This document shows positions 1 through 64,000 of a stretch of 64,000 nucleotides of DNA, in pieces (positions within the stretch are counted from its first letter, which is position 1; every line of letters begins with the position of its first letter). A program made the position numbers and the translations under genes. The notes under the pieces are model-generated. The model ran no database searches and was not told the DNA's origin. It worked only from the letters and a program-made list of their open reading frames with translations. Where the stretch lies: assembly GCA_030390025.1 (NCBI GenBank), contig CM059432.1, positions 85,190,001-85,254,000 on the forward strand, given 5' to 3'. The stretch is from Squalus acanthias (taxonomy: Eukaryota).

Positions 1-1844
1 TGCTCCTCCGTAATGGGACCTCAGAGGCTGCAGCAAGACTGGTGGAAGGCTGCTGATTGTCAGAACCTGAGACTGCAGATGCCCTTGAAGGACGGCCTCG
101 ACCAGCTCTGGGCCTGGAGGGCCCGGCTGCAGACTGCACCAACTCTGCATGGGCGGCAGCAGTCTGTCCTACGGGCAGTGGCAAGTGCAGTGGAGAAGTG
201 ACAGTGGTGGCAGCAGGAATGCTGTCATCTTGAGAGAGGACAGCAACTCCCTGCTCGACCGACACACTGGCACTCCCACGGGGCAGCACTTCAGCATCCG
301 GAGCAATCTGCTGGAGCACAGATTGCTGGCCTGCTGCGGCGCGGTGACAGCCCCGGGGAAATGTGTACGAACCATCGAGGATGGCAGCAGTCAGTGCTCG
401 CGTGGCCTCAATCTGAGTCTGCATGAGAGCAGTCTGAGACTGAATTGCAGCACTAAGCTTTAGTGTGGCATCCGCCTGTGCTACAGCGAAGTGCTCCACA
501 CTCCTTGCCAGTGATTCAATGCATTCGGGCACCCTTCCCACTGCACCCATGAGCTCAGTGTGCATGTCCACCGCCTGGGTGTTCATTTCAGCAATGAGCC
601 GCTCCTCCTCTGCGTCCAGTGCAGCAGGAGTCGCTGGCATACTCTCCCTCCGGGGAGAAGGCCCCCGTTCTTCCCTACCCCCATGGCGTTGCTGCAGCCC
701 GCTGGGTCCTGGAGCTTCACCCTCATCAGACCCTTCCCCCCTGCTCCCCTCCAGGGAAGGCGTGTTCCCAGTGTGGGCATGGGCTTCCTCGGGAGAGAGT
801 GGCACTGATGCTCCACCTTCATCTTCCTCCTCGCCTGCAGCTTCACTCCCACTGGCAGCTTGAAGGCCCGTCTCCTCAGCTGGTGAATCACCATCTGAAA
901 GCAGGGAGGTACAAGAGTGGTTTTAGCGTGAGGACAGGGTGACAGTAAGGGAGGAATAAGTGCAGCGATTTAGTAAGTTGGATTGAAAGTGTCAAAGGCT
1001 GGTGTTGTGAGGGACAAGTGGAAGGACAGAGGACAAAAAGGTGCTGACCTTACCATTGCTGTCCAGAACGGGGTCGGCGTCTCCAGTGGCGACGGGACCG
1101 ATCACCCGGCTTGCCACAATCCTCTGGACGCGCGCCTCAAGATCGCTGAGGGGTTGCAGCTGAGGCCGCCCTCCACCCGTCCGTTGCTGCTGTCTCCTAT
1201 TATGAGATAGCTTGGCCTGCAAGAAAAAGGACGGCGTCTGAGTAAATATACAGCCATGGTCTTGCCTTATGTGCCTCCCATAGGTGAATAGCCCTACTGT
1301 ATGCAGCCATGGTCTTGCCTGATGTGCCTCCCATAGGTGAATAGCCCTTACTGTATGCAGCCATGGTCTTGCCTGATGTACCTCCCATAGGTGAATAGCC
1401 CTTACTGTATGCAGCCATGGTCTTGCCTGATGTGCCTCCCATAGGTGAATAGCCCTTACTGTATGCAAAGTGTGGAATGTGCGTGTGTGTTTCATGAGAG
1501 GGCCATAGGTGTTGGATGAGTGTTGTGCATTGGGGTTTTAAGACCCTCTGGCCATAGAGTGAGGTTGAGATGGAGGGATGGAGAGGTATTGAAAAAAAGC
1601 CACTCACCCTGACGATCCGAGTGAGGTCGTTGAATTTTTTTCGACATTGTACATGGGTCCTGGGCACCATGCTCCTGCAGGAGACGCTCTGAGCCACCTC
1701 CCTCCACACTCTTCTGTACTCGCGCGGCAAAGGCCTCCTGCCACTCTCAGGGAAGAGTATACATCTTCTGCGCTCCACCGCGCCAACCAGAGCATCCAAG
1801 GCCCGCTCGCTGAAGCGCTGAGCTCGTTCTCTCACCCTCTCCAT
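1..1844 (-). CDS. Harbinger Myb/SANT-like DNA-binding protein, spliced: exons 1844-1608, 1216-1054, 894-<1
   Basis: Exon 1 reads MERVRERAQRFSERALDALV...WREVAQSV...RTHVQCRKKFNDL (Myb/SANT, MSANTD-like). Splice sites are AGG|GTGAGT, TTGCAG|, G|GTAAG and TTTCAG|. Phases join, and exon 3 is open to the window edge by manual translation. Confidence 0.8.
1251..1465. repeat. Tandem repeat, 4 x ~54 bp, in intron 1 of the Myb gene
   Basis: Unit CAGCCATGGTCTTGCCTGATGTGCCTCCCATAGGTGAATAGCCCTTACTGTATG at 1251, 1304, 1358 and 1412. Confidence 0.95.
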
Positions 1845-2205
1845 AGTCCTTGGCTGGAAGATTTAGGCACAGGTCTCTCCAGGCCGAGATTCAAGGCTCC
1901 AATGAGCAGGGTGTGGCTGGAGTGCAAGATCGACCCTCCCCTTTAAGAACTGTCTGGCGCCAGTGTGTCTGTGTTCCATCGCTAACTGACAGCACCTGCG
2001 CTGCGCCCGCGCTCTGAGTTAGCGCCTCGCTCCTCGGCCTTTGCGCCTTAAGACAGGTGTGTAGCGCCTGATTTAGCGCTCCAATCACCTCCAGGGGCGA
2101 TAAAAGTCAAGTTTGCAGTCGGTGGCGATAATTAGTGCCAGGCGCTAATCTTTGCGCCTGGCCGATAATTGCGCCCCAAATGGGGCGATACTGAATTTCT
2201 CCCCC

Positions 2206-5200
2206 AAAGAGTCATATAAAGTTGCCAGAAAAAGTAGCAAACCTGAGGATTGGGAGCAGTTTAGAGTTCAGCAAAAAAGGACCAAGAGATTGATTGAGAA
2301 GGGAAAAATAGAGTATGAGAGTAAACTTGCAAGGAACATAAAAGCGGACTGTAAAAGCTTCTACAAGTATGTCAAAAGAAAAAGATTAGTGAAGACAAAT
2401 ATAAGTCCCTTACAGTCAGAAATGAGAGAATTTATAATAGGGAACAAGAAAATGGCAGAGCAATTAAACAAATACTTTGGTTCTGTCTTCACAGAAGAGG
2501 ACACATATAACTTCCCAGAAATGCTAGGGAACCAAGGGTCTAGTGAGAAGGAGGAATTAAAGGAAATTAGTATTAGTAAAAAAATAGTGTTGGAGAAATT
2601 AATGGGACTGAAAGCCGATAAATCCCCAGGGCCTGATAATCTGCATCCCAGAGTACTAAAAGAGGTAGCCATGGAAATAGTGGATGCATTGGTTGTCATC
2701 TTCAAAATTCTATAGATTATGGAACAGTTCCTGCAGATTGGAGGATGGCAAATGTAACCCCGCTATTTAAAAAAGGAGGGAGAGAGAAAACAGGGAACTA
2801 CAGACCGGTTAGCCTAACATCAGTAGTAGGGAAATTGCTAGCGTCTATTATAAAGGATGTGATAACAGGACACTTAGAAAATATCAACAGGATTTGATAA
2901 AGTCAATATGGATTTATGAAAGGGAAATAGTGTATGACAAACTTGCTGGAGTTTTTTGAGGATGTAACTGGTACAATATAAAAGGGAGAACCAGTGGATG
3001 TGGTGTATTTGGATTTTCAGAAGGCCTTCGATAAAGTCCCACATAAGAGGTAAGTGTGCAAAATTAAAGCACATGGGATTGGGGGTAATATACTGGCATG
3101 GATTGAAACATAGAAGATAATAGCAGGAGTAGGCCATTCGGCCCCTCGAGCCTGTTCCGCCATTTAATGAGATCATGGCTGATCATCCAAATTTAGTACC
3201 CTGTCCCTGCTTTCTCCCCATATCCCTTGATCCCTTTAGCCTTAAGAAATATATCTAACTCCTTCTTGAATATATTTAATGAATTGGCCTCAACTGCCTT
3301 CTGTGGTAGAGAATTCCACAGGTTCACCACTCTCTGGGTGAAGAAATTCCTCCTCATCTCAGTCCTAAATGGCTTACCCCTTATCCTTAGACTGTGACCT
3401 CTGGTTCTGGACTCCCCCGCCATCGGGAACATCCTTCCTGCATCTAGTCTGTCTAGTCCTGTTAGAATTTTATAAGTTTCAATGAGATATCCTCTCATTC
3501 TTCGAAACTCTAGCGAATATAAGCCTAATCGACCCAATCTCTCTTCATACGTCATTCCTGCCATCCCAAGTATCAGTCTGGTAAATCTTCGCTGCACTCC
3601 CTCCATGGCAAGAACATCCTTCCTCAGATAAGGCGACCAAAAATGCACACAATACTCAAGGTGTGGTCTCACCAAGGCCTTGTACAACTGCAGCAAGACA
3701 TCCTTGCTCCTGTACTCGAATCCTCTCGTTATGAAGGCCAACATACCATTTGCCTTCTTAACCGTCTGCTGCACCTGCATGCTTACCTTCAGCGACTGGT
3801 GCACAAGGACTCCCAGATCTCGTTGCACTTCCCCAAGGAAATTCTCCTGAACACATGTCAGAAATTCCTCCCCCTCTTTTCCCTTTACCCTGGCATTGTC
3901 CTAATCGATATTTGGGTAATTAAAGTCCCACAATATCACCACTCTATAGCTCTTGCATATCTCTGCGATTTCCCTGCAGATTTGCTCCTCTACCTTCCTC
4001 TCACTATTTGGAGGCCCATAGAATACCCCCCAATAGCATAATCATACCCTTTTTGCTCCTCAACTCTAACCAAATGGATTCTGTCATTGTCCCCTCAAGA
4101 ACATCCTCTCTTTCCAACAGTACAATGTCTTCCTTAATGAGCACTGCCACCCCACCTCCCTTTTTTCCTTCCCTAACTTTAGCAGGGCCCTCATGTCGGC
4201 CAAGAGCATCTCAGCAGTCAGAGCAGGGATCTGAGCACACTGCCCCTGCCTCGGCTAAAGCCACAGGCGTGGCATCACCAGGAGCGATAGGAAAAAGAGT
4301 AAAGCTTTGTAATTGCACAAGGGTATGCACATGCATAGAAGCATAGAAGCATAGAAGATAGGAGCAGGAGTAGGCCATTCGGCCCCTCGAGCCTGCTCCG
4401 CCATTTAATGAGATCATGGCTGATCATCCAAATTCAGTACCCTGTCCCTGCTTTCTCCCCATATCCCTTGATCCCTTTAGCCTCAAGAAATATATCTATC
4501 TCCTTCTTGAATATATTTAATGAATTGGCCTCAACTGCCTTCTGTGATAGAGAATTCCACAGGTTCCCCACTCTGTGGGTGAAGAAATTCTTCCTCATCT
4601 CAGTCCTAAATGGCTTACCCCTTATCCTTAGACTGTGACCCCTGGTTCTGGACTCCCCCACCATCAGGAACATCCTTCCTGCATCTAGTCTGTCTAGTCC
4701 ATTTAGAATTTTATAAGTTTCAATGAGATTGGTTAACAGACAGGAAACTGAGAGTAGGAATAAATGTCTTTTTCGGGATGGCAGGCGGTGACTAGTGGGG
4801 TACCGCAGGGATCAGTGCTTGGGCCCCAGTTATTCACAATATATATCAATTATTTGGATGAGGGAACCAAATGTAATATTTCCAAGTTTGCTGATGACAC
4901 AAAACTAGGTGGGATTGTGAGTTGTGAGGAGGATGCAAAGAGGCTTCAAGGCGATTTAGACAAGTTGAGTGAGTGGGCAAATGCATGGCAGATGCAGTAT
5001 AACATGGATAAATGTGAAGTTATCCACTTCGGTAGGAAGAACAGAAAGGCAGAGTATTATTTAAATGGTGATAGATTGGGAAATGTTGATGTACAGAGGG
5101 ACTTGGGTGTCCTTGTACACCAGTCACTGAAAGCAAACATGCAGGCGCAGCAAGCAGTTAGGAAGGCAAATGGTATGTTGGCCTTCATTGCAAGAGGATT

Positions 5201-5822
5201 TGAGTACAGGAGCAAGGATGTCTTACTACAGTTATACAGGGCCATGGTGAGACCACACCTGGAGTACTGTGTGCAGTTTTGGTCTCCTTACCTAAGAAAG
5301 GATATACTTGCCATAGAGGGAGTGCAGCGAAGGTTCACCAGACTGATTCCTGGGATGGCAGGACTGTCGTATGAGGAGAGATTGGGTCGACTAGGCCTGT
5401 ATTCACTAGAGTTTAGAAGAATGAGAGGGGATCTCATTGAAACGTATAAAATTCTGACAGGGCTAGACAGACTGGATGCAGGGAGGATGTTTCCCCTGGC
5501 TGGGGGGTCTAGAACAAGGGGTCACAGTCTCAGGATACGGGGTAGGACATTTAGGACTGAGATGAGGAGAAATTTCTTCACTCAGAGGGTGGTGAACCTA
5601 TGGAATTCTCTACCACAGAAGGCTGTGGAGGCCAAGTCACTGAATATATTTAAGAAGGAGATAAATAGATTTCTAGACACAAAAGGCATCAAGGGGTATG
5701 GGGAGAGAGCGGGAATATGGTATTGAGATAGAGGATCAGCCATGTTCATATTGAATGGCAGAGCAAGCTCGAAGGGCCGAATGGCCTACTCCTGCTCCTA
5801 TTTTTCTATGTTTCTATGTTTC
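2206..5822 (+). mobile_element. 5'-truncated CR1 LINE (ORF2 RT region and 3' tail), split by an insertion at 3107-4730
   Basis: Motifs [33 protein letters not shown] and RTRGHSLRI; TTTCTATG tail near 5803-5820. The host reads GCATGGATTGA|GATTGGTTAAC across the insert. Confidence 0.9.
3107..4730 (-). mobile_element. Chimeric insertion of two CR1-derived segments (copy of ~38255-39322 plus inverted copy of ~33577-34130)
   Basis: Shares the nested CR1-in-CR1 junction (GCACTTCCCCAAGGAAATTCTCC) with ~38970 and the CR1-tail/Harbinger junction (TATGCATGTGCATACCCTTGTG) with ~33970. Confidence 0.85.
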
Positions 5823-7662
5823 AAAGATTCACAACCCTCCGAGTGAAGATATTTCTCCTCATCTCAGGCTGAAATGCCCTGCCCCTTACCTGCGACTATG
5901 CCCCCTAGTTCTCGACTCCCCAGCCAGGGGAAACAACCTCTCAGCATCTATCCTGTCAATCCCCTTCAGAATCTTATATGTTTCAATGAGATCACCTCTC
6001 ATCCTTCTAAACTTCAGAGAGTACAGGCCCAATCTATTCAATCTCTCATCATAGGACAACCCTTTCATCTCAGGAATCAATCTAGTGAACCTTTGTTGCA
6101 CTGCCTCTAAGGCAAGCATGTCCTTCTTCAGATAAGAAGACCAAAACTATGCACGGTCTTCCAGGTTTGGTCTCACCAAAGCCCTGTACAATTGTAGTAA
6201 GATTTCCTTACTCTTGTACTCTAGCCCCCTTGCAATAAAAGTCAACATGGCATTTGCCTTCCTAATTGCTTTCTGTACCTGCATGCTAACTCTCTGGGCA
6301 CGATTTTGTCATTGGGGTGGGCTGGGGTCGTGTCATCCGCTTTTTGTGTTAGCCACCCGACTCCAATTGGATGTGGGAGAATTATTCGATTTTCCCCTAA
6401 TTGGGCAATTGAGTTCCAGCATGTGGGAACCCATGACCCAATTAGTTTTTTCAGTCTGAAAGTCGCCTCTGATGATGTCATCATTGCTGCTGCATTTAAG
6501 GTCTGCAAAGACTGGGAAGCTTTTGGCCTTTGCTGTGAGAGGGACCTGGAGGCAAAATGAGCAGCAGGAGACCTAAGTCTGCTCCCAGATTTTTTTTGTA
6601 CCACCACCACCACCACTACTACTCCTCCAGGCTCCAAAGTTCCACAACAATGGTTATGACTGCTAAAAGTTCCCCCAGAATGATGATTGATCAAATCTCC
6701 TTCTTAATGGTGGACCTGCAGCTGATAGTCAGCAATCCAAGTGTGCTACCGCCAGGTTTCACCGTCGTGTTTCAGAGGAGGCGTACATCACGTCGGAAAA
6801 GTGTTAAAATCAGAAAGGCCTCTCAAAATGGGATTATAGAGGCAATTAAATGGTTGTTAAGGGCCTTAAGGGCCTATCCCGCCTCTTGCAGGCGAGACGG
6901 AGACGGGATCAGAAACCACGCATTTGGGAAAATTGCTCGGAGGCGGGATGGAGGCGGGGTCGGGCCCGCCCGCCATTTTTTGCAATTTTAACACCCCACA
7001 CAACTCCATTCCCGCCTCCTCGGGCCTGGCAAAATCGAGCCCTCTGTGTTTCCTGTACGAGGACACCTAAATCTCTCTGAACACCAACATTTTATAGTTT
7101 CTCACCATTTAAAAAATATTCCGTTTGTCTATTCTTCCTACCAAATTGAATAACCTCACATTTCCCCACATTATACTCCATCTGCCACCTTATTGCCCAC
7201 TTACTTAACCTGTCTATATCCTTTTGCAGGCTCTTTGAGTCCTCCTCACAGCCTACTTTCCCACCTAGCTTTGCATCATCAGCAAACTTGGATACATTAC
7301 ACTCGGTCCCTTCATCTAAGTCATTAATATAGATTGTAAATAGCTGAGGCCCAAGAACTGATCCTTGTGGTACCCCACTAGTTACAGCCTGCCAACCGGA
7401 AAATGACCTGTTTATCCCTACTCTCTGTTTTCTGTCCATTAACCAACCTTCTATCCATGGTAATATATTACCCCCAACCCCATGAGCCCTTATCTTGTGT
7501 AACAACCTTTTATGTGGCACCTTATCGAATGCCTTTTGGAAATCCAAATGTACTACATCCACTGGTTCCTCTTTAACTACCCTGCTAGTTACATCCTCAA
7601 AAAACTCTGTTAAATTTGTCAACCATGATTTCCCTTTCATAAAACCATGTTGACTCTGCCAA
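5823..7662 (-). mobile_element. CR1 LINE RT fragment interrupted by a MITE
   Basis: ORFs 7092-7673 (QHGFMKGKS...DFQKAFDKV...KFADD) and 5886-6119. Confidence 0.85.
6296..7042. mobile_element. Non-autonomous Harbinger element (MITE)
   Basis: TIRs GGGCACGATTTTG / CAAAATCGAGCCC with 3-bp TSD TCT; the host CR1 sequence rejoins cleanly. Confidence 0.85.
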
Positions 7663-7689
7663 AGGCAAGTCACCTTTTAACTTACTTTA

Positions 7690-9889
7690 TGATGAATGGG
7701 AAGACATGAATTGACAGGGACCAATGCAGGGATATGTAAGGGGTGGTTGGTTATTTGCAGGACTGCTTTGTGTCAGTGGCATTGAAGCAGGACGGGAAGA
7801 GTGGCCATTGCATGTGCTTCTGACATTGGTCCACTGGTGCAACCTAAGTAAATCATGTATTAATAAGGGCATCCCTGGCATCCCGGTCAGCAGTGTGAGC
7901 AGCTGGTGGTGCATCGCCCTCAGAACCTTTCTGCTCCTCGTCCTCGTCCTCCTTGGAATCATCTGCAGACGATGCGTACTCTGCACCTTGATCATCCTGC
8001 AGGTCCAAACCTTGCTGTTGTGCAATGTTGTACAGAGCGCAGCACACCACGACCATTCAAGACACCTTTGCTGATACGTATTGAAGGCTGCCTTCAGATC
8101 TTTCTAGGTACCTGAAGCGCATCTTCAGCATGAAGATAGCTTGTTCGATCACACATATGGTGGTCATATGGCATTAATTGTAGCGCAGTTGGGCTTCATT
8201 GGTTTAGTTTCTGAGGGATGCCATCAGGCAAGTTTGAAGTGGGCATCCCTTGACTCCTCGCAGCCACCCCTTAAGTCTGCTTGCAGATCTGAAGACGTCA
8301 GGAAGCTTGGACTGCCGCAGGACGAAAGCATCATGGCAGCTCCCCGGGTATCTTGTGCACACCTGCATAAATATCTCTTGGTGGTTGCACACCAGCTGTA
8401 TATTTAAGTAGAAGCCCTTGTGGTTCACAAATACCCCTGGTTGATCTGGGGGTGCACGGATTGCCACGTGTGTGCAGTCAATAATGCCCTGCACCTGTGG
8501 GAAGCCAGCCAGAGATGCAAAACCGAGCACCCACTCATTCTGACCAGCGTCATCACAGGCAAAGTTCACATAATTGTCGGCCCTGGCATACAACCCATTA
8601 GTCACCTGCATTCCGCATTTGTGGACTGCTGACTGGGAAATCCTGGATATGTCTCTGGCAAAGCCCTGGAAGAATCCGGAAGCTAAAATGTTGACGGCGG
8701 TGGTGACTTTGACAGCCATTGGTAACACGAGGCCACCAGATCTAGCAAGCAGCAGATGTCTGCCACCACCTGACGCAACAACCTAAGGCTCCTGAAACAC
8801 TGTTCGGACATGTCAAGGAAGCTCAGCCTCTTCCTGTATACCCTATGTCACAGGTAGTGCCTCCTGCGAGCTGCTTCCCTCTGCTGCTGCCCTCTCTGTT
8901 GCTCCCCTCTTTGCTGCTCCGCTCTCTGCTGTCCAGCTACAGGTCTCCCAAGAGCAGCTGCTGCAGAGGTCATATTGTTCCTCAACCGAGGTCCAATCTA
9001 AGGCAGCCAAAGTGCCACCCATCCTGCTGTGATTCAGAAAACTTCCAAAGAGTAGAAAGTAAACTCTCAGCAAAAGAAATGTGAACAAACACTTTCCCAC
9101 TAGCAACTAAGTTAGCAACTGAGTACTGAGTATTTATGACAGTATTTCCCTGAGTTTGAATCAAGCCCCTCAATTGCCATTGTGTTCTCGCCTTGCTTTC
9201 ACTGGTGAGTTTCAGGAAGCCTGGGAAACCTGTCAATGCACTGTTAAATTTGAAAGTGAGTTGAAATCTCACTCCAATTGAGCGATTAGCATATGTTAAT
9301 AGGCAACCCAGCTCTCCTGAGTGGGTTGCGCGCAAGCGACAACAACTTTCATTTATATAGCACCTTTAACATAGTAAAACATCCCAATGTGCTTCACAGG
9401 AGCATTATGAAACAAAATTTGACACCGAACCACATAATTAATTATTATTACAGGTGACCAAAAGCTTGGTCAAAGAGATAGGTTTTAAGGAGTATCCTAC
9501 AGGAGGGTAGAGAGGCGGAGAGGTTTAGGGAGCGAATTCCAGAGCTTATGGCTTAGGCAGCTGAAGAAATGGCTGCCAATGGTGGAGCGATTAAAATAGG
9601 GGATGCGCAAGAGGCCAGAATTGGAGGAGTGCAGAGATCTCGGAGGGTTGTAGAGTTGGAGGAGGTTACAAAGATCAGGAAGGATGAGGCCATGGAGGCA
9701 TTCGAAAACAAGGATGAGAATCTTAAATCGAGGCGTTGATGAACTGGGAGCCAAGCAGCCTAACGCGCTCCAGTTAAATGTGGAATTTGGCGGGTTGGAG
9801 CCGGCTTCTCGACGCGCTCACATTTTTGCCGGTTTTTAACCCCCACCCGCACCCAAACTGACATGCTCCTCCAGATTAAAATTCACCCC
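7690..9889 (-). pseudogene. Decayed Harbinger transposon with frameshifted HARBI1-like DDE transposase
   Basis: Fragments AGFPQVQGIIDCTHVAI, YPGSCHDAFVLRQS and VVCCALYNIA; terminus AAAATTCACCCC near 9889. Confidence 0.85.
9337..9752 (-). mobile_element. L2 LINE 3' fragment inserted in the Harbinger
   Basis: FKILILVF...LWNSLPKPLRL; homologous to the L2 at 53970-54938. Confidence 0.8.
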
Positions 9890-10303
9890 AGAGCAGCAGG
9901 AATCCATAAATATTATGTTGTCTGGTACATTTTTATTTTAATAGTTTAAACCTCATACGTTTTGGCCGGGATCTTCTCCCATCCTCTGTTTGGGGCACAA
10001 ATCTAGTGGGGTGTGGGGCAGTGCTTTTGTCAATCACAAAGATGTACTTCTTACCTTGGCCAACCTTCCGGCTTTGGGGCCAACGGCATTTTGGAGGTGG
10101 ATGACTGGGGGCCAGTGTTTTGCTGTGGTAGGCCTCAGTAGCCTGCCGCAGCATAGCAATACAGGAAGCCTCCAAAAACATAAGTTTCAAAAAAAGCATT
10201 TACTTCTCTCCTCTTTGGCCATTGCATTCTCAAGTTCTTAAAGCATTTGTGGAAACCAGGAAAAAAAAATTTTGGGGCACTTACCGCAGCAGGAGAACAC
10301 TAG

Positions 10304-11069
10304 GGGCCAGAAATTCGGCACTTGCCGGGCGAGTACGCGCGGTGTACTCACCCGTAAGGCCACCTGAAGTGCCGGTTTCCTGCATGCACTGCGCATGCGC
10401 GGGAAACCGGAACTTCCGGTCTCGTGAAGGGAGGGGTTCAGAGGTGAACCGCGTGCATGGGAGAGGCTGCGCGCACGCAGCGAACTTCAGTTTTTTTTCA
10501 GGTTTCTCCGGGAAGGTAAGTATGGAAGAAGCTGCGCTTTTAAAAAGGAGGCGCAAGACCCGTTTTTAACAAGGTAAGTGGTTAATTAATTACAATTTAA
10601 AAAAAATTTCAACAGGTTTATCTTTTTTAGATACTTTAAAGAAAGGTAAGTTTATTTTTAGCACTGTTAAAAAGTATTTTAATTTTTTCAAAAATTTAAA
10701 TTTTTGTTTAAAGTAGTTAATTTATTTAACTTATAGTTATTTTTTAAATGTGATGGTTTTTTTAAAAATGTATTTGAAGTTTAGGTGTTGTTTTGGGGCC
10801 GATTTCAATTCATAGATTTGACAGGTCTTCCTGTCAAATCTATGAATGAAAGATGGTCTGCTGCCATTGGCTCTCCATGGCCCACGTGATCCCAGGGGAC
10901 GCATCGCACTAACTACGTCCCTGGGATACACAAGCACTGCGTGCCAGCAGCTGCAGGAGGCCCAGGAGCTGAAGTCCCCGTGGGCCCAGCGGTCAACGGC
11001 AGGTGCGGTAGGTAGGTGCGTGCACGATCCTTGCACCCGCGGGAAGGCAGGGAGCCAAATTTCTGGCCC
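10304..11069. mobile_element. Harbinger-type MITE (inverted relative at 62294-63032)
   Basis: TIRs GGGCCAGAAATT / AATTTCTGGCCC with TSD TAG. Confidence 0.85.
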
Positions 11070-11087
11070 TAGATACTTGAGCTCAAT

Positions 11088-11867
11088 GGGGGAGAAATAC
11101 AGTATAGCCCCATTTAGGGTGATAAAACTTTGAAAGTTGAAAAATTAGCGCTAGCTGCTAATCATTCTCGGCTCCTGCGAAATTCACTTTTAGCGCTCCA
11201 AGAGGGAAGTGGAGCGCTAAATCAAGCGCTAAACACTTCTCTTAGGGCGCGAAAGTCCAAGAGCGGGGCAGTAGTGGCAGAGTGCTAAACAATTTCAAGC
11301 GCATTGTGAACGGCACTCTTTCATCACAGAGGCTGCTTCCTTCGCTTAAAGGGAAGGGCCAATGATGCTGCACAAGCTAGTTGTCGTCAGTCCTGTTATG
11401 CAAGGCGACCTGGGCGACTGCCATTACAGCCCCAAACACTCTCACAAAGTGGAGGGCTTGGACATCTTGCACCAATGAAACAGTAAAAAATTTGCGCAGG
11501 CACCAGACTGGTGCAAATAATAAAGGTTGCGCGAGCTGAAAAGCATTCCCTTTAATTACCGCTCACAAAGCGGCCAGCCGAGTTCACAACGCCTCCTCTT
11601 GCTGCCATTGTTGGCGCGAGGCGATAAAGCAGGAGCGCGAGTGAAATTTTCATCCAGGGCGATAACGGGGCACTGCGCACTTTATGACCTCACGATCTGG
11701 GAGGCGCTAGAGGCCCAGGCGCTAAGAGTTATCGTCAGCGCTAAACCAGCACTGAAGTTCGCAGGCATCACTGCATTCGCCGCACCCAAGCGATAACCCC
11801 TTAGCACCCCGTTAGTGCCCCCCGCCAGGCACTAATGGGAGGCGCTAACATACTGAATTTCTAGCCC
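11088..11867. mobile_element. Harbinger-type MITE
   Basis: TIRs GGGGGAGAAATACAGTA / TACTGAATTTCTAGCCC with TSD AAT; termini resemble the 35018 family. Confidence 0.8.
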
Positions 11868-13213
11868 AATAGGTGTTTCCTGTGCCCTCTGTTCAGAGGA
11901 CAGAAATCATGGGCAATTGGCCTATCCTTAGTGCAAGGGTTGAGGAACAGGAAGTGCGAAGGAAGGTGCAGAAGGAAGAAATGCAGTGCACCTCTGAACA
12001 CTTTTCCAGCCTAGCCAATCCCAGATTCACCAAATAAATTAGCAGAGGCTGAGCGGGAAATCCAGGCCATTAGTTTAAGCCTACTTCAGAAACAGGGAAA
12101 TTTGAGCAGTGGATATGCAAGTGTTTTCTGATGTGATACACCTAGAATCGCTCCTTCAAGTACAATGTCACTGTTGAACCATTCACGTTTGAAATCAATG
12201 CCTTTATTTTTCAAATGATTTATGAAGGTCACATTGTGATCCAGCATTTACAAGCTATAAAAGGAAAGTTATTTGTGATGCTGATGACTACCCTGAAAAG
12301 CAATAGCAGGTGTTAACAATTTTATTATTTCAGAGCTTGAAATCTGGATCAATACCAGAAGCAGCAATGAACACATGCACAGTCAGAAATAGCACGCAAG
12401 GAAATAGTAAACCAGCCTAGCAGCTGAACATTTTAACATTAATTGTTTTCCTTCCACTTTATTCAGTCCAATAATATAAATGTATAACCACATACCTCTA
12501 TTACTTTTATTGTAAAATGTTTTACACATTAATTCTAAAATACCACTACACTAAATATTACTCCTATAAAAATATTGAATATCTGAAGACATGCAAATTG
12601 ACAATTTGTTCAGTTTGTTGGATTCAGCAATACCAACTAATAAACTAGTCAAGGATTTGAAAATGTACTATTGAATCTGACCTATTTCACTGAGGAATAA
12701 TAATGTTAGTCTGATCCATGCCTGGGAAGAAGGCGTCAGATGGAAACCAGGAATTAAGTTCTTCATTTTAGGTACTATGGTCATTCACAACACTAATAAT
12801 GTTAAAAATGAGTAGCACCAGCAGGACTCTGTTTTGGCCTGTGCCCTCTTAAGTACCTTAAAGGTCCTAAATGTATTAATGTGCCTGAGTCAGAAGGTTG
12901 TGAGTTCAAGCCCTACCCCAGGAATTAAGCACATGATCTAGACTGATATTCAGTGCAGAACTGAGGAACTATTGCATTGTTCGAGATGTTGTGCTTCAGA
13001 AGAGATACTCGCCAAGACCTCCTACGTTCACCTCAATAAATATTGCTCTTCTCCTTCCTGACCTCACCACCATAACACTTTTTGATTGGCTCCCATTAAA
13101 TTGCAGCAAGTCAGAACGAAGGTCATCTGAATCAAAACGAAAGAAAAGAAAATGCCTGTAAAATTGCCGATGAGAAAATACTAAGGACTTACGAATGCAA
13201 CGAATGCTGAATA

Positions 13214-16200
13214 ATAAGAACATAACAAATAGGAGAAGGAGTAGGCCATTTGGCCCTTCGAGTCTGCTCCGCCATTCAGTAAGATTATGGCTAATCATCT
13301 ACTTTATCTCCACTTTCCTGAAATATCCCCATATCCCTTGATTACCTTAATATTCAAAAATCTATCAATCTCTGTCTTGAATATACTCAACGACTGAGCC
13401 TCCACAGCCCTCTAGGGCAGAGAATTCCAAAGATTCACAACCCTCTGAGTGAAGAAATTTCTCCTCATTTCAGTCCTAAATGGCCGGCCCCTTATTCTGA
13501 GACTGTGACCCCTGGTTCTAGACTCCCCAGCCAGGGGAAACATCCTCCCTGCATCTACCCTGTCAAGTCCTGTAAGAATTTTTTATGTTTCAATGAGATC
13601 ACCTCTCATTCTTCTAAACTCGAGAGAATATAGGCCTATTCTACTCAATCTCTCCTCATAGGACAATCCCCCCATCCCAGGAACAAGTCTGGTGAACCTT
13701 CATTGCACTCCCCCTATGGCAAGTATATTCTTCCTTAGGTAAGGAGACAAAAACTGTACACAATACTCCAGGTGTGGTCTCACCAGGGCCCTATATAATT
13801 GCAGGAAGACTTCTTTACTCTTATACTCAAATCCTCTTGTAATAAAGGCCAACATACCATTTGCTTTCCTAATTGCTTGCTGTACCTGCATGTTAACTTT
13901 CAGTGATTCGTGTACAAGGACACCCAGGTCCCTCTGAACACCAACATTTCCCAATCTCTCATCATTTAAAAAGTACTCTGCTTTTCTATTTTTCCTACCA
14001 AAGTGGATAACTTCACATTTCTCCACATTATATTCCATTTGCCAAGTTCTTGCCCACTCACTTAGCCTGTCTATATCCCCTTGAAGCCTCCTTGCATCCT
14101 CCTCACAACTTACATTCCCATCCAGCTTTGTAGCATCAGCAAACTTGGATATATTACATTTGGTCCCCTCATCCAAATAATTGATGTAGATTGTGAATAG
14201 CTGAGGCCCAAGCACTGATCCTTGCGGTACCCCACTAGTTACAGCCTGCCAACCCGAAAATGACCCGTTTATTCCTACTCTCTATTTTCTGTCCGTTAAC
14301 CAATCCTCAATCCATGCTAGTATATTACCCCCAATCCCATGAGCCCTAATTTTGTTTAATAACCTCTTGTGTGGCACCCTATCGAATGCCTTCTCAAAAT
14401 ACAAATGCACCACATCCACTGGTTCTCCCTTATCTATTCTGCTTGTTACAACCTCAGAAACCTCTAACAGATTTGTCAAACATGATTTCCTTTTCATAAA
14501 TCCGTGTTGAGTCTGCCCAATCCTATTATTATTTTCTAAGTGCCTTGTTACCGCGTCCTTAATAATAGATCCTAGCATTTTTCCTACTATTGATGGCAGG
14601 CTAACTAGTCTGTAGTTCCCCGTTTTCTCTCTCCCTCCTATCTTAAATAGTGGGGTTACATTTGCTACCTTCCAATCCGCGGGAACCGTTCTAGAATCTA
14701 TGGAATTTTGAAAAATTACAACCAATGCATCCACTATTTCTATAGCCACCTCTTTCAAAACCCTAGGATGTAGGCCATTAGGTCCAGGGGATTTATTGGC
14801 TTTCAGTCCTATTACTTTCTCCAGTACTATTTTTTTACTAATACTAATTTCTTTCAGTTCCTCATTCTCGCTAGACCCTTGGTTCTCCACTATTTCCGGG
14901 AAGTTGTTTGCGTCTTCTTCCGTGAAGACAGACACAAAAAAGTATTTGTTCAATTTCTCTGCCATTTTCTTATTCTCCATTATAATTTCTCCTGTCTCAG
15001 CCTGTAAGAGACCCACATTTACTTTTGTTAATCTTTTCCTTTTTACATACCTATAGAAGCTTTTACAGTCTGTTTTTATGTCTCTCGCTAGTTTACTCTT
15101 ATATTCTATTTTCCCTTTCTTTATCAATTTCTTGGTCCTCCTTTGCTGAATTCCAAAATCCTCCCAATCCCCAGGTTTGCTACTCTTTTTGGCAACATTA
15201 TAAGCCTCTTCCTTTGATCTAATACTATCTTTAACTTTTCTTGTTAGCCACGGTTGGACCACTTTTCCTATGGGGATTTTGTGCCTTAATGGAATGTCTA
15301 TTTGTTGCAAATTAAGTATTAATTCTTTAAATGCTCGCCATTGCTTGTCTATCATCATACCTTTTAAGGTAGTTTCCCAAGCTACCTTAGCCAACTTGCC
15401 CCTCATACCTATGTAGTTTGCTTTGTTTAGAATTAAGACCCTAGTTTCGGATTTAACTAAATCACTTTCAAACTCAATATAAAATTCTACCATATTGTGG
15501 TCACTCTTCCCTAAAGGCCCCTTTACTACAAGGTTATTAATTAACCCTTTCTCATTGCACAACACTAGATCTAAAATAGCCTGTTCGCTAGTTGGTTCCT
15601 CAACATATTGATCTAGAAAATTATCTTGCATACATTCCATGAATTCGCCCTTCACACTATTACTGCAAATTTGGTTTACCTAGTCTATACATAGATTAAA
15701 GTCCCCCATGATTACTGTATTACCCTTGTTACATGCGCCTCCACTTTCCTGATTTATACTCCGCCCTACATTACAACTACTGTTTGGGGGCCTATAAACA
15801 ACTCCCACCAATGTTTTCTGCCCCTTGCTGTTTCTTAGCTCCACCCAAACTGATTCTACTTCTTGATTTTCAGAGCTAAGATCCTTTCTCACTACTGTAT
15901 TTATCCCATCCTTTATTATCAAGGCTACCGCTCCTCCTTTTCCATTTTGCCTATCTCTTCTAAAAGTTAAGTATCCTGGATATTTAGTTCCCAACCTTGG
16001 CCACTTTGCAACCATGTCTCCGTTATGGCAATTAGATCAAACCTGTTAATTTCTATCTGAGCTATTAATTCATCTATTTTGTTGCGAATGCTTTGTGCTT
16101 TCAGATATAGTGCCTTTAGCTTTGACTTATTTCTATTTTTCCCTGATGTCACCTTAGTCACGGATGCCTTATTACCTTTGTTGCTCTCTCTGTCCCTTCC

Positions 16201-17600
16201 TGACCCACTCTGCTTATTTTTACCCAAAGCTCTACTCTGCTCTAGAGCCTTGACATTTCTCTTGCTGCTTTTAAATTTACTCTTTCCTAAATCCTCCCAC
16301 CCCCCACCACCCCTTCATTAGTTTAAAGCCCTGTCTACTGCCCTAGTTACTCGGTTCACCAGGACACTGGTCTCAGCATGGTTTAAGTGGAGCCCGTCCC
16401 AACGGAATAGCTCCCTCTTTCCCCAGTACTGGTGCCAGTGCCCCATGAACTGAAACCCCTTCCTCCCACACCACTCTTTGAGCCACGCATTTAAACCTCT
16501 AATCTGTTTGTCCCTATACCAATTTGCGTGTGGCTCAGGTAACAATCCAGAGATTATTACCTTTGAGGTTCTGCTTTTTAATTTGGATCCTAGCTCCTCA
16601 AACTCCCTCAGCAGAACCTCATTCCTAGTTCTACCTATGTTGTTGGTTCCTACGTGGACCATGAGAACTGGATCCTCCCCCTCCCACTCCAAGTTCTTCT
16701 CCAGCTGCGAGGAGATGTCTTTAACTCTGGCACCGGGCAGGCAACACAACCTTCGGAACTCTCGGTCGCGGCTGCAGAGAACAGTATCTATCCCCCTGAC
16801 TATACTGTCCCCTACCACAACTACATTCCCTTTCACTCCCCCCACTTGAATGGCCTCCTGCACCATGGTGCAATGGTCAGCTTGCTCATCCATCCTGCAG
16901 GCTTTTCCCTCATCCACACAGGCAGCAAGAACCTTATACTTGTTGGACAAGGGCAAAGGCTGAGGCTCCTCCAACACTGCACCTGGGATCACCTTACCTA
17001 CCTGAGTTGCAATCACACCCTACTGTCCTTGACCACTAACCAGACCTGTACCACTACCTAACCTAAGGGATGTGACTGCCTCTTGGATCAAAGTGTCCAG
17101 GTAACTCTCCCCATCCCTGATGCCCCGCAATGTCTGCACCTCATACTCCAGCACAAAAACTCTGAGCTGAAGTTCCTCAAGATGCATGCACTTACTGCAA
17201 ACGTGGCTGTCCGGGATCACAATGCTCTCCACAAACTCCCACATGCTGCAGTTGCGGCACACCACCTGCACTGCCAACCCTATATGACCTTGTTTTATTT
17301 AATTAAATTTGTAATTAGGTAACTTAGTTTACAGTGTAGTTTCTTGACTACTTACTTGATCTAGATTAAGTTAAGGGTACTGAAATTAAATATCTACCTG
17401 TAACACAAAGCAATACAAGTAGTGTAGTCAAAAAGCAGCAACTCCTTCCCCCTCTTCTCCAACTTCCTCCTCTTCTCCAAATTCCCACTCTTTCCAAATT
17501 CCCAAATAAAACACATTGTTCAAGTCCACTCCATTTAATCCTGCTCTGTGCTCTGCAGAAATGTTTACTTGTATACACTAGGAGCCTCACCCAATTTACA
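13214..17600 (-). mobile_element. Near full-length decayed CR1 LINE (ORF1 zinc finger plus SGNH esterase; ORF2 APE-RT)
   Basis: ORF1 pieces 17020-17277 (CxxC..HxCxxC) and 16318-17016 (VGDSIVRG...DGLHLN); ORF2 pieces 13700-16227; 3' tail near 13214-13240. Confidence 0.9.
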
Positions 17601-17877
17601 AGTGTTTATTCAGCTCCCCTGCTCCTGGTGATTAGCGCCTATTCAAGACAAACACTTACAGCTGACTGACAGTTAACTGCCACTGGCAGGCAGCTTCTGT
17701 TAACTGCAGTTTTTGAAGTTCTAGGTTAAAATCAAAATCTTACACTAAATTTCACTTTTTACAGCTACTACTTACCCAATACTTACCAGAAATTCTCACT
17801 CTTTCCAAATAAAACACTCTGTTCAAGTCCACTTCATTTAATCCCGCTCTGTGCAGACTGCAGTGAGATGACCCTAT

Positions 17878-18095
17878 GAAGAAAGAAAGACTTGCAATTA
17901 TATTGCGCATTTCGCGACCTCAAGACGTCAAGTACTTTTGAAGTGTAGTCACTGTTGTAATGTAGGAAACATGGCAGCCAATTTGTGCACCACAAGGTCC
18001 CACAAACAACAATGTGATAATGACCAGATAAGATGTTTTAGTGATGTTGATTGAGGGACAACTATTGGCTAGGACCTTTTGGGGAGAAGTCTGCT
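17878..18095 (-). mobile_element. DeuSINE (SacSINE1-like) 3' fragment
   Basis: Reverse complement matches the 3' half of the SINE at 42221-42680. Confidence 0.7.
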
Positions 18096-21000
18096 GCTAA
18101 ATGAACCGCTGAAAATTGAATTGCTGAAAATATTTTTTTTAAATATTCTGCCTACTTTGTCGCAGTTACTGAAAGTTCTAAATATCAAAAAAAGTTTTAA
18201 ACTCAAAAGATTACATATTTCATAAGAATATGATTAAATTTAACCACTGACTGACTGCCTTTTGTGTTTTTTGAATACCTTCATTAAGGTTTTTACATCA
18301 AGATCTCAGCCTGTCTCAAAAGCCTGGGCTTTGAATATATACTTTGACCCAGAACAGTTAAAAGGAACTTAACCATACCTGTGCAGTCTGAATATGTGCA
18401 ATTTTGAGAATTTTCCATATAGCACTAATAGGTTTCTCTCTGGATTTTACATTGCAGCCTAGAGTAAATTTCCAGCAGAAAGTTACACTCAGAGGGAGCA
18501 TGAGTTGGAGATCAAGTTACAACATGGTTCATAGATGGTGATACAACCCTTTACCTTTAGTACCCATTCCTTTACCAAACTCACTTTGAGGGCAGCTCCC
18601 CACTGCGAATAGGAATTTATCCTCATTGAGTGAGAGAATTTATGTTACTGTTTGTGTTTTAGAATTACTTGAAAACCATCTGAAGAATTTTTACTAGCTA
18701 AATTCACATTTCACATTTTAACTATTTTACTAAATGCCAAAATTCTGATTGGCCTGTTCCACCAGTACAAGTATGGCGGAGCGGACCCCACCACCACCCA
18801 AAGTGTAGCCCATTGGCACAATCCCAAATTGTGGGGACAAGGTCAATGTCAGAATGGCCAGCAGGTGCATTAGTGGTGCCCACTCCAACTGAGGCCTAAC
18901 ACAGCAGATGTGCCCGGGAAAGGGCCTCACAGGAATAGAGCAGTCCCAAATCTATAGCTCCCAAAAGAACCATCAGGCCATCCCTGCAAGATAATTGATC
19001 CTCTACAGAATCTATTATCTGCTCCCTCCAGCATTCTGGGGCCTTTATTGGAGCCATAATGAAACCGATGTCTGCAGAATTTCTTGGGGAAGCCCAAGAA
19101 CTCCCTAAGTCATGCCTTTTGTACATGAGGATGCTGGCAATAAATCATCCTGCAGCCCCTTACCAGAATTTCCTGATCTCCTGTCCACAAGGCAGAATCC
19201 TGGCAGAAACAGGTTCAAACCCATTTTCTGCTGCTTCACTCCCTCTGGCTGTAATGCCCAAGATGCACCCATCACAAGGGTAGAATTTCAGCCCTTAATT
19301 TCTACTTGACAGACAGCATAAGTTAGGAACAGCTAGAGAGGGACAGATTTAATCATCATTCTTAAATATGCATTTTCTTTCTGCTTATTGTATCAGAAAG
19401 CTTATTTTTGAGGTATTTTTCCTTTTTCCAGGACAAAAGAAAAACCATTTGAATTTTGAAAGCTTCTAAAGTAAACAAACTGAGGTTAATAGCATGGATT
19501 TGTGTTTGCTTAGAATCACTGCAAAATCTTGAAAAAAATAACTTTAAAAAAAGTGAGAAGGCAGGCACAGTTGCCTGGAAGGTGAGGAATTTGGTGGAGT
19601 GGAAACATTGAAGGGCCATAATGGCTGGCAGACAGTTTTTACTGAAACATTCCTGTATTTTAAAGGCTGAGGAATTTCTGTTATCTGTCCATTAGTTTAG
19701 GTATTTGTTTTAAATATAGAATTCCTTACTTCTCTAATCCACACTCTTCACTCTATGTATGATGGTGACGTCATAATTAATTAGACTCACCAAGCTCAAG
19801 AACAGCCAGTCTCTGCAGTACCCAGCAATTAAAAAAATTACAGCAGTAGAAGCAAATGCCAAATAAATATAGAAACATTTCTCAAACTCCTGACAGCCGA
19901 GAATGAATAATGGCATGATGAATCATGGAGTATCCGAAATAGGGAAGAACAAGAAAAATATCTACTGTATTAGAAGTCACAGTTATTAATTGTTACCAAA
20001 GTAATCGTAAATTATAATCTAAGAAAACTAGGATGATTCTTGCAACTTCTGCAGTCAGGCAACCATATGAAGTTTTAATTTTCTTTGCCCTTCCATTCTT
20101 CCCAAGTGAGCATTATATTTTTCTTTCCATCTCAAGTGACAGTCTTCTGCACATGGAAGCAAAAAAAAGTACAAAGATGGAGGGAAGCTGCATAAATTAA
20201 AATACCTGTTTAAGCCTGGCATTTGCAAGGTTGTAAGATGTAAAGGTATGAAGCAATAATCATATCAGCATTCTGTTAAATATCTTCCAAGGAATTATTG
20301 CTCTGTTTCACAAAGAAAGACATTAGGTTGTAAGTCAAATGACAATCAATCAAAACAGGAAGTAGTTAATAAGCTTCTGCCATAATTTCAAACTATTGTG
20401 TTTATTTAGATAACTGTAGACATTTAATAATCTAGAACAAGACAAAACACAGGGATCAGAAACTTCTTTGTTGGTTCTTATCCAAAATTTTTGACAGAAA
20501 AACCTACTAGTTCTACCTTCAAAGTTATTAAAAAATCATAGGAAGCATTTACTTTTTCATCACTTTGCCCTTTGTAATCTTTTAACATTTTATGATGTTA
20601 AGAATCACTGTACTTTCCTGAGGACATGTACTATCTGCAGCTGAGAGAGCTGGGAAATAGGAAACCAGCTCTTAGACCATTGCCAAAGCTACTCTTGAGC
20701 CAGCCACTTGAAGGTATGCAACAGTGGCTCTAACACAATTTCCCCTCTGATCATTTGCATTCCGTTTGGTGCCTCCTCATCCAGTAACTGACTCAAGAAA
20801 TTCAACACTTACACCCTAGCCCATTCCATTGTGATGCTGCAACTGGTCTATAATTTTTTTGTTTGTGTCATCTTGTTTCACTATTCAAATTTTCTCTTTG
20901 TTTTATTAAATGTCCCTTTTAATATCACTGCTTCTTGTCTTGAGTGAAAACGTTATAGACTAGACAATAAAAAACACTTTTCCAGGCTAAATGAAATAAT

Positions 21001-21269
21001 CACACTTTTGTTTTATTTTTTACTTCCTTTCAGCAGAAAATCCTCCTTTGAAGCTTGACTGTTCTGAAATTGTTGTCAGAACTAATTATTACTACTTGAT
21101 GGTGCTGCAATGAACATCTACATTGAAATACATTATTTTGTGGAAATACTTAACTCCACCTATATGATGTCAGTATATATAACTGACCACCCTGGTCACT
21201 CATTTACCTCTGTACTTCCCTCAAACAGTCAGACTGAGATCAGGAACTCACCAGGGAATATGGGCAGAT

Positions 21270-22313
21270 CAGACCCCGATTTTAACTCCAGGCTGGGTTT
21301 TGGTTTTTTAGTTAGCAGTGTTGAAACCTCACCCACTATCCCAAAAATGAGGGCCAGGTTATTTTAACTCCCGGGCCTCATTTAAATCCTGCAGGCCAAC
21401 TTCCCACCCAGCGGAAATCACACAGCTTTGAGGGCAACGTTAACACGAGGTAGGTCGTCATCTCAAGGAGGTCTCAGGTTCAGGAAGGGAGGAGTCCGTG
21501 GCAGGTGAGGCCTCATCTTTCCTTGTGGGGCACAGAAAAGCACTTGTGGCCCATAAGGAAAGTTAAAAAAAATCCTACAGCCGCGATTTCGCCAGCGGAG
21601 TCGGGATCGCGGCGGGAGAGGTGGTTGGCGGGTTCCAGTCCTGTTCCCAGCTGCAGCCGCTCTGTAAAAAGGATTTTCCGTCAATTTTGTTAAGCCCGCC
21701 CTGCGGGGTTCCCAGCCAATTAAAAGGAAGCGGGTCTGATGACATAATTTGATGACGCGTCATCAGCCGGTTTCATTAAAGGGATCGTGGCTGCATTCAT
21801 TTTGACAGTTGTGCTGTCAGTGTTCTGCAGCATTGAGGTGCTGCGAACACTGACAAGCACTGCGCAGAGGTGCACAGCTGCACCCAGGTTCTCCCATGAC
21901 TCCCTCCATATGCTTATGGAGGGAGTCACAGCACGCAAGGAGGTTCTCTTCCCTTCCAATGAGCGGAAGAGACCTCCCCAAGAGACCAACGCAGCCTGTT
22001 TCAGTCAATCTCTTTTTGCACTGAGATTACCAGTCATATGAGATAGATCCCGATTTTAACTCCAGGTGGATTCCCCGCTCAGGCCTGAGTTAAAATTACA
22101 GTAGGGTCTCAATTATGTCATCGGGCCGCAACATGCATATGTAAAGAAGGCCCCTGATGGCTCCAGGCACATGTCCTTGCTGCCTGCTCAGGAGAGCAGG
22201 TTAAAATTGCAGATGATGTGCTCATGGTGGCTTTGGGACAGGTAAGAGCCACGGCGAATTTAATTGTCCACCCACCAGGTTTCTGCTGAGCGAATAGGGT
22301 TAAAATCACCCCC
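21270..22313. mobile_element. Harbinger remnant with Myb exon-1 fragment (~21860-21995) plus adjacent short MITE (~22045-22313)
   Basis: AAPRFSHDSLHMLMEGVTARKEVLFPSNERKRPP; termini GATTTTAAC / GTTAAAATCACCCC. Confidence 0.6.
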
Positions 22314-22372
22314 AATCCTTCAGCCTGAGGAACATAGGGCTTTTTGGAAAAGCTATAGATTACGGGTCCTTC

Positions 22373-22923
22373 TGTAAGAATCAGAATTTTCTGTGATCAT
22401 CACAGAAAGGATGATGCAGAGCGAGTTGGAGTTGTATGGACTTGTTTTTGCTCAGGATCAGCTAAAGTACTGAGACAATGGAGCTGTGTTAATTGTATCA
22501 ACCAAATGATCTGTGTTATTTGTATCGACCACAACTGAAAACTGTGTCTAGTGTCAGCAGGAGCATCCATATATGGCAAGATACACTACAACCCACTAGA
22601 AAGTGTATAAAAAAAGATACTGCAAGCTTGAGAAGAGAACATAAGGGCGGTGGAGTAGCTAACCGCCGAGTCCTACGAACTATCGAGCAACAACACAAAG
22701 AAGAGGTGAAGATGCATCAAGATCGTTACTCCAGTTCTCCCCGGACAACGGCTTGATCACCCCACGTTCTGGACCATGCTCTGCAGTTGTAAGCATGTTT
22801 TTAACTGTTTACATAGTTGAATATCAGCCAATAATCTGTCTTAATTAAGACAGTCCTTAATTAATATCAGTCTCTGTTAGTGTCTCAGCCCAGGGTTCAA
22901 AGAACCAAAATTTATATCTTACG
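22373..22923 (+). mobile_element. Possible solo LTR
   Basis: TGTAAGA...TCTTACG inverted ends, ~550 bp, internal TATAAAA near 22607; no clean TSD. Confidence 0.3.
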
Positions 22924-23167
22924 ATCCCTACAGCTCCTTAATGGCTGAACAAATATGCATTACTTTCCATTGAAATTTCCTGGCTAAAACAAGAGCTGGA
23001 ATAAGAGCTTAAAAATCCAGAGATTAATCCACACTCTTTTATTCATTGAGTGAAAGAAGCAGGAGGAAAACCATGTAGAAAGAACTTGCATTTATAAAGC
23101 ACCTTCCACAACATCACAAAGTGCGTCATAGCCAATGTAGTATAGTCACTCTTGTAAGGTAGGGTAA

Positions 23168-25907
23168 AAGAATTTTTACATTGAAGAGTGTGCGGGTTTG
23201 CGAGTGGGTGAGTAGTTAAAAGCACTAAAATTGACAGCTCGTTGGGAAGCAGGCTTCAACCTGCCGACTTCCACCTTTAATTCGGTCGCATTAGGCAGCG
23301 CTCGAGAGACCCCCTCAGGCGAGGTGGGTGACCGATTGGAGCTGCAAGAGGAGCAAGGTGCAGAGCCTCTTCGGAGGAGGAGGAGGAGGAGGAATAGGAG
23401 GAGGAGTAGGAGCAACATGAGGAGGAGGAGGAGGAACCTGAGGTGGACATGGCACCAGCAGCGGCGCACGTTGCTGCCCGGGAGGCCCAGGATGGCTTCA
23501 TAACAGCACGATTTAGTTAGGTTGCACCAGTGCACCCATATAGCACCCAGACGCTGAACCAACTTTCACCACACCCCCACTACCACCACAAAGCAGTCCT
23601 AAAATGACCAAATCATTCTTATCACACACACCCATTGCTCGAGGTTATATAATTTCTTATCATGCACTCCAACTGACAAGGCCATTTGCCAGGCAGCAGG
23701 CAAAAATGGACAAGACAGGAAAGTGGTGCAAAGAAATAATTTTGTGTGGCACAAAAAGTAAACAGAAACTTAACGATCTAACATTTTAAAACACCTTTGT
23801 GCATCTACAATTGTTTAATCTTCCTCTTCCTACAACTCCTACACCGTGCAACCCCTGTGGCTTCAGCAGAGGTAGAGGCAGGCTGCTCACTTTCCTGCTC
23901 TGACTGCTAAGATACTTTTGGCAGACATCCTTTGGGTTTTGGAGCCTGTGAGGGCCCCAGCAAGACTGCTCCACCTGCACCTGTGAGGGACAGACTCAGC
24001 CATCGGGACACGAGGTAGCATGTGGGGCTCTGACTGAGGGGGTGGCAACGGGGAGAAGTAGGAGTGCTTTGAGCAGAGTCCCAACTTCCATGTCCCCTCT
24101 CACCATCATCCCTCGCATGGCCCACCCGTACTTCCCTGCTAGCAAGGAGTTGGAGAGCACCTTGCTGCACAGCAGTGGGGCGATGAATGGCCAAGTCTAG
24201 ATTTCTATCCATCCTAGATATGGTTGCATTTAGAGTCTGCAAGCTGTTGTTCAGAGCAAGCATGCACTTGTTTGAATGGCGTGTTTAATGCTCCATGCAG
24301 ATGGCTACCCTTTCCATGGACGAACACATCATTGCCATGGCCTGCAACATCCTGCCAGTCATGCTGGAGATGTACTCCTCCATTCTCCCTATAATCGAGC
24401 ACATCGCGGCTGGAAAAGCTGCCAGAGCCTCCCGCATTTTCTGCTACTCCTCAAGAATCATCTGCTTTGTTGATGGCCCCCTGGGGTTCAGCATCTTCGT
24501 CCAGCTGAACACTGCTTGGAGCATCCTGCGCCCTCTGATGAGGACTCTGCACTGCTGTCCCTGTCTCCACCATCTGCTCTTGCTCACATGTGATGTATGA
24601 GACACAGGTGACAACACTACTTTCTCACTCAGTGGACCCACCAACGCGTGTGTATCTGTGCTGGTGCTTGGTGTGCATGGATCGTGTGATGGTGCACCCT
24701 CAGAGTCCGTGACCTCCTCTGAGGAGTCGTCTTCCTCCTCTAGCTGGACAGTGGGGGGGGACACTTGATGGGCCTGTGAGAGAGTAAAGACATGAATTAG
24801 AACTGTTATGATAAGAATGTTTTAAGTTACCATTATGCACATGATCATATTTCACTGGCTGCTGACATCAAGTCAACATGAGTGATTTGTGTGCCATGTG
24901 GCTATATGATATTTAATTCTGTCACCAGGTAGCTGGGAGCTCCTCTCTCTCCATCTCCGACCGCCAACAGCTCCGCAACGCGGCTCAGCTCCAGTGCCTC
25001 CTCCTCTGATGAAGTGAACGGTGTCATGACTGGGGAGCCACCACCAGTTTGCTGCCTCTCCTGGGTGTTCTGTGCTCTCTTCTCCTGCAAGGAAGGAAAC
25101 GAGAGACCTTTGAGTGAGAGTCATGGAATGAGTGGAAGGGATGGATGGACAACATCTGTTGAGTTACTATGAGGGAGAGGCGTAACATTGCATTAAGATG
25201 AGGGTGTGTCAGTGGTGGATGGTCAGATTGGTCAGAGTGCACAGACAGTGAGGGATGCATGCACCTGCAAGGTAGGTTGGTGTGAGGAGTGAAGTGCAGG
25301 AGTAGGCTTGGAAAGGCAGAGTGAGGGGGTTAGGGTGACACACACATCAGGATGTAGGGCAATGTGGCATTGTACTCACCTTTCATGACCTCATGAGGTC
25401 GTTAAAGCGTTTTCGACACTGTATCCAGGTCCTGCCAACAACACTCCCGCTGCTCACTTCTTCAGCGATCTCCAGCCATGCATTCTTAGTCTAGCCAGCT
25501 GGCCTCTTCCTCCCATCAGCAGGGAAGAGGATGTCCCTGCAGGCCCTGACTCCTTGGAGTAATATCTCCAAGGAGGTATCACTAAATCTTGGGGCTGCTT
25601 TATGTCTTTGAGACTGCATATTTCAGGTTAGAGCTTTATCAACATTTTCCAACAGAACTAACTCCACTCCAACAACTTGTCTTCCACCTCCACCAGCATT
25701 CAAGTGACATCTGTGCATTGCTTCTTTAAGTAGCTCAGCTGAAGTCGAGTCATATGTGACATCATTGGACCCACTCCAGTTAATTGTCTGGAAACCCAGA
25801 AGTCTGATTCAATTGCAGTGGCTTTGTTAAAAAGCCACAGCAAAACGCGCTTCTCCAACTTCCGGGTTCCCGCTGCCATCGAAGCTCAAAGGTAAAAATT
25901 CAGCCCA
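23168..25907 (-). mobile_element. Internally deleted Harbinger with Myb/SANT pseudogene (ATG 25619), inserted into a DeuSINE
   Basis: MQSQRHKAAPRFSD...RTWIQCRKRFNDL with in-frame stops; terminus GGTAAAAATTCAGCCC; SINE halves at ~23077-23166 and ~25908-26125. Confidence 0.75.
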
Positions 25908-26419
25908 CAGTGATCAATTTACAAATAGCAAAGTCCCACAAACAGCAATGTGATAAATGACCAGATAATCGCTTTTCTTCCAGTGATGTTCATTAAGGGA
26001 TAAATTTTTGCCAGGACACAGGGAGATCTCCCTTACTTTTCTTCAAATAGTCCCATAGGATCTTTTACATCCACCTGAGAGGTACACAGGATCTTCGCTT
26101 AACACCTCATCCAAGGGACAGCGGCCTAGAAATTGAATTGCTTCCAAATCGGGGAGTGATCCCAGTGCTGTGTACGCTGTCGTACTGCCACCTAATGAGG
26201 GTAGTGGCAGGACGACAGGAAATTGGTCGACTGGCCTCATTTGTTTATTACTGGCATGTTGCAGGTGCCAGTCACGGCCCCAGAGCAGCTCGCCAGTTCC
26301 AGGAGGTAGCAATATTAGCCGACTTAGCTGCTGGTAGAGATCGTAAGCAGAGTCCAGGAGGAAGAGAGGCAATCAGGAGGGGGGCGATCGGTTGCCGGCA
26401 GCAGTCCGTGAATTTACTG

Positions 26420-27829
26420 TGAAGCATTTTCCCAATGGAGGCGGGTTGGAGGCGGGTTTCGGTTTGGGTGGGTTCCAAACCCGCCTCCACTGAGAGGTGG
26501 GAAAAATTTGCAATTTTCCCCTAATTGGCCAGTTGATTTCAGAGGTGTGGGTTCCCTGGGCCAATTAGCGTTTTGGGACTGAAACTCGCCTCTGCTGAAG
26601 TCACTTATCCAGCTTCATTTAAGGGCTGCTTGCTGCCTTGGCTCATTCCACTGGTTTTTGGTCGATGCTGCACCACTTCCAAGCTGTTATCTCCTTGAAG
26701 AATGGCCAGCTCCAAGGCAAGGGCCTCCCCGAGGTTCTCAGATGAGGCGCTGGGTATGCTGGTTGAGGGGGCGAGAGCTAGCAGGGAGGTGCTCTTCCCC
26801 TCATCTGGGAGGAAGAGGCCTCCCAAAGAAACCAAGGCTGTGTGGGTCCAGCTGGCAAGGGATATAACCTCCAGATCTGTGTGCAGATTGGGTGATTGTT
26901 TCTGTTTATTGATGAAATGCCATCCCTGTGGGAATGTATTAAAATTAGGTGATGGCAAACTGTTGGCGTGATGGCATCTGTTATTTCGGCTTAGGCAGCT
27001 CCACATTGCAGGCTCCGCGACACTTGCGTGGTCAGGTTGGTGGTCAGAGTGAAAGGAGGCCAGAGAGTCATGTCCATTGTCTATCATGTGTTAAGAAGGA
27101 GCCAAGCACATGTGCCACAATGGGCAACCTATGCAAATCTGGCCAGGATGAGTGCATTCCTTGCCCTGTGCAGCATCAGGTGGCTGAGCAGGAGGTTGGG
27201 GCTCCTGCTGCTGTTGCTGCTGAGCTGCCTGGTTCTGCTGCTGCCGTGGCTGCTCCTCATCCGAATCTGAGGTCCATGGAGAAAGGAAATAAATGGTTCC
27301 CATGCTGCTGGCAGATACCTCCATTGGGGAAGAGCTCAGTCCAAGCGGGGAGAGGGTCTTCCAAGGAGGTCCCACAATTGAGAGATAGAAGCTGCAGCAC
27401 CTCCGACTTCGGTAGGCCTGCTAAAAGTGCTGAAAGACCTTTGGAACAAATGTTCTGCCACCTGCAACTGCTCCCTGATGAAAGCTTCGTTTTAATGGTG
27501 GAGCTGCAGCTGTGAGGAGGCCACCCACTTGTCAACCCGCCAGGATTAGCTGGCGTGGTTTAGGAGGGTCGTGCAACACGCTGAAAATGTGGTAAAATAA
27601 CGAAGGCCTGTCAAAATAGGATTATAGAGGCCCTTAACTACTATTTAAGGGTCTTAACTACCTCTCCCGACTGATGGAGGTGGGACCGAATCGCACCCAT
27701 CAAACCCGCCACCGGCAAAATTGCACGGAGGCGGGTTGGAGGCGGGTTCCGAACCCGCCCTCAGTTTTTGCCATTTTGCCAACTGTCCCACCTCCAAACC
27801 CGCCTCCTCGGGGCTGGAAAAATCACCCC
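26420..27829 (+). mobile_element. Non-autonomous Harbinger with Myb exon-1 fragment
   Basis: ORF at 26702 MASSKARASPRFSDEALGMLVEG...LFPSSGRKRPP; AAACCCGCCTCC subterminal repeats; terminus AAAAATCACCC. Confidence 0.7.
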
Positions 27830-27834
27830 AAGAC

Positions 27835-27970
27835 TCAGATCAGAATGATGAAAGGTCGTTGACCTGAAACGTTAACTGTTTCTCTCTCCACAGATGCGGC
27901 CTGACCTGCTGAGCATTTAAAGCATTTTCTGTTTTTATTTCAGATTTCCAGCATCCGCAGTATTTTATTT
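27835..27970 (+). mobile_element. Penelope-like terminal fragment with degenerate hammerhead motif
   Basis: Homologous to the reverse complement of 59770-59910; the core reads ATGATGA...GAAACGTT, so C3 is lost. Confidence 0.6.
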
Positions 27971-27974
27971 TTGT

Positions 27975-29410
27975 GTTAGAATGGGTGGCGCCTTATCTTG
28001 GACCTCGGACGAGGAACAAGATGACCATCAGCAGCAACAACAAACTGCTGTGGAGAGTCCTGCAGATGGTGAGCAGAGAGGGTAGCACTACCTGCGTAAC
28101 AGCATGTACAGGCAGAGCCTCTGCTTCCTTTATCTCTCAGAAGAACAAAGCTTCCGGAGGCTGAGATTGTCATGTCAGATGGTGGCAGACATCTGCAGCC
28201 TCCTTGAAGAACTGCACCCTGTTGGACCCGGTGGTCATGCATTAGCTGTGGCTGTGAAAGTGACCACCGTCCTCAACTTTTTTGCCTCCGGATCCTTCAA
28301 GGGTGCTACCAGAGACATGTCCAGGATCTCCCAGTTGGCTGCATAAGGCGGGTCACTGATGGGTTGTTTGCCAAGGCCAGCAATTATATCAACTTCTCCT
28401 GTGATGACACTAATCAGAATGAGCGGGCGCTTGGGTTTGCGTCTCTGGCTGGCTTCCCGCAGGTGCAAAGTGTCATCGACTGCATATACGTGGCAATCCA
28501 CGCACCTCCAGATCAACCAGGAGTATTCGTAAACCACAAGGGTGCACGTTCCATCATTCCATCACAGTGCAGCTGGTGCACAGCCACAAGAAAAGATTTA
28601 TGCAGGTGTTCATCAGATTCTCAGGGACCTGCCATGATGCTTTCATCCTGCGGCAGTCCAAGCTCCCTGACCTCTTTGGACCTGCAAGCAGAATTAAGGG
28701 TGGCTGCTAGGAGACAAAAAAGAATACCCGTTTGAAACTTGGCTGATGACACCCGTAAGAATCCCAACCAATGAAGCCCAAGAGCGGTACAATGATAGCC
28801 ATATAACAACCAGATGTGTCATTGAGCAAGCGATTGGCATGCTTAAGATGTGCTTCAGGTGCCTGGACAGATCTGGAGGCACCCTTCATTTCTCACCAGC
28901 CAGGGTCTCCAGAATGATCAAGGAGTGCTGCGCTCTACACAACATTGCGTAGCAGTGAAGACTGGAGCTGCAGGAGGAACAAGGCGCTGAGCACATATCC
29001 TTTGCGGATGAAGCAAGGAGGAGGAAGAGGAAGTGGAGGAGGAGGAGGAAGATGGCAACCCCAATGCAGCACCAGTAACTTATACTGCTGCCTGGGATGC
29101 CAGGGGTTCCCTTATAGATGTAAGGTTTGGTTAGTTATCACCACTGGACCGATGTAACAACCACATCTCATCCACCCCCAACCCAATCCCACTCACACAA
29201 AGCATTCCTGCAACCAACCAACCAACCATTGCACAGTCCCCGCTTTGGTCCCCGTCAATTCCTGTCTTCCCATTCATCAACAAGCAACTGAAAAGATGAG
29301 TTGACTCCCAGCAACTAAGAAGGGAAACACGGGAAAGTGGTGCAAAGTAATAAATTTTAAGTAATTCTACTAAAGAATGGAAGTTAACAACATCACATTT
29401 TCTCATACAC
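27975..29410 (+). pseudogene. Harbinger DDE transposase pseudogene; the element resumes after the CR1 at ~33975-34210
   Basis: [36 protein letters not shown] and CCALHNIA. Segment 33975-34210 matches the Myb-gene 3' end seen at ~23790-24050. Confidence 0.85.
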
Positions 29411-29629
29411 CCAGTGTCGGGAGCGGAGAGAGCAGCAGCACAGTGCGTAGTTAAACTCACTTTCGCGGGCTTTTTTGCAGAGGCCAGTGTCAGGAGTGGA
29501 GAGAGCAGCAGCACAGTGAGTATTTAAACTCACTTTCGCGGGCTTTTTTTCAGAGGCCAGTGGCGGGAGCGGAGAGAACAGCAGCACAGTGAGTAGTTAA
29601 ACTCACTTTCGCGGGCTTTTTTTCAGAGG
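29411..29629 (+). repeat. 3 x 73-bp tandem monomers at the CR1 5' end
   Basis: Units start at 29411, 29484 and 29557 (CCAGTGTCGGGAGCGGAGAG...TTTCGCGGGCTTTTTT.CAGAGG). Confidence 0.9.
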
Positions 29630-29938
29630 CTTACCAATCTCACAGACCGGCGGCGGCGTTCCAGAGCCACGTCACAATTCAAAAAGTGACGCGGACAAAA
29701 GGAAGCAGCTGATTGGGTGAGTACTGTCAGGTGAGTATTTATACTACTCTGTAGTTTGACAGGTAAGGTTAATAGTTTATAAAGTTTAGTAGGTCCTAAT
29801 TTTTGTGGTTATAGTTCCTAAGGTCTCTGTTGTGTAGCAGGGAGTGCTAGTATACAAGGGCCCTTGAGTATATCATTTAATTGTAGTGTAATTTGTGGTA
29901 TTGATTTGAGTTAATTTAAATTAATTAAAGGATAAGTC

Positions 29939-30889
29939 ATGGCAGCACAGCTCAGCCCCATGGCATGCTCCTCCTGCACTATGTGGGAAATCAGGGACAC
30001 TTCCTGTGTCCCTGTTGACCATGTGTGCGGGAAGTGTATCCAGCTGCAGCTACTGGCAGACCGCATTGCGGCGCTGGAGCTGCGAATGGATGCACACTGG
30101 AGCATTCGCGATGCTGAGGACATCGTGGATAGCACGTTTAGGGAGTTGGTCACACCGCAGGTAAAGGCTGCACAAGCAGGAAGGGAATGGGTGACCACCA
30201 GGCAGAGTAGTAGGCGCAGGCAGGTAGTGCAGGGATCCCCTGTGGACATCCCCCTCTCAAACAGATATACCACTTTGGATATTGTTGAGGGAGATGGCTT
30301 ATCGGGGGAAGGCAGCAGCAACCAACTTCCTGGCACCATGGGTGGTTCTGCTGCACAGGACGGGAGGAAAAAGAGCGGGAGAGCTATAATGATAGGGAAT
30401 TCTATTGTAAGGGGAATAGATAGGCGTTTCTGCGGCCGCAAACGAGACTCCAGGATGGTATGTTGCCTCCCTGGTGCAAGGGTCAAGGATATCTCGGAGC
30501 GGCTGCAGGGCATTCTGGAGGGGGAGAGTGAACAGCCAGTTGTCGTGGTGCATATAGGTACCAACGATATAGGTAAAAAATGGGATGAGGTCCTAAAAGC
30601 TGAATATAGGGTGTTAGGAGGTAAATTAAAAAATAGGACCTCAAAGGTAGTAATCTCAGGATTGCTACCGGTGCCACGTGCTAGTTAGAGTAGAAATAGA
30701 AGGATATTTCAGATGAATACATGGCTAGAGGAATGGTGCAAGGGGGAGGGATTCAAATTCCTGGGACATTGGAACTGGTTCTGGGGGAGGTGGGACCAGT
30801 ACAAACTGGACGGTTTGCACCTGGGCAGGACCGGGACCGATGTCCTAGGGGGAGTGTTTGCTAGTGCTGTTGGGGAGGGTTTAAACTAA
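29939..30889 (+). pseudogene. CR1 ORF1 (zinc finger/leucine zipper plus SGNH esterase), one premature stop at 30686-30688
   Basis: CSSCTMW...HVCGKC, IGNSIVRG and HIGTND; the frame resumes to DGLHL...VGEGLN* as in the intact paralog at 39652-40602. Confidence 0.9.
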
Positions 30890-33873
30890 AATGGCAGGGG
30901 GTTGGGAACCTGTGCAGGGAAACAGAGGAAAGGGAAGCAAGGATAGAAGCAAAAGACAGGAAGGAGAAAAGCAAAAGTGGAAGGCAGAGAAATCAAGGGT
31001 GTAAATCAAACAGGGCTACAGTAAATAATAATTCTAAAAGGACTAAGAGTGTTAAAAAAACAAGCCTGAAGGCTTTGTGTCTTAATGCGAGGAACATTCG
31101 TAATAAGGTGGATGAATTAGCTGCGCAAATAGATGTAAACGGATATGATATAATTGGGATTACGGAGACATGGCTCCAGGGTGACCAAGGCTGGGAATTC
31201 AACATCCAGGGGTATTCAATATTCAGGAAGGACAGACAAAAAGGAAAAGGAGGTGGGGTAGTATTGCTGGTTAAAGAGGAGATTAACACAATAGTAAGGC
31301 AGGATATTAGCTGTGATGATGTGGAATCTGTATGGGTAGAGCTGAGAAATACCAAGGGGCAGAAAACGTTAGTGGGAGTTCTATACAGACCCCCAAACAG
31401 TAATGCTGAGGTTGGGGATGGCATTAAACAGGAAATTAGAGATGCGTGCAATAAGGGCACAGCAGTTATCATGGGTGACTTTAATCTACATATAGATTGG
31501 GCTAACCAAATTAGTAACAATACTGTGGAGGAGGAATTCCTAGAGTGTATACGGGATGGTTTCCTGCACCAATATGTCGAGGAACCAACTAAAGATCAGG
31601 CCATCTTAGACTGGGTATTATGTAATGAGAAAGGATTCATTAGCAATCTTGTTGTGCGAGGCCCCTTGGGGAGGAGCGATCATAATATGATAGAATTCTT
31701 CATTAAGGTGGAGAGTGAAGTAGTTAACTCAGAGACTAGGGTCCTGAATTTAAATAAAGGAAACTACGATGGTATGAGGCGCGAGTTGGCTAGGGTGGAT
31801 TGGGGAGCATTACTTAAAGGGTTGACGGTGGATAGGCAATGGCAAACATTTAAAGATCGCATGGATGAACTACAGAATTTGTTCATCCCTGTTTGGCATA
31901 AAAATAAAAGAAAAAAGTTGACTCAACCGTGGCTAACAAGGGAAATTAGGGATAGCATAAGATCCAAGGAGAGGACATATAAATTGGCCAGAAAAAGCAG
32001 CAAACCTGAAGATTGGGAGCTGTTTAGGATTCAGCAAAGGAGGACAAAGGGATTAATTAAGAGGGGGAAAATAGAATATGAGAGTAAGCTTGCTGGGAAC
32101 ATAAAAACTGACTGTAAAAGCTTCTATAGATATGTGAAGAGAAAAAGATTGGTGAAGTCAAGAGTAGGTCCCTTGCAGTCAGAATCAGGGGAATTTATAA
32201 TGGGGAACAAAGAAATGGCTGATGAATTAAATACATACTTTGGTTCTGTCTTCACAAAGGAGGACACAAATAAACTCCCAGAGATGTCGGGGAATATAGG
32301 GTCTGATGAGAGGGAGGAATTGAATGAAATCAGTATTTGTAGGGAAATGGTGTTAGGGAAATTGACGGGATTGAAGGCCGATAAATCCCCAGGGCCTGAT
32401 AATCTACATCCTAGGGTACTTAAGGAAGTGGCCCTAGAAATAGTAGATGCATTGCTGGTCATCTTTCAAAATTCTATAGACTCTGGAACAGTTCCCATGG
32501 ATTGGAGGGTAGCTAATGTAACCCCACTATTTAAAAAAGGTGGTAGAGAAAAAATGGGGAATTATAGACCAGTAAGCCTGACATCAGTAGTGGGCAAAAT
32601 GCTAGAGTCCATTATAAAAGATGTAATAGCAGTGCACTTGGAAAACAGTGACAGGATCGGACAAAGTCAACATGGATTTACAAAAGGGAAATCATGCCTG
32701 ACTAATCTACTGGAATTTTTTGAGGATGTAACTGGTAGAATAGCTAAGGGAGAACCAGTGGATGTGGTGTATTTGAACTTTCAGAAGGCTTTCGATAAGG
32801 TCCCGCCTAAGAGATTAGCGTGCAAAGTTAAAGCACATGGGATTGGGGGTAAGGTACTGATTTGGATAGAGAACTGGTTGGCAGACAGGAAGCAAAGAGT
32901 TGCAATAAACGGGTCTTTTTCCGAGTGGCAGGCAGTGACTATTGGGGTACCACAGGGATCGGTGCTAGGACCCCAGCTATTCACAATATATATTAATGAT
33001 CTAGACGAGGGAACTAGATGTAATATCTCTAAGTTTGCAGACGACACAAAGCTGGGTGGGCGTGTGTGCTGTGAGGAGGATGCAGAGAAACTCCAGTATG
33101 ATTTGGACAGGTTGGGTGATTGGGCAGATGCATGGCAGATGCAGTATAATGTGGATAAATGCGAGGTTATCCACTTTGGTGGCAAAAACAGGAAGACAGA
33201 TTATTATCTGAACGGCAATAGATTGGGAAAAGGGGAAGTGCAACGAGATCTGGGAGTCCTTGTGCACCAGTCGCTGAAGGTAAGCATGCAGGTGCAGCAG
33301 GCGGTTAAGAAGGCAAATGGTATGTTGGCCTTCATAGCGAGAGGATTCGAGTACAGGAGCAAGAATGTCTTGCTGCAGTTGTACAGGGCCTTGGTGAGAC
33401 CACACCTTGAGTATTGTGTGCAGTTTTGGTCGCCTTATCTGAGGAAGGATGTTCTTGCCATGGAGGGAGTGCAGCGAAGATTTACCAGACTGATACCTGG
33501 GATGGCAGGAATGATGTATGAAGAGAGATTGGGTCGATTAGGCTTATATTCGCTAGAGTTTTGAAGAATGAGAGAGAATCTCATTGAAACTTATAAAATT
33601 CTAACAGGACTAGACAGACTAGATACAGGAAGGATGTTCCCAATGGCGGGGGAGTCCAGAACCAGAGGTCACAGTCTAAGGATAAGGGGTAAGCCATTTA
33701 GGACTGAGATGAGGAGGAATTTCTTCACCCAGAGAGTGCTGAACCTGTGGAATTCTCTACCACAGAAGGCAGTTGAGGCCAATTCATTAAATATATTCAA
33801 GAAGGAGATAGATATATTTCTTAAGGCTAAAGGGCTCAAGGGATATGGGGAGAAAGCAGGGACAGGGTACTGA
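30880..33873 (+). pseudogene. CR1 ORF2 (APE endonuclease plus reverse transcriptase), one premature stop at 33562-33564
   Basis: LNARNI, ITETWL, GDFN, SDHN, QGSVLGP and FADD. The frame is open from 30880 with no ATG until 31471. Confidence 0.92.
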
Positions 33874-34229
33874 AGTTGGATGATCAGCCATGATCTCATT
33901 AAATGGCGGAGCAGGCTCGAGGGGCCGAATGGCCTACTCCTGCTCCTATCTTCTATGCTTCTATGCTTCTATGCATGTGCATACCCTTGTGCAATTACAA
34001 AGCTTTACTCTTTTTCCTATCGCTCCTGGTGATGCAACGCCTGTGGCTTTAGCCGAGGCAGGGGCAGGCTGCTCAGATCCCTGCTCTGACTGCTGAGATG
34101 CTCTTGGCTGACATGACGGCCCTGCTAAAGACTGCTCCACCTTTACCTGTGCAGGGTATTCAGCAGAGAAGTATGTTGTGTACTGTCTGAGTAGGGGTGG
34201 GGGCAACGGGGCTCAGGAAACTGCCCAGT

Positions 34230-35017
34230 GAAATGAAGGCGAGATTGAGCTGCAGTTCAGGTGGGTATTTAACTTGTCATTGCCCCATCTGAATAAAAGT
34301 TCATTTATTACAGCTGGTGCCTCAGTTCTCTGTGGCAGACATTCGGCAGAGAGTTCTTGTGTTGATATAGCTTTTTCTAACTTTGGAGGCTTTCAAAGTG
34401 ACAAGATCAGGATGGGAGGCGCATTGGATGCATTTGACAGTACCTCAGAAGAGGAAGACCATCACCAGCCACGGCAGCGATGACATGCTGTGGTGGGATA
34501 AGTACGTGCACAGGAGGGAGGTGCACCGGAGAGAGGTGCACAGGAGGGAGGTGCACAGGAGGGAGGTGCACAGGAGAGAGGTGCACAGGAGGGAGGTGCA
34601 CCGGAGGGAGGTGCACAGGAGAGAGGTGCAAAGGAGAGAGGTGCACAGGAGGGAGGTGCACAGGAGGGAGGTGCACCGGAGAGAGGTGCACAGGAGGAAG
34701 GTGCACAGGAGGGAGGTGCACCGGAGAGAGGTGCAAAGGAGAGAGGTGCACAGGAGGGAGGTGCACAGGAGGGAGGTGCACAGGAGGGAGGTGCACCGGA
34801 GAGAGGTGCACAGGAGAGCGGTGCACAGGAGGGAGGTGCACAGGAGAGAGGTGCACAGGGGAGAGGTGCACAGGAGAGGAGCTGAAGTCGCAGGAGGCAC
34901 TATCCAAATAACAGTGCCTGCAGGCAGAAGCTCAGCTTCCTTAACCTCTCAGAAGAGCAGAGCTTCTGCAGGCTTAGGTTGTCACATCAGGTGGTGGCAG
35001 ACATCTGCAGACTCATA
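34230..35017 (+). mobile_element. Harbinger transposase 5' fragment
   Basis: [19 protein letters not shown]...RQKLSFLNLSEEQ...RLRLSHQVVADIC, homologous to ~27980-28200 and to the reverse complement of ~8750-9025. Confidence 0.7.
34506..34880. repeat. 15-bp minisatellite (GTGCACAGGAGRGAG), ~25 units
   Basis: Direct inspection; it explains the VHRRE, CTSLL and CTGGR ORFs. Confidence 0.95.
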
Positions 35018-35910
35018 GGGGGAGAAATTCAGTATCGCCCCATTTGGGGCGCAATTATCGGCCGGGCGCAAAGATTAGCGCCTGGCGCTAATTATCGCCA
35101 CCGACTGCAAACTTGACTTTTATCACCCCTGGAGGTGATTGCAGCGCTAAATCAGGCGCTTCACACCTGTCTTAAGGCGCAAAGGCCGAGGAGCGAGGCG
35201 CTACCTCAGAGCGCTGGCGAAGCTCATGTAATGTCAGTCAGCAATGGAACACACACACAATGGCACGGGCCAGTTCTTAAAGGGGATGGTTAATCTTGCT
35301 TTCCATCCACATCCTGCTCATTGCAGCCTTGAATCTCGGCCTGGAGAGACCGGCACATCAAATCTGCTGGAAAGAACAATGGAGAGTACCAGGCAAAGAG
35401 CTCAGAGTGCAGCCCCCACAGTCTCTTCTAAATCGATACAAGGAATGGCAAATCAAAATGAACCTGCAAAGTGCTGCTCAGTACCCAAAACTCCTTCACA
35501 CAACGTTGAATCTCTCCAGAAGTCTCTCCCTCTCTCTCTCAGAATGCGTAGTTCAAAAATGGCACCAACAATAAAAGGCAGGAAGCGGTCACCTTTAAAT
35601 AGCGCTCCCCCTTTCCCTTCATGACTGCAGAACGCTCCACTCAAACTGTCGTTGCTAGCGTCAGGCGGTAAGGCAGGGGGCGCCACTCAATATCCGCTCT
35701 GGGGCGATGCCGGGGCGTTGCGCATTCGACTGACGTCACGATCTGCCGGCGCAGGAGATCGTGGCGGTAGTGTTTAGCGCCGCCGCAAAATGTCTAGTTA
35801 ATTTCGCGAGCGGCGCAAACTTCGCCGCGCCTGGGCGCCAGATGCCTTGCGCCCCATTAGCACCCTCTTAAGGCGCTAACGGGAGGCGCAACCAACTGAA
35901 TTTTTCCCCC
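35018..35910. mobile_element. Non-autonomous Harbinger (~890 bp), derivative of the 1-2205 family
   Basis: TIRs GGGGGAGAAATTCAGT / ACTGAATTTTTCCCCC; near-identical inverted copy at 55726-56617. Confidence 0.9.
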
Positions 35911-36366
35911 TGAGTGTCTCCGCTTCCACCATTTCCGTCGGCAGTGAATTCCAGGTCCTTACCTCTCGTTGCGTAAAAAAGTTTTTCCCCACATCTCCCC
36001 TGTATCTCTTGCCCAAAACCTTATATCTGTGTCCCCTAGTCCTTGTACCATCAACTAGTGGGAACAGCCTTTCCCCATCTAGCCTATCCAAACCCGTCAT
36101 AATCTTGTATACCTCTATCAAATCACCCCTCAACCTCCTTTGCTCTAATGAAAACAAATCCAGCTTCTCCAACCTGTCCTTGTAGCTAAGATCCCCCATC
36201 CCCGGAACCATTTTGGTAAATCTCTCCTGCACCCTCTCAAGGGCCTTCACATCCTTCCTAAAGTGTGGTGACCAGAACTGGACGCAATACTCCAGTTGTG
36301 CCCTAACCAACGCTTTATAAAGGTTCAGCATAACTTCTCTACTTTTGTACTCAATATCTCTATCTA

Positions 36367-36481
36367 AGAATGTGATGCGGAGATTGTAACTTTACCTGAC
36401 GAAGGGGCGAAGGAGCTCCGAAAGCTTGTAATTTTAAATAAATCTGTTGGACTATAACCTGGTGTTGTGCGACTTCTCATT
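36367..36481 (+). mobile_element. 115-bp Penelope-type terminal insert
   Basis: 8-bp TSD TCTATCTA (36359-36366, 36482-36489); contains a hammerhead motif followed by AATAAA. Confidence 0.75.
36392..36431 (+). ncRNA. Minimal type I hammerhead ribozyme
   Basis: UUAC-CUGACGA-A-GGGGC-gaagga-GCUCC-GAAA-GC-UU-GUAA: core boxes, stem I UUAC/GUAA, stem II GGGGC/GCUCC, palindromic stem III AAGCUU. Confidence 0.75.
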
Positions 36482-38245
36482 TCTATCTATGAAGCCCAAG
36501 ATCCCATATGCTTTGCTAACTACTCTCTCAATATGTCCCGCTACCTTCAGGGACCTATGCACATTAACTCCCAGGTCCCTCTGTCCCTGCACACTCTTTA
36601 AAACTGTGCCATTAAGTGTATATTGCCTCTCCCTGTTCCTTCTGCCAAAATGCATCACCTCACACTTCTCTGTATTAAATTCCATCTGCCACTTGTCTGC
36701 CCATTCTGCTAGCCTTACTATGTCCTGTTGCAGTCGATTGGTATCATCCTCACTGTTTGCCACACCCCCAAGTTTGGTGTCATCAGCAAATTTAGAAATT
36801 CTACTCTGTATTCCAATATCCAGGTCATTTATATATATCAAAAAAAGCAGTGGCCCCAGCACTGACCCTTGGGGAACACCACTGTCTACCATCCTCCAGT
36901 CTGAAAAACAGCCATTTACCACAACTTGCTGTTTTCTGTCCTTAAGCCAATTCCTTATCAAAGCTGCCACTGACCCAACTATTCCATGAGCCTCAATTTT
37001 GTTAACCAGCCTTCTATGTGGTACTTTGTCAAACGCCTTCCTAAAATCCATGTAGACAACATCCATTGCATTCCCTTCATCAATCCTCTCTGTTACTTCA
37101 TCAAAAAATTTAATTAGTCAAACACAATCTGCCTTTTACAAATCTGTGTTGGCTCTCCTTAATTAGCTTAATCCTCTCGAAATGCAGGTTTATTTTTTCC
37201 TTGATTATTGTTTCTAAAATTTTACACACCACTAATGTTAAACTGACCGGCCTGTAGTTACTAGGATTGTCCTTACACCCTTTCTTGAACAATGATGTCA
37301 CATTTGCCACTTTCCAATCCTCAGGCACCTCCCCCACATCAAGGGAAGATTGGAAAATTATGGCAAGCCCTTCCGCTATCTCCTCCCCCAATTTCCTTAG
37401 CAATCTGGGATGCAAGCCATCTGGACCAGGCGACTTAGCCACTCTAAGCATACCCAGCCTTTCTAGTACATCCTGTCCATCAATTTTCACCCCTTCCAGT
37501 GCTTCTACCTTTTCCACTTCTACCGATATTTTGTCAGCATCCACCTCCTTAATAAACACCGATACAAAGTACTCATTGAGTATTCTAGCCTTACCCTGCG
37601 CCTCTAAGCATATATCATCTTCTTTGTCCCTAATAGGCCCCACCCTGCCTCTTACTACCCGCTTACTGTTTACAAGCCGGTAGAAGATTTCTGGGTTCCC
37701 TTTTTTGTTAACCGCCATTCTACTCTCATATTCTCTCTTTGCCAATCTTATTTTCATCTTCGCTTCCCCTCTCAACCTATTGTATTTGGTCTGGTTCTCT
37801 CTTGAAGAATTCATCTGACATGCATCATACACCCTCTTTTTTTGTTTCTCCATCTTCTCTTTCTCCCTCGTCATCCAAGGAGCCCTTGCTTTGTTTCCCT
37901 TACCCTTTCCTCTTGTTGGAATGTACCTAGCCTGTACTTGGAACATCTCCCTCTTAAAGATCACCCATTGTTCCGTTACAGTTTTTCCTGTCAGTCTTTG
38001 GTTCCATTTTACCTTAGCTAGATCCTTTCGCATCCCATCGAAGTTAGCCTTATTCCAGTTTAGAAGTTCCACTTTAGATTGTTCCTTGCTCCTCTCCATT
38101 GCTAATCTAAATCTTATGATACGATGATCACTCGTACCCAAGTGTTCTCCCACAGACACTTGGTCAACCTGGCCCATCTCATTCCCCAGCACCAAATCCA
38201 GCAATGCCTCCTTCCTAGTTAGACCAAGAACATATTGGTCAAGGA

Positions 38246-38976
38246 GCATAGAAGCATAGAAGATAGGAGCAGGAGTAGGCCATTCGGCCCCTCGAGCCTG
38301 CTCCACCATTTAATGAGATCATGGCTGATCATCCAAATTCAGTACCCTGTCCCTGCTTTCTCCCCATATCCCTTGATACCTTTAGTCTTAAGAAATATAT
38401 CTATCTCCTTCTTGAATATATTTAATGAATTGGCCTCAACTGCCTTCTGTGGTAGAGAATTCCACAGGTTCACCACTCTCTGGGTGAAGAAATTCCTCCT
38501 CATCTCAGTCCTAAATGGCTTACCCCTTATCCTTAGACTGTGACCTCTGATTCTGGACTCCCCCGCCATCGGGAACATCCTTCCTGCATCTAGTCTGTCT
38601 AGTCCTGCTAGAATTTTATAAGTTTCAATGAGATCCCCTCTCATTCTTCGAAACTCTAGCGAATATAAGCCTAATCGACCCAATCTCTCATACGTCATTC
38701 CTGCCATCCCAGGTATCAGTCTGGTAAATCTTCGCTGTACTCCTTCCATGGCAAGAACATCCTTCCTCAGATAAGGCGACCAAAACTGCGCACAATACTC
38801 AAGGTGTGGTCACACCAAGGCCTTGTACAACTGCAGCAAGACATCCTTGCTCCTGTACTCGAATCCTCTCGCTATGAAGGCCAACATGCCATTTGCCTTC
38901 TTAACCGCCTGCTGCACCTGCATGCTTACCTTCAGCGACTGGTGCACAAGGACTCCCAGATCTTGTTGCACTTCCC
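38246..38976 (-). mobile_element. 5'-truncated CR1 (same family as 29411-33974) nested in the second-family CR1
   Basis: TSD CAAGGA at 38240-38245 and 38977-38982; (CTTCTATG)n tail. Confidence 0.9.
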
Positions 38977-39651
38977 CAAGGAAATTCTCCTGAACACATG
39001 TCAGAAATTCCTCCCCTCTTTTCCCTTTACCCTGGCATTGTCCCAATCGATATTTGGGTAATTAAAGTCCCACAATATCACCGCTCTATAGCTCTTGCAT
39101 ATCTCTGCGATTTCCCTGCAGATTTGCTCCTCTACCTCCCTCTCACTATTTGGAGGCCCATAGAATACTCCCCAATAGCGTAATCATACCCTTTTTGCTC
39201 CTCAACTCTAACCAAATGGATTCTGTCCTTGTCCCCTCAAGAACTTCCTCCCTTTCCAAAAGTACAATGTCTTCCTTAATGAGCACTGCCACCCCACCTC
39301 CCTTTTTTCCTTCCCTAACTTTTCTGAACACCTTGTATCCTTGAATATTAAGTGCCCAGTTCTCACCAGTTTTAAGCCACATTTCCGTTATTGCCACAAC
39401 ATCATATTGCCACACAGCTAATTGTGCTTGTAGCTCACCAACCTTATTCACCACACTTTGTGCGTTTACGTACATGCATTCTAAACACTTTTTTGAATTT
39501 TTCGTAGTCTTTCTTAGTCTGCTCCTATCTGATATGGTACTACTACCGCCTCCAGTACTATCTTCTCTAGTATTATTCAACACACTCACTCTTTTATGCA
39601 CCTGATTCCTCTTTTCTATTCCTATATGCTGGTGCCCATCCCCCTGCCAAG

Positions 39652-40602
39652 CTAGTTTAAACCCTCCCCAACAGCACTAACAAACCTCCCCGTGAGAATA
39701 TTGGTCCCGGCTCTGTTGAGGTGTAACCCGTCCGGCTTGTACAGGTCCCACCTTCCCCAGAAATGGTCCCAATGCCTCAGGAATCTAAAGCCCTCCCTCC
39801 TGCACCATCTCTCCAGCCACGCATTCATCTGTTCTATCCTCCTATTTCTGTACTCACTATCACGTGGCACCGGGAGTAATCCGGAGATTACTACCTTTGA
39901 AGTCCTGCTTTTTAATCTCTCTCCTAGCTCCCTAAACTCTGCCTGCAGGACCTCATCCCTCTTTCTGCCAATGTCATTGGTACCGATATGGACAACGACC
40001 TCTGGCTGTTCACCCTCCCCCCTCAGAGTGTCCTGCAGCCGCTCAGTGACATCCTTGACCCTGGCACTAGGGAGGCAACATACCATCGTGGAGTCACGTC
40101 TGTGGCCGCAGAAACTCCTGTCTGCTCCCCTAACTATTGAATCCCCTACCACTATTGCTCTTGCACTCTTTTTCCTCCTCCCCTGTGCATCTGAGCCACC
40201 CGTGGTGCCGTGGTCTTGACTTTGGCTGCACTCTCCAGAGGAACCATCGCCCTCACCAGTACTCAGAACAGAATACTGGTTGGAGAGCGCGATGCACTCC
40301 AGGGACTCCTGCACTACCTGCCAGGTCCTCCTCTTCTGACTGGCGGTCACCCATTCCCCCTCTGCCTGCATACTTTTAAGCTGCGGGGTGACCACCTCTA
40401 GAAACGTGCTATCCACGTAACTCTCCACCTCGCAGATGCACCGCAGTGACTCCAGACGCCGCTCAAGCTCCGAAACCCGGAGCTCGTGTTGCAGTAGCTG
40501 GCAACACTTCCCGCACATGTGGTTATCCAGGCTACGTGAAGCGTCTAGGACTTCCCACATAGCACAGGATGTGCACTCCATGGAACTGAGCTGCCCTGCC
40601 AT
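39652..40602 (-). CDS. CR1 ORF1 protein (zinc finger/leucine zipper plus SGNH esterase), uninterrupted, 316 aa
   Basis: CTSCAMW..HMCGKC, VVGDSIVRG, HIGTND and DGLHLN. Confidence 0.85.
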   Translation of the reverse strand: MAGQLSSMECTSCAMWEVLDASRSLDNHMCGKCCQLLQHELRVSELERRLESLRCICEVESYVDSTFLEVVTPQLKSMQAEGEWVTASQKRRTWQVVQESLECIALSNQYSVLSTGEGDGSSGECSQSQDHGTTGGSDAQGRRKKSARAIVVGDSIVRGADRSFCGHRRDSTMVCCLPSARVKDVTERLQDTLRGEGEQPEVVVHIGTNDIGRKRDEVLQAEFRELGERLKSRTSKVVISGLLPVPRDSEYRNRRIEQMNAWLERWCRREGFRFLRHWDHFWGRWDLYKPDGLHLNRAGTNILTGRFVSAVGEGLN

Positions 40603-40789
40603 GCCTCTATTTAATAGACTAAGAACTAACCCAGCAGAAATAAACTTAAAACTTCACAAAAAACACTCCCCAGTTACTCACCAATCAGCTCCTTCCCTTG
40701 TGCCAATGTCACTTTTTTTACTCTGACGTCACTTTTTCAAAAACTGCCTCTGTTGAGTTGCTGCCACTCCTTTTAACTGCTCCACTCTC

Positions 40790-43240
40790 GCTGTGCTCCC
40801 TTCAGGTCCGCTCCTTACGGTCTCCCGTGGCGAGCGGGCAAGTTGAAAACATTGCTGATGATGACAGTATGCTCACACCTAATCCTCCTTCTCACATCCC
40901 ACTTACCCCTCAACCCACAATCTCTTCTCACTTACAAGCTGCTGATGGTGTATGCATGGATATCTTGCTTTTGCCCCTTCCCCTCACCACAACCCGACCC
41001 TTGTGCCTTTCTCCTTTCAGATACCCAAGAAATCCCACCAACACAGCCAGTCCCCGAAGTGATGGAGCAGGAGAGTGAAGGAAGAGGCACCATCACTGCA
41101 TCTGACACTCAGAAAATGGCACTGCGCGGACTTTAGAGGGTAGCATAGGGGCGGAATCTGCATGTGGTGAGTCACCGGGCATGAGTGGGCTGCAGCGAGG
41201 CCAGGGGAAAGGGTAGCTCGGGTGCTAGCTCCCCGGAGGGCAAGTTCGTGTGCAAATTTTGCTGCTCAGGAATCAGATGATGACCTCAATGGGGCGGCCT
41301 TTAGAAGAAGGGTGATGGTCATGCACACAGAAATGCTTGGTGCAATGGCAAGCCTACCAGAGAGCCTCTTGTCAGTGTCAAGGATGAGTCCGGCTCCAAC
41401 ATGGCACGAGGCATTGCACAGAGTTTAGAGCCCATGATTTCCAGGATGGAAATGATGGGTGACTCCACGAGAGACCTTGGGGACCCAACCATGATGCAGT
41501 ATGTGATGGGCGATGTCACAGCTTCCATTGCAGCACAGGCGGAAGCGACCCAACATCTTAGTGCTGCAGTGGAAGCTCAGACTGCTGCCATCGTGGCTGG
41601 GTTTACGAGTGGGAAAAGGGGCTTGCGGTGTCTCACAGCACTGAGACGTCACCCTGGGGATTGGCAGAGGCTCTGTGGAGCAAAAACCGGCTGTCCTCTC
41701 TCAGGATGACAGCATTCGTACTGCCACTCTGCCAGTGCCCTTGCTGCTGCCTATCATGCAGCCAGCCTAAACTGCTGCCGCCGAAGCTGAGGTGGTGCAG
41801 TCTACAGCCAGGTCTTCTATGCCCAGAGCAGCATGCAAGGCCATCTGTAGTCTCCCCCACTGAAAGTCAGCAGCCTTCCACCAGCCATGTGGCAGCACTG
41901 CGTAGGAACACTAGAGTAGGAAAAGGAACACGAAAGACAAACACTAAGGGAATGCACAAGGGTGGTTAGTTGACGCGTTTTTTGGTTTGGATTGGATAAA
42001 TTTATAAATTATGTTTGGAATGTTTATTTTGTGGTTGATCTCATTTCAGCTTTGTGCCCAGGAGGATGCTGTGATGTTCCGTGACAGAGGGATGGTAAGA
42101 TGGGGATGTATTAAGCAACGGGGATCTGGGGTTTCGTTCATTGGAACCGGAGTCTGATGAGGCGCTCAGAGACAGCCCGTCCGGAACGGGGATCTGCTGC
42201 CTGTCTCCTCTCTTCCTCCTCCACAGTGTCAGCTGTGGCTCAGTTGGTAGCACCCTCGCCTCCGAGTCAGAAGTTGTGGGTTCATAGTCCCACTCCAGAG
42301 ACTTGAGCACAAAAATGTAGGCTGACACTCCAATGCAATGTTGCGGGAGTGCTGCACTGTTGGAAGTGCTGTCTTTCAGATGAGATGTTAAACCAAGGTG
42401 TCTGCTCTCTCAGGTGGACGTAAAAGATCTTATGGCACTATTTCGAAGAACAGGGGCGGTACCCTGCCTAATATTTATCTCCCGACCAACATCACTGTAA
42501 CAGATTATTTGATCACTATCACATTGCTGTTTATGAGAGCTTGCTGTGCGCAAATTGGCTGCCGCATTTCCTACATTACACCAGTGACTGCACTTATTTC
42601 ATTGTCTATAAAGTGTTTTGGGACATCCGGTGATTGTGAAAGGCGCTATATAAATGCAAGGCTTTCTTTATCTTTTCTTTTTTCCTCCTGAGGTGGTCCC
42701 GGAACCCGTGGTGGCAAGGGCTGCGCCCTCATGATGGCCAAGTTGTGGAGCATGCAGCAGACCACCACGAAATGGGACACCCGCTCCGGAGTGTCCTGGA
42801 GGGCTCCTCCCGAGTGGTCAAGGCAGTGGAACCATTGCATTAACACCCCGATGGTCTGCTCAATGAGGTTTCTCGTGGCAGTATGGCTCTCATTATATAT
42901 TGCTGGCCACGAGTGGTGGGGCTGCAGAGGGGTGTCATCGGCCAGGTGTAGAGCGGATAGCCCTTGTCCGAGTAGCCACCCTTGGGTTTGACGTGGTGGC
43001 TGGAAGATTGCTGGCACACCGGACTGGCGCATGACTGCTGCCAGGATACTGGACACTCACCATCATGATGTGCTGGGCATGGTCGCACACCAACTGCACA
43101 TTAAGAGAGTGGTAGCTTTTGCGGTTATGGAACATCTCAGGATTGGTATGCGACACCTGTGTGCAGTCGATGGCGCCCTGCACCATGGCGAAGCCTGATA
43201 TCCTGAAAAAGCCACATGCGCGAACCTCCTACTCCTCTCT
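40790..43240. mobile_element. Decayed Harbinger: Myb gene 3' part (+, ~41020-41970) convergent with transposase (-, ~42090-43240)
   Basis: VQGAIDCT, TRNLIEQTIGVL and VVVCCMLHNLAI; ~41150-41900 is homologous to exon 3 of the Myb gene at 1-894. Confidence 0.8.
42221..42680 (+). mobile_element. Full-length tRNA-headed DeuSINE (SacSINE1-like)
   Basis: A-box TGGCTCAGTTGG, B-box-like GGTTCATAGTCC, Deu-domain-like GGTGGACGTAAAAGATC..ATGGCACTATT, tail GCGCTATATAAATGCAAG, TSD TTCCTCCT. Confidence 0.85.
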
Positions 43241-43349
43241 GTTCAGAGCAGCAAAATTATGCCACAGAACTATAGTGGTATGTGTGTTGGCCTCTGATTT
43301 TCTGTAGTCAATCTTTCATGGCAGAAAAGTCCCCCCCCCCCGCCTATGC

Positions 43350-43830
43350 TGATAACTCACCCATTGCTGCCAAACCCTAGGCTTCCATCACAGTGCTGCC
43401 AAACTCCAGTGCTCCCACCCCAAGTCGTAACAAATCCCAAGATCCCTACTCTAGTGCTATCAAACCCCAAGGCAACTACCTCACTACTGCCACATTCCAA
43501 GAATCTCCCCACCACAGTACTTCGAATCTCAAGGATCCAAAACTCAGTTCTGCCAAATCCTATGATAATTTCCCAGTGCTACCAAAGTCCAGGATTGGCA
43601 GCAAAGCTATCCAGACTCAGGGCCTCCTACCTGTACTACGAAACACCAGGAACTGCCGCCCCCAACCCCACCTAAATGTTCCAAACATTAAATTTCTCCG
43701 CCAGTGCTGCTAAACTTCTGGACCCCACCCCAGTTCTATCGAAAGCCTGGACCACTGCCACTGCAACCAAAGCCTGGATTCTCTTCCCAACACTGCTAAA
43801 TTCCACAACCACCCCTCACCAGTACTGCTA
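43350..43830. repeat. Degenerate ~30-35 bp tandem repeat (CCAGTGCTGCCAAA-like core)
   Basis: Recurrent CAGT(G/A)CT(G/A)C(C/T)AAA motif. Confidence 0.5.
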
Positions 43831-43849
43831 AATACCAGTCATCCATCTC

Positions 43850-45000
43850 CATTTTGCTCTGTATTCTATGTTAAAAAAGGTAAGAGACAAAAATTGCATG
43901 GACAGATTATCATGATTGATTATCATAGTAATTATCATGATCAAGGCCACTGATTTAGTTTTCACTGAAAATCGATGGAACCAAGAAATTCAATGCCCAA
44001 AGCACTGGTAAAAATTCCTGCATGCTAAGCAGCAAAACACAATTTGATTTATTCAGTCACCATGAAACAGTAGCCCTTTTAATATTACATTTTAATATTA
44101 CAGAGATCTGCTAGTATATATATTAAAAACAGCAACAGTCCCAAACGTGTGTACTCTCTTTCCAGTTTGAACAGTTTCTATATTTGGCTACTCTCTGTTT
44201 CCTGTTTTGAAGCCAATCTTCTATTCAGCACCAGACATTACTTTCTACTCTATAACTCCCTACCTTAGTAATTAATCATTGATCTGGAGCCTTGTCAAAA
44301 ACTTTCCGAAATTCCAAATACGTAAGTGCCTTTCTCCTATGCACCAGGTCAGTGATATCTTAAAAAAAACCCCGTAAGGTTAGTTGTATTGGACCTCTCT
44401 TTCCCGAAACCATGCTGAGTGTACTTTATCATGTTCCAATCATCAGGAACCTGTCAGGTTTAGCGATCTATCAAAAATGTCAGTTAAATCTTCACTCCTT
44501 TCAGTCCTTATCTCCTTTAAGATTCATGGGTACAAGTTGTGTGGACCAGGTACTTTTGCCTATTTTAAGAATATCTAACTTTTTAGAACCATATCCTTTG
44601 TTATTTCCATACTGTCTAGCTCTTTCTCTGCTTGTCCTGGAAAACTGAATTCTGACTTTTAGAAAATTCCCCTTCTCTTCCTCCAAATTTAGATGTGAAG
44701 TAAATACTTAATTAATCTGCCATTCTTTGTCCCCCCAGGTTTGAGCTTTCCTTTTTCCTTTCACCCTTTGCTTACAGAAAAAATATTTGAAAAACCCTTT
44801 ATTGCTGAGATGTTCACAGCACTACTATATTCCATCTTTCTACTTGCTTCTTTTTACTTTTCTCAGCTGCTTTTATTCCTCGTTATAATTCACCTAATCC
44901 TCTTAGCTACTAGATTTGTGCTTTATAAATCTTTCTGCTTATCCCCAATGCTATTCTTAATATTCCTACTTAACCACATTGCCTTGCTTGCCCCTTAATC
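43850..45000 (-). mobile_element. Old, heavily decayed CR1 fragment
   Basis: Traces of CR1 RT motifs on the minus strand (QHGF, DF.K.FDK). Confidence 0.55.
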
Positions 45001-45156
45001 TGCTTTGATTTGAATGAATTTTACTTGTAACCTCATCATATTTTCCTAAATACATCCTGATTTTCTACTGCAGGCGCTACAACCATTAATTATTGTGTTA
45101 CAATAGTGTTTTTCAGACAAACTTATATTGCATTACCTCAAAGTCAGTTGTTTCAA

Positions 45157-45631
45157 AGAAGAAAAAAAGACTTGCATTTATATAGCGCCTTTCACAACCA
45201 CCGGATGTCTCAAAGCGCTTTACAACCAATGAAGTACTTTTTGAAATGGAGTCACTGTTGTAATGTGGGAGATGCGGCAGCCAATTTACGCCCAGCAAGG
45301 TCCCACAAACATAAATTTGATAATGACCAGATGATCTGTTTTTATTATGTTGGTTGAGGGATACATATTGGCCAGGACACCGGGGATAACTCCCCTACTC
45401 GTCTTCGAAATAGTGCCATGGGGTCTTTTACGTCCACCTGAGAGAGCAGACAGGCCTCAGTTTAATGTCTCATCCGAAAGACGGCACCTCCAACAGTGCA
45501 GCACTCCCTCAGCACTGCAGTGGAGTGTCAGCCTAGCTTTATATTCTCAAGTCCCTGGAGTGGGACTATGAACCCACAACCTTCTGACTTAGAGGCGAGT
45601 GTGCTACCCACTGAGCCACAGCTGACACTGT
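45157..45631 (-). mobile_element. Full-length DeuSINE (SacSINE1-like)
   Basis: Reverse complement aligns with 42221-42680 from head to tail. Confidence 0.85.
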
Positions 45632-45759
45632 AAAGGCTAATATTTAATATTGCTTTCCTTTTGCATACCATCATGAACATTATATTTCTATGGCATGATG
45701 ATCTCTGAATCCTAGATGATCCCATTATGTACCCAACTCTTTACTAAAGATTAGATTAT

Positions 45760-46168
45760 TTAAATGCACTCCTTGCTGGCCTCCCATCATCCACCCTCCA
45801 TAAACTCCAGCTCGCCCAAAAATCTTCTACTCGTATCCTATCCTGCGCTAAGTGTTGCTCACGTGCACTCCCATTGTTACTGACCTACATTAGCCTCTGG
45901 TTCTTCAATGCCCCCAAATTTAAAATTCTTGTCCTTGTGCTTAAATCTCTCCATGGTCTTGCCCCCTTCCATCACTGTAACCGCCTCCAGCCCTACAACC
46001 CCCTCCCTCAGAACTCTCTGTTCCTTTGACTCTGGCCTCTTGCACATTCCCCCAATCCCTTCACCCCCACTATTGGCAGACGTGTCTTCAGCTGCCTAAA
46101 TCTCAGTCGCTGGAGCTCCCTTTGTAAACTCCTGTCTCAGCAGCTCCTTTAAGACACTTCTTAAAATC
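45760..46168 (+). mobile_element. L2 LINE 3' fragment
   Basis: Decayed NALLAGLP..TL.KL and FKILVL match the L2 at 53970-54938. Confidence 0.7.
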
Positions 46169-46729
46169 CACGGGCTAGATTTTAGTCTGGGCCTGTTTAT
46201 GGCAGTAGCCTTTGGTAAGTCCCGTAAGGGGGATCTGGAGCATGCTACGCTGGGGGGAGGGGGGTTGAATGGTGACTGCTGTGGAGTCAGAGCAACAGTC
46301 CTGCTCCAGCCCACGCCGAGAGGCTGCAGTTTGCAGCTGGGCCCTCTAGGCCCAGAACGGCTCAGGATCACCTAGCATGGCCATCTGAAATGTTCTAAAT
46401 GCAACAGCCTTCCACCTCCCAAGTCGTAGAAGCACGAGGATAGGCAAACCTACACAGAACACAGGCACTAAGAGCCTGCTCAAGGGTGATTCATAATTAT
46501 TTCTGTAACTGTTAGATCGATAGAATTGAGTTAAGTTGGTTGATAAATCTGATTTTGTTCTGGATTTGGTGTTGCTGTTTATATTTGTAGTGAAGTGAGG
46601 GCAAGACCCATAAGACTGGACTGAAAGAAGGCATGCCAATATCAGAAAAAGGTACTATAACAAGTATACAATCCTAACTTGAATATTTTATCCATGATGG
46701 ATGCCTTTTGGAACAGCCAGATCCAATAT

Positions 46730-47260
46730 GGTGGATTGCGCGCGCGCGCCTCGGCCGCCAGATTAGACGCTTGGGCGCCTGTTTTGCGCCTTAAAAACAG
46801 GCCCAGCGCTGTCGAATTTCTATCGTCGGTGCGGGTGTTTATTTTTGTAGCGTTCAATCACAACCCGCTGTCTTCTTGTCTTGTCTCGGTTGAGTCGGCA
46901 TATGCCGTCAAGCTATACTCGGCCAACTTTGTACCGCTGCTGTCCACAGACAAAACAAATGTCCTCCCTCTCTCGCTCTCTGATTAAAGACAAGGAACAA
47001 GCGGACGATGTCTTCGCATATTGTCAATGCGACCGTTACAAAACCGATCCAGCCGCGGGGTGGGGGTGGGGGGGCGCGGGTGCGGCGCACGCTGACAGCA
47101 CGCGGCTGCCGCGGTGGCCGTTTCACGACGTTGACGTGGGCCCGCCCGTGCGGCGGACGGTGAGAAGCGCACGTCAGTCAGGAGGCGGCGTCCGCCCTGA
47201 CGTTCTTCTCCACATCATTGCTTGCCGAGAGGATAACGCTGAATGAAAGTGACTGGCCAG
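46730..47260. promoter_or_regulatory. CpG-rich putative KCNB2 promoter / 5' region
   Basis: Unique CpG-dense sequence with a GC box (GGGGCGCGGG) and CRE-like TGACGT/ACGTCA sites just upstream of the coding exon; the TSS cannot be determined. Confidence 0.6.
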
Positions 47261-47492
47261 CCGAGATTAATGCACACCAGCCACTCGCATGTTGTTTTCC
47301 TTGCAGCTTCCACAATGGAAGGAGCTGTGTGAAGGGATCACCCTGTACGGGTTTCATTTTTAAAGTGTTCTAAATATTATTAATTTATTATTTTATATTT
47401 ATTCAACCCGGAATAGCTGATTTAATGTTGTTATATTTATTATTGTTACTCTTAAAAAAACAAATCACTGATTTGCTGTAGTCGATCTGCCC

Positions 47493-48071
47493 ATGGCTGA
47501 AAAGATCCCAACGGGAATGGCTAAGAAAGCATCCCGATCCACAACCTCCCTTCCCCCGGAGCCCATGGAGATCATCAGGAGCAAGGCTTGTTCCAGAAGG
47601 GTAAAAATCAACGTTGGGGGACTTAACCACGAAGTCTTGTGGAGGACATTGGAAAGGTTACCCCGGACTCGTTTGGGGAAACTGAGGGATTGCAACACTC
47701 ACGAATCCCTGTTGGAGACCTGCGATGATTATAACCTCGATGAAAACGAGTACTTTTTTGATCGCCACCCGGGGGCTTTCACGTCAATTTTGAATTTCTA
47801 CCGCACTGGGAAATTGCACATGATGGAAGAGATGTGCGCGCTCTCCTTCGGCCAGGAACTCGATTACTGGGGGGTTGATGAGATCTACTTGGAGTCCTGC
47901 TGCCAAGCCAGATACCACCAAAAAAAGGAGCAAATGAACGAGGAACTGAGGCGTGAAGCTGAGACCATGAGGGAGAGAGAATGCGAAGAGTTTGATAACT
48001 CGTGCTGTCCCGATAAAAGGAAGAAGTTGTGGGATCTGCTCGAAAAACCCGGCTCGTCAGTGGCCGCTAAG
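47493..48071 (+). CDS. KCNB2: Voltage-gated potassium channel Kv2.2, first coding exon (N-terminus and T1/BTB domain, 193 codons)
   Basis: MAEK...[19 protein letters not shown]...[24 protein letters not shown]...[10 protein letters not shown]...[22 protein letters not shown], then donor AAG|GTAAGG. Residues VKIN, LNHE, GKLH, FGQE and CCPDK match KCNB2 rather than KCNB1 (from recall). Confidence 0.95.
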
Positions 48072-50369
48072 GTAAGGTGCTGATGGGCTTCCCCATAAAG
48101 AGACACAGTCGGCTTGATCCTTTCACCAGCACAGACTTGCAGGCATACTCTGAATGAAATAAACCTAAATTTCAGTTTACACTTTTAATTGAGTCACTAT
48201 TAAAAATGTAAAATCATTGGAGTTTTAAATTGTTAAATTTCTGAACCATTTGCCATTGCGTATTAACCAAGTCGTCAGTTCAAACGAATGACAGGGACAG
48301 CGCCGAAGCCTGTTGTCATGGTGATTTGACGGCTTGTAAATATTACTTGTGCTGTTTGCAATATTTAATACTTTAAATGGAGACGACGCAGACTTTTATG
48401 GGAAGGTTAGAAAAGTTAAAGTATGTCGATAGGATTCATGTGACAGTTTTGAATACTGCAAGGAACACGATATGTTTGTGTAATTGTATGGTTTACGATT
48501 CATAATCAGACCATCTGTGTTTTTCATTATCAGAGGATAAAACTTAAAACTCGAGCACAATTTCAGATTCGTTGCGGCGGTAATAACCGAATCTCTCTGG
48601 GTGGAAACAATCTATTATAATAACCTAAAGGATTGATGGAATGAGGACGAGGCGATTAAACTTGTTGGGTGTTTCATTGTGCACTTTACCATTCTAGCGC
48701 AAAACCAAATCGGTCGGTTTACGATTTGTTCGCCGTCTTCAGAAAACAGTTTTATTACCTCTCCTTAAGTGTTCCCATTGAGGAATTCCGTTTGGAGTAT
48801 TCACTGCCTGTTTATTTTGCCTTGTTTCTTGCTTCGCTAACCTCCGCCCCCGTAAAAAGAGAAACCAACACACAAGAAACCAAGGATTCTGTTCCACAAG
48901 AATGATATATTTTGGGCGATTCTTCATGAGAATATCATCTAGAATTAAAATTAGAATTTCATAATATTTAGGAATCGAATCTGGATCATTATAATAATTA
49001 AAGTACATAATTTCACACATTTTCCTATTTTGGTTTAAAGTCACACTAAGCAGATACTACTAAATGGACCAATACAATATTATTCAAATAGTCAATGATT
49101 GTTAGTTATTACAGCAATGCTAAGTACAAATGAACATTTTCTCTGTGTTCCCTAAAGTAGGCACTTGATTGCTTCCCGCCTCTTACTGAACAAAAAATGT
49201 AGAATGAATGCCTAATGAAAAAGAACCCTCAGAAGAAGTCTGGAAATAAAGGAAAGTTCCAACTAATTTGCCGCTATAGTTAAGCTCTACCTCTTCGCTT
49301 GATTTAAACAGAGCAAAATGCAAGGGGGAGGGGGCACAGGTAACACTCTCTTGGTTTGTAGTACACTCCTTTTCTTAATTTCTTCATAGACAAACTGTCA
49401 GTGACTTTCTCCATTTCTGCAATGCAATATCTCAACTCGCATTTCTCCAGCTCTGCAATGCATTGTTTCAATACCATTCTTTCATCTCTGCAACACTCTA
49501 AAGCTGTAGTTATATTGCATGAGTGTTCTGCCAACAGTAGCTGCAGAGTGCGATTCACAACTGGCAACACTCCTGTTATGTTACTTGGCTGACAATTATG
49601 TCATGGCCAACAGGAGGTAGCTCAGAGCAGTTTGCTGGCAGATTTTTAAAAATGTTTTAACAGCACAGATGGTAGCATTTGCTTTCTCAAAACACTCAAA
49701 ACAAACTGCTTAAGTTTCTATAGTGCCTAGAAGGCCCAACTTACTGCCAGAACAATCCATTTTGATACTCCATTGGAATTATACTCCATATGTGTCAAGC
49801 CCAAGTGGAAACTGTCGTGCAGTGATACAAAAATGACAGTATAACTGCACCCCAAGGCTGCAGTTATTTTGCAGCTAACAGTTCAAAATTATTATCTGTG
49901 AAGTGCATTGCACAGCCCCTAGCCCAGAGTTGTGTTGTCAGTTGTGCGTCCAGCCAGATCTCAATAAAGTCAACCATAAAGGAGCTCTGCATAAACGTTT
50001 TTTTGTGTGGATGTGCGGAGCTCTGCTCACAGGACTGCTCATTTTTAATGTTAGGAGAGCAGGTGGTGCCTTCTTTCATAACATTAAAAATATTCCTTAC
50101 AACATTTTAAAATGCAGCTTTGCACCAAGCTGGGGTTATACTGCAGCTGATGCAAACTCTAACCTGTGTGAGACAGCCTCCTGGTGGTGTCTCACACTGC
50201 TTGGCTTTAGTGTGCTCTGGTCTCAAAATGGAATCTCGTATCCAAGTTTATACTTTTGTATTGATGGTTACCCAAAACCGCTTCACATCAACATCAAACT
50301 GGCAGTATTACTGTAGCCTAGCTCACTTGATGTACCAGGAGCTTTTGTGTCAGTTCCTTAACTTTCTTC

Positions 50370-53000
50370 ATTCTATTTGCCTTGAGTCACTGTCTTCTGT
50401 ATATATTTAATTCTAAATTGTTTGTATGCATTCCCAATTCTAAGCTTGCGCACTTGTCTCCTGGTTCTAGAGTTTGTGGCAATGTCGAACAGATTGAATT
50501 TCTGAATCTTGAATCCATGAATAATATTTCTCCCGAGCCTGGTTTTCTCCACATTAAATAATCCCGGTTCTTCAACCTCTAATTGTAGCTCAAATGTTTT
50601 AAGCTATTTATCATTTTGGTTGCCCTTTTGCTGCACTGCCTTCAGCTCCTGGATATCCTTGCTGCAGTATGGCGAGCAAAGTATACACAATACTCTAGGT
50701 GTGGCAGTACCAGTGTTTTATACAGACTCGTTATCACCTCCTGGGATTCATGCTTTATCTCTGTAGCTGTACATCCCAAGATTCAATTAGCTTTCCAGAA
50801 TGTTGCCATACACTGCACTGTTGATTTCAGTGAGCTATCCAGCAGTACTCTCAGAGCTCTCTTCAGTTTTGTTTCTCATATCCTAGAGCCATTTAGTTTA
50901 TATTCCCAATGTTTATTTCCCTTATCTGGTCTCATTACCTTGCATTTGTGATCATTAAATGCCATTTGTCACTCATCAGCCCATCTTCCTATCCTATTCA
51001 GATCCCTTTGTATTTGGTTTGCTTGATCCCTATTATCAGATTCCCTTCCCACAATTTGGTATCTTCTGCAAACTTAACTTTGTTCTGTCCCCAGCTCCAA
51101 ATCATTTATATAAACTGTAAATAGAAAAGGGGCTAGTGACCCCACGTCATGTCGATACAGCTCTACTCATATAACCACCCTTTGCTTTCTTTGGTTTAGT
51201 CAATTTTCAATCCACCTCAGGAGCTTGCCTGCTATTCCATCTCTTTCTACCGTGCAGATTAACCAGTATCTAAATATATCACATCACAGAACTTCTATTG
51301 TCAACAAAATCTATAATTTCCTCGAAAAACTCCAGTAATTTTTTCCCGCAAGATGTTCCTTCCATAAATCCATGCTGACTCCTCATACCACGCCATACCT
51401 ATCTAGGAGTTTCATTATCCCATCTTTCAGGATGCGATCCAATACATTATCCACAATAAACATTGTAGTTTGCTGGGTTGTTCATATGCCCTTTTTTTAA
51501 AAAAAGTATTATGTTAGCAATTTCCCAATCCTTGGGCACTACTGCATTTCTAATGATTCCCTAAAGAAAATGACAAGGATGTGACTGATTTTGCTTGCCA
51601 CTTTTTAAAGTACACCTGTATGAAGTTCTTCTGCATCTGGGTCATTGTCTTCCCTTAATTTCCTAAGCGAGCAGTGACCACCACCTCATCTGAAATTTCT
51701 ATTTGTTTACATGCTTCCTTCACACCTAGAAATTCCTTCTGGAAATTCAGCTTCTATGCTGGAGAGACTGCCCAGGAATTTACAAAAGGAAAATTAATTG
51801 AACATATTTGCTACTCCCTTGCTCAGTTTATATCAGGTCACCATTGGGATCTTCAGTGACCCGCTGTTCCCTTTTTACCTGCTTACTTCAAATATATTTA
51901 TAGAAATGATTGCTACTTTTACATTTTTTTTCCTGCTATCCTAATCTCATTTTCTATTGTAGATTTTCTGGCCAGTTTCTTAACCTCCATTACCTTTTTA
52001 TTTTCACCTCAGTGTAAATTGCGACCTGTAAACTAATACGTTAGGAGCAATCTCTATTTTGTCCTTAACTGCAGCATTTTTTGCATTACTGCCCACGTCA
52101 ATCTTTTCCCTTTGTTATCCTTTTTTCCCTCTGTTATGTGCTCTATGTATAGTAATTCTAAACATGATCCACTTTCTTTGATGCTTTTCTCCTTTAATCG
52201 TGCTGCCCAGTCCAGTTTTCTCAGCTCATCCATCCCCTCAAAATCTGCCTTTCTAAAGCTGAATATTTGTACTGTACTCGCTGTGGGTGATTTTCTCCAA
52301 CAATTCTCCTAGTTGTCCGCCGTAACTTGGTCCGAAGAGCTGTGGAAACCCCATTCTGTTTTCCATTATGAGCCCGATCTTAAACTTCATCATATTGTGG
52401 TCACTGTTGTCTAGGTACTCTCCTGCTGTACCATTCCTGGGTGTTACTTAATATCAGGTACAATATCACCTGATGACGTGGGTTCTTTGACCAACTGTTC
52501 CAAATAACAATGGCACATTATGTCTAAGATCATGTTTTAAGCCCTATTGCAGCTTTATAGATTTCCCAATCTAATGCAGGAATATTGAAGTCACCAATAA
52601 CACTTGCATATGTTTCTGCACACATTTCTCTTTTGATTATGTAGTTCTTGCTCCAGTTCCTTCTCCAGGCCTGGTGGTCTATATTTTCCCAAAGTTAATT
52701 TATTTTCCCTCATGCCTATCATCCCTATCCACAGGGTTTCTGCCTTATCCAGACCCAGAACATGTATGTCCATCTCTGTTATAATCAAACACTCTTTCAC
52801 AAACCCTTCCCAGTTTGTCTTTTCCATCTCTATGAAGTAATTTGTATCCTTATATGCTTACCCTCCTGTTTATTGATGAACCAGGTCTCTGTAATGCCAT
52901 TATATCATAGCCTCCCTCCCCAATAAGGATGTCCATGACTTGATCTTTCTTTCCTTGCCAATTAGAGCTCCATCTCCAACCTCCCTTTCCTCTCTAAGCA
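50370..53000 (-). mobile_element. Old decayed CR1 LINE ORF2
   Basis: Traces of PHLEYCV, KFAEDTKL, QHGFMEG, SDHNM, YRPP and ITETW on the minus strand, with many stops. Confidence 0.75.
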
Positions 53001-53069
53001 CCTTGAATCCTTGTATGTGTCATTGGCTAACAGCTTTGTGCTCATCTTTCCAATAATTCCCTGTTTGAG

Positions 53070-53836
53070 TCATAAGAACATAAAAATTAGGAGCAGCAGT
53101 AGGCCATATGGCCCCTCATGCCTGCGCTGCCATTCAATAAGATCATGGCTGATCGTCAACCTCAAATCCACTTTCCCGCCCGATCGCCATATCCCTTGAT
53201 TCCGCTAGAGTCCAAAAATCTATCTATCTCAGCCGTGAATATACTCAACGATTCAGCATCCACAGCCATTTGGGGTAGAGAATTCCATAGATTCACAACC
53301 CTCTGAGTAAAAAAATTCTGCCTCATCTCAGTCTTAAATGGCCGACCCCTTATCCTGAGACTATACCCCCTAGTCCTAGACTCTCCAGCCAGGGGAAACG
53401 ACCTCTCAGCATCTACCCTGTCAATCCCCCTCAGAATCTTATATGTTTCAATGAGATCATCTCTCATTCTTCTAAACTCCAGAGAGTATAGGCCCAATCT
53501 ACTCAATCTCTCGTCATAGGACAACCCTCTCATCCCAGGAATCAATCTAGTGAACCTTTGTTGTACCACCTCTAAAGCAAGTATATCCTTCCTCAGATAA
53601 GGAGACCAGAACTGTGCACAGTACTCCAGGTGTGGTCTCACCAAAGCCCTGTACAATTGTAGCAAGACTTCCTTACTCTTGTACTCCAACCCACTTGCAA
53701 TAAAGGCCCACATGCCATTTGCCTTCCTAATTGCTTGCTGTACCTGCACGATAACATTCTGTGTTTCCTGTACGAGGACTCCTAAATCTCTCTGAACACC
53801 AACATTTAATAGTTTCTCACTATTTAAAAAATATTC
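53070..53836 (-). mobile_element. 5'-truncated CR1 3' end
   Basis: ORF 53162-53854 (RDLGVLV...RPHLEYC...LWNSLP) plus 3' UTR. Confidence 0.9.
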
Positions 53837-53969
53837 CTCAAGTCTTTTAGTCACTCACAATTCAAGTTGCACAATCAACACAATCCAGTTAACTTAATTA
53901 ACTTTGTAGTTAAATTATTTCATTTTAAAACAGCCCAATCAGCACAATTCTCGTTATCCTCAGTTACAC

Positions 53970-54938
53970 AGCAACAACAACAACAACACCTTGTATTTAT
54001 ATAGTGGCTTTAACGTAGTAAAACGTCCCAAGGCACTTCACAGGAGTGTTATAAGTCAAAAAATTGACACTGAGCCACATAAGAAATTAGGGCAGATGAC
54101 CAAAAGCTTGGTCAAAGAGGTAGGTTTTAAGGAGCGTCTTAAAGGAGGAAAGAGAGGTAGAGAGGAGGAGAGGTTTAGGGAGGGAGTTCCAGAGCTTGGG
54201 GCCTAGGCAGCTGAAGGCACGGCCATCGATGGTTGAGCGATTATAATCAGGGATGCTCAAGAGGTCAGAATTTGAGGAGCACAGATATATCGGGGGGTTG
54301 TGGGGCTGAAGGAGATTACAGAGATAGGGAGGGGAGAGGTCATGGAGGGATTTGAAAACAAGGATGAGAATTTTGAAATCAAGGTGTTGCTTAACTGGGA
54401 GCCAATGTAGGTCAGCAAGCATAGGGGTGATGGGTGAACGTGACCTGGTGCGAGTTAGGACATGGGCAGCTGAGTTTTGGATGACCTCAAGTTTACGCAG
54501 GGTAGAATGTGGAAGGCCAGCCAGGAGTGCATTGGAATAGTCAAGTCTAGAGGTAACAAAGGCATGGATGAGGGTATCAGCAGCAGATGAGCTGAGGCAG
54601 GAGCAGAGACGGGCAATGTTACGGAGGTGAAAATAGGCGGTCTTAGTTATGCCACGGATATGTGGTCGGAAGCTCATTTCAGGGTCAAATATGACACCAA
54701 GGTTGCGAACAGTCTGATTCAGCCTCAGACAGATGCTAGGGAGAGGGATGGAGTCGGTGGCTAGGGAACCGATTTTGTGGCGGGGCCCGAAGACAATGGC
54801 TTCGGTCTTCCCAATATTTAATTGGAGAAAATTTCTGCTCATCCAGAACTGGATGTCAGACAAGCAGTGTATCAATTTAGAGACTGTGGAGGGGTCGAGA
54901 GAAGTGGTGCTGAGGTAGAGCTGGGTGTCGTCAGCATA
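53970..54938 (-). mobile_element. L2 LINE 3' portion (RT C-terminus)
   Basis: YADDTQLYLS, FLQLNIGKTE, SRLDYSNALLAGLP and LHWLPV; (GTT)n tail. Confidence 0.9.
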
Positions 54939-55102
54939 CTTCTTCTTCTTCTTAGGCAGTCCCTCGGGACCGAGGATGACTTGCTTCCACATTAAAAATG
55001 AGTTCTCAGGTGACTGATGAGTCCAATGCGGGACCTACAGTCTCTGTCACAGGTGGGGCAGACGGTGGTTGAAGGAGCAGGTGGGTGGGGTGCTTGGGTT
55101 GA
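54939..55102 (-). mobile_element. RTE-clade LINE 3' end
   Basis: Minus strand encodes CPTCDRDCRSRIGLISHLRTH (terminal C2H2-like motif), then a short UTR and (AAG)n tail. Confidence 0.7.
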
Positions 55103-55725
55103 CATGTGGAAAGTGACACCAGCTCACTCTTCAAGCCAATCTTGTTTTGTTACCTTTTCTCAGTAAAAACTTACTCTATCAGAATGTCTCACTCAGTTGG
55201 CTCTTGCAGTGTTGTGTTATTAATAACCAAAAACATGTTTATGTATCACAACTTAAAAAAGAAATCTCAGTGTTCTTTCCCTACCCCCTCTACTTATGGT
55301 ACTGACCCTTGTTGGAGTACCGTTCCATTGGAAGAGGCAGCCCTCCATTACTGCTCAAGTGACCATTCTTTGTATGTGAGCCTAAACTATGGGCAAATTT
55401 TTCAACTTTGGTGGGGTCGTAGCAGATCGACTGCCCATTAAACACCCTGCCAATTTTCCTTTCTTTTGTGTTTTACTCCCCTGCCGAAGTTGAAAGTTTT
55501 GTTCAATGAATATTGACAACCTGTTTGACTGTAGAGGGCATCACAGCTAAAACTAGATCCTGATTGCACCCAATATCTTGGGAAGACCTGCAGTGGTTGC
55601 AACTTAGGTAATTCTTAACTCTAAAGGAAGTATTACTTCAGCATATAAACATGTACTACGTTACTTTGGTTACGTCACTTTTTGACGCAACAATGATGTC
55701 ATCTAAATCCAAAGCTCTACACCAT

Positions 55726-56617
55726 GGAGGAAAAATTCAGTTGGTTGCGCCTCCCGTTAGCGCCTTAAGAGGGCGCTAATGGGGCGCAAAGCATCTAGCG
55801 CCCAGGTGCGGCGATGTTGCGCCGCTCGCGAAATTAACTAGACATTTTGCGGCGGCGCTAAACACTACCGCCACGATCTCCTGCGCCGGCAGATCGTGAC
55901 GTCAGTCGAGTGCGCAACGCCCCGGTATCGCCCCGGAGCGGATATTGAGTGGCGCCCCCTGCCTTACCGCCTGACGCTAGCAACGACAGGTTGAGGGGAG
56001 CGTTTTGCAGTCATGAAGGGACTGGGGGAGCGCTATTTAAAGGCGACCGCTTCCTGCCTTTTATTGTTGGTGCCATTTTTGAACCACACATTCTGAGAGA
56101 GAGAGCGAGAGACTTCTGGAGAGATTCAACGCTGTGTGAAGGAGCTTTTGGTACTGAGCAGCACTTTGCAGGTTCATTTTGATTTGCCATTCCTTGTATC
56201 GATTTAGAAGAGATTGTGGGAGCTGCACTCTGAGCTCTTTGCCTGGTACTCTCCATTGTTCTTTCCAGCAGATTTGATGTGCAGGTCTCTCCAGGCCGAG
56301 ATTCAAAGCTGCAATGAGCAGGATGTGGATGGAAAGCAAGATCAACCATCCCCTTTAAGAACTGGCCCGTGCCATTGTGTGTGTGTTCCATTGCTGACTG
56401 ACATCACATGAGCTTCGCCAGCACTCTGAGGTAGCGCCTCGCTCCTCGGCCTTTGCACCTTAAGACAGGTGTGAAGCGCCTGATTTAGCGCTCCAATCAG
56501 CTCCAGAGGCGATAAAAGTCAAGTTTGCAGTCGGTGGCGATAATTAGCGCCAGGCGCTAATCTTTGCGCCCGGCCGATAATTGAGCCCCAAAAAGGGCGA
56601 TACTGAATTTCTCCCTC
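55726..56617. mobile_element. Non-autonomous Harbinger, inverted copy of 35018-35910
   Basis: TIRs present with 3-bp TSD CAT (55723-55725, 56618-56620). Confidence 0.9.
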
Positions 56618-57096
56618 CATGCAAAAACAAAAGATTACTGTACCATTTACATACTTATATTTGAAAATGTGAATACATTTCACTCTTGGCTTAGAGCCAC
56701 CTGACTAGTTATTATCTCAGTAACATTGCATTGTTGTGGGTTAACTATATTAGGGAGATAGCTATATCTGTTATTAGACCAGCTAGAACTCATGTATGGC
56801 AACAGTTAAAAATAGTTCTCCTAATTGCCTAAAAGCCAATTTGCAAAGGAGTATAGCCATAAGTTGATGATGTCTGAGAACAGTAAGTGCTCTGAATCCT
56901 CTGGTCTTCTGTTCATAGCTTCAAAACAAATACATTGTGCAGTCTGATCAAAATGTTTGCTGTATTACAAATCTAAAGTAGGTGCACTTTGTGAAGTGAT
57001 GTCAGCTTTGAGTGCTGGGTACTGAAAATATATATATATATATTCAGACAACATCCATGGTCAGCATACATATTGAGTTTTCAGTTAAATATATTA

Positions 57097-57510
57097 GGGT
57101 TGAATTTCCGCAGGGGTTCTCCCACCGTTGCTTCGGCGGAAGATCAGTGAATAAGTTTTAATGATCGTTTACGTAATTTCTCCAGGGTTTCTGTCGATCT
57201 TCCATTGAAGTTATGGTGGAAGATCAGGAAAACCCCTGAGGAAATTCTGCACCATTGCTTCTGCATCAGCAAGAAATCAAATATTCTTGATTACTTCAAG
57301 CTGAAAAATTTATCAGAAACATTTTGATTCTTTGGCCTAGAAATTCGAATCTGGCAGTGGCACAAAACGGGCAGCATCGGATGGCCGCCCGTTACACTCA
57401 GCGCCTAATATTAAGTTGCATTGACTGCAATGGAACTGAATATCAGGTGCTGTGTATAACGAGAGGCCGAACCGATACCGCCCGTTTTGCTCTTGATTTT
57501 TAGAGGTCCT
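57097..57510. mobile_element. Two short palindromic MITEs (~57097-57253 and ~57333-57510)
   Basis: GAATTTCCGCAGGGGTT / AACCCCTGAGGAAATTC, and AAAACGGGC...GCCCGTTTT with extended internal complementarity. Confidence 0.6.
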
Positions 57511-57791
57511 TGTATAATGTCATAGATGCAAAATCTTGCACTAGACAGGCATATTTTCAAACACTGTGAGCTCTGTGATGATAGATAGCAGCTTGGAACC
57601 ATCGACTGTCAGAGCAAGTACAGTTTTTTCTTCTGAGTGGTACCTATTCACATTAAGTGATGTCACACAAACAGATATCATTACATTTTTCCAAATTTCA
57701 AGTCTGCCTTAGATACTCTCTCTTGTACAGTAGTGTTGGTCACTTTTATAAGTGGTATGAGCATCTTATGTTCAGGAATGTACCTGTACTG

Positions 57792-57962
57792 CAATGTTCC
57801 AGCTAAGGTGTGCGTGTGGCCGCGCAGTAATCTGAAAAGTCCCACGCAGGCCGTTCACCGGCTTTTACATTGTAAATACCACGCATGCGCAGAAATTTAA
57901 AGGGACTGTGCATTAAAAGGAACAGGCCGTGCAGAACAAAGCGCAGTTTACAGGGAACATTG
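57792..57962. mobile_element. hAT-like MITE
   Basis: TIR CAATGTTCC / GGAACATTG; imperfect 8-bp TSD CTGTACTG / CTGTATTT. Confidence 0.6.
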
Positions 57963-59769
57963 CTGTATTTTGCCCAATATCTAACTATACAGTAATATGA
58001 CTCAAGGGTGGAATAATAGAACCCCCCTTTGTGATGTCAAGTCTTTCACACATGCCCTCATGTGTGCTTTTATAATCTTTCCAAAGGTGGACTGAGAAAG
58101 ATTTAGTAAAACGAGGCCAGGAATGAATTGTTAGCTGTTTATTTTACAGTCAGCAAGTGAATGTACAAAGTAACAGTCAAAACTAATGCCAGTTACTTCA
58201 CTCAATCTCTCTTTTCTCCTAGACAAGTAGAGAAAAAAACTATGTGCTCTTTTGTGGGCTAACTTACTAGCTTCCAGCTCTTGCCAAGACTGACCTTCAT
58301 AATTCTTTGTTCAAAACCTCGCTGCCCACGAACATGGATTTTCCCTTTTTGTTAATTCTGACCCCAGGAAGTAGGGGAGGTTGGTGTCTCACTAGGCCTG
58401 TCAAATAAACCGACTACTCCCTCTCCCAACAAGAGTATATTCTTAGCAGGCACTTCATGCCATGACCACATGAATAGAATCGTCCTCACCAGAATGGAAG
58501 TAAATATTTGTAGATCATCTGTCATTATGGAGACCAATTAATGGCTAGTTCATTAATACCTCAAGCACCCCACTGTCACAGTGCTGTAGCCCAGTGATGT
58601 CCAATATAAATTGTTGACTAGGCGCAGGTGTGACTACAGCGGCATAAGTTTAGCCAAATGCACTAATTTTAGTAGAAAACATACACTCACACAATGCAGG
58701 TAAGTATATTTTACGTGTGTATATTTACTAAACAAACACGTAGCACCCGTCAGTAAGCAAGGAAGTAAAACACTCCTAACGATCAAAAACCATTCGCATA
58801 ATCTTCATTTTCATTTTGTTATTTTACCAACAAACGCACAAAAACATTAAAATGCACATGCATATGTCATGAGAATATGAGTATTGAGATCACATGCGCA
58901 ATGATGGTGTCTATTACAATTTTTTATTTACTAATTAGCAATGCAATTAGCCACATCTGGATTCCCAATTAGTTACATGTAGCGAGTGGCTAATGTATTG
59001 GACAGCACTGCAATAACTGGTGACTTTTTTAACCTTGTGAATACACATTTTTTTTTGAACACAACATATAGATATAAATTGTTCCTAAGTCTATTCTGTA
59101 AAAAAACGTTCTAAACATGCTAAAGCATGACGGTTATGTACTTTGCACTAATCTGAAACCATTTGAAATAATGATTTGGTTTATGAGGAAATTGACTTTG
59201 TAAGTACTGGTATGAAGCTTGCAGATTTTGATTTATTGGATTATCATAGCAACAACACAGAAAAAGTATGAATTATGGGATCTTTGCTGTATACATAATT
59301 TATAAAAAGCTTTCATTTATAAATGTTATTGTTAGCATAGTATGTCTTGATTTATTTATTAATGTTTATCTCTTTATTAAATAAGATTATAACATGTTTA
59401 TGTTGGTCAGTACATCTTGTTGAGTTGAGTCACAGCGCTTGGACTTATTTTAAATGAACATCTTTTATGCTATGGCCCCAAAATTCCACAGGAGTTCTAC
59501 AAGGTTTCCTGTCATAACTTTGGCAACAACTTTGGCGTGGGTCCTAGACAGCTGAAGGCACGTCTGCCAATGTTAGGATGAAAGAGGGGGGGGGGAGCGG
59601 AAGCACAAAAGGTGAAAGTTAGATGAACGGAGTGTTCTGGGAGGGTTATAAGGCTGGAGGATGTTACAGAGATAGGGGAGGGTGAGGCCATGAAGGGATT
59701 TAAACACCTTGATGAGAATTTTAAGTTTGAGCAGTTGGGTGACTGGGTGCCAATATATGTTAGTAAGGA

Positions 59770-59987
59770 TACGATAGCAAAATACTGCGGATGCTGGAAA
59801 TCTGAAACAACAACAGAAAACGCTGGAAAAACTCAGCAGGCCAGGCAGCATCCGTGGAGAGAGAAAGAGAGTTAACGTTTCAGGTCGATGACCTTTCGTC
59901 AGAACTGTGAAGAGCCGGAAATCAAATAGATTTAAGGCCAGAGTAAAGCTGGGAAAAGGGGGAGGGGATAAAAGAACAAAGGGGGAG
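59770..59987 (-). mobile_element. Penelope-type terminal insert
   Basis: 13-bp TSD ATGTTAGTAAGGA (59757-59769, 59988-60000); contains a hammerhead motif. Confidence 0.75.
59870..59906 (-). ncRNA. Minimal type I hammerhead ribozyme
   Basis: AGUU-CUGACGA-A-AGGUC-auc-GACCU-GAAA-CG-UU-AACU: stem I AGUU/AACU, stem II AGGUC/GACCU, palindromic stem III AACGUU. Confidence 0.75.
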
Positions 59988-60399
59988 ATGTTAGTAAGGA
60001 CACGGGTGATGGGTGAGCAGGACTTGGTGACGGATAGGATACAGGCAGCAGAGTTTTGGTTGAGCAGAAGTTTATGGAGGGTGGAGAATGAGAGGCCAGC
60101 CAGGAGAGCATTAGAATAGTCGAGTCTAGAAGTAACAGGGGCCTGGATGAGAGTTTCAGCGGCAGATGGGCTGAGTCAGGTGCAGAGGTAGGTGATGTTA
60201 TGGAGGTGGAAGTAGGCTGTCTTTGTGACGGAGAGCATATGGGGTTGAAAGCTCACCTCAGGGTCAAATGGGACACTGCAATTGCAAACATTCTGGTTCA
60301 GACAATAACCAGGGAGGAGGATGGAATCAGTGGTCACGTTACCGAGTTTGGCTACAGTTGAATAGGTAACATTGGCAGGAGACTGGCAGAACCTTCAAG

Positions 60400-63300
60400 G
60401 AATCTCCGAGAGTGGTCTGCACAGAATGGTCTTAAACGCAGTGCTTCTAAACAGAGTGTTAAAAATTGGGACTTTGGAGAGAGTGGGAATTCGGAGCAGA
60501 GGGGGAAGGAGGTGCTGGTTTTTGCCTCCAATACTTGTAGTGCTTTGTGTTACAGGTAAATATTTAATTTCATCTACCTATAACTTAAACTAGAGCTAGT
60601 AATTAGTTAAAAACGAAACACTAAACTAAGTTAATTAAATACATAAACTGTAATTAATTAAATAACTAAAACAAGGTTATGTAGGGATGGCAGTGCAGGT
60701 GGTGTGCTGCAACTGTAGCATGTGGGAGTTTGTAGAGAGCATCGCGATCCCGGACGACCATGTCTGCAGTAAGTGTGCATTTCGAAGAACTTCAGCTCAG
60801 AGTTTTTGAGGTGCAGACATCGCGGGGCATCAGGGAGGGGGAGACTTATCTTGACACTTTGATCTAGGAGGCAGTCACACCCCTTAGGTTAGGTAGTGGT
60901 ACATGTTTGGTTAGTGGTCAGGGACGGGAGGGTGTGACTGCAACTCAGGCAGGTAAGGGGACCCCAAGTGTAGTACTGGAGGAGGCTCAGCCTTTGCCCT
61001 CATCCAACAGGTATGAGGTTCTTGCTGCCTGTGTAGATGAGGGCAAAGTCTGCAGGGTGGATGAGCAAACTGACCAAGGCACCATGGTACAGGAGGCCAT
61101 TCGAGTGGGGGGAGTATTAATCAACAGTAATTGTAACAAAAGTAATATAATAATCGTGGGGGACTTTAATCTTCATATACACTGGGTAAATCTAATTGAC
61201 AAAGGTAGTCTGGAGGATGCATTCATGGAATGCATTCGAGACAGTTTCCTAGAACAATAAGTCATGGAACCAACCAGGGAACAGGCTATTTTAGATCTAG
61301 TATTGTGTAATGAGACAGGGTTAATAAGTAATCTCATAGTAAAGCATCCTCTGGGGAAGAGTGATCATAATATAATAGAATTTCACATTGAGTTTGAGAG
61401 TGGAATACTTAAATCCGAAACGAGAGTCTTAAACTTAAATAAAGCTAATTACATAGGTATGAGGAGCGAGTTGGCTAAGGTAGATTGGCAAATTAGATTA
61501 AAAGGTATGAAGGTAGATAAGCAGTGGCAAACATTTAAAGAAATATTACATTATTCTCAACGAACATACATTCTATTGAGAAATAAAAACTCCATGGGAA
61601 AAGTGATCCATCCATGGCTAACTAAAGTAGTTAAGGATAGTATTAGATTAAAATAATAGGCTTATAATGTTGTGAAGAATAGTAGTAAGCCTGAGGATTT
61701 GGAGAGCTTTAGAAACTAGCAAAGGATGACCAAAAAATTGATACAAAGGGAGAAAATAGAAGATGAGAGTAAACTACCAAGAAATATAAAAACAGATTGT
61801 AAGAGCTTCTACACGTATGTAAAAAGGAAGCGAGTAGCAAAAGTAAGCGTTGGTCCCTTAGAGGCTGAGACATGAGAAATTATATTGGAGAATAAGGAAA
61901 TGGCAGAGAATTTAACAAATATTTTGTAACTGTCTTCACAGTAGAAGACACAAAAAGTATACCAAAAATAGTGGGGAACCAAGGGTGATAAGAGTGAGGA
62001 ACTTAAAGTAATTAATATCAGTAGAGAAAACGTACTTGAGAAACTAATGGGACGAAAAGCCGACAAATCCCCTAGACCTTATGCCTGCATCCAAGGGTTC
62101 TAAAAGAGGTGACTGAAGAGATAGTGGATGCATTGGTTGTAATCTTTCAAAATTCTCTAGATTCTTGAACGGTCCCAACGAATTGGAAGGTAGCAAATGT
62201 AACCCCGCTATTCAAGAAAGGAGGGAGAGAGAAAACAGAGAACTGCAGGCCAGTTCGCCTGACATCAGTTGTCGGAAAAATGCTGGACCCATTGGCCCAG
62301 AAATTGGAGTTCGATGGTTGCCGCGGGGGTAAGGATCCCCCGCGATATTGCACTCCGCGCCTACCTTTATGGTTTTGGCCCACACGAACTTCAGTTCCTG
62401 GGCCTCTCTCTGGTGCCGGCGCGCAGTGTGTGCGTGTCCCAGAGGCGCAGTTAATTCGATGCGACCTCTGGGGTCACGTGGGCCAGTTAGAGCCAATGGC
62501 AGCACACCATCTTTCATTCATAGTTTTGACAGCAAGAGCTGTCAAAACTATGAATACAACAAGCCCCCAAAAGAACAGCTAAACCTCAATTAAATTTTAA
62601 AAAAAAGCCATCACATTAATAAAATAACTATAGTTAAATAAATTAACCACTTTAAACAAAAATTTAAATTTTTGAAAAAATTTAAATTCTTTTTAAAAGT
62701 TATAAAAATAAACTTACCTTTCTTTAAAGTCTCTAAAAAAGATAAACCTGTTGAAATTTTTTTTAAATAATACTTAATTAACTACTTACCTTGTTAAAAG
62801 GGGGTCTTACGCCTGCTTTCTTTCTGTGTAAAATCTTCAACACTTACCTGCGCGTTCAAACCTGAAAAACCTGTAGTGTGCACGCGGTTCACTTAGGAAC
62901 CGCCCCCTTCGCAATACCCGAAGTGCCGGTTTCCCGCGCATGCGCAGTGCATGCAGGAAACCGGCACTTCGGGACCTAATACGCGAGAGTACACAGTGCG
63001 TACTCTCCCACATTAGGTCTAATTTTCGGGCCATTATTAAGGAAGTGGTAACAGGGCACTTAGAAAATCATAATATGATTAGGCAGAGTCAGCATGGTTT
63101 TATGAAAGGGAAATTGTGTTTAACAAATTTATTAGAGGTTTTGAGGATGTAATTAGCAGGGTAGAAAAAGGGGCACCAGTGGATGTAGTATATTTGGATT
63201 TCCAAAAGGCATTCGATAAGCTGTCACTTTAATTGTTGCGACACAACATAAGAGTTCATGGGGTTGGGGGTAATATATTAGCATGTACAGAGGATTGGTT

Positions 63301-63540
63301 AATGGACAGAAAACAGAGAGTAGGGATAAACGGGTCATTTTCAGGTTGGCAGGCTGTAACTAGTGGCGTGCCGCAAGGATCAGTGCTTGGGCCTCAGCTA
63401 TTTACAATCTATATTAATGACTTTGATGAAGGGACTGAGTGCAATGTATCCAAGTTTGCTGATGATACAAAGCTAGGTGGGAAAGTAAGCTGTGAGGAGG
63501 ACACAAAGAGCTTGCAAAGGGTTATAGACAGGTTAAGTGA
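60400..63540 (+). mobile_element. Decayed CR1 (family of 13214-17600) with an internal deletion near 61115, in the KCNB2 intron
   Basis: ORF1 start MAVQVVCCNCSMWEF at 60688 later jumps from EAIRVGGV to the EN motif IIVGDFN; RT motifs continue to ~63540. Confidence 0.85.
62294..63032. mobile_element. Harbinger-type MITE, inverted relative of 10304-11069
   Basis: TIRs GGCCCAGAAATT / AATTTTCGGGCC with TSD ATT; the host CR1 rejoins. Confidence 0.85.
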
Positions 63541-63832
63541 AAGAAAGGATAGCCCGTATTTTCCGATCGCAGGCCTCCCACGGGCGGAGGCCTGCGATCT
63601 GGAAAAATCTACATCCTTACCTGAGGGCTCCTGGGACGTACACGCTTCCGCTCCTGGGCCTCTCCAAACTTGAAGTGTGTAGGGCCCACGTATCCCAGAG
63701 GCACAGGTAGTTCGCAGCATCCCTGGGATCACGTGGGCCATGGGGAGCCAATCACAGAAGGGAATCTCCCTTCATACACTTGACAGGAAGACCTGTCAAA
63801 TATATGAATGGAGATCACCCCAAAAAGAGTAA

Positions 63833-64000
63833 GGGGGAGAAATTCAGTATCGCCCCATTTGGGGCGCAATTATCGGCCGGGCGCAAAGATTAGCGCCTGG
63901 CGCTAATTATCGCCACCGACTGCAAACTTGACTTTTATCGCCCATGGAGGTGATTGGAGCGCTAAACCAGGCGCTTCACACCTGTCTTAAGGCGCAAAGG
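63833..64000. mobile_element. Start of another 35018-family Harbinger (truncated by the window edge)
   Basis: GGGGGAGAAATTCAGTATCGCCCC..., near-identical to 35018 onward; preceded by TAA. Confidence 0.9.

What the first reader, a model, noticed from the sequence alone, without database searches (positions are those of the whole stretch)
3107..4730. 1.6-kb insertion stitched from two loci 30-35 kb away by microhomology template switching
Seen: 3107-4180 copies ~38255-39322 including its CR1-in-CR1 junction. 4177-4730 is an inverted copy of ~33577-34130 including the CR1 tail and ~155 bp of its Harbinger flank. The two pieces overlap by AAAG (present in both donors), the right junction shares GATT with the host, the left end coincides with a LINE 3' tail, and the host CR1 shows no TSD. 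Inference: either RT switched between two read-through transcripts of convergent neighbouring LINEs (with 3' transduction) and inserted locally, or DNA-level template switching (MMBIR/FoSTeS-like) repaired a break.
Basis: partly seen in the sequence, partly recalled or inferred. Interest (0 to 1): 0.7.

Follow-up and report, generated by a model that had tools for sequence, protein, structure and literature searches.

The report
Two-donor repair patch at shark LINE
A 1.6-kb insert in a dead jumping gene of a shark-type genome is stitched from two look-alike jumping-gene copies and their flanks 30-35 kb away, most likely because DNA repair copied one neighbour from each broken end; it is a real but single, probably functionless fossil of a known kind of mutation.

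Summary
3108-4180 matches 38255-39322 (96.6%); 4177-4730 matches 33577-34130 inverted (96.4%); they overlap by CTTT. Both tracts carry junctions made when their donors inserted, and each copy has its own mutations, so this is no misassembly. Each tract starts in that shared sequence and runs out into donor flank; only the middle join is non-homologous. The left end is a CR1 tail. Copying followed the donors' own insertion closely (1 of 18 informative changes inherited). Best reading (0.5): a ~385-nt CR1 insertion broke during or soon after integration, each end invaded a nearby homologous copy, overshot, and the ends joined at CTTT. RNA template switching (0.2) and a one-ended serial switch (0.15) remain open. 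It is a two-ended variant of known chimeric L1 insertions and chimeric repair duplications. No genome was held, so junction copy number is untested. The scan noted other local CR1-linked copies in this genome (unchecked), none with this layout.

The parts
2207..3106 (+). Host: left piece of an older 5'-truncated CR1 (ORF2 RT region)
   Evidence: 82% to 31976-32870 and to the reverse of 14307-15210; reads into the right piece as in uninterrupted paralogues
3107..3489 (-). R1: tail and last ~385 nt of the young CR1 subfamily (CR1y); left junction at the tail repeat with a GA(A) overlap to the target
   Evidence: 97.4% to both donors, 96.1% to R2; junction
3490..3834 (-). Rest of the CR1y piece of tract A, copied from the 38-kb element
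   Evidence: shares one derived site (3680, K for R) with the 38-kb element only
3834..4180 (-). Copy of the 38-kb element's target-site repeat (CAAGGA) and 340 nt of the older CR1 (H38) into which it had inserted
   Evidence: 10 differences from 38977-39322; 8 of 13 listed sites shared with that locus against the majority letter of laid contigs
4177..4180 (.). The one non-homologous join: CTTT, present in both donors
   Evidence: chance of 4 or more nt 1.8%
4181..4333 (-). Inverted copy of the Harbinger-derived 3' flank of the 33-kb element
   Evidence: 5 differences from the donor flank; flank colinear with a paralogue at 23650-23960
4334..4730 (-). R2: tail and last ~385 nt of CR1y; right junction looks like an ordinary 5' truncation with 3-4 nt overlap
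   Evidence: 96.1% to both donors
4728..5823 (+). Host: right piece of the older CR1 down to its own tail
   Evidence: 85% to the reverse of 13208-14305; open frame 4764-5726
29412..33975 (+). Donor D33: full-length CR1y element (5' tandem repeats, esterase-type ORF1, ORF2 with endonuclease and RT, one premature stop in each ORF)
   Evidence: Pfam RVT_1, Exo_endo_phos, weak Lipase_GDSL_2
33577..34130 (+). Tract of D33 and its flank that was copied as B
38246..38977 (-). Donor D38: 5'-truncated CR1y (about 730 nt) between two CAAGGA copies (38240-38245, 38977-38982)
   Evidence: family contigs read across the empty site (loose end at 3834)
38255..39322 (-). Tract of D38 and H38 that was copied as A
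35911..40700 (-). H38: older CR1 that hosts D38; ORF1 39652-40653; its own 3' end is cut off at a MITE (left limit firm, right limit approximate)

Best explanation
The insert is a composite of two nearby young CR1 copies and their flanks, and it most likely arose when a short (~385-nt) CR1 insertion broke during or soon after its own integration and each end was repaired from a different homologous neighbour. Shown: structure, donors, junctions, timing bound. Inferred: target-primed reverse transcription began at 3107; the left end, carrying CR1 sequence, invaded D38 and copied 1.07 kb through D38's 5' junction to 39322; the right end, also carrying CR1 sequence (second strand or the other half of a finished insertion), invaded D33 and copied through its tail to 34130; both syntheses aborted and the two 3' tails were joined at CTTT by microhomology-mediated end joining. 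No function is implied.
For: (1) The ends of the insert are a direct repeat of the CR1y terminus; the only other window copies above 85% are the two donors. (2) Each tract begins in that homology and leaves it into donor flank; one join is non-homologous. A homology-blind second switch would run through a CR1y tail about 1-2% of the time (rough estimate). (3) The outer junctions are those of an ordinary truncated insertion: tail overlap, 3-4 nt 5' overlap, no duplication, as described for the L2-clade element ZfL2-2 (PMC2666801, passages). (4) Nearby donors are expected: proximity governed donor choice among yeast Ty repeats (PMC2996329, passages). (5) Precedent for each step: one-ended L1 capture of a homologous L1 plus flank 230 kb away (PMC8087252); two ends copying two templates and joining at microhomology (PMC2671141); aborted synthesis from both sides then end joining (PMC2895639). 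(6) Private changes lie in the outer halves of the repeats: 4 events in R1 and 9 in R2 with one inversion of order, 2 of 715 arrangements, p=0.003, the direction expected if the outer halves are an older insertion. (7) No T>C cluster in A (0 of 10 private columns) or A>G in R2 (0 of 10).
Against: The pattern in (6) was noticed after looking, and a rate model gives a Bayes factor of only 1.7-3.7; the total of 13 events is what equal age predicts (p=0.36). It supports only the 'finished insertion broke later' version, and that version needs the break within the first quarter of the donors' life (upper bound 24%). No crossover point can be placed, because the donors were almost identical then. 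B's matches to outgroup states (2 of 10) do not stand out from the other copies (5 of 44 overall), and 23 related proteins did not reveal a sister subfamily carrying B's or A's residues together. Two free ends with complementary CR1 sequence should usually re-anneal with each other (inference). Unchecked notes on this genome report local RNA-templated copies with CR1 tails, which raises the RNA rival.
Confidence: 0.5

Rival explanations
1. Reverse transcriptase switched RNA templates: it began at D38's tail on a minus-strand transcript from H38, copied to 39322, jumped at CTTT to a plus-strand D33 read-through transcript, copied 554 nt and joined the target.
For: Both pieces are co-oriented with CR1 sense and the insert ends at a tail. 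D33 and H38 both keep 5' ends and ORF1. Timing coincides with the subfamily's activity. Unchecked notes describe local copies with CR1 tails 45 and 51 kb away and many RNA-CR1 chimeras in this genome.
Against: Needs two convergent transcripts and integration within 35 kb of both. No poly(A) at the join; the first AATAAA is at 34292, beyond the switch point. No column in the shared 381 nt groups B with D33 against A and D38, though D33 differs from D38's lineage at 3680; this is weak. It leaves the outer-half bias unexplained.
Confidence: 0.2
2. One-ended serial copying: reverse transcription starts at 3107, the cDNA invades D38 by homology and runs to 39322, then switches by microhomology to the opposite strand 5.2 kb away (34130), copies 554 nt and returns to the target (MMBIR/FoSTeS-like second half).
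For: The first half matches the published chimeric L1 type (PMC8087252; bioRxiv 10.1101/2024.08.27.596794). All three junctions have 2-4 nt overlaps. The donors are 4-5 kb apart.
Against: That the second tract runs through the other CR1y tail is then a coincidence of about 2% (rough).
Confidence: 0.15
3. Twin-priming-like copying of one minus-strand RNA: both tracts are plus-strand syntheses on the minus strand, so one long transcript, folded back on the D33/D38 inverted repeat, could have served both target ends.
For: The geometry fits: left end extends 38255 to 39322, right end extends 33577 to 34130, both on the same template strand. D33 and D38 form a 739-nt, 96.5% inverted repeat 4.3 kb apart. 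H38 has lost its own 3' end, and a CpG-rich Kv2-gene promoter region lies 7 kb to the right.
Against: In L1 twin priming (passages) the tail primer sits at the RNA's 3' end; here the second site is 4.7 kb 3' of the tail. No A-to-I editing cluster, which was seen in inverted-Alu retrocopies (PMC11702581). No transcript was tested. Same-strand use has a 1 in 2 chance under the best model too.
Confidence: 0.08
4. The composite, or duplicated copies of the donors, exist elsewhere in the genome and the closeness is chance.
For: No genome was available to count junctions. A shares only 1 of 13 and B 0 of 5 informative donor changes, which a paralogous source would also give.
Against: Both internal junctions are one-off insertion scars with intact flanks at 33-39 kb. 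Laid contigs of both families continue with other letters at 3834 and at 4180 (loose ends). Tract A shares 8 of 13 listed flank sites with this H38 locus against the majority letter.
Confidence: 0.06
5. Misassembly.
For: No listed contig bridged the CTTT junction, so there is no independent read support.
Against: All four CR1y copies carry their own substitutions at about 1.5% per lineage; an assembly error would copy a donor nearly exactly.
Confidence: 0.01

Closest known systems
Chimeric L1 insertion by TPRT plus SDSA-like capture (de novo CDKL5 insertion, PMC8087252, passages; it cites Gilbert et al. 2005, which I did not read)
   Same: Starts at a LINE 3' end, continues in a homologous endogenous LINE on the same chromosome and runs out into that element's flank.
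   Different: One captured donor there, two here, one per end; there a 119-bp TSD and poly(A), here no TSD and a repeat tail; CR1 in a shark germ line.
Chimeric repair-mediated duplications (Pace et al. 2009, PMC2671141, passages)
   Same: Insert inside a TE made of two donors joined at a short microhomology; explained by both 3' ends invading different templates.
   Different: Their proximal cases average 162 bp (max 619) with a donor within 5 kb, and their pipeline excluded duplicated repeats. Here 1.6 kb, donors 29-35 kb away, entered through ~385 nt of LINE homology, with a retrotransposition end.
L1 templated insertions and twin priming (bioRxiv 10.1101/2024.08.27.596794; PMC11702581; passages)
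   Same: Genomic sequence copied into a LINE insertion during integration.
   Different: Typically under 250 bp and within 15 bp of the site; here over 500 bp each from 30 kb or more.
SDSA plus end joining at P-element gaps in Drosophila (PMC2895639, passages)
   Same: Incomplete synthesis from one or both ends, then polymerase-theta-dependent joining.
   Different: Template is the sister chromatid, not two ectopic repeats.

Membership tests
Chimeric LINE insertion (TPRT + SDSA-like) | One end is the element's 3' terminus joined to the target | tested here: met
   tail repeat at 3107 with GA(A) overlap
Chimeric LINE insertion (TPRT + SDSA-like) | Continues in a nearby homologous element and into its flank | tested here: met
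   tract A through the D38/H38 junction to 39322
Chimeric LINE insertion (TPRT + SDSA-like) | 3' part comes from a source other than the captured element | tested here: inconclusive
   no crossover point can be placed
Chimeric LINE insertion (TPRT + SDSA-like) | Target-site duplication | tested here: not met
   none; CR1y gives 6 nt at D38 and about 2 nt or an imperfect repeat at D33, so absence is weak
Chimeric LINE insertion (TPRT + SDSA-like) | A single captured donor | tested here: not met
   two donors
Chimeric repair-mediated duplication | Two donors joined at microhomology inside an interrupted TE | tested here: met
   CTTT join, 1.8% by chance
Chimeric repair-mediated duplication | At least one donor within 5 kb of the acceptor | tested here: not met
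   29-35 kb
Chimeric repair-mediated duplication | No retrotransposition hallmark at the ends | tested here: not met
   left end is a CR1 tail
Chimeric repair-mediated duplication | Empty orthologous site in a relative | tested here: inconclusive
   joints across the site in all 4 runs cannot be told from paralogues
RT template-switch chimera with 3' transduction | Pieces co-oriented with their RNAs and ending at a 3' tail | tested here: met
RT template-switch chimera with 3' transduction | Switch at an RNA 3' end or poly(A) (feature recalled) | tested here: not met
   no poly(A) at the join; first AATAAA at 34292
RT template-switch chimera with 3' transduction | Both donor transcripts exist | not tested
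Twin priming | Both target ends copy the same template strand | tested here: met
Twin priming | Tail primer at the RNA 3' end, second primer 5' of it | tested here: not met
   order reversed by 4.7 kb (coordinates; definition)
MMBIR/FoSTeS from a naive break | Microhomology at each junction (feature recalled) | tested here: met
   2-3, 4 and 3-4 nt
MMBIR/FoSTeS from a naive break | Landing points independent of element termini (my inference) | tested here: not met
   left end at the CR1 terminus, about 0.04% by chance

The most novel reading that the evidence does not exclude
A CR1 reverse transcriptase worked at the locus on one long nascent minus-strand RNA folded back on the D33/D38 inverted repeat, priming one target end at an internal tail and the other on the displaced antisense arm: a hairpin-guided, reversed twin priming that copies two stretches 4 kb apart into a site 30 kb downstream.
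Probability: 0.08. Interest if true: 0.65.

Novelty: new variant of a known kind. Interest (0 to 1): 0.3.

Why it matters
It shows how, in a genome packed with near-identical LINEs, one insertion can pull in unrelated flanking DNA from two neighbours. Such products look like 3' transduction or RNA template switching and could be misread as those. The terminal direct repeat with two local donors is a searchable signature, so the DNA-versus-RNA question can be tested genome-wide. This instance moved only repeat DNA, lies 43 kb upstream of the nearest coding exon found, and has no sign of function.

Tried and rejected
Whole-genome junction count: no genome held. Exact 30-nt CR1y pattern in metagenome and viral contigs: 0 hits each. 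Run search: 20 runs listed, best share 0.66; 4 were laid, and it is not shown that any is the window's species. In one search none of the 32 listed pieces bridged the CTTT junction, and summed depth at 4238-4283 was 0-12 in the 4 runs against 100,000 or more in CR1 parts. That is what a low-copy flank would give, but the tool warns that holes prove nothing and contigs drop rare variants, so I do not count it. One search listed only 4 variant rows and missed B's private sites, so it could not polarise them. Site 3191/4432 (A, B and D38 agree, D33 matches two outgroups) looked like evidence that B is not from D33; rejected as near-uninformative because 5 of 44 single-copy columns match two or more outgroups. 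Protein search for a sister subfamily (80 hits, best 83-89%; 23 aligned): B's and A's residues appear singly in relatives, as do D38's; inconclusive. Idea that D33 was the source of D38: not supported, since D33 keeps R where D38 and A have K. Idea that the region is an intron: 99 repeat-poor frames scanned in Pfam gave one host exon, at 47.5-48.1 kb on the + strand, to the right of the donors; exons under 75 codons were not scanned. Look-alike search among earlier findings for 3700-4400: none. Paper searches listed no two-ended, LINE-homology-guided case; the library lacks most subscription papers, and I opened no supplements (the bioRxiv paper's supplementary figure on templated insertions could bear on this).

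Full report
Setting. The window is repeat-rich. No whole genome was held. One host coding exon was found among 99 repeat-poor frames, the first coding exon of a Kv2-type potassium channel at 47493-48071 on the + strand, so the insert and both donors lie upstream of it.

Observation. Tract A (3108-4180) matches 38255-39322 at 96.6% and tract B (4177-4730) matches 33577-34130 inverted at 96.4%. They overlap by CTTT, found in both donors; 4 or more nt occur in 1.8% of random joins. The host is an older CR1 (2207-5823). Against five uninterrupted paralogues its site has no duplication and at most about one changed base. Nine of the 15 joints shown (1026 not shown) read straight across this site; they may all be paralogues.

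The donors are the local elements. D38 is a 730-nt truncated young CR1 (CR1y) between two CAAGGA copies inside the older CR1 H38; family contigs continue across that empty site (loose end at 3834). D33 is a full-length CR1y with ORF1 and an 899-codon ORF2 frame holding endonuclease and RT domains, inserted in a Harbinger-derived sequence whose two flanks line up with a paralogue. Both junctions were therefore made by single insertions, and the insert carries one of each. Of 13 sites in the H38-derived part listed (40 of 196 rows shown), 8 have the same letter in tract A and in H38 against the majority of laid contigs, and 5 are private to A. The majority letter mixes subfamilies at 90% likeness, so some of the 8 may be subfamily traits. 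All four CR1y copies have their own changes at about 1.5% per lineage, which rules out misassembly.

Timing. In the 381 columns common to all four copies no column splits two against two. D38 has 12 private events inside A's span and D33 has 5 inside B's span; none was inherited. One site (3680) is shared by A and D38 against D33, the three window outgroups and most related proteins. With 1 of 18 inherited, the copy was made within the first 24% of the donors' life (95% bound). One contig of a related organism covers 4209-4333, has D33's letter at 4271 and goes on with unlike letters exactly where the tail would start (record 17); it may be D33's empty orthologous site or a close paralogue.

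The insert begins and ends with the same ~385 nt of CR1y (96.1%), and the only other window copies above 85% are D33 and D38. Read inward from each target end, both tracts start in this homology and leave it into donor flank. Without the interior, what remains is an ordinary truncated insertion with a tail overlap, a 3-4 nt 5' overlap and no duplication, the junction types reported for ZfL2-2 (PMC2666801; PMC4245944; passages). That last point holds under the RNA model too, so it does not discriminate.

Mechanism. The left end at an element terminus (about 0.04% by chance) means reverse transcription started the event (inference). I favour DNA repair for the rest (0.5): two ends carrying CR1y sequence invaded the two nearest near-identical copies, overshot, and were joined at CTTT. 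This predicts the donor family, the locality and the single non-homologous join. Each step has precedent, read as passages: one-ended capture of a homologous L1 and its flank (PMC8087252; 10.1101/2024.08.27.596794), two-template repair duplications (PMC2671141), aborted synthesis with end joining (PMC2895639), and proximity-driven donor choice (PMC2996329). One sequence hint agrees: R1's 4 private events lie toward the left target end and R2's 9 toward the right (p=0.003; five control orderings among other pairs gave 0.06-0.58, and two more 0.18 and 1.0 are). The hint is weak: it was seen after looking, the Bayes factor is 1.7-3.7, and the total count fits equal age.

Rivals. RNA template switching (0.2) fits orientation and timing, and unchecked notes report local CR1-tailed copies elsewhere in this genome. 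It needs two convergent nascent RNAs and a local target, and the join shows no RNA end. A one-ended serial switch (0.15) needs a roughly 2% coincidence. A single minus-strand RNA primed twice (0.08) fits the strand geometry and the D33/D38 inverted repeat but reverses the order of twin priming and left no editing marks. Donor copies elsewhere (0.06) cannot be excluded without the genome.

Comparison and novelty. It works like a chimeric L1 insertion with SDSA-like capture at one end and like a chimeric repair-mediated duplication in the middle. It fails defining features of each (single donor and TSD; donor within 5 kb and no retrotransposition end), so I file it as a variant, not a member. 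Seven paper searches listed no case with both ends guided by LINE homology; I saw listings only, except PMC2895639 and PMC8087252. PMC13343379 (passages) gives CR1-group elements 22-34% of elasmobranch genomes, so such substrates are common.

Verdict. Real, well resolved, single and apparently functionless; mechanism probable, not proven. Interest 0.3.

Noticed in passing
window 47493-48071 (+): First coding exon of a Kv2-family potassium channel gene with a GT donor at 48072 and a CpG-rich region at about 46500-48500. Best PDB match is KCNB1; from recall the N-terminus looks more like KCNB2, not tested.
   Followed up: partly
window 29412-33975 (+): D33 is a full-length, lightly decayed CR1 with ~70-nt tandem repeats at its 5' end, one premature stop in ORF1 and one near the end of ORF2.
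   Followed up: partly
window 35014-35910 and 55726-56621: Two ~900-nt MITE-like elements with terminal inverted repeats, 95.6% identical, in opposite orientation; partial relatives at 1818-2205 and 63832-64000. The 35-kb copy has unrelated flanks (Harbinger on the left, H38 ORF2 on the right), so H38's 3' end was lost there.
   Followed up: partly
window 5819-6294: An antisense CR1 fragment of another subfamily abuts the host element's tail with no spacer.
   Followed up: no
window 34506-34884: Tandem array of 15-nt units inside a Harbinger transposase 5' region.
   Followed up: no
window 1247-1467: Four tandem copies of a ~54-nt unit.
   Followed up: no
window 4484: B's C at 4484 is rare among contigs laid from organism A (93-96% T) but T is about 1% in organisms G and H, suggesting different dominant CR1 subfamilies; the split of contigs between R1 and R2 confounds this.
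   Followed up: no

Follow-up and report, generated by a model that had tools for sequence, protein, structure and literature searches.

CR1-group elements are described in the available passages of PMC13343379 as the dominant retrotransposons of most vertebrates. Translation of LINE ORF2 is generally modelled on the reinitiation of L1 and SART1, and passages of PMC3708506 describe a UAAUG overlap for SART1 ORF2. In the Dictyostelium L1-clade LINEs TRE5-A and TRE3-A, a -1 frameshift is needed for ORF2, as stated in passages of the review PMC5911963, and in reporters RNA G4s stimulate -1 frameshifting when UUUAAAC is followed by a G-rich block, with a best spacer of 6 to 8 nt (PMC3919603, in the parts available). 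No report of a -1 frameshift in CR1 was found in the literature searched; older CR1 papers and Repbase or Dfam entries could already mention one. The word "frameshift" is absent from the main text of PMC13343379 and PMC4120745, and the passages available from these two papers do not address the mode of ORF2 translation.

The CR1 junction considered here lies in 64,000 nt of the Squalus acanthias genome (GCA_030390025.1, contig CM059432.1, positions 85,190,001 to 85,254,000, forward strand), the whole of which is called the window below. Its features, in window positions, are as follows.

29411..29630, + strand: CR1 5' region of three tandem 73-nt units (Tandem Repeats Finder, 93% matches), with a putative 5' UTR role
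29939..30889, + strand: ORF1 of 316 codons, with an N-terminal CxxC..CxxC and an SGNH esterase (PF13472), ending G-L-N-stop
30862..30864, + strand: TAG closing the -1 frame, five codons 5' of the heptamer
30880..30886, + strand: slippery heptamer T_TTA_AAC in the phase of ORF1, identified from sequence and conservation
30887..30889, + strand: ORF1 stop TAA, directly 3' of the heptamer
30893..30906, + strand: G-tract GG-CA-GGGGG-TT-GGG, a candidate 3' stimulator, overlapping a family-specific hairpin (30894-30915)
30886..31080, + strand: basic linker of low conservation, in the -1 frame, which leads to the endonuclease motif LNARN (31081)
30865..33873, + strand: ORF2 in the -1 frame, APE endonuclease and reverse transcriptase (RT), natural stop at 33871-33873
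33941..33974, + strand: 3' terminal 8-nt tandem repeat without poly(A) (Tandem Repeats Finder)
39655..39661, - strand: second CR1 junction, same heptamer followed by TAG
16321..16327, - strand: third CR1 junction, of a divergent A-L-N-stop group, same heptamer followed by a TAATG stop-start

The element has the SGNH esterase ORF1, the APE-RT ORF2 and the short 3' repeat without poly(A) of an esterase-type CR1. The ORF1 profile matches the ZfL2-1 esterase (4c1b, E 6e-42), ORF2 matches PF03372 (endonuclease, E 8e-12) and PF00078 (RT, E 3e-28), and ORF2 shares 37% identity over 618 columns with a swallow gene model that has CR1-type ORF1 and ORF2 parts. Compared by eye, the junction is also nearly identical to CR1-labelled shark and ray consensus rows in the available part of the PMC13343379 supplement. 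The copy itself is dead, with a premature stop in each ORF (in ORF1 a TAG at 30686-30688, in ORF2 a TGA at 33562-33564). A sequence-only reading of this DNA had proposed that a -1 ribosomal frameshift joins ORF1 to an ATG-less ORF2, and its observations are partly confirmed, while the data support its interpretation. TTTAAAC stands at 30880-30886, with TTA in phase with the ORF1 ATG (29939) and TAA next; the -1 frame is stop-free from 30865 through the endonuclease and RT; its first ATG, at 31471, lies 130 codons 3' of LNARN; and the G-rich segment (CAGG) begins 8 nt after the heptamer. The heptamer, its phase and the -1 position of ORF2 hold, and the claims of an ATG-less ORF2 and of a hairpin need the qualifications given below.

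The heptamer was compared across 14 CR1 families of this genome, which share ancestry and whose counts are not independent, using 99 junction rows chosen by an upstream motif that excludes the heptamer. It is exact in 83 of these rows, one base off in 12 and two or more bases off in 4, and the other two CR1 junctions in the window carry the same phased heptamer and stop, so its occurrence at 30880-30886 is more than chance. The last Leu of ORF1 is TTA, preceded by T, in all 14 families, and a search for synonymous variation of this T and TTA, the outcome that would have spoken against the sequence-only reading, found none among them. Elsewhere in ORF1, six other conserved Leu columns use 3 to 5 codons each, TTA makes up 30 of the 201 Leu codons of the ORF1 tails, and only 3 of 24 conserved four- or sixfold columns upstream hold one single codon; the median pairwise identity of the tails is 68%. 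The codon before TTA is GCT, GGT or GAT, which encode three amino acids and always end in T, while T ends 167 of 535 upstream Gly, Ala and Asp codons. The ORF1 stop adjoins the heptamer in every family (TAA in 10, TAG in 4), and genome-wide, in one group, 8,208 of the 8,779 junctions that keep Gly-Leu-Asn-stop have the exact heptamer. The site is under constraint beyond what the protein needs.

ORF2 was checked for its frame, another frame being the second outcome that would have spoken against the sequence-only reading; wherever a family could be scored, -1 is either the commonest frame or that of the clean linkers. Of 91 copies with a scorable frame, 66 have the endonuclease in -1; its other frames in the remaining 25 are read as post-insertion indels, often in G runs. 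Clean linkers measure 138, 153, 168, 177, 183, 195, 201, 204, 210, 216 or 267 nt, all multiples of 3. Among the 66 in-frame copies, which were unselected for openness, the linker is stop-free in -1 in 56 and in the other two frames in 0 and 2. Upstream, a stop usually ends the -1 frame 5 codons before the heptamer (1 codon in one family), which excludes upstream initiation there. In a young family, 13 of 20 copies combine an intact ORF1 with 990 to 999 open -1 codons from the heptamer. The site, its phase, its constraint beyond the protein and the open -1 linker are all shown by the sequences. One old family, whose endonuclease falls in frame 0 in 4 of the 8 copies sampled, with an 8-nt G run, was considered as a counter-example to a -1 ORF2 and was ruled out, since its modal G run of 7 nt (77 of 100 copies among those listed genome-wide) places ORF2 in -1. 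The frame could be scored in 24 of 30 copies drawn from this family; it divided 9/7/8 among the three possibilities, a spread due to the age of the family, and the five clean -1 linkers are all ATG-free.

The description of ORF2 as ATG-less applies to the window copy and to 5 of the 14 families (among the 56 stop-free copies, 21 reach the endonuclease without an ATG) but not to the other 9, where an ATG in frame with ORF2 precedes the endonuclease or stands at its start. The place of the linker ATG is not conserved (codon 4, 17, 19, 20, 24, 44, 45 or 58-59); in the youngest family it is codon 17 in 29 of 29 copies, and codon 31012-31014, AGG in the window copy, is ATG in 13 of 22 in-frame copies of the same family. 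A TAATG stop-start occurs in one family (8 of 8 copies, including 16321-16327 in the window) and in 9 of 95 copies overall. The window copy at 30880-30886 has neither a UAAUG overlap nor an AUG adjoining the ORF1 stop, and outside that one family the codon overlapping the stop is AAA, AAG, ACT, ATT, ATA, AAT, GCT or GTT.

The conserved feature downstream of the site is the G-tract. A G run starts 7 to 10 nt after the heptamer in all 14 families, and the tract, with two long G runs, could form at most a two-tier G4, which is predicted in 6 families and in one copy with an expanded G run. The hairpin that had been noted is present at 30894-30915 (-10 kcal/mol, z -2.4), but it is significant only in the window copy's family, and a conserved downstream hairpin is rejected, with z ranging from -2.0 to +2.4 across families. 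A search for a long-range or pseudoknot partner of the G-tract found no position shared among the 14 families, and an Rfam search of the downstream region gave no match.

These features make it probable that esterase-type CR1 LINEs produce their ORF2 protein by programmed -1 frameshifting, as an ORF1-ORF2 fusion. The slip itself, the fusion protein and the roles of the G-tract and the stop are what we infer from the junctions. Most ribosomes would end ORF1 at the stop directly after U_UUA_AAC, and a minority, held back by that stop and by the G-tract 7 to 10 nt downstream, would slip back one base, with tRNA-Leu moving from UUA to UUU and tRNA-Asn from AAC to AAA, so that CUA is read next. The slipped ribosome would continue through the basic linker into the endonuclease and RT, yielding a predicted fusion of about 1,310 residues (316 + 995 by the coordinates of the window copy) at a low fixed ratio to ORF1p.

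The same site stands at the end of ORF1 in at least 17 published consensus rows in the available part of the PMC13343379 supplement, most of which were selected on the heptamer; they come from crocodilians, a frog, a coelacanth, a bowfin, a chimaera, rays, sharks and one teleost. Among the bird consensus sequences in that part, one row has a visible ORF1 end, which is noisy and does not have the last C of the heptamer. ORF1 proteins of lizard, turtle and swallow have the ending R-A-L-N. Within bird ORF2 the nine nucleotides of the site turn up as well, where they are no more than codons for Phe-Lys-Leu. A ray protein, P0035, continues from ORF1 via G-F-K-L into linker sequence, which is what a copy with an indel would encode; a weak search for longer fused ORF1-ORF2 proteins returned none.

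More distant ORF1 proteins were examined through 97 representatives of clusters, all with the esterase end intact. A slippery-compatible end tripeptide is found in 61 of them, against a background of 3.6%, and is absent from 36. By types deduced from the proteins, the compatible ends comprise 50 U_UUA_AAC, a count that is too high because proteins ending in Leu-Asn went into the search profile, 9 G_GGA_AAC and 2 A_AAA_AAC, with the Gly-Asn and Lys-Asn families known from proteins alone. Both of the latter heptamers are slippery types used in retroviruses. Six more representatives have x-Lys-Asn at one fixed offset, followed by 10 to 12 further codons. The residue before Leu-Asn is pyrimidine-ending in 27 cases against 1, and that before Gly-Asn purine-ending in 8 against 0; swaps to Gly-Asn and Lys-Asn with a covarying preceding residue are what G_GGA_AAC and A_AAA_AAC require. 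These swaps lend the frameshift reading support additional to that of the earlier observation. In the Atlas, the Gly-Asn and Lys-Asn families have eukaryotic clusters as neighbours, the majority of them Chordata. No CR1 was found in viral contigs, where two loci had weak esterase matches and no ORF2 match; a pattern scan of metagenomes for CR1 relatives turned up 32 loci, all lacking an ORF2 match; and searches of prokaryote genomes, plasmids and phages found no CR1 relatives. It seems somewhat likely that the -1 site is ancestral and clade-wide in esterase-type CR1, from sharks to crocodilians and probably in birds and beyond vertebrates, that it has been swapped among the three heptamer types, and that it is stimulated by the G-tract (as a two-tier quadruplex or a protein-binding site) and the adjacent stop rather than by a stem-loop.

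Termination-reinitiation is the explanation that the L1 and SART1 models would suggest: ribosomes would restart one base back, with or without an AUG, or at a linker ATG, giving free ORF2p, and the heptamer would be a termination-site signal or a relic. The stop directly after the heptamer in all 14 families would suit it, as would the linker ATG in nine of them and the family whose exact UAAUG of SART1 type also places ORF2 in -1. Work by Alisch in 2006 reportedly found that L1 ORF2 reinitiation works without an AUG. Reinitiation nevertheless leaves unexplained the fixed TTA and preceding T, the swaps to other slippery types and the ORF1s that run 10 to 12 codons past x-Lys-Asn, and the overlapping codon is ATG in only one family; we consider it unlikely. 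Frameshifting and reinitiation could both occur in families with an ATG.

Constraint from the proteins combined with codon bias is still less probable. Overlapping coding frames, with Leu-Asn required to end the esterase and Phe-Lys-Leu to open ORF2, would fix these seven bases, A-rich LINE strands favour such codons, and 10 of the 14 families conserve a Trp/Cys-Gln-Gly-x-Gly block in the -1 frame after the site; ORF2 would then have an RNA of its own or a spliced one as template, or its translation would begin internally. Yet the solved ZfL2-1 esterase and five of six DGxHP-type ORF1s do not have Leu-Asn, and in most families the -1 frame, closed 1 to 5 codons upstream, offers no start codon there, which leaves Phe-Lys readable only by a ribosome arriving from ORF1. 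A GT-AG joint between ORF1 and ORF2, which splicing would leave, was absent among the rows listed from three probable RNA assemblies, a weak result since repeat contigs cannot show absence. The least probable account is transcriptional slippage or editing, in which one base added at T3A3 or in the G run would bring ORF1 and ORF2 into one frame in some RNAs. G-run length does depart from the 7-nt mode in 23 of 100 copies listed for one family, but RNAs with an added base would give in-frame genomic fusions, and one-base insertions in the heptamer do not form a class in the 99 rows. T3A3 is short for polymerase slippage, the phase and the X_XXY_YYZ form fit ribosomal slippage, and no insertion at the site was seen among the rows listed from the three probable RNA assemblies and from a DNA run, which cover the element, although repeat contigs cannot show absence here either.

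If the frameshift reading is true, the active CR1 enzyme would be an ORF1-ORF2 fusion, ORF2 annotations from the first ATG would be wrong, "intact" CR1 copies would have to be called across the slip site, and CR1 retrotransposition assays on ORF2 alone would use the wrong protein. The junction would also add a chromosomal site of very high abundance to the natural -1 frameshift sites, and its G-tract may be a natural stimulator. If the clade-wide reading holds as well, CR1 RT would be a Gag-Pol-like fusion tethered to a membrane-binding esterase multimer.

Compared with known systems, the shark elements are like canonical vertebrate CR1 in the esterase ORF1, the APE-RT ORF2 and the 8-nt 3' repeat (PMC13343379 and PMC4120745, in the passages available). 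The phased U_UUA_AAC, the junction of a gag-like with a pol-like frame and the downstream ORF in -1 are shared with the -1 sites of retroviruses, LTR elements and coronaviruses described in passages of PMC5009743. The CR1 site differs from these in lying within a non-LTR element, in an overlap of about one to seven codons and in showing only a G-tract, with no conserved stem-loop or pseudoknot found. TRE5-A and TRE3-A belong to another clade and kingdom, and the available passages of PMC5911963 contain neither a slippery site nor an experiment. The window tract is like the G4 reporters in having its first GG after a 6-nt spacer; the reporters are engineered constructs with three-tier G4s, as described in the parts of PMC3919603 available, and the CR1 tract could form at most a two-tier G4. 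SART1 and L1 have a bicistronic LINE RNA like that of CR1, and one shark CR1 family shares the SART1-type UAAUG, whereas 13 of the 14 CR1 families have no overlapping AUG and all 14 keep the heptamer.

The junction between ORF1 (an SGNH esterase) and ORF2 (an APE endonuclease and reverse transcriptase, RT) of the CR1 copy in the window is, on sequence comparison, a real and strongly conserved candidate -1 frameshift site. The element and the neighboring features are as follows.

1200-1862, 8204-8782 (-) and 28208-28735 (+): Harbinger-type DNA transposon remnants (Myb/SANT PF13873, DDE_Tnp_4 PF13359; third piece by likeness only)
29411-33974, + strand: full-length CR1-type LINE with 73-nt 5' repeats, an 8-nt 3' repeat, SGNH-esterase ORF1 and APE-RT ORF2
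30880-30886, + strand: heptamer TTTAAAC, its TTA in the reading frame of the ORF1 ATG and followed directly by TAA
34506-34881: 25 tandem copies of a 15-nt unit, with several frames open
47472-48080, + strand: exon encoding a potassium-channel BTB/T1 domain (PF02214, E 4e-32), presumably the start of a Kv2-type channel
54087-55034 and 59573-60175, - strand: LINE RT C-terminal fragments unlike the CR1 copies, the first with no Pfam match

The CR1 element ends ~13.5 kb upstream of the BTB/T1 exon. As the sequence-only reading had proposed, ORF1 closes on a phased heptamer (T_TTA_AAC) with the stop codon adjoining, and the -1 frame, open from 30865, leads into the endonuclease-RT, its first ATG (31471) lying far 3' of the endonuclease motif LNARN (31081). 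Premature stops (TAG at 30686, TGA at 33562) make this a dead copy. Two further CR1 junctions within the window repeat the heptamer, each followed by a stop. ORF1 proteins of the 3.7-Gb source genome have shark and ray proteins as their nearest relatives. Each 73-nt 5' repeat unit (29411-29630) also holds a TTAAAC motif, with one full TTTAAAC at 29523, and two published dogfish-labelled CR1 consensus rows have TTTAAACTA 5' of ORF1 as well, within the part of each consensus covered.

The genome was searched with a pattern built on an esterase motif ~60 nt 5' of the heptamer, which was itself left out of the pattern. Of 24,007 matches, the first 100 listed were fetched, all lying within 6.7 Mb of the start of one contig, giving 99 rows (two sequence-identical copies merged; one junction counted twice); the heptamer was exact in 83, one base off in 12 and more than one base off in 4. 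Adding 30 copies from one young family to these rows gave 14 families of at least two copies each and 12 singletons. The expected synonymous constraint was evident: by commonest codon, the last Leu of ORF1 is TTA in all 14 families, which share ancestry and are therefore not independent trials, and it follows GCT, GGT or GAT, so that the preceding base is always T. The terminal Asn is AAC in 12 of the 14, the other two being tied between two scored copies each. With one real copy per family, three to five codons are in use at six other conserved ORF1 Leu columns, TTA makes up 30 of 201 Leu codons, and a single codon is kept in only 3 of 24 conserved four- or sixfold-degenerate columns; synonymous sites a few codons from the heptamer have undergone repeated change in these families. 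Genome-wide, the heptamer is exact in 8,208 of 8,779 Gly-Leu-Asn-stop junctions of the window's group, and the others look like scattered single changes.

The endonuclease lies in the -1 frame in 66 of 91 scorable copies, behind a linker (heptamer to LNARN) of 138 to 267 nt, depending on the family, that is a multiple of three in clean copies. This frame is stop-free in 56 of the 66 in-frame copies, compared with 0 and 2 for the other two frames. Upstream of the heptamer it is usually closed five codons before (one codon in family 5) and is open for 37 codons in family 8. Family 5 was considered as an exception to the -1 rule and rejected as such, being explained by G-run length variants; 77 of its 100 listed copies have a length that gives -1. 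An 8-nt G run occurs in 4/4 family-5 copies in the first 5.3 Mb of a contig versus 4 of the other 96 listed, perhaps reflecting local amplification of an ORF2-defective source. Of 20 young-family copies picked for intact ORF1, 13 have 990 to 999 open codons from the heptamer. With more than 100 nearly identical, intact ORF1 copies and numerous intact ORF2s in this family, CR1 was probably active recently in this shark.

In the PMC13343379 supplement, covered for the opening 400 letters per consensus, rows selected on the heptamer gave 23 matches to TTTAAACTA, 17 at the ORF1 end (by eye) and 6 elsewhere. The 17 carry labels that seem to denote alligator, saltwater crocodile, bullfrog, coelacanth, bowfin, elephant shark, two rays, two sharks and one teleost. 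For five synonymous variants plus one TG-stop variant there were 68 matches, and none of the 17 rows shown had its match at an ORF1 end. Control rows found by an upstream motif had the site in 3/3, and an unselected 16-row slice contained two ORF1 ends, one with the site and one, a noisy eagle consensus, without the last C. ORF1 proteins of lizard, turtle and swallow end in R-A-L-N. Among 143 ORF1 cluster representatives (50% identity), the esterase end is intact in 97, and 61 of these have a terminal tripeptide encodable as X_XXY_YYZ, against a background of 3.6%. By type, 50 are U_UUA_AAC, 9 G_GGA_AAC and 2 A_AAA_AAC, the Leu-Asn count being favored by the search profile and the Gly-Asn and Lys-Asn counts not; the latter two are known from proteins alone, their DNA and hosts having been sought and not found. 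Six more representatives have x-Lys-Asn at one offset, followed by 10 to 12 codons. Leu-Asn is terminal whether the catalytic motif lies 25, 26, 27, 32 or 39 residues away. The residue before Leu-Asn has pyrimidine-only codon endings 27 times and purine-only once; before Gly-Asn the counts are 0 and 8. Three proteins from large contigs (P0073, P0074 and P0070) form an esterase ORF1 family with an apparent SH3 domain (PF14604, PF00018 and PF07653 precomputed on P0073; no Pfam match on P0074), in which gene calls join ORF1 to a CR1-type endonuclease; close relatives, e.g., P0069, end in Y-L-N. Two CR1 ORF1 proteins, P0008 and P0011, are mislabelled in databases, one, shark/ray-like, as a Pseudomonas aeruginosa SGNH hydrolase, probably through contamination, and the other as a sawfish 40S ribosomal protein S24 isoform.

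Programmed -1 frameshifting, yielding an ORF1-ORF2 fusion of ~1,310 residues, is quite probably the function of this site, and this earlier proposal holds as the best reading of the conserved heptamer and open -1 linker. That the ORF2 protein arises by termination-reinitiation is unlikely; this route would draw on linker ATGs and on a TAATG, found in one CR1 family, of the type of the SART1 stop-start overlap (PMC3708506). The description of ORF2 as ATG-less suits the window's copy but fails as a general rule, with no ATG before the endonuclease in 5/14 families and 21/56 stop-free copies. Codon 31012-31014 is AGG in the window's copy and ATG in 13 of 22 in-frame copies of its family, and three read sets have the same G-to-T difference there. 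In the remaining families the ATG is at codon 4, 17, 19, 20, 24, 44, 45 or 58-59, a scatter as expected of an ordinary linker with an occasional Met, and reinitiation may occur in these families.

An overlapping protein constraint on the ORF1 end, with ORF2 made by another route, is very unlikely. The Leu-Asn ending is missing in five of six DGxHP-type ORF1s and in the solved ZfL2-1 esterase, and thus the esterase fold does not need it. Transcriptional slippage as the source of the frame change is hardly to be expected.

For the favored frameshift, a downstream stimulator was sought. The G-rich 3' hairpin suggested earlier does fold in the window's family (-10 kcal/mol, z -2.4), but z is near or below -2 in no other of the 14 families, and no long-range partner of the downstream region is common to them. 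A run of at least four G begins 7 to 10 nt 3' of the heptamer in 14/14 families and has a G4Hunter score in the top 0.1 to 7% of windows within each element. Consensus rows from crocodilians and rays have, by eye, five G, one or two bases and at least three G at the same 10-nt spacing. GGG is used at 19 of 20 Gly codons (the tract's two Gly positions in ten families of the window's group) versus 98 of 278 in the endonuclease, which points to RNA-level constraint on the tract. A two-tier quadruplex, a protein-binding G-tract and slow termination at the adjoining stop are candidate stimulators.

Frameshifting by -1 is a known mechanism and, for CR1, apparently new: no such proposal was found in the literature searched, outside the original CR1 descriptions and Repbase/Dfam. 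CR1 does not appear in the first 300,000 of 449,034 characters of PMC5009743, nor does "frameshift" occur in this sense in the portions covered of PMC13343379, PMC4120745, PMC2734521, PMC3905857 and PMC3708506; in that of PMC4255032, "frameshift" refers only to broken copies. A -1 shift is said to be needed in Dictyostelium TRE5-A and TRE3-A (PMC5911963), and a +1 shift or reinitiation has been suggested for Paramecium LINEs (PMC5405496). In reporters, G-quadruplexes 6 to 8 nt 3' of UUUAAAC stimulate -1 shifts (PMC3919603), whereas the CR1 tract allows two tiers at most. Phospholipid binding has been described for the ZfL2-1 esterase, along with a likeness to Gag (PMC3905857); by this analogy, fusion would keep the enzyme attached to ORF1p multimers in the manner of Gag-Pol.

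Follow-up and report, generated by a model that had tools for sequence, protein, structure and literature searches.

The closest described relatives of the element considered here are the CR1 LINEs with an esterase-containing ORF1 (ORF1 type IVB of CR1 subgroup 7 in PMC4120745; canonical vertebrate CR1 in PMC13343379). The available parts of these sources give them the same architecture, namely a zinc-finger-like module and an esterase in ORF1, and an APE endonuclease and a reverse transcriptase (RT) in ORF2. In the portion of PMC4120745 at hand esterase CR1s are restricted to vertebrates, whereas the homologs recovered here also include annelid-named relatives. CR1 is the dominant LINE of birds, accounting for 11.8% of the chicken assembly (PMC11835228, available portion), and it is abundant in the genome from which our sequence derives. 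The available sections of PMC4120745 and PMC13343379, whose main text does not contain the word frameshift, say nothing about the translation of the often AUG-less CR1 ORF2. Similarly, CR1 is not mentioned in the available part of PMC5009743, and no description of a CR1 frameshift was found in the literature searched, outside of which two original CR1 papers fell.

Several better-characterized systems offer partial likenesses. The nearest precedent for a CR1 frameshift is provided by the Dictyostelium elements TRE5-A and TRE3-A, APE-type non-LTR elements that both need a -1 frameshift for ORF2; unlike CR1 they belong to another clade and carry another ORF1, and the accessible text of their description mentions no G-run (PMC5911963). 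The coronavirus-type signal uses the same U_UUA_AAC heptamer in the same frame, with an upstream protein that exceeds the polymerase fusion. However, in the available part of PMC7618472 it includes a pseudoknot or stem-loop after a spacer of 5-9 nt, neither of which is conserved in CR1, and the CR1 junction is further distinguished by a stop directly after the heptamer. The -2/-1 frameshift of the arterivirus PRRSV resembles the CR1 junction in having no structure, but a short linear low-complexity motif at a 10-nt spacer (PMC4937337, as far as its accessible part goes); there, the motif is C-rich, is bound by PCBP and nsp1-beta and acts on GG_GUU_UUU, whereas in CR1 it is a G-run behind U_UUA_AAC with a putative binder. 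Finally, SART1 and L1 share with CR1 a bicistronic LINE RNA in which ORF2 lies just behind ORF1, but their ORF2p arises as a separate product by initiation on an AUG that coincides with or lies close to the stop; in CR1 this AUG is not conserved and the slippery heptamer is.

The window, i.e. the whole 64-kb stretch of DNA that was analysed, contains many LINE fragments, among which the element at 39.6 kb is a near full-length esterase-type CR1 LINE. Its features, together with two further junctions in the window, are the following:

39652..40602, minus strand: ORF1, 316 aa and intact, with a Cys-pair zinc-finger-like N-terminus, an SGNH/GDSL esterase and a C-terminus reading ...GLN-stop
39655..39661, minus strand: slippery heptamer U_UUA_AAC in the ORF1 frame, the last codons being GGT TTA AAC TAG
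39652..39654, minus strand: ORF1 stop adjoining the heptamer, TAG in this copy and TAA or TGA in relatives
39645..39654, minus strand: spacer of 10 nt (stop codon plus 7 nt), variable in sequence and nearly fixed in length
39640..39644, minus strand: G5 run that begins 11 nt past the heptamer; candidate for a linear 3' stimulator
39631..39649, minus strand: 19-nt motif common to the 30.9-kb copy, with which the homology of the two families ends on the 3' side
39476..39630, minus strand: family-specific basic linker, open in the -1 frame and not alignable to the 30.9-kb linker
39473..39475, minus strand: in-frame ATG lying three codons ahead of the endonuclease's conserved Asn, in a weak context (pyrimidine at -3, T at +4)
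38978..39475, minus strand: 5' part of the ORF2 APE endonuclease, its frame broken near 39158 in this copy
38242..38977, minus strand: inserted 5'-truncated CR1 copy of the 30.9-kb family, inside the endonuclease, with a target-site duplication of 5-6 bp
35879..38246, minus strand: rest of ORF2, covering the end of the endonuclease and the reverse transcriptase; decayed, with 43-51% identity to its 30.9-kb counterpart
30880..30901, plus strand: comparator junction of the 30.9-kb family, with the heptamer, TAA and a G5 at the same offset; endonuclease Asn without a preceding Met
16300..16327, minus strand: third junction, with the heptamer, TAA-TGA and a longer G-rich tract; a decayed copy with ORF2 in the 0 frame

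ORF1 of the 39.6-kb element is matched by the Pfam Lipase_GDSL_2 profile (E 2e-16). The two Cys pairs at its N-terminus, which are zinc-finger-like by reading of the sequence and gave no profile match, are kept across alignment A2. Its relatives come from sharks, rays, frogs, turtles and lizards, the best named ones being those of sharks and rays. An earlier note on this DNA had read GGT TTA AAC TAG on the minus strand and a -1 frame running without a stop into the endonuclease, and both readings were borne out. The heptamer occupies 39661-39655 and the stop 39654-39652, and the -1 frame from 39661 (FKLAWQGDG...KCLECMYVNAQSVVNK) is open for 168 codons, up to 39158, with a Pfam Exo_endo_phos match over residues 67-136 (E 6.4e-6). 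Equally present are the motif that the note placed just 3' of the stop (39649-39631) and the ATG that it placed three codons before the conserved Asn (39475-39473). Upstream, the -1 frame of this copy is closed at a distance of five codons from the heptamer and holds no ATG. The pattern TTTAAACTRR occurs three times in the window against 0.9 expected, a count that was reached in 5 of 100 shuffles and that taken alone is weak evidence against chance. All three matches nevertheless lie in frame as the last codons of an esterase ORF1, a placement that is not due to chance.

The APE endonuclease of ORF2 is recognized by Pfam, and the RT by its likeness to the Pfam-confirmed ORF2 of the 30.9-kb element. 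The copy inserted at 38242..38977 is 96.5% identical to 33232-33970. The endonuclease is interrupted and the remainder of ORF2 decayed; the 39.6-kb copy cannot make a working ORF2p, and the argument developed below concerns its family. A 3' tail of short tandem repeats is a feature of CR1 LINEs; it is present on the 30.9-kb family, and in the 39.6-kb element another repeat truncates the 3' end near 35900.

The 39.6-kb and 30.9-kb elements had been proposed to conserve the slippery site independently, a proposal that did not survive comparison of their ORF1s. Their whole ORF1s are 63% identical, and a nucleotide alignment at 76% identity runs from the ORF1 start (40606) to 39631, ending at the last base of the shared motif. 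The identity of four-fold sites is 61% in ORF1 (51/84) as opposed to 33% in the endonuclease (5/15). The linkers were indeed unlike each other, as had been noted: in 30-nt blocks counted from the heptamer onwards, 25 of 30 positions are identical in the first block and 14, 9, 9 and 7 in the next four. ORF2 and the esterase tell opposite stories of kinship: ORF2 amino-acid identity is 40% between the 39.6-kb and 30.9-kb elements (over a 200-residue stretch) and 68% between the 30.9-kb and 16.3-kb elements, whereas the corresponding esterase identities are 73% and 55%. Trees restricted to the loci of this analysis are in partial agreement: the three window esterases cluster with 100/100 support, while the 39.6-kb ORF2 forms a long branch apart from the other two, a placement that comes with a long-branch warning. 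These relationships suggest that the 39.6-kb family likely acquired the junction cassette along with its ORF1 by a module swap, and it is therefore not counted as an independent origin. Common ancestry of the ORF1 module likewise explains the full 19-nt match, as the note itself had allowed, so that this match is not independent evidence. Reticulate exchange of ORF1 has been described for the esterase-ORF1 CR1 group in the available part of PMC4120745.

Independent support for the heptamer comes instead from distant lineages. A metagenome scan yielded at least 45 loci (from 366 of 607 matching stretches), of which the 32 with a match reaching the later part of the esterase were taken; the other 13 matched its first part only and showed no junction. 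Nine of the 32 end before the junction, three are of another type without the heptamer and 20 are of the CR1 type. Among the matches listed, these 20 loci carry TTTAAAC in 17 cases, GTTAAAC in one and a single substitution in two decayed copies; they fall into about five lineages and are thus not 20 independent draws. One group of loci resembles a stork CR1 gene model (bird-type); another has its closest named relatives, at 72-76% identity, in the tubeworm Ridgeia; L001 was assigned to neither. Esterase identity between the shark-, bird- and tubeworm-type groups is as low as 26-44%. The heptamer is conserved at synonymous sites across these three lineages. In the ORF1s concerned Leu is encoded by TTA in 14% of cases and Asn by AAC in 39%; the codon preceding the Leu encodes any of seven residues (G, A, S, Y, H, C or F), with T as third base in 22 of 23 junctions, the sole exception giving G_UUA_AAC; and the stop changes between TAG, TAA and TGA while the heptamer stays.

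The protein databases concur. LN forms the C-terminus of 53 of 82 homologs, or 53 of the 60 that reach the end of the esterase, and of 79 of the 92 tubeworm-type homologs that do so (among 120 matches listed). The 93 cluster representatives reaching the esterase end (of 150) comprise 53 ending in LN, 9 in GN and 31 in other residues. In the 53 the distance from the catalytic His motif to LN is 20-34 residues, and with tails of such varying length LN has no fixed position in the fold. Only one of the 53 has before LN a residue whose codon is unable to end in T, against a background of 17%. Eight of the nine GN-ending representatives read QGN. One lineage of CR1-like esterase ORF1s (P0264, P0272, P0275, P0279, P0280, P0284, P0310, P0334 and P0340) ends in QGN or SGN, endings which, as known from the proteins alone, would fit a G_GGA_AAC heptamer.

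Several observations accompany these searches. L002, L003, L005 and their relatives represent esterase-type CR1 ORF1s with named annelid relatives. The three heptamer-less loci (L034 4180-4195, L040 735-755 and L023) are esterase elements of another type, presumably L2-like; in L034 and L040 an ATG overlaps the last ORF1 codons, as in reinitiation-type LINEs. P0009, a shark-type CR1 ORF1 on a 4-kb contig, is filed as a Pseudomonas aeruginosa SGNH hydrolase and probably reflects contamination. In the GTDB scan 1 of 171 stretches passed, as a 21-residue match in a bacterial contig, and was not used. The viral collection held no relatives for either alignment (0/34 and 0/11), and its eight pattern matches were rejected as unrelated phage DNA with neither esterase nor endonuclease. 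Two natural in-frame ORF1-ORF2 fusions among the longer proteins look like gene models on mutated copies and were not counted.

Downstream of the stop, 21 junctions offered enough sequence for comparison, and a full G5 starts exactly 11 nt past the heptamer in 16 of them, G being found at post-heptamer positions 11-15 in 21, 19, 19, 19 and 19 junctions, respectively. The exceptions are a run placed 3 nt earlier (16.3-kb copy and L001), an interrupted one (L028) and two mutated in decayed copies. Of the 19-nt motif only this G-run survives across distant lineages. The motif had been put forward as the sign of a cis-element, and what stands of this is conservation at the nucleotide level 3' of the stop, carried by the G-run that the distant lineages share, but not the 19-nt match, which ORF1 ancestry accounts for. 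The amino-acid constraint on WQG that the note named as a possible cause finds no support: the -1-frame residues at the G-run vary, the Gly at -1-frame codon 7 is encoded by GGG in 16 of 17 cases as against 31% in ORF2, and the preceding codon ends in G in 21/21 whatever it encodes.

The folding and covariation analysis that had been suggested was run on the sequence downstream of the heptamer, with a negative outcome. Stem-loop folding 5-9 nt downstream gave z +1.06 in the 39.6-kb copy, and RNAalifold found no consensus base pair in 16 junctions. Local hairpins with z of -2 or lower occur in only two of 21 junctions, with stems unlike each other. In a search for a long-range partner of the G-run the best duplexes fell at different places in 10 elements, L005 being without any C4 run, and Rfam gave no match to the junction at E up to 1. 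What is found is a conserved linear motif that keeps a distance of about 10 nt from the heptamer and has no accompanying structure, as in arterivirus-type frameshifting. Judged by its conservation, the G-run would be, with somewhat better than even confidence, a linear 3' stimulator and cis element. As the PRRSV motif is bound by protein at a 10-nt spacer without structure, a protein-bound linear element is favored by analogy, and the G-run may, tentatively, act as a single-stranded site of this kind. The candidate binders would presumably include hnRNP F/H, CNBP and GRSF1.

Taken at the level of sequence, these observations make it highly probable that ORF2 would be produced as an ORF1-ORF2 fusion by programmed -1 frameshifting on U_UUA_AAC. 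The joint reading, in which this frameshift would be helped by the G5 run 11 nt downstream, appears likely. The majority of ribosomes would terminate at the stop and release ORF1p, while a minority would slip on the heptamer, the Leu and Asn tRNAs re-pairing one base back, and translate onward, giving a predicted fusion junction ...L-N-L-A-W-Q-G... and a low, fixed ratio of ORF2p to ORF1p. Slow decoding of the adjoining stop may lengthen the pause. More speculatively, a protein on the G-run, either a host G-tract binder or ORF1p, might block the mRNA entry channel. The start of the endonuclease lies in the -1 frame in 14 of the 17 junctions where it could be located, 13 of them with a stop-free linker, and in another frame in three (16.3 kb, L022 and L035), which are read as decay.

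If correct, ORF2p would be an esterase-endonuclease-RT fusion and the ratio of ORF1p to ORF2p would be set as in retroviral Gag-Pol, with consequences for the annotation of CR1 ORF2 and the design of CR1 retrotransposition assays; stimulation by a G-run that lacks structure and keeps a fixed distance would, for its part, be of an undescribed type. A bolder and rather doubtful extension is that esterase-type CR1 LINEs, from annelids to birds, might make their RT as an ORF1-ORF2 fusion by means of a portable cassette, made up of the heptamer and stop, the 10-nt spacer and a G-run to which ORF1p or a G-tract protein of the host binds. Such a cassette would be carried along at each ORF1 swap between lineages; -1 frameshifting would then be stimulated by protein in an element resident in animal genomes, and ORF2p would be under feedback control.

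Among the alternatives, the one that fares best holds that the heptamer and adjoining stop give low basal frameshifting, the G-run being merely the start of a Gly-rich linker or serving some other RNA-level role. That no structure was found downstream agrees with it, as do the 2-11 G5 runs per 2-3.6 kb in these elements and the G-run offset that differs in two junctions; moreover, a LINE may need little ORF2p. It is at odds with the GGG and G-ending codon biases noted above and with the distance fixed between tubeworm-type and vertebrate lineages whose linkers are unalignable, and we regard it as a serious but unlikely account. Alternatively, ribosomes might be stalled on the heptamer by an RNA G-quadruplex formed from the G-rich tract. 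Vertebrate copies do offer 2-6 G-tracts, and ViennaRNA with quadruplexes allowed predicts one in five of 21 junctions including the 39.6-kb copy. In the accessible part of PMC3919603 quadruplexes stimulate -1 frameshifting on UUUAAAC with an optimum spacer of 6-8 nt. The spacer here is 10 nt, none is predicted in 16/21 junctions, and within 37 nt past the stop the tubeworm-type loci L003, L005, L006 and L022 contain just one G-tract each, all of which make a quadruplex improbable as the general stimulator.

A further alternative is termination-reinitiation after the ORF1 stop, which would use either an ATG close to where the endonuclease begins or, as has been proposed for mammalian L1, no AUG at all. 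Reinitiation is a described route for SART1 and L1 in the available parts of PMC5972666 and PMC3708506. The in-frame ATG at 39475, about which the earlier note had cautioned, does exist, but it is a weaker objection than feared: it lies 176 nt past the stop in its weak context, behind two out-of-frame ATGs (39639 and 39479), and is not kept across families, its position being Leu, Ile or Val-like in relatives. No Met precedes the endonuclease start in 6 of 14 in-frame junctions. An AUG overlapping or adjoining the stop is absent at 39.6 kb and 30.9 kb and was seen only in the 16.3-kb copy, as a TAATG overlap, and in the four bird-type loci L008, L010, L011 and L013, where it lies 2 nt past the stop, being in frame in the 16.3-kb copy and in several of the bird-type ones. 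Reinitiation would also leave the synonymous fixing of the heptamer and the stop-free -1 linker unexplained. As the general route it is quite improbable, though it may occur in some lineages alongside frameshifting. An account without any decoding role, in which the conserved island would be either a hotspot of recombination or template switching or else a C-terminal signal at the protein level, is very improbable: the 39.6-kb/30.9-kb homology does end exactly at the island and the ORF1 and ORF2 identities are incongruent, but over annelid-vertebrate distances a hotspot would be a consequence of conservation rather than its cause, and protein constraint cannot fix synonymous sites, nor does LN keep its distance from the fold.

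Reads from two RNA runs of a related organism, 5,628 and 8,895 of which aligned on 39380-39900, do not show element-driven expression but permit positions to be compared. Other families align at 39632-39667 only, so that depth there is 4-8 times that of the flanks, and the loose ends belong to several different linkers. A 55-nt stretch covered by 2,623 and 3,820 reads (6,443) and two contig sets yielded 17 variant rows at the threshold of at least 3%, with zero at 39653-39661. The position adjoining the heptamer (39662, non-synonymous) varies in 8-11%, the third base of the stop (39652) in 82-87% and 39650 in 50-54%, and the G-run positions vary in up to about 4% of the aligned reads. As read alignment selects for likeness, low variation is partly circular, and weight is given to the contrast between positions alone. 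DNA raw-read runs X21 and X22 contributed 4 and 0 aligned reads. The idea that the TAG serves as a splice acceptor was rejected, many copies having TAA or TGA as their stop; the reads on 39380-39900 showed no joints.

Some additional features of the window deserve mention. The segments 38248-39322 (-) and 3102-4180 (-) are 96.6% identical and share the same junction between an endonuclease fragment and the inserted 3' end of the 30.9-kb family; this repeated composite could stem either from local duplication or from retrotransposition of a chimeric RNA via the inserted tail. The 5' UTRs at 29480-29940 (+) and 40600-40800 (-) have a common short block, an ATTGG box followed by a splice-donor-like GTGAGT, which is consistent with a 5' module shared by the 30.9-kb and 39.6-kb elements, and in the former the 5' UTR further contains a roughly 70-nt tandem repeat. 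The junction at 16300-16327 (-), with its two successive stops and TAATG overlap, has the strongest quadruplex score (G4Hunter 2.28), and its 0-frame ORF2 probably results from a single-base change in the G tract. A tandem array of a 15-nt repeat with several open frames lies at 34438-34950. Fragments at 8207-8782 (-), 28208-28732 and 42649-43056 (-) look like Harbinger-type transposase, with presumed Myb-like partner fragments at 1203-1862. Finally, at 47472-48080 (+) there is a host exon of a voltage-gated potassium channel, which we take to be KCNB-like; it encodes the N-terminal BTB/T1 domain (Pfam BTB_2, E 4e-32).
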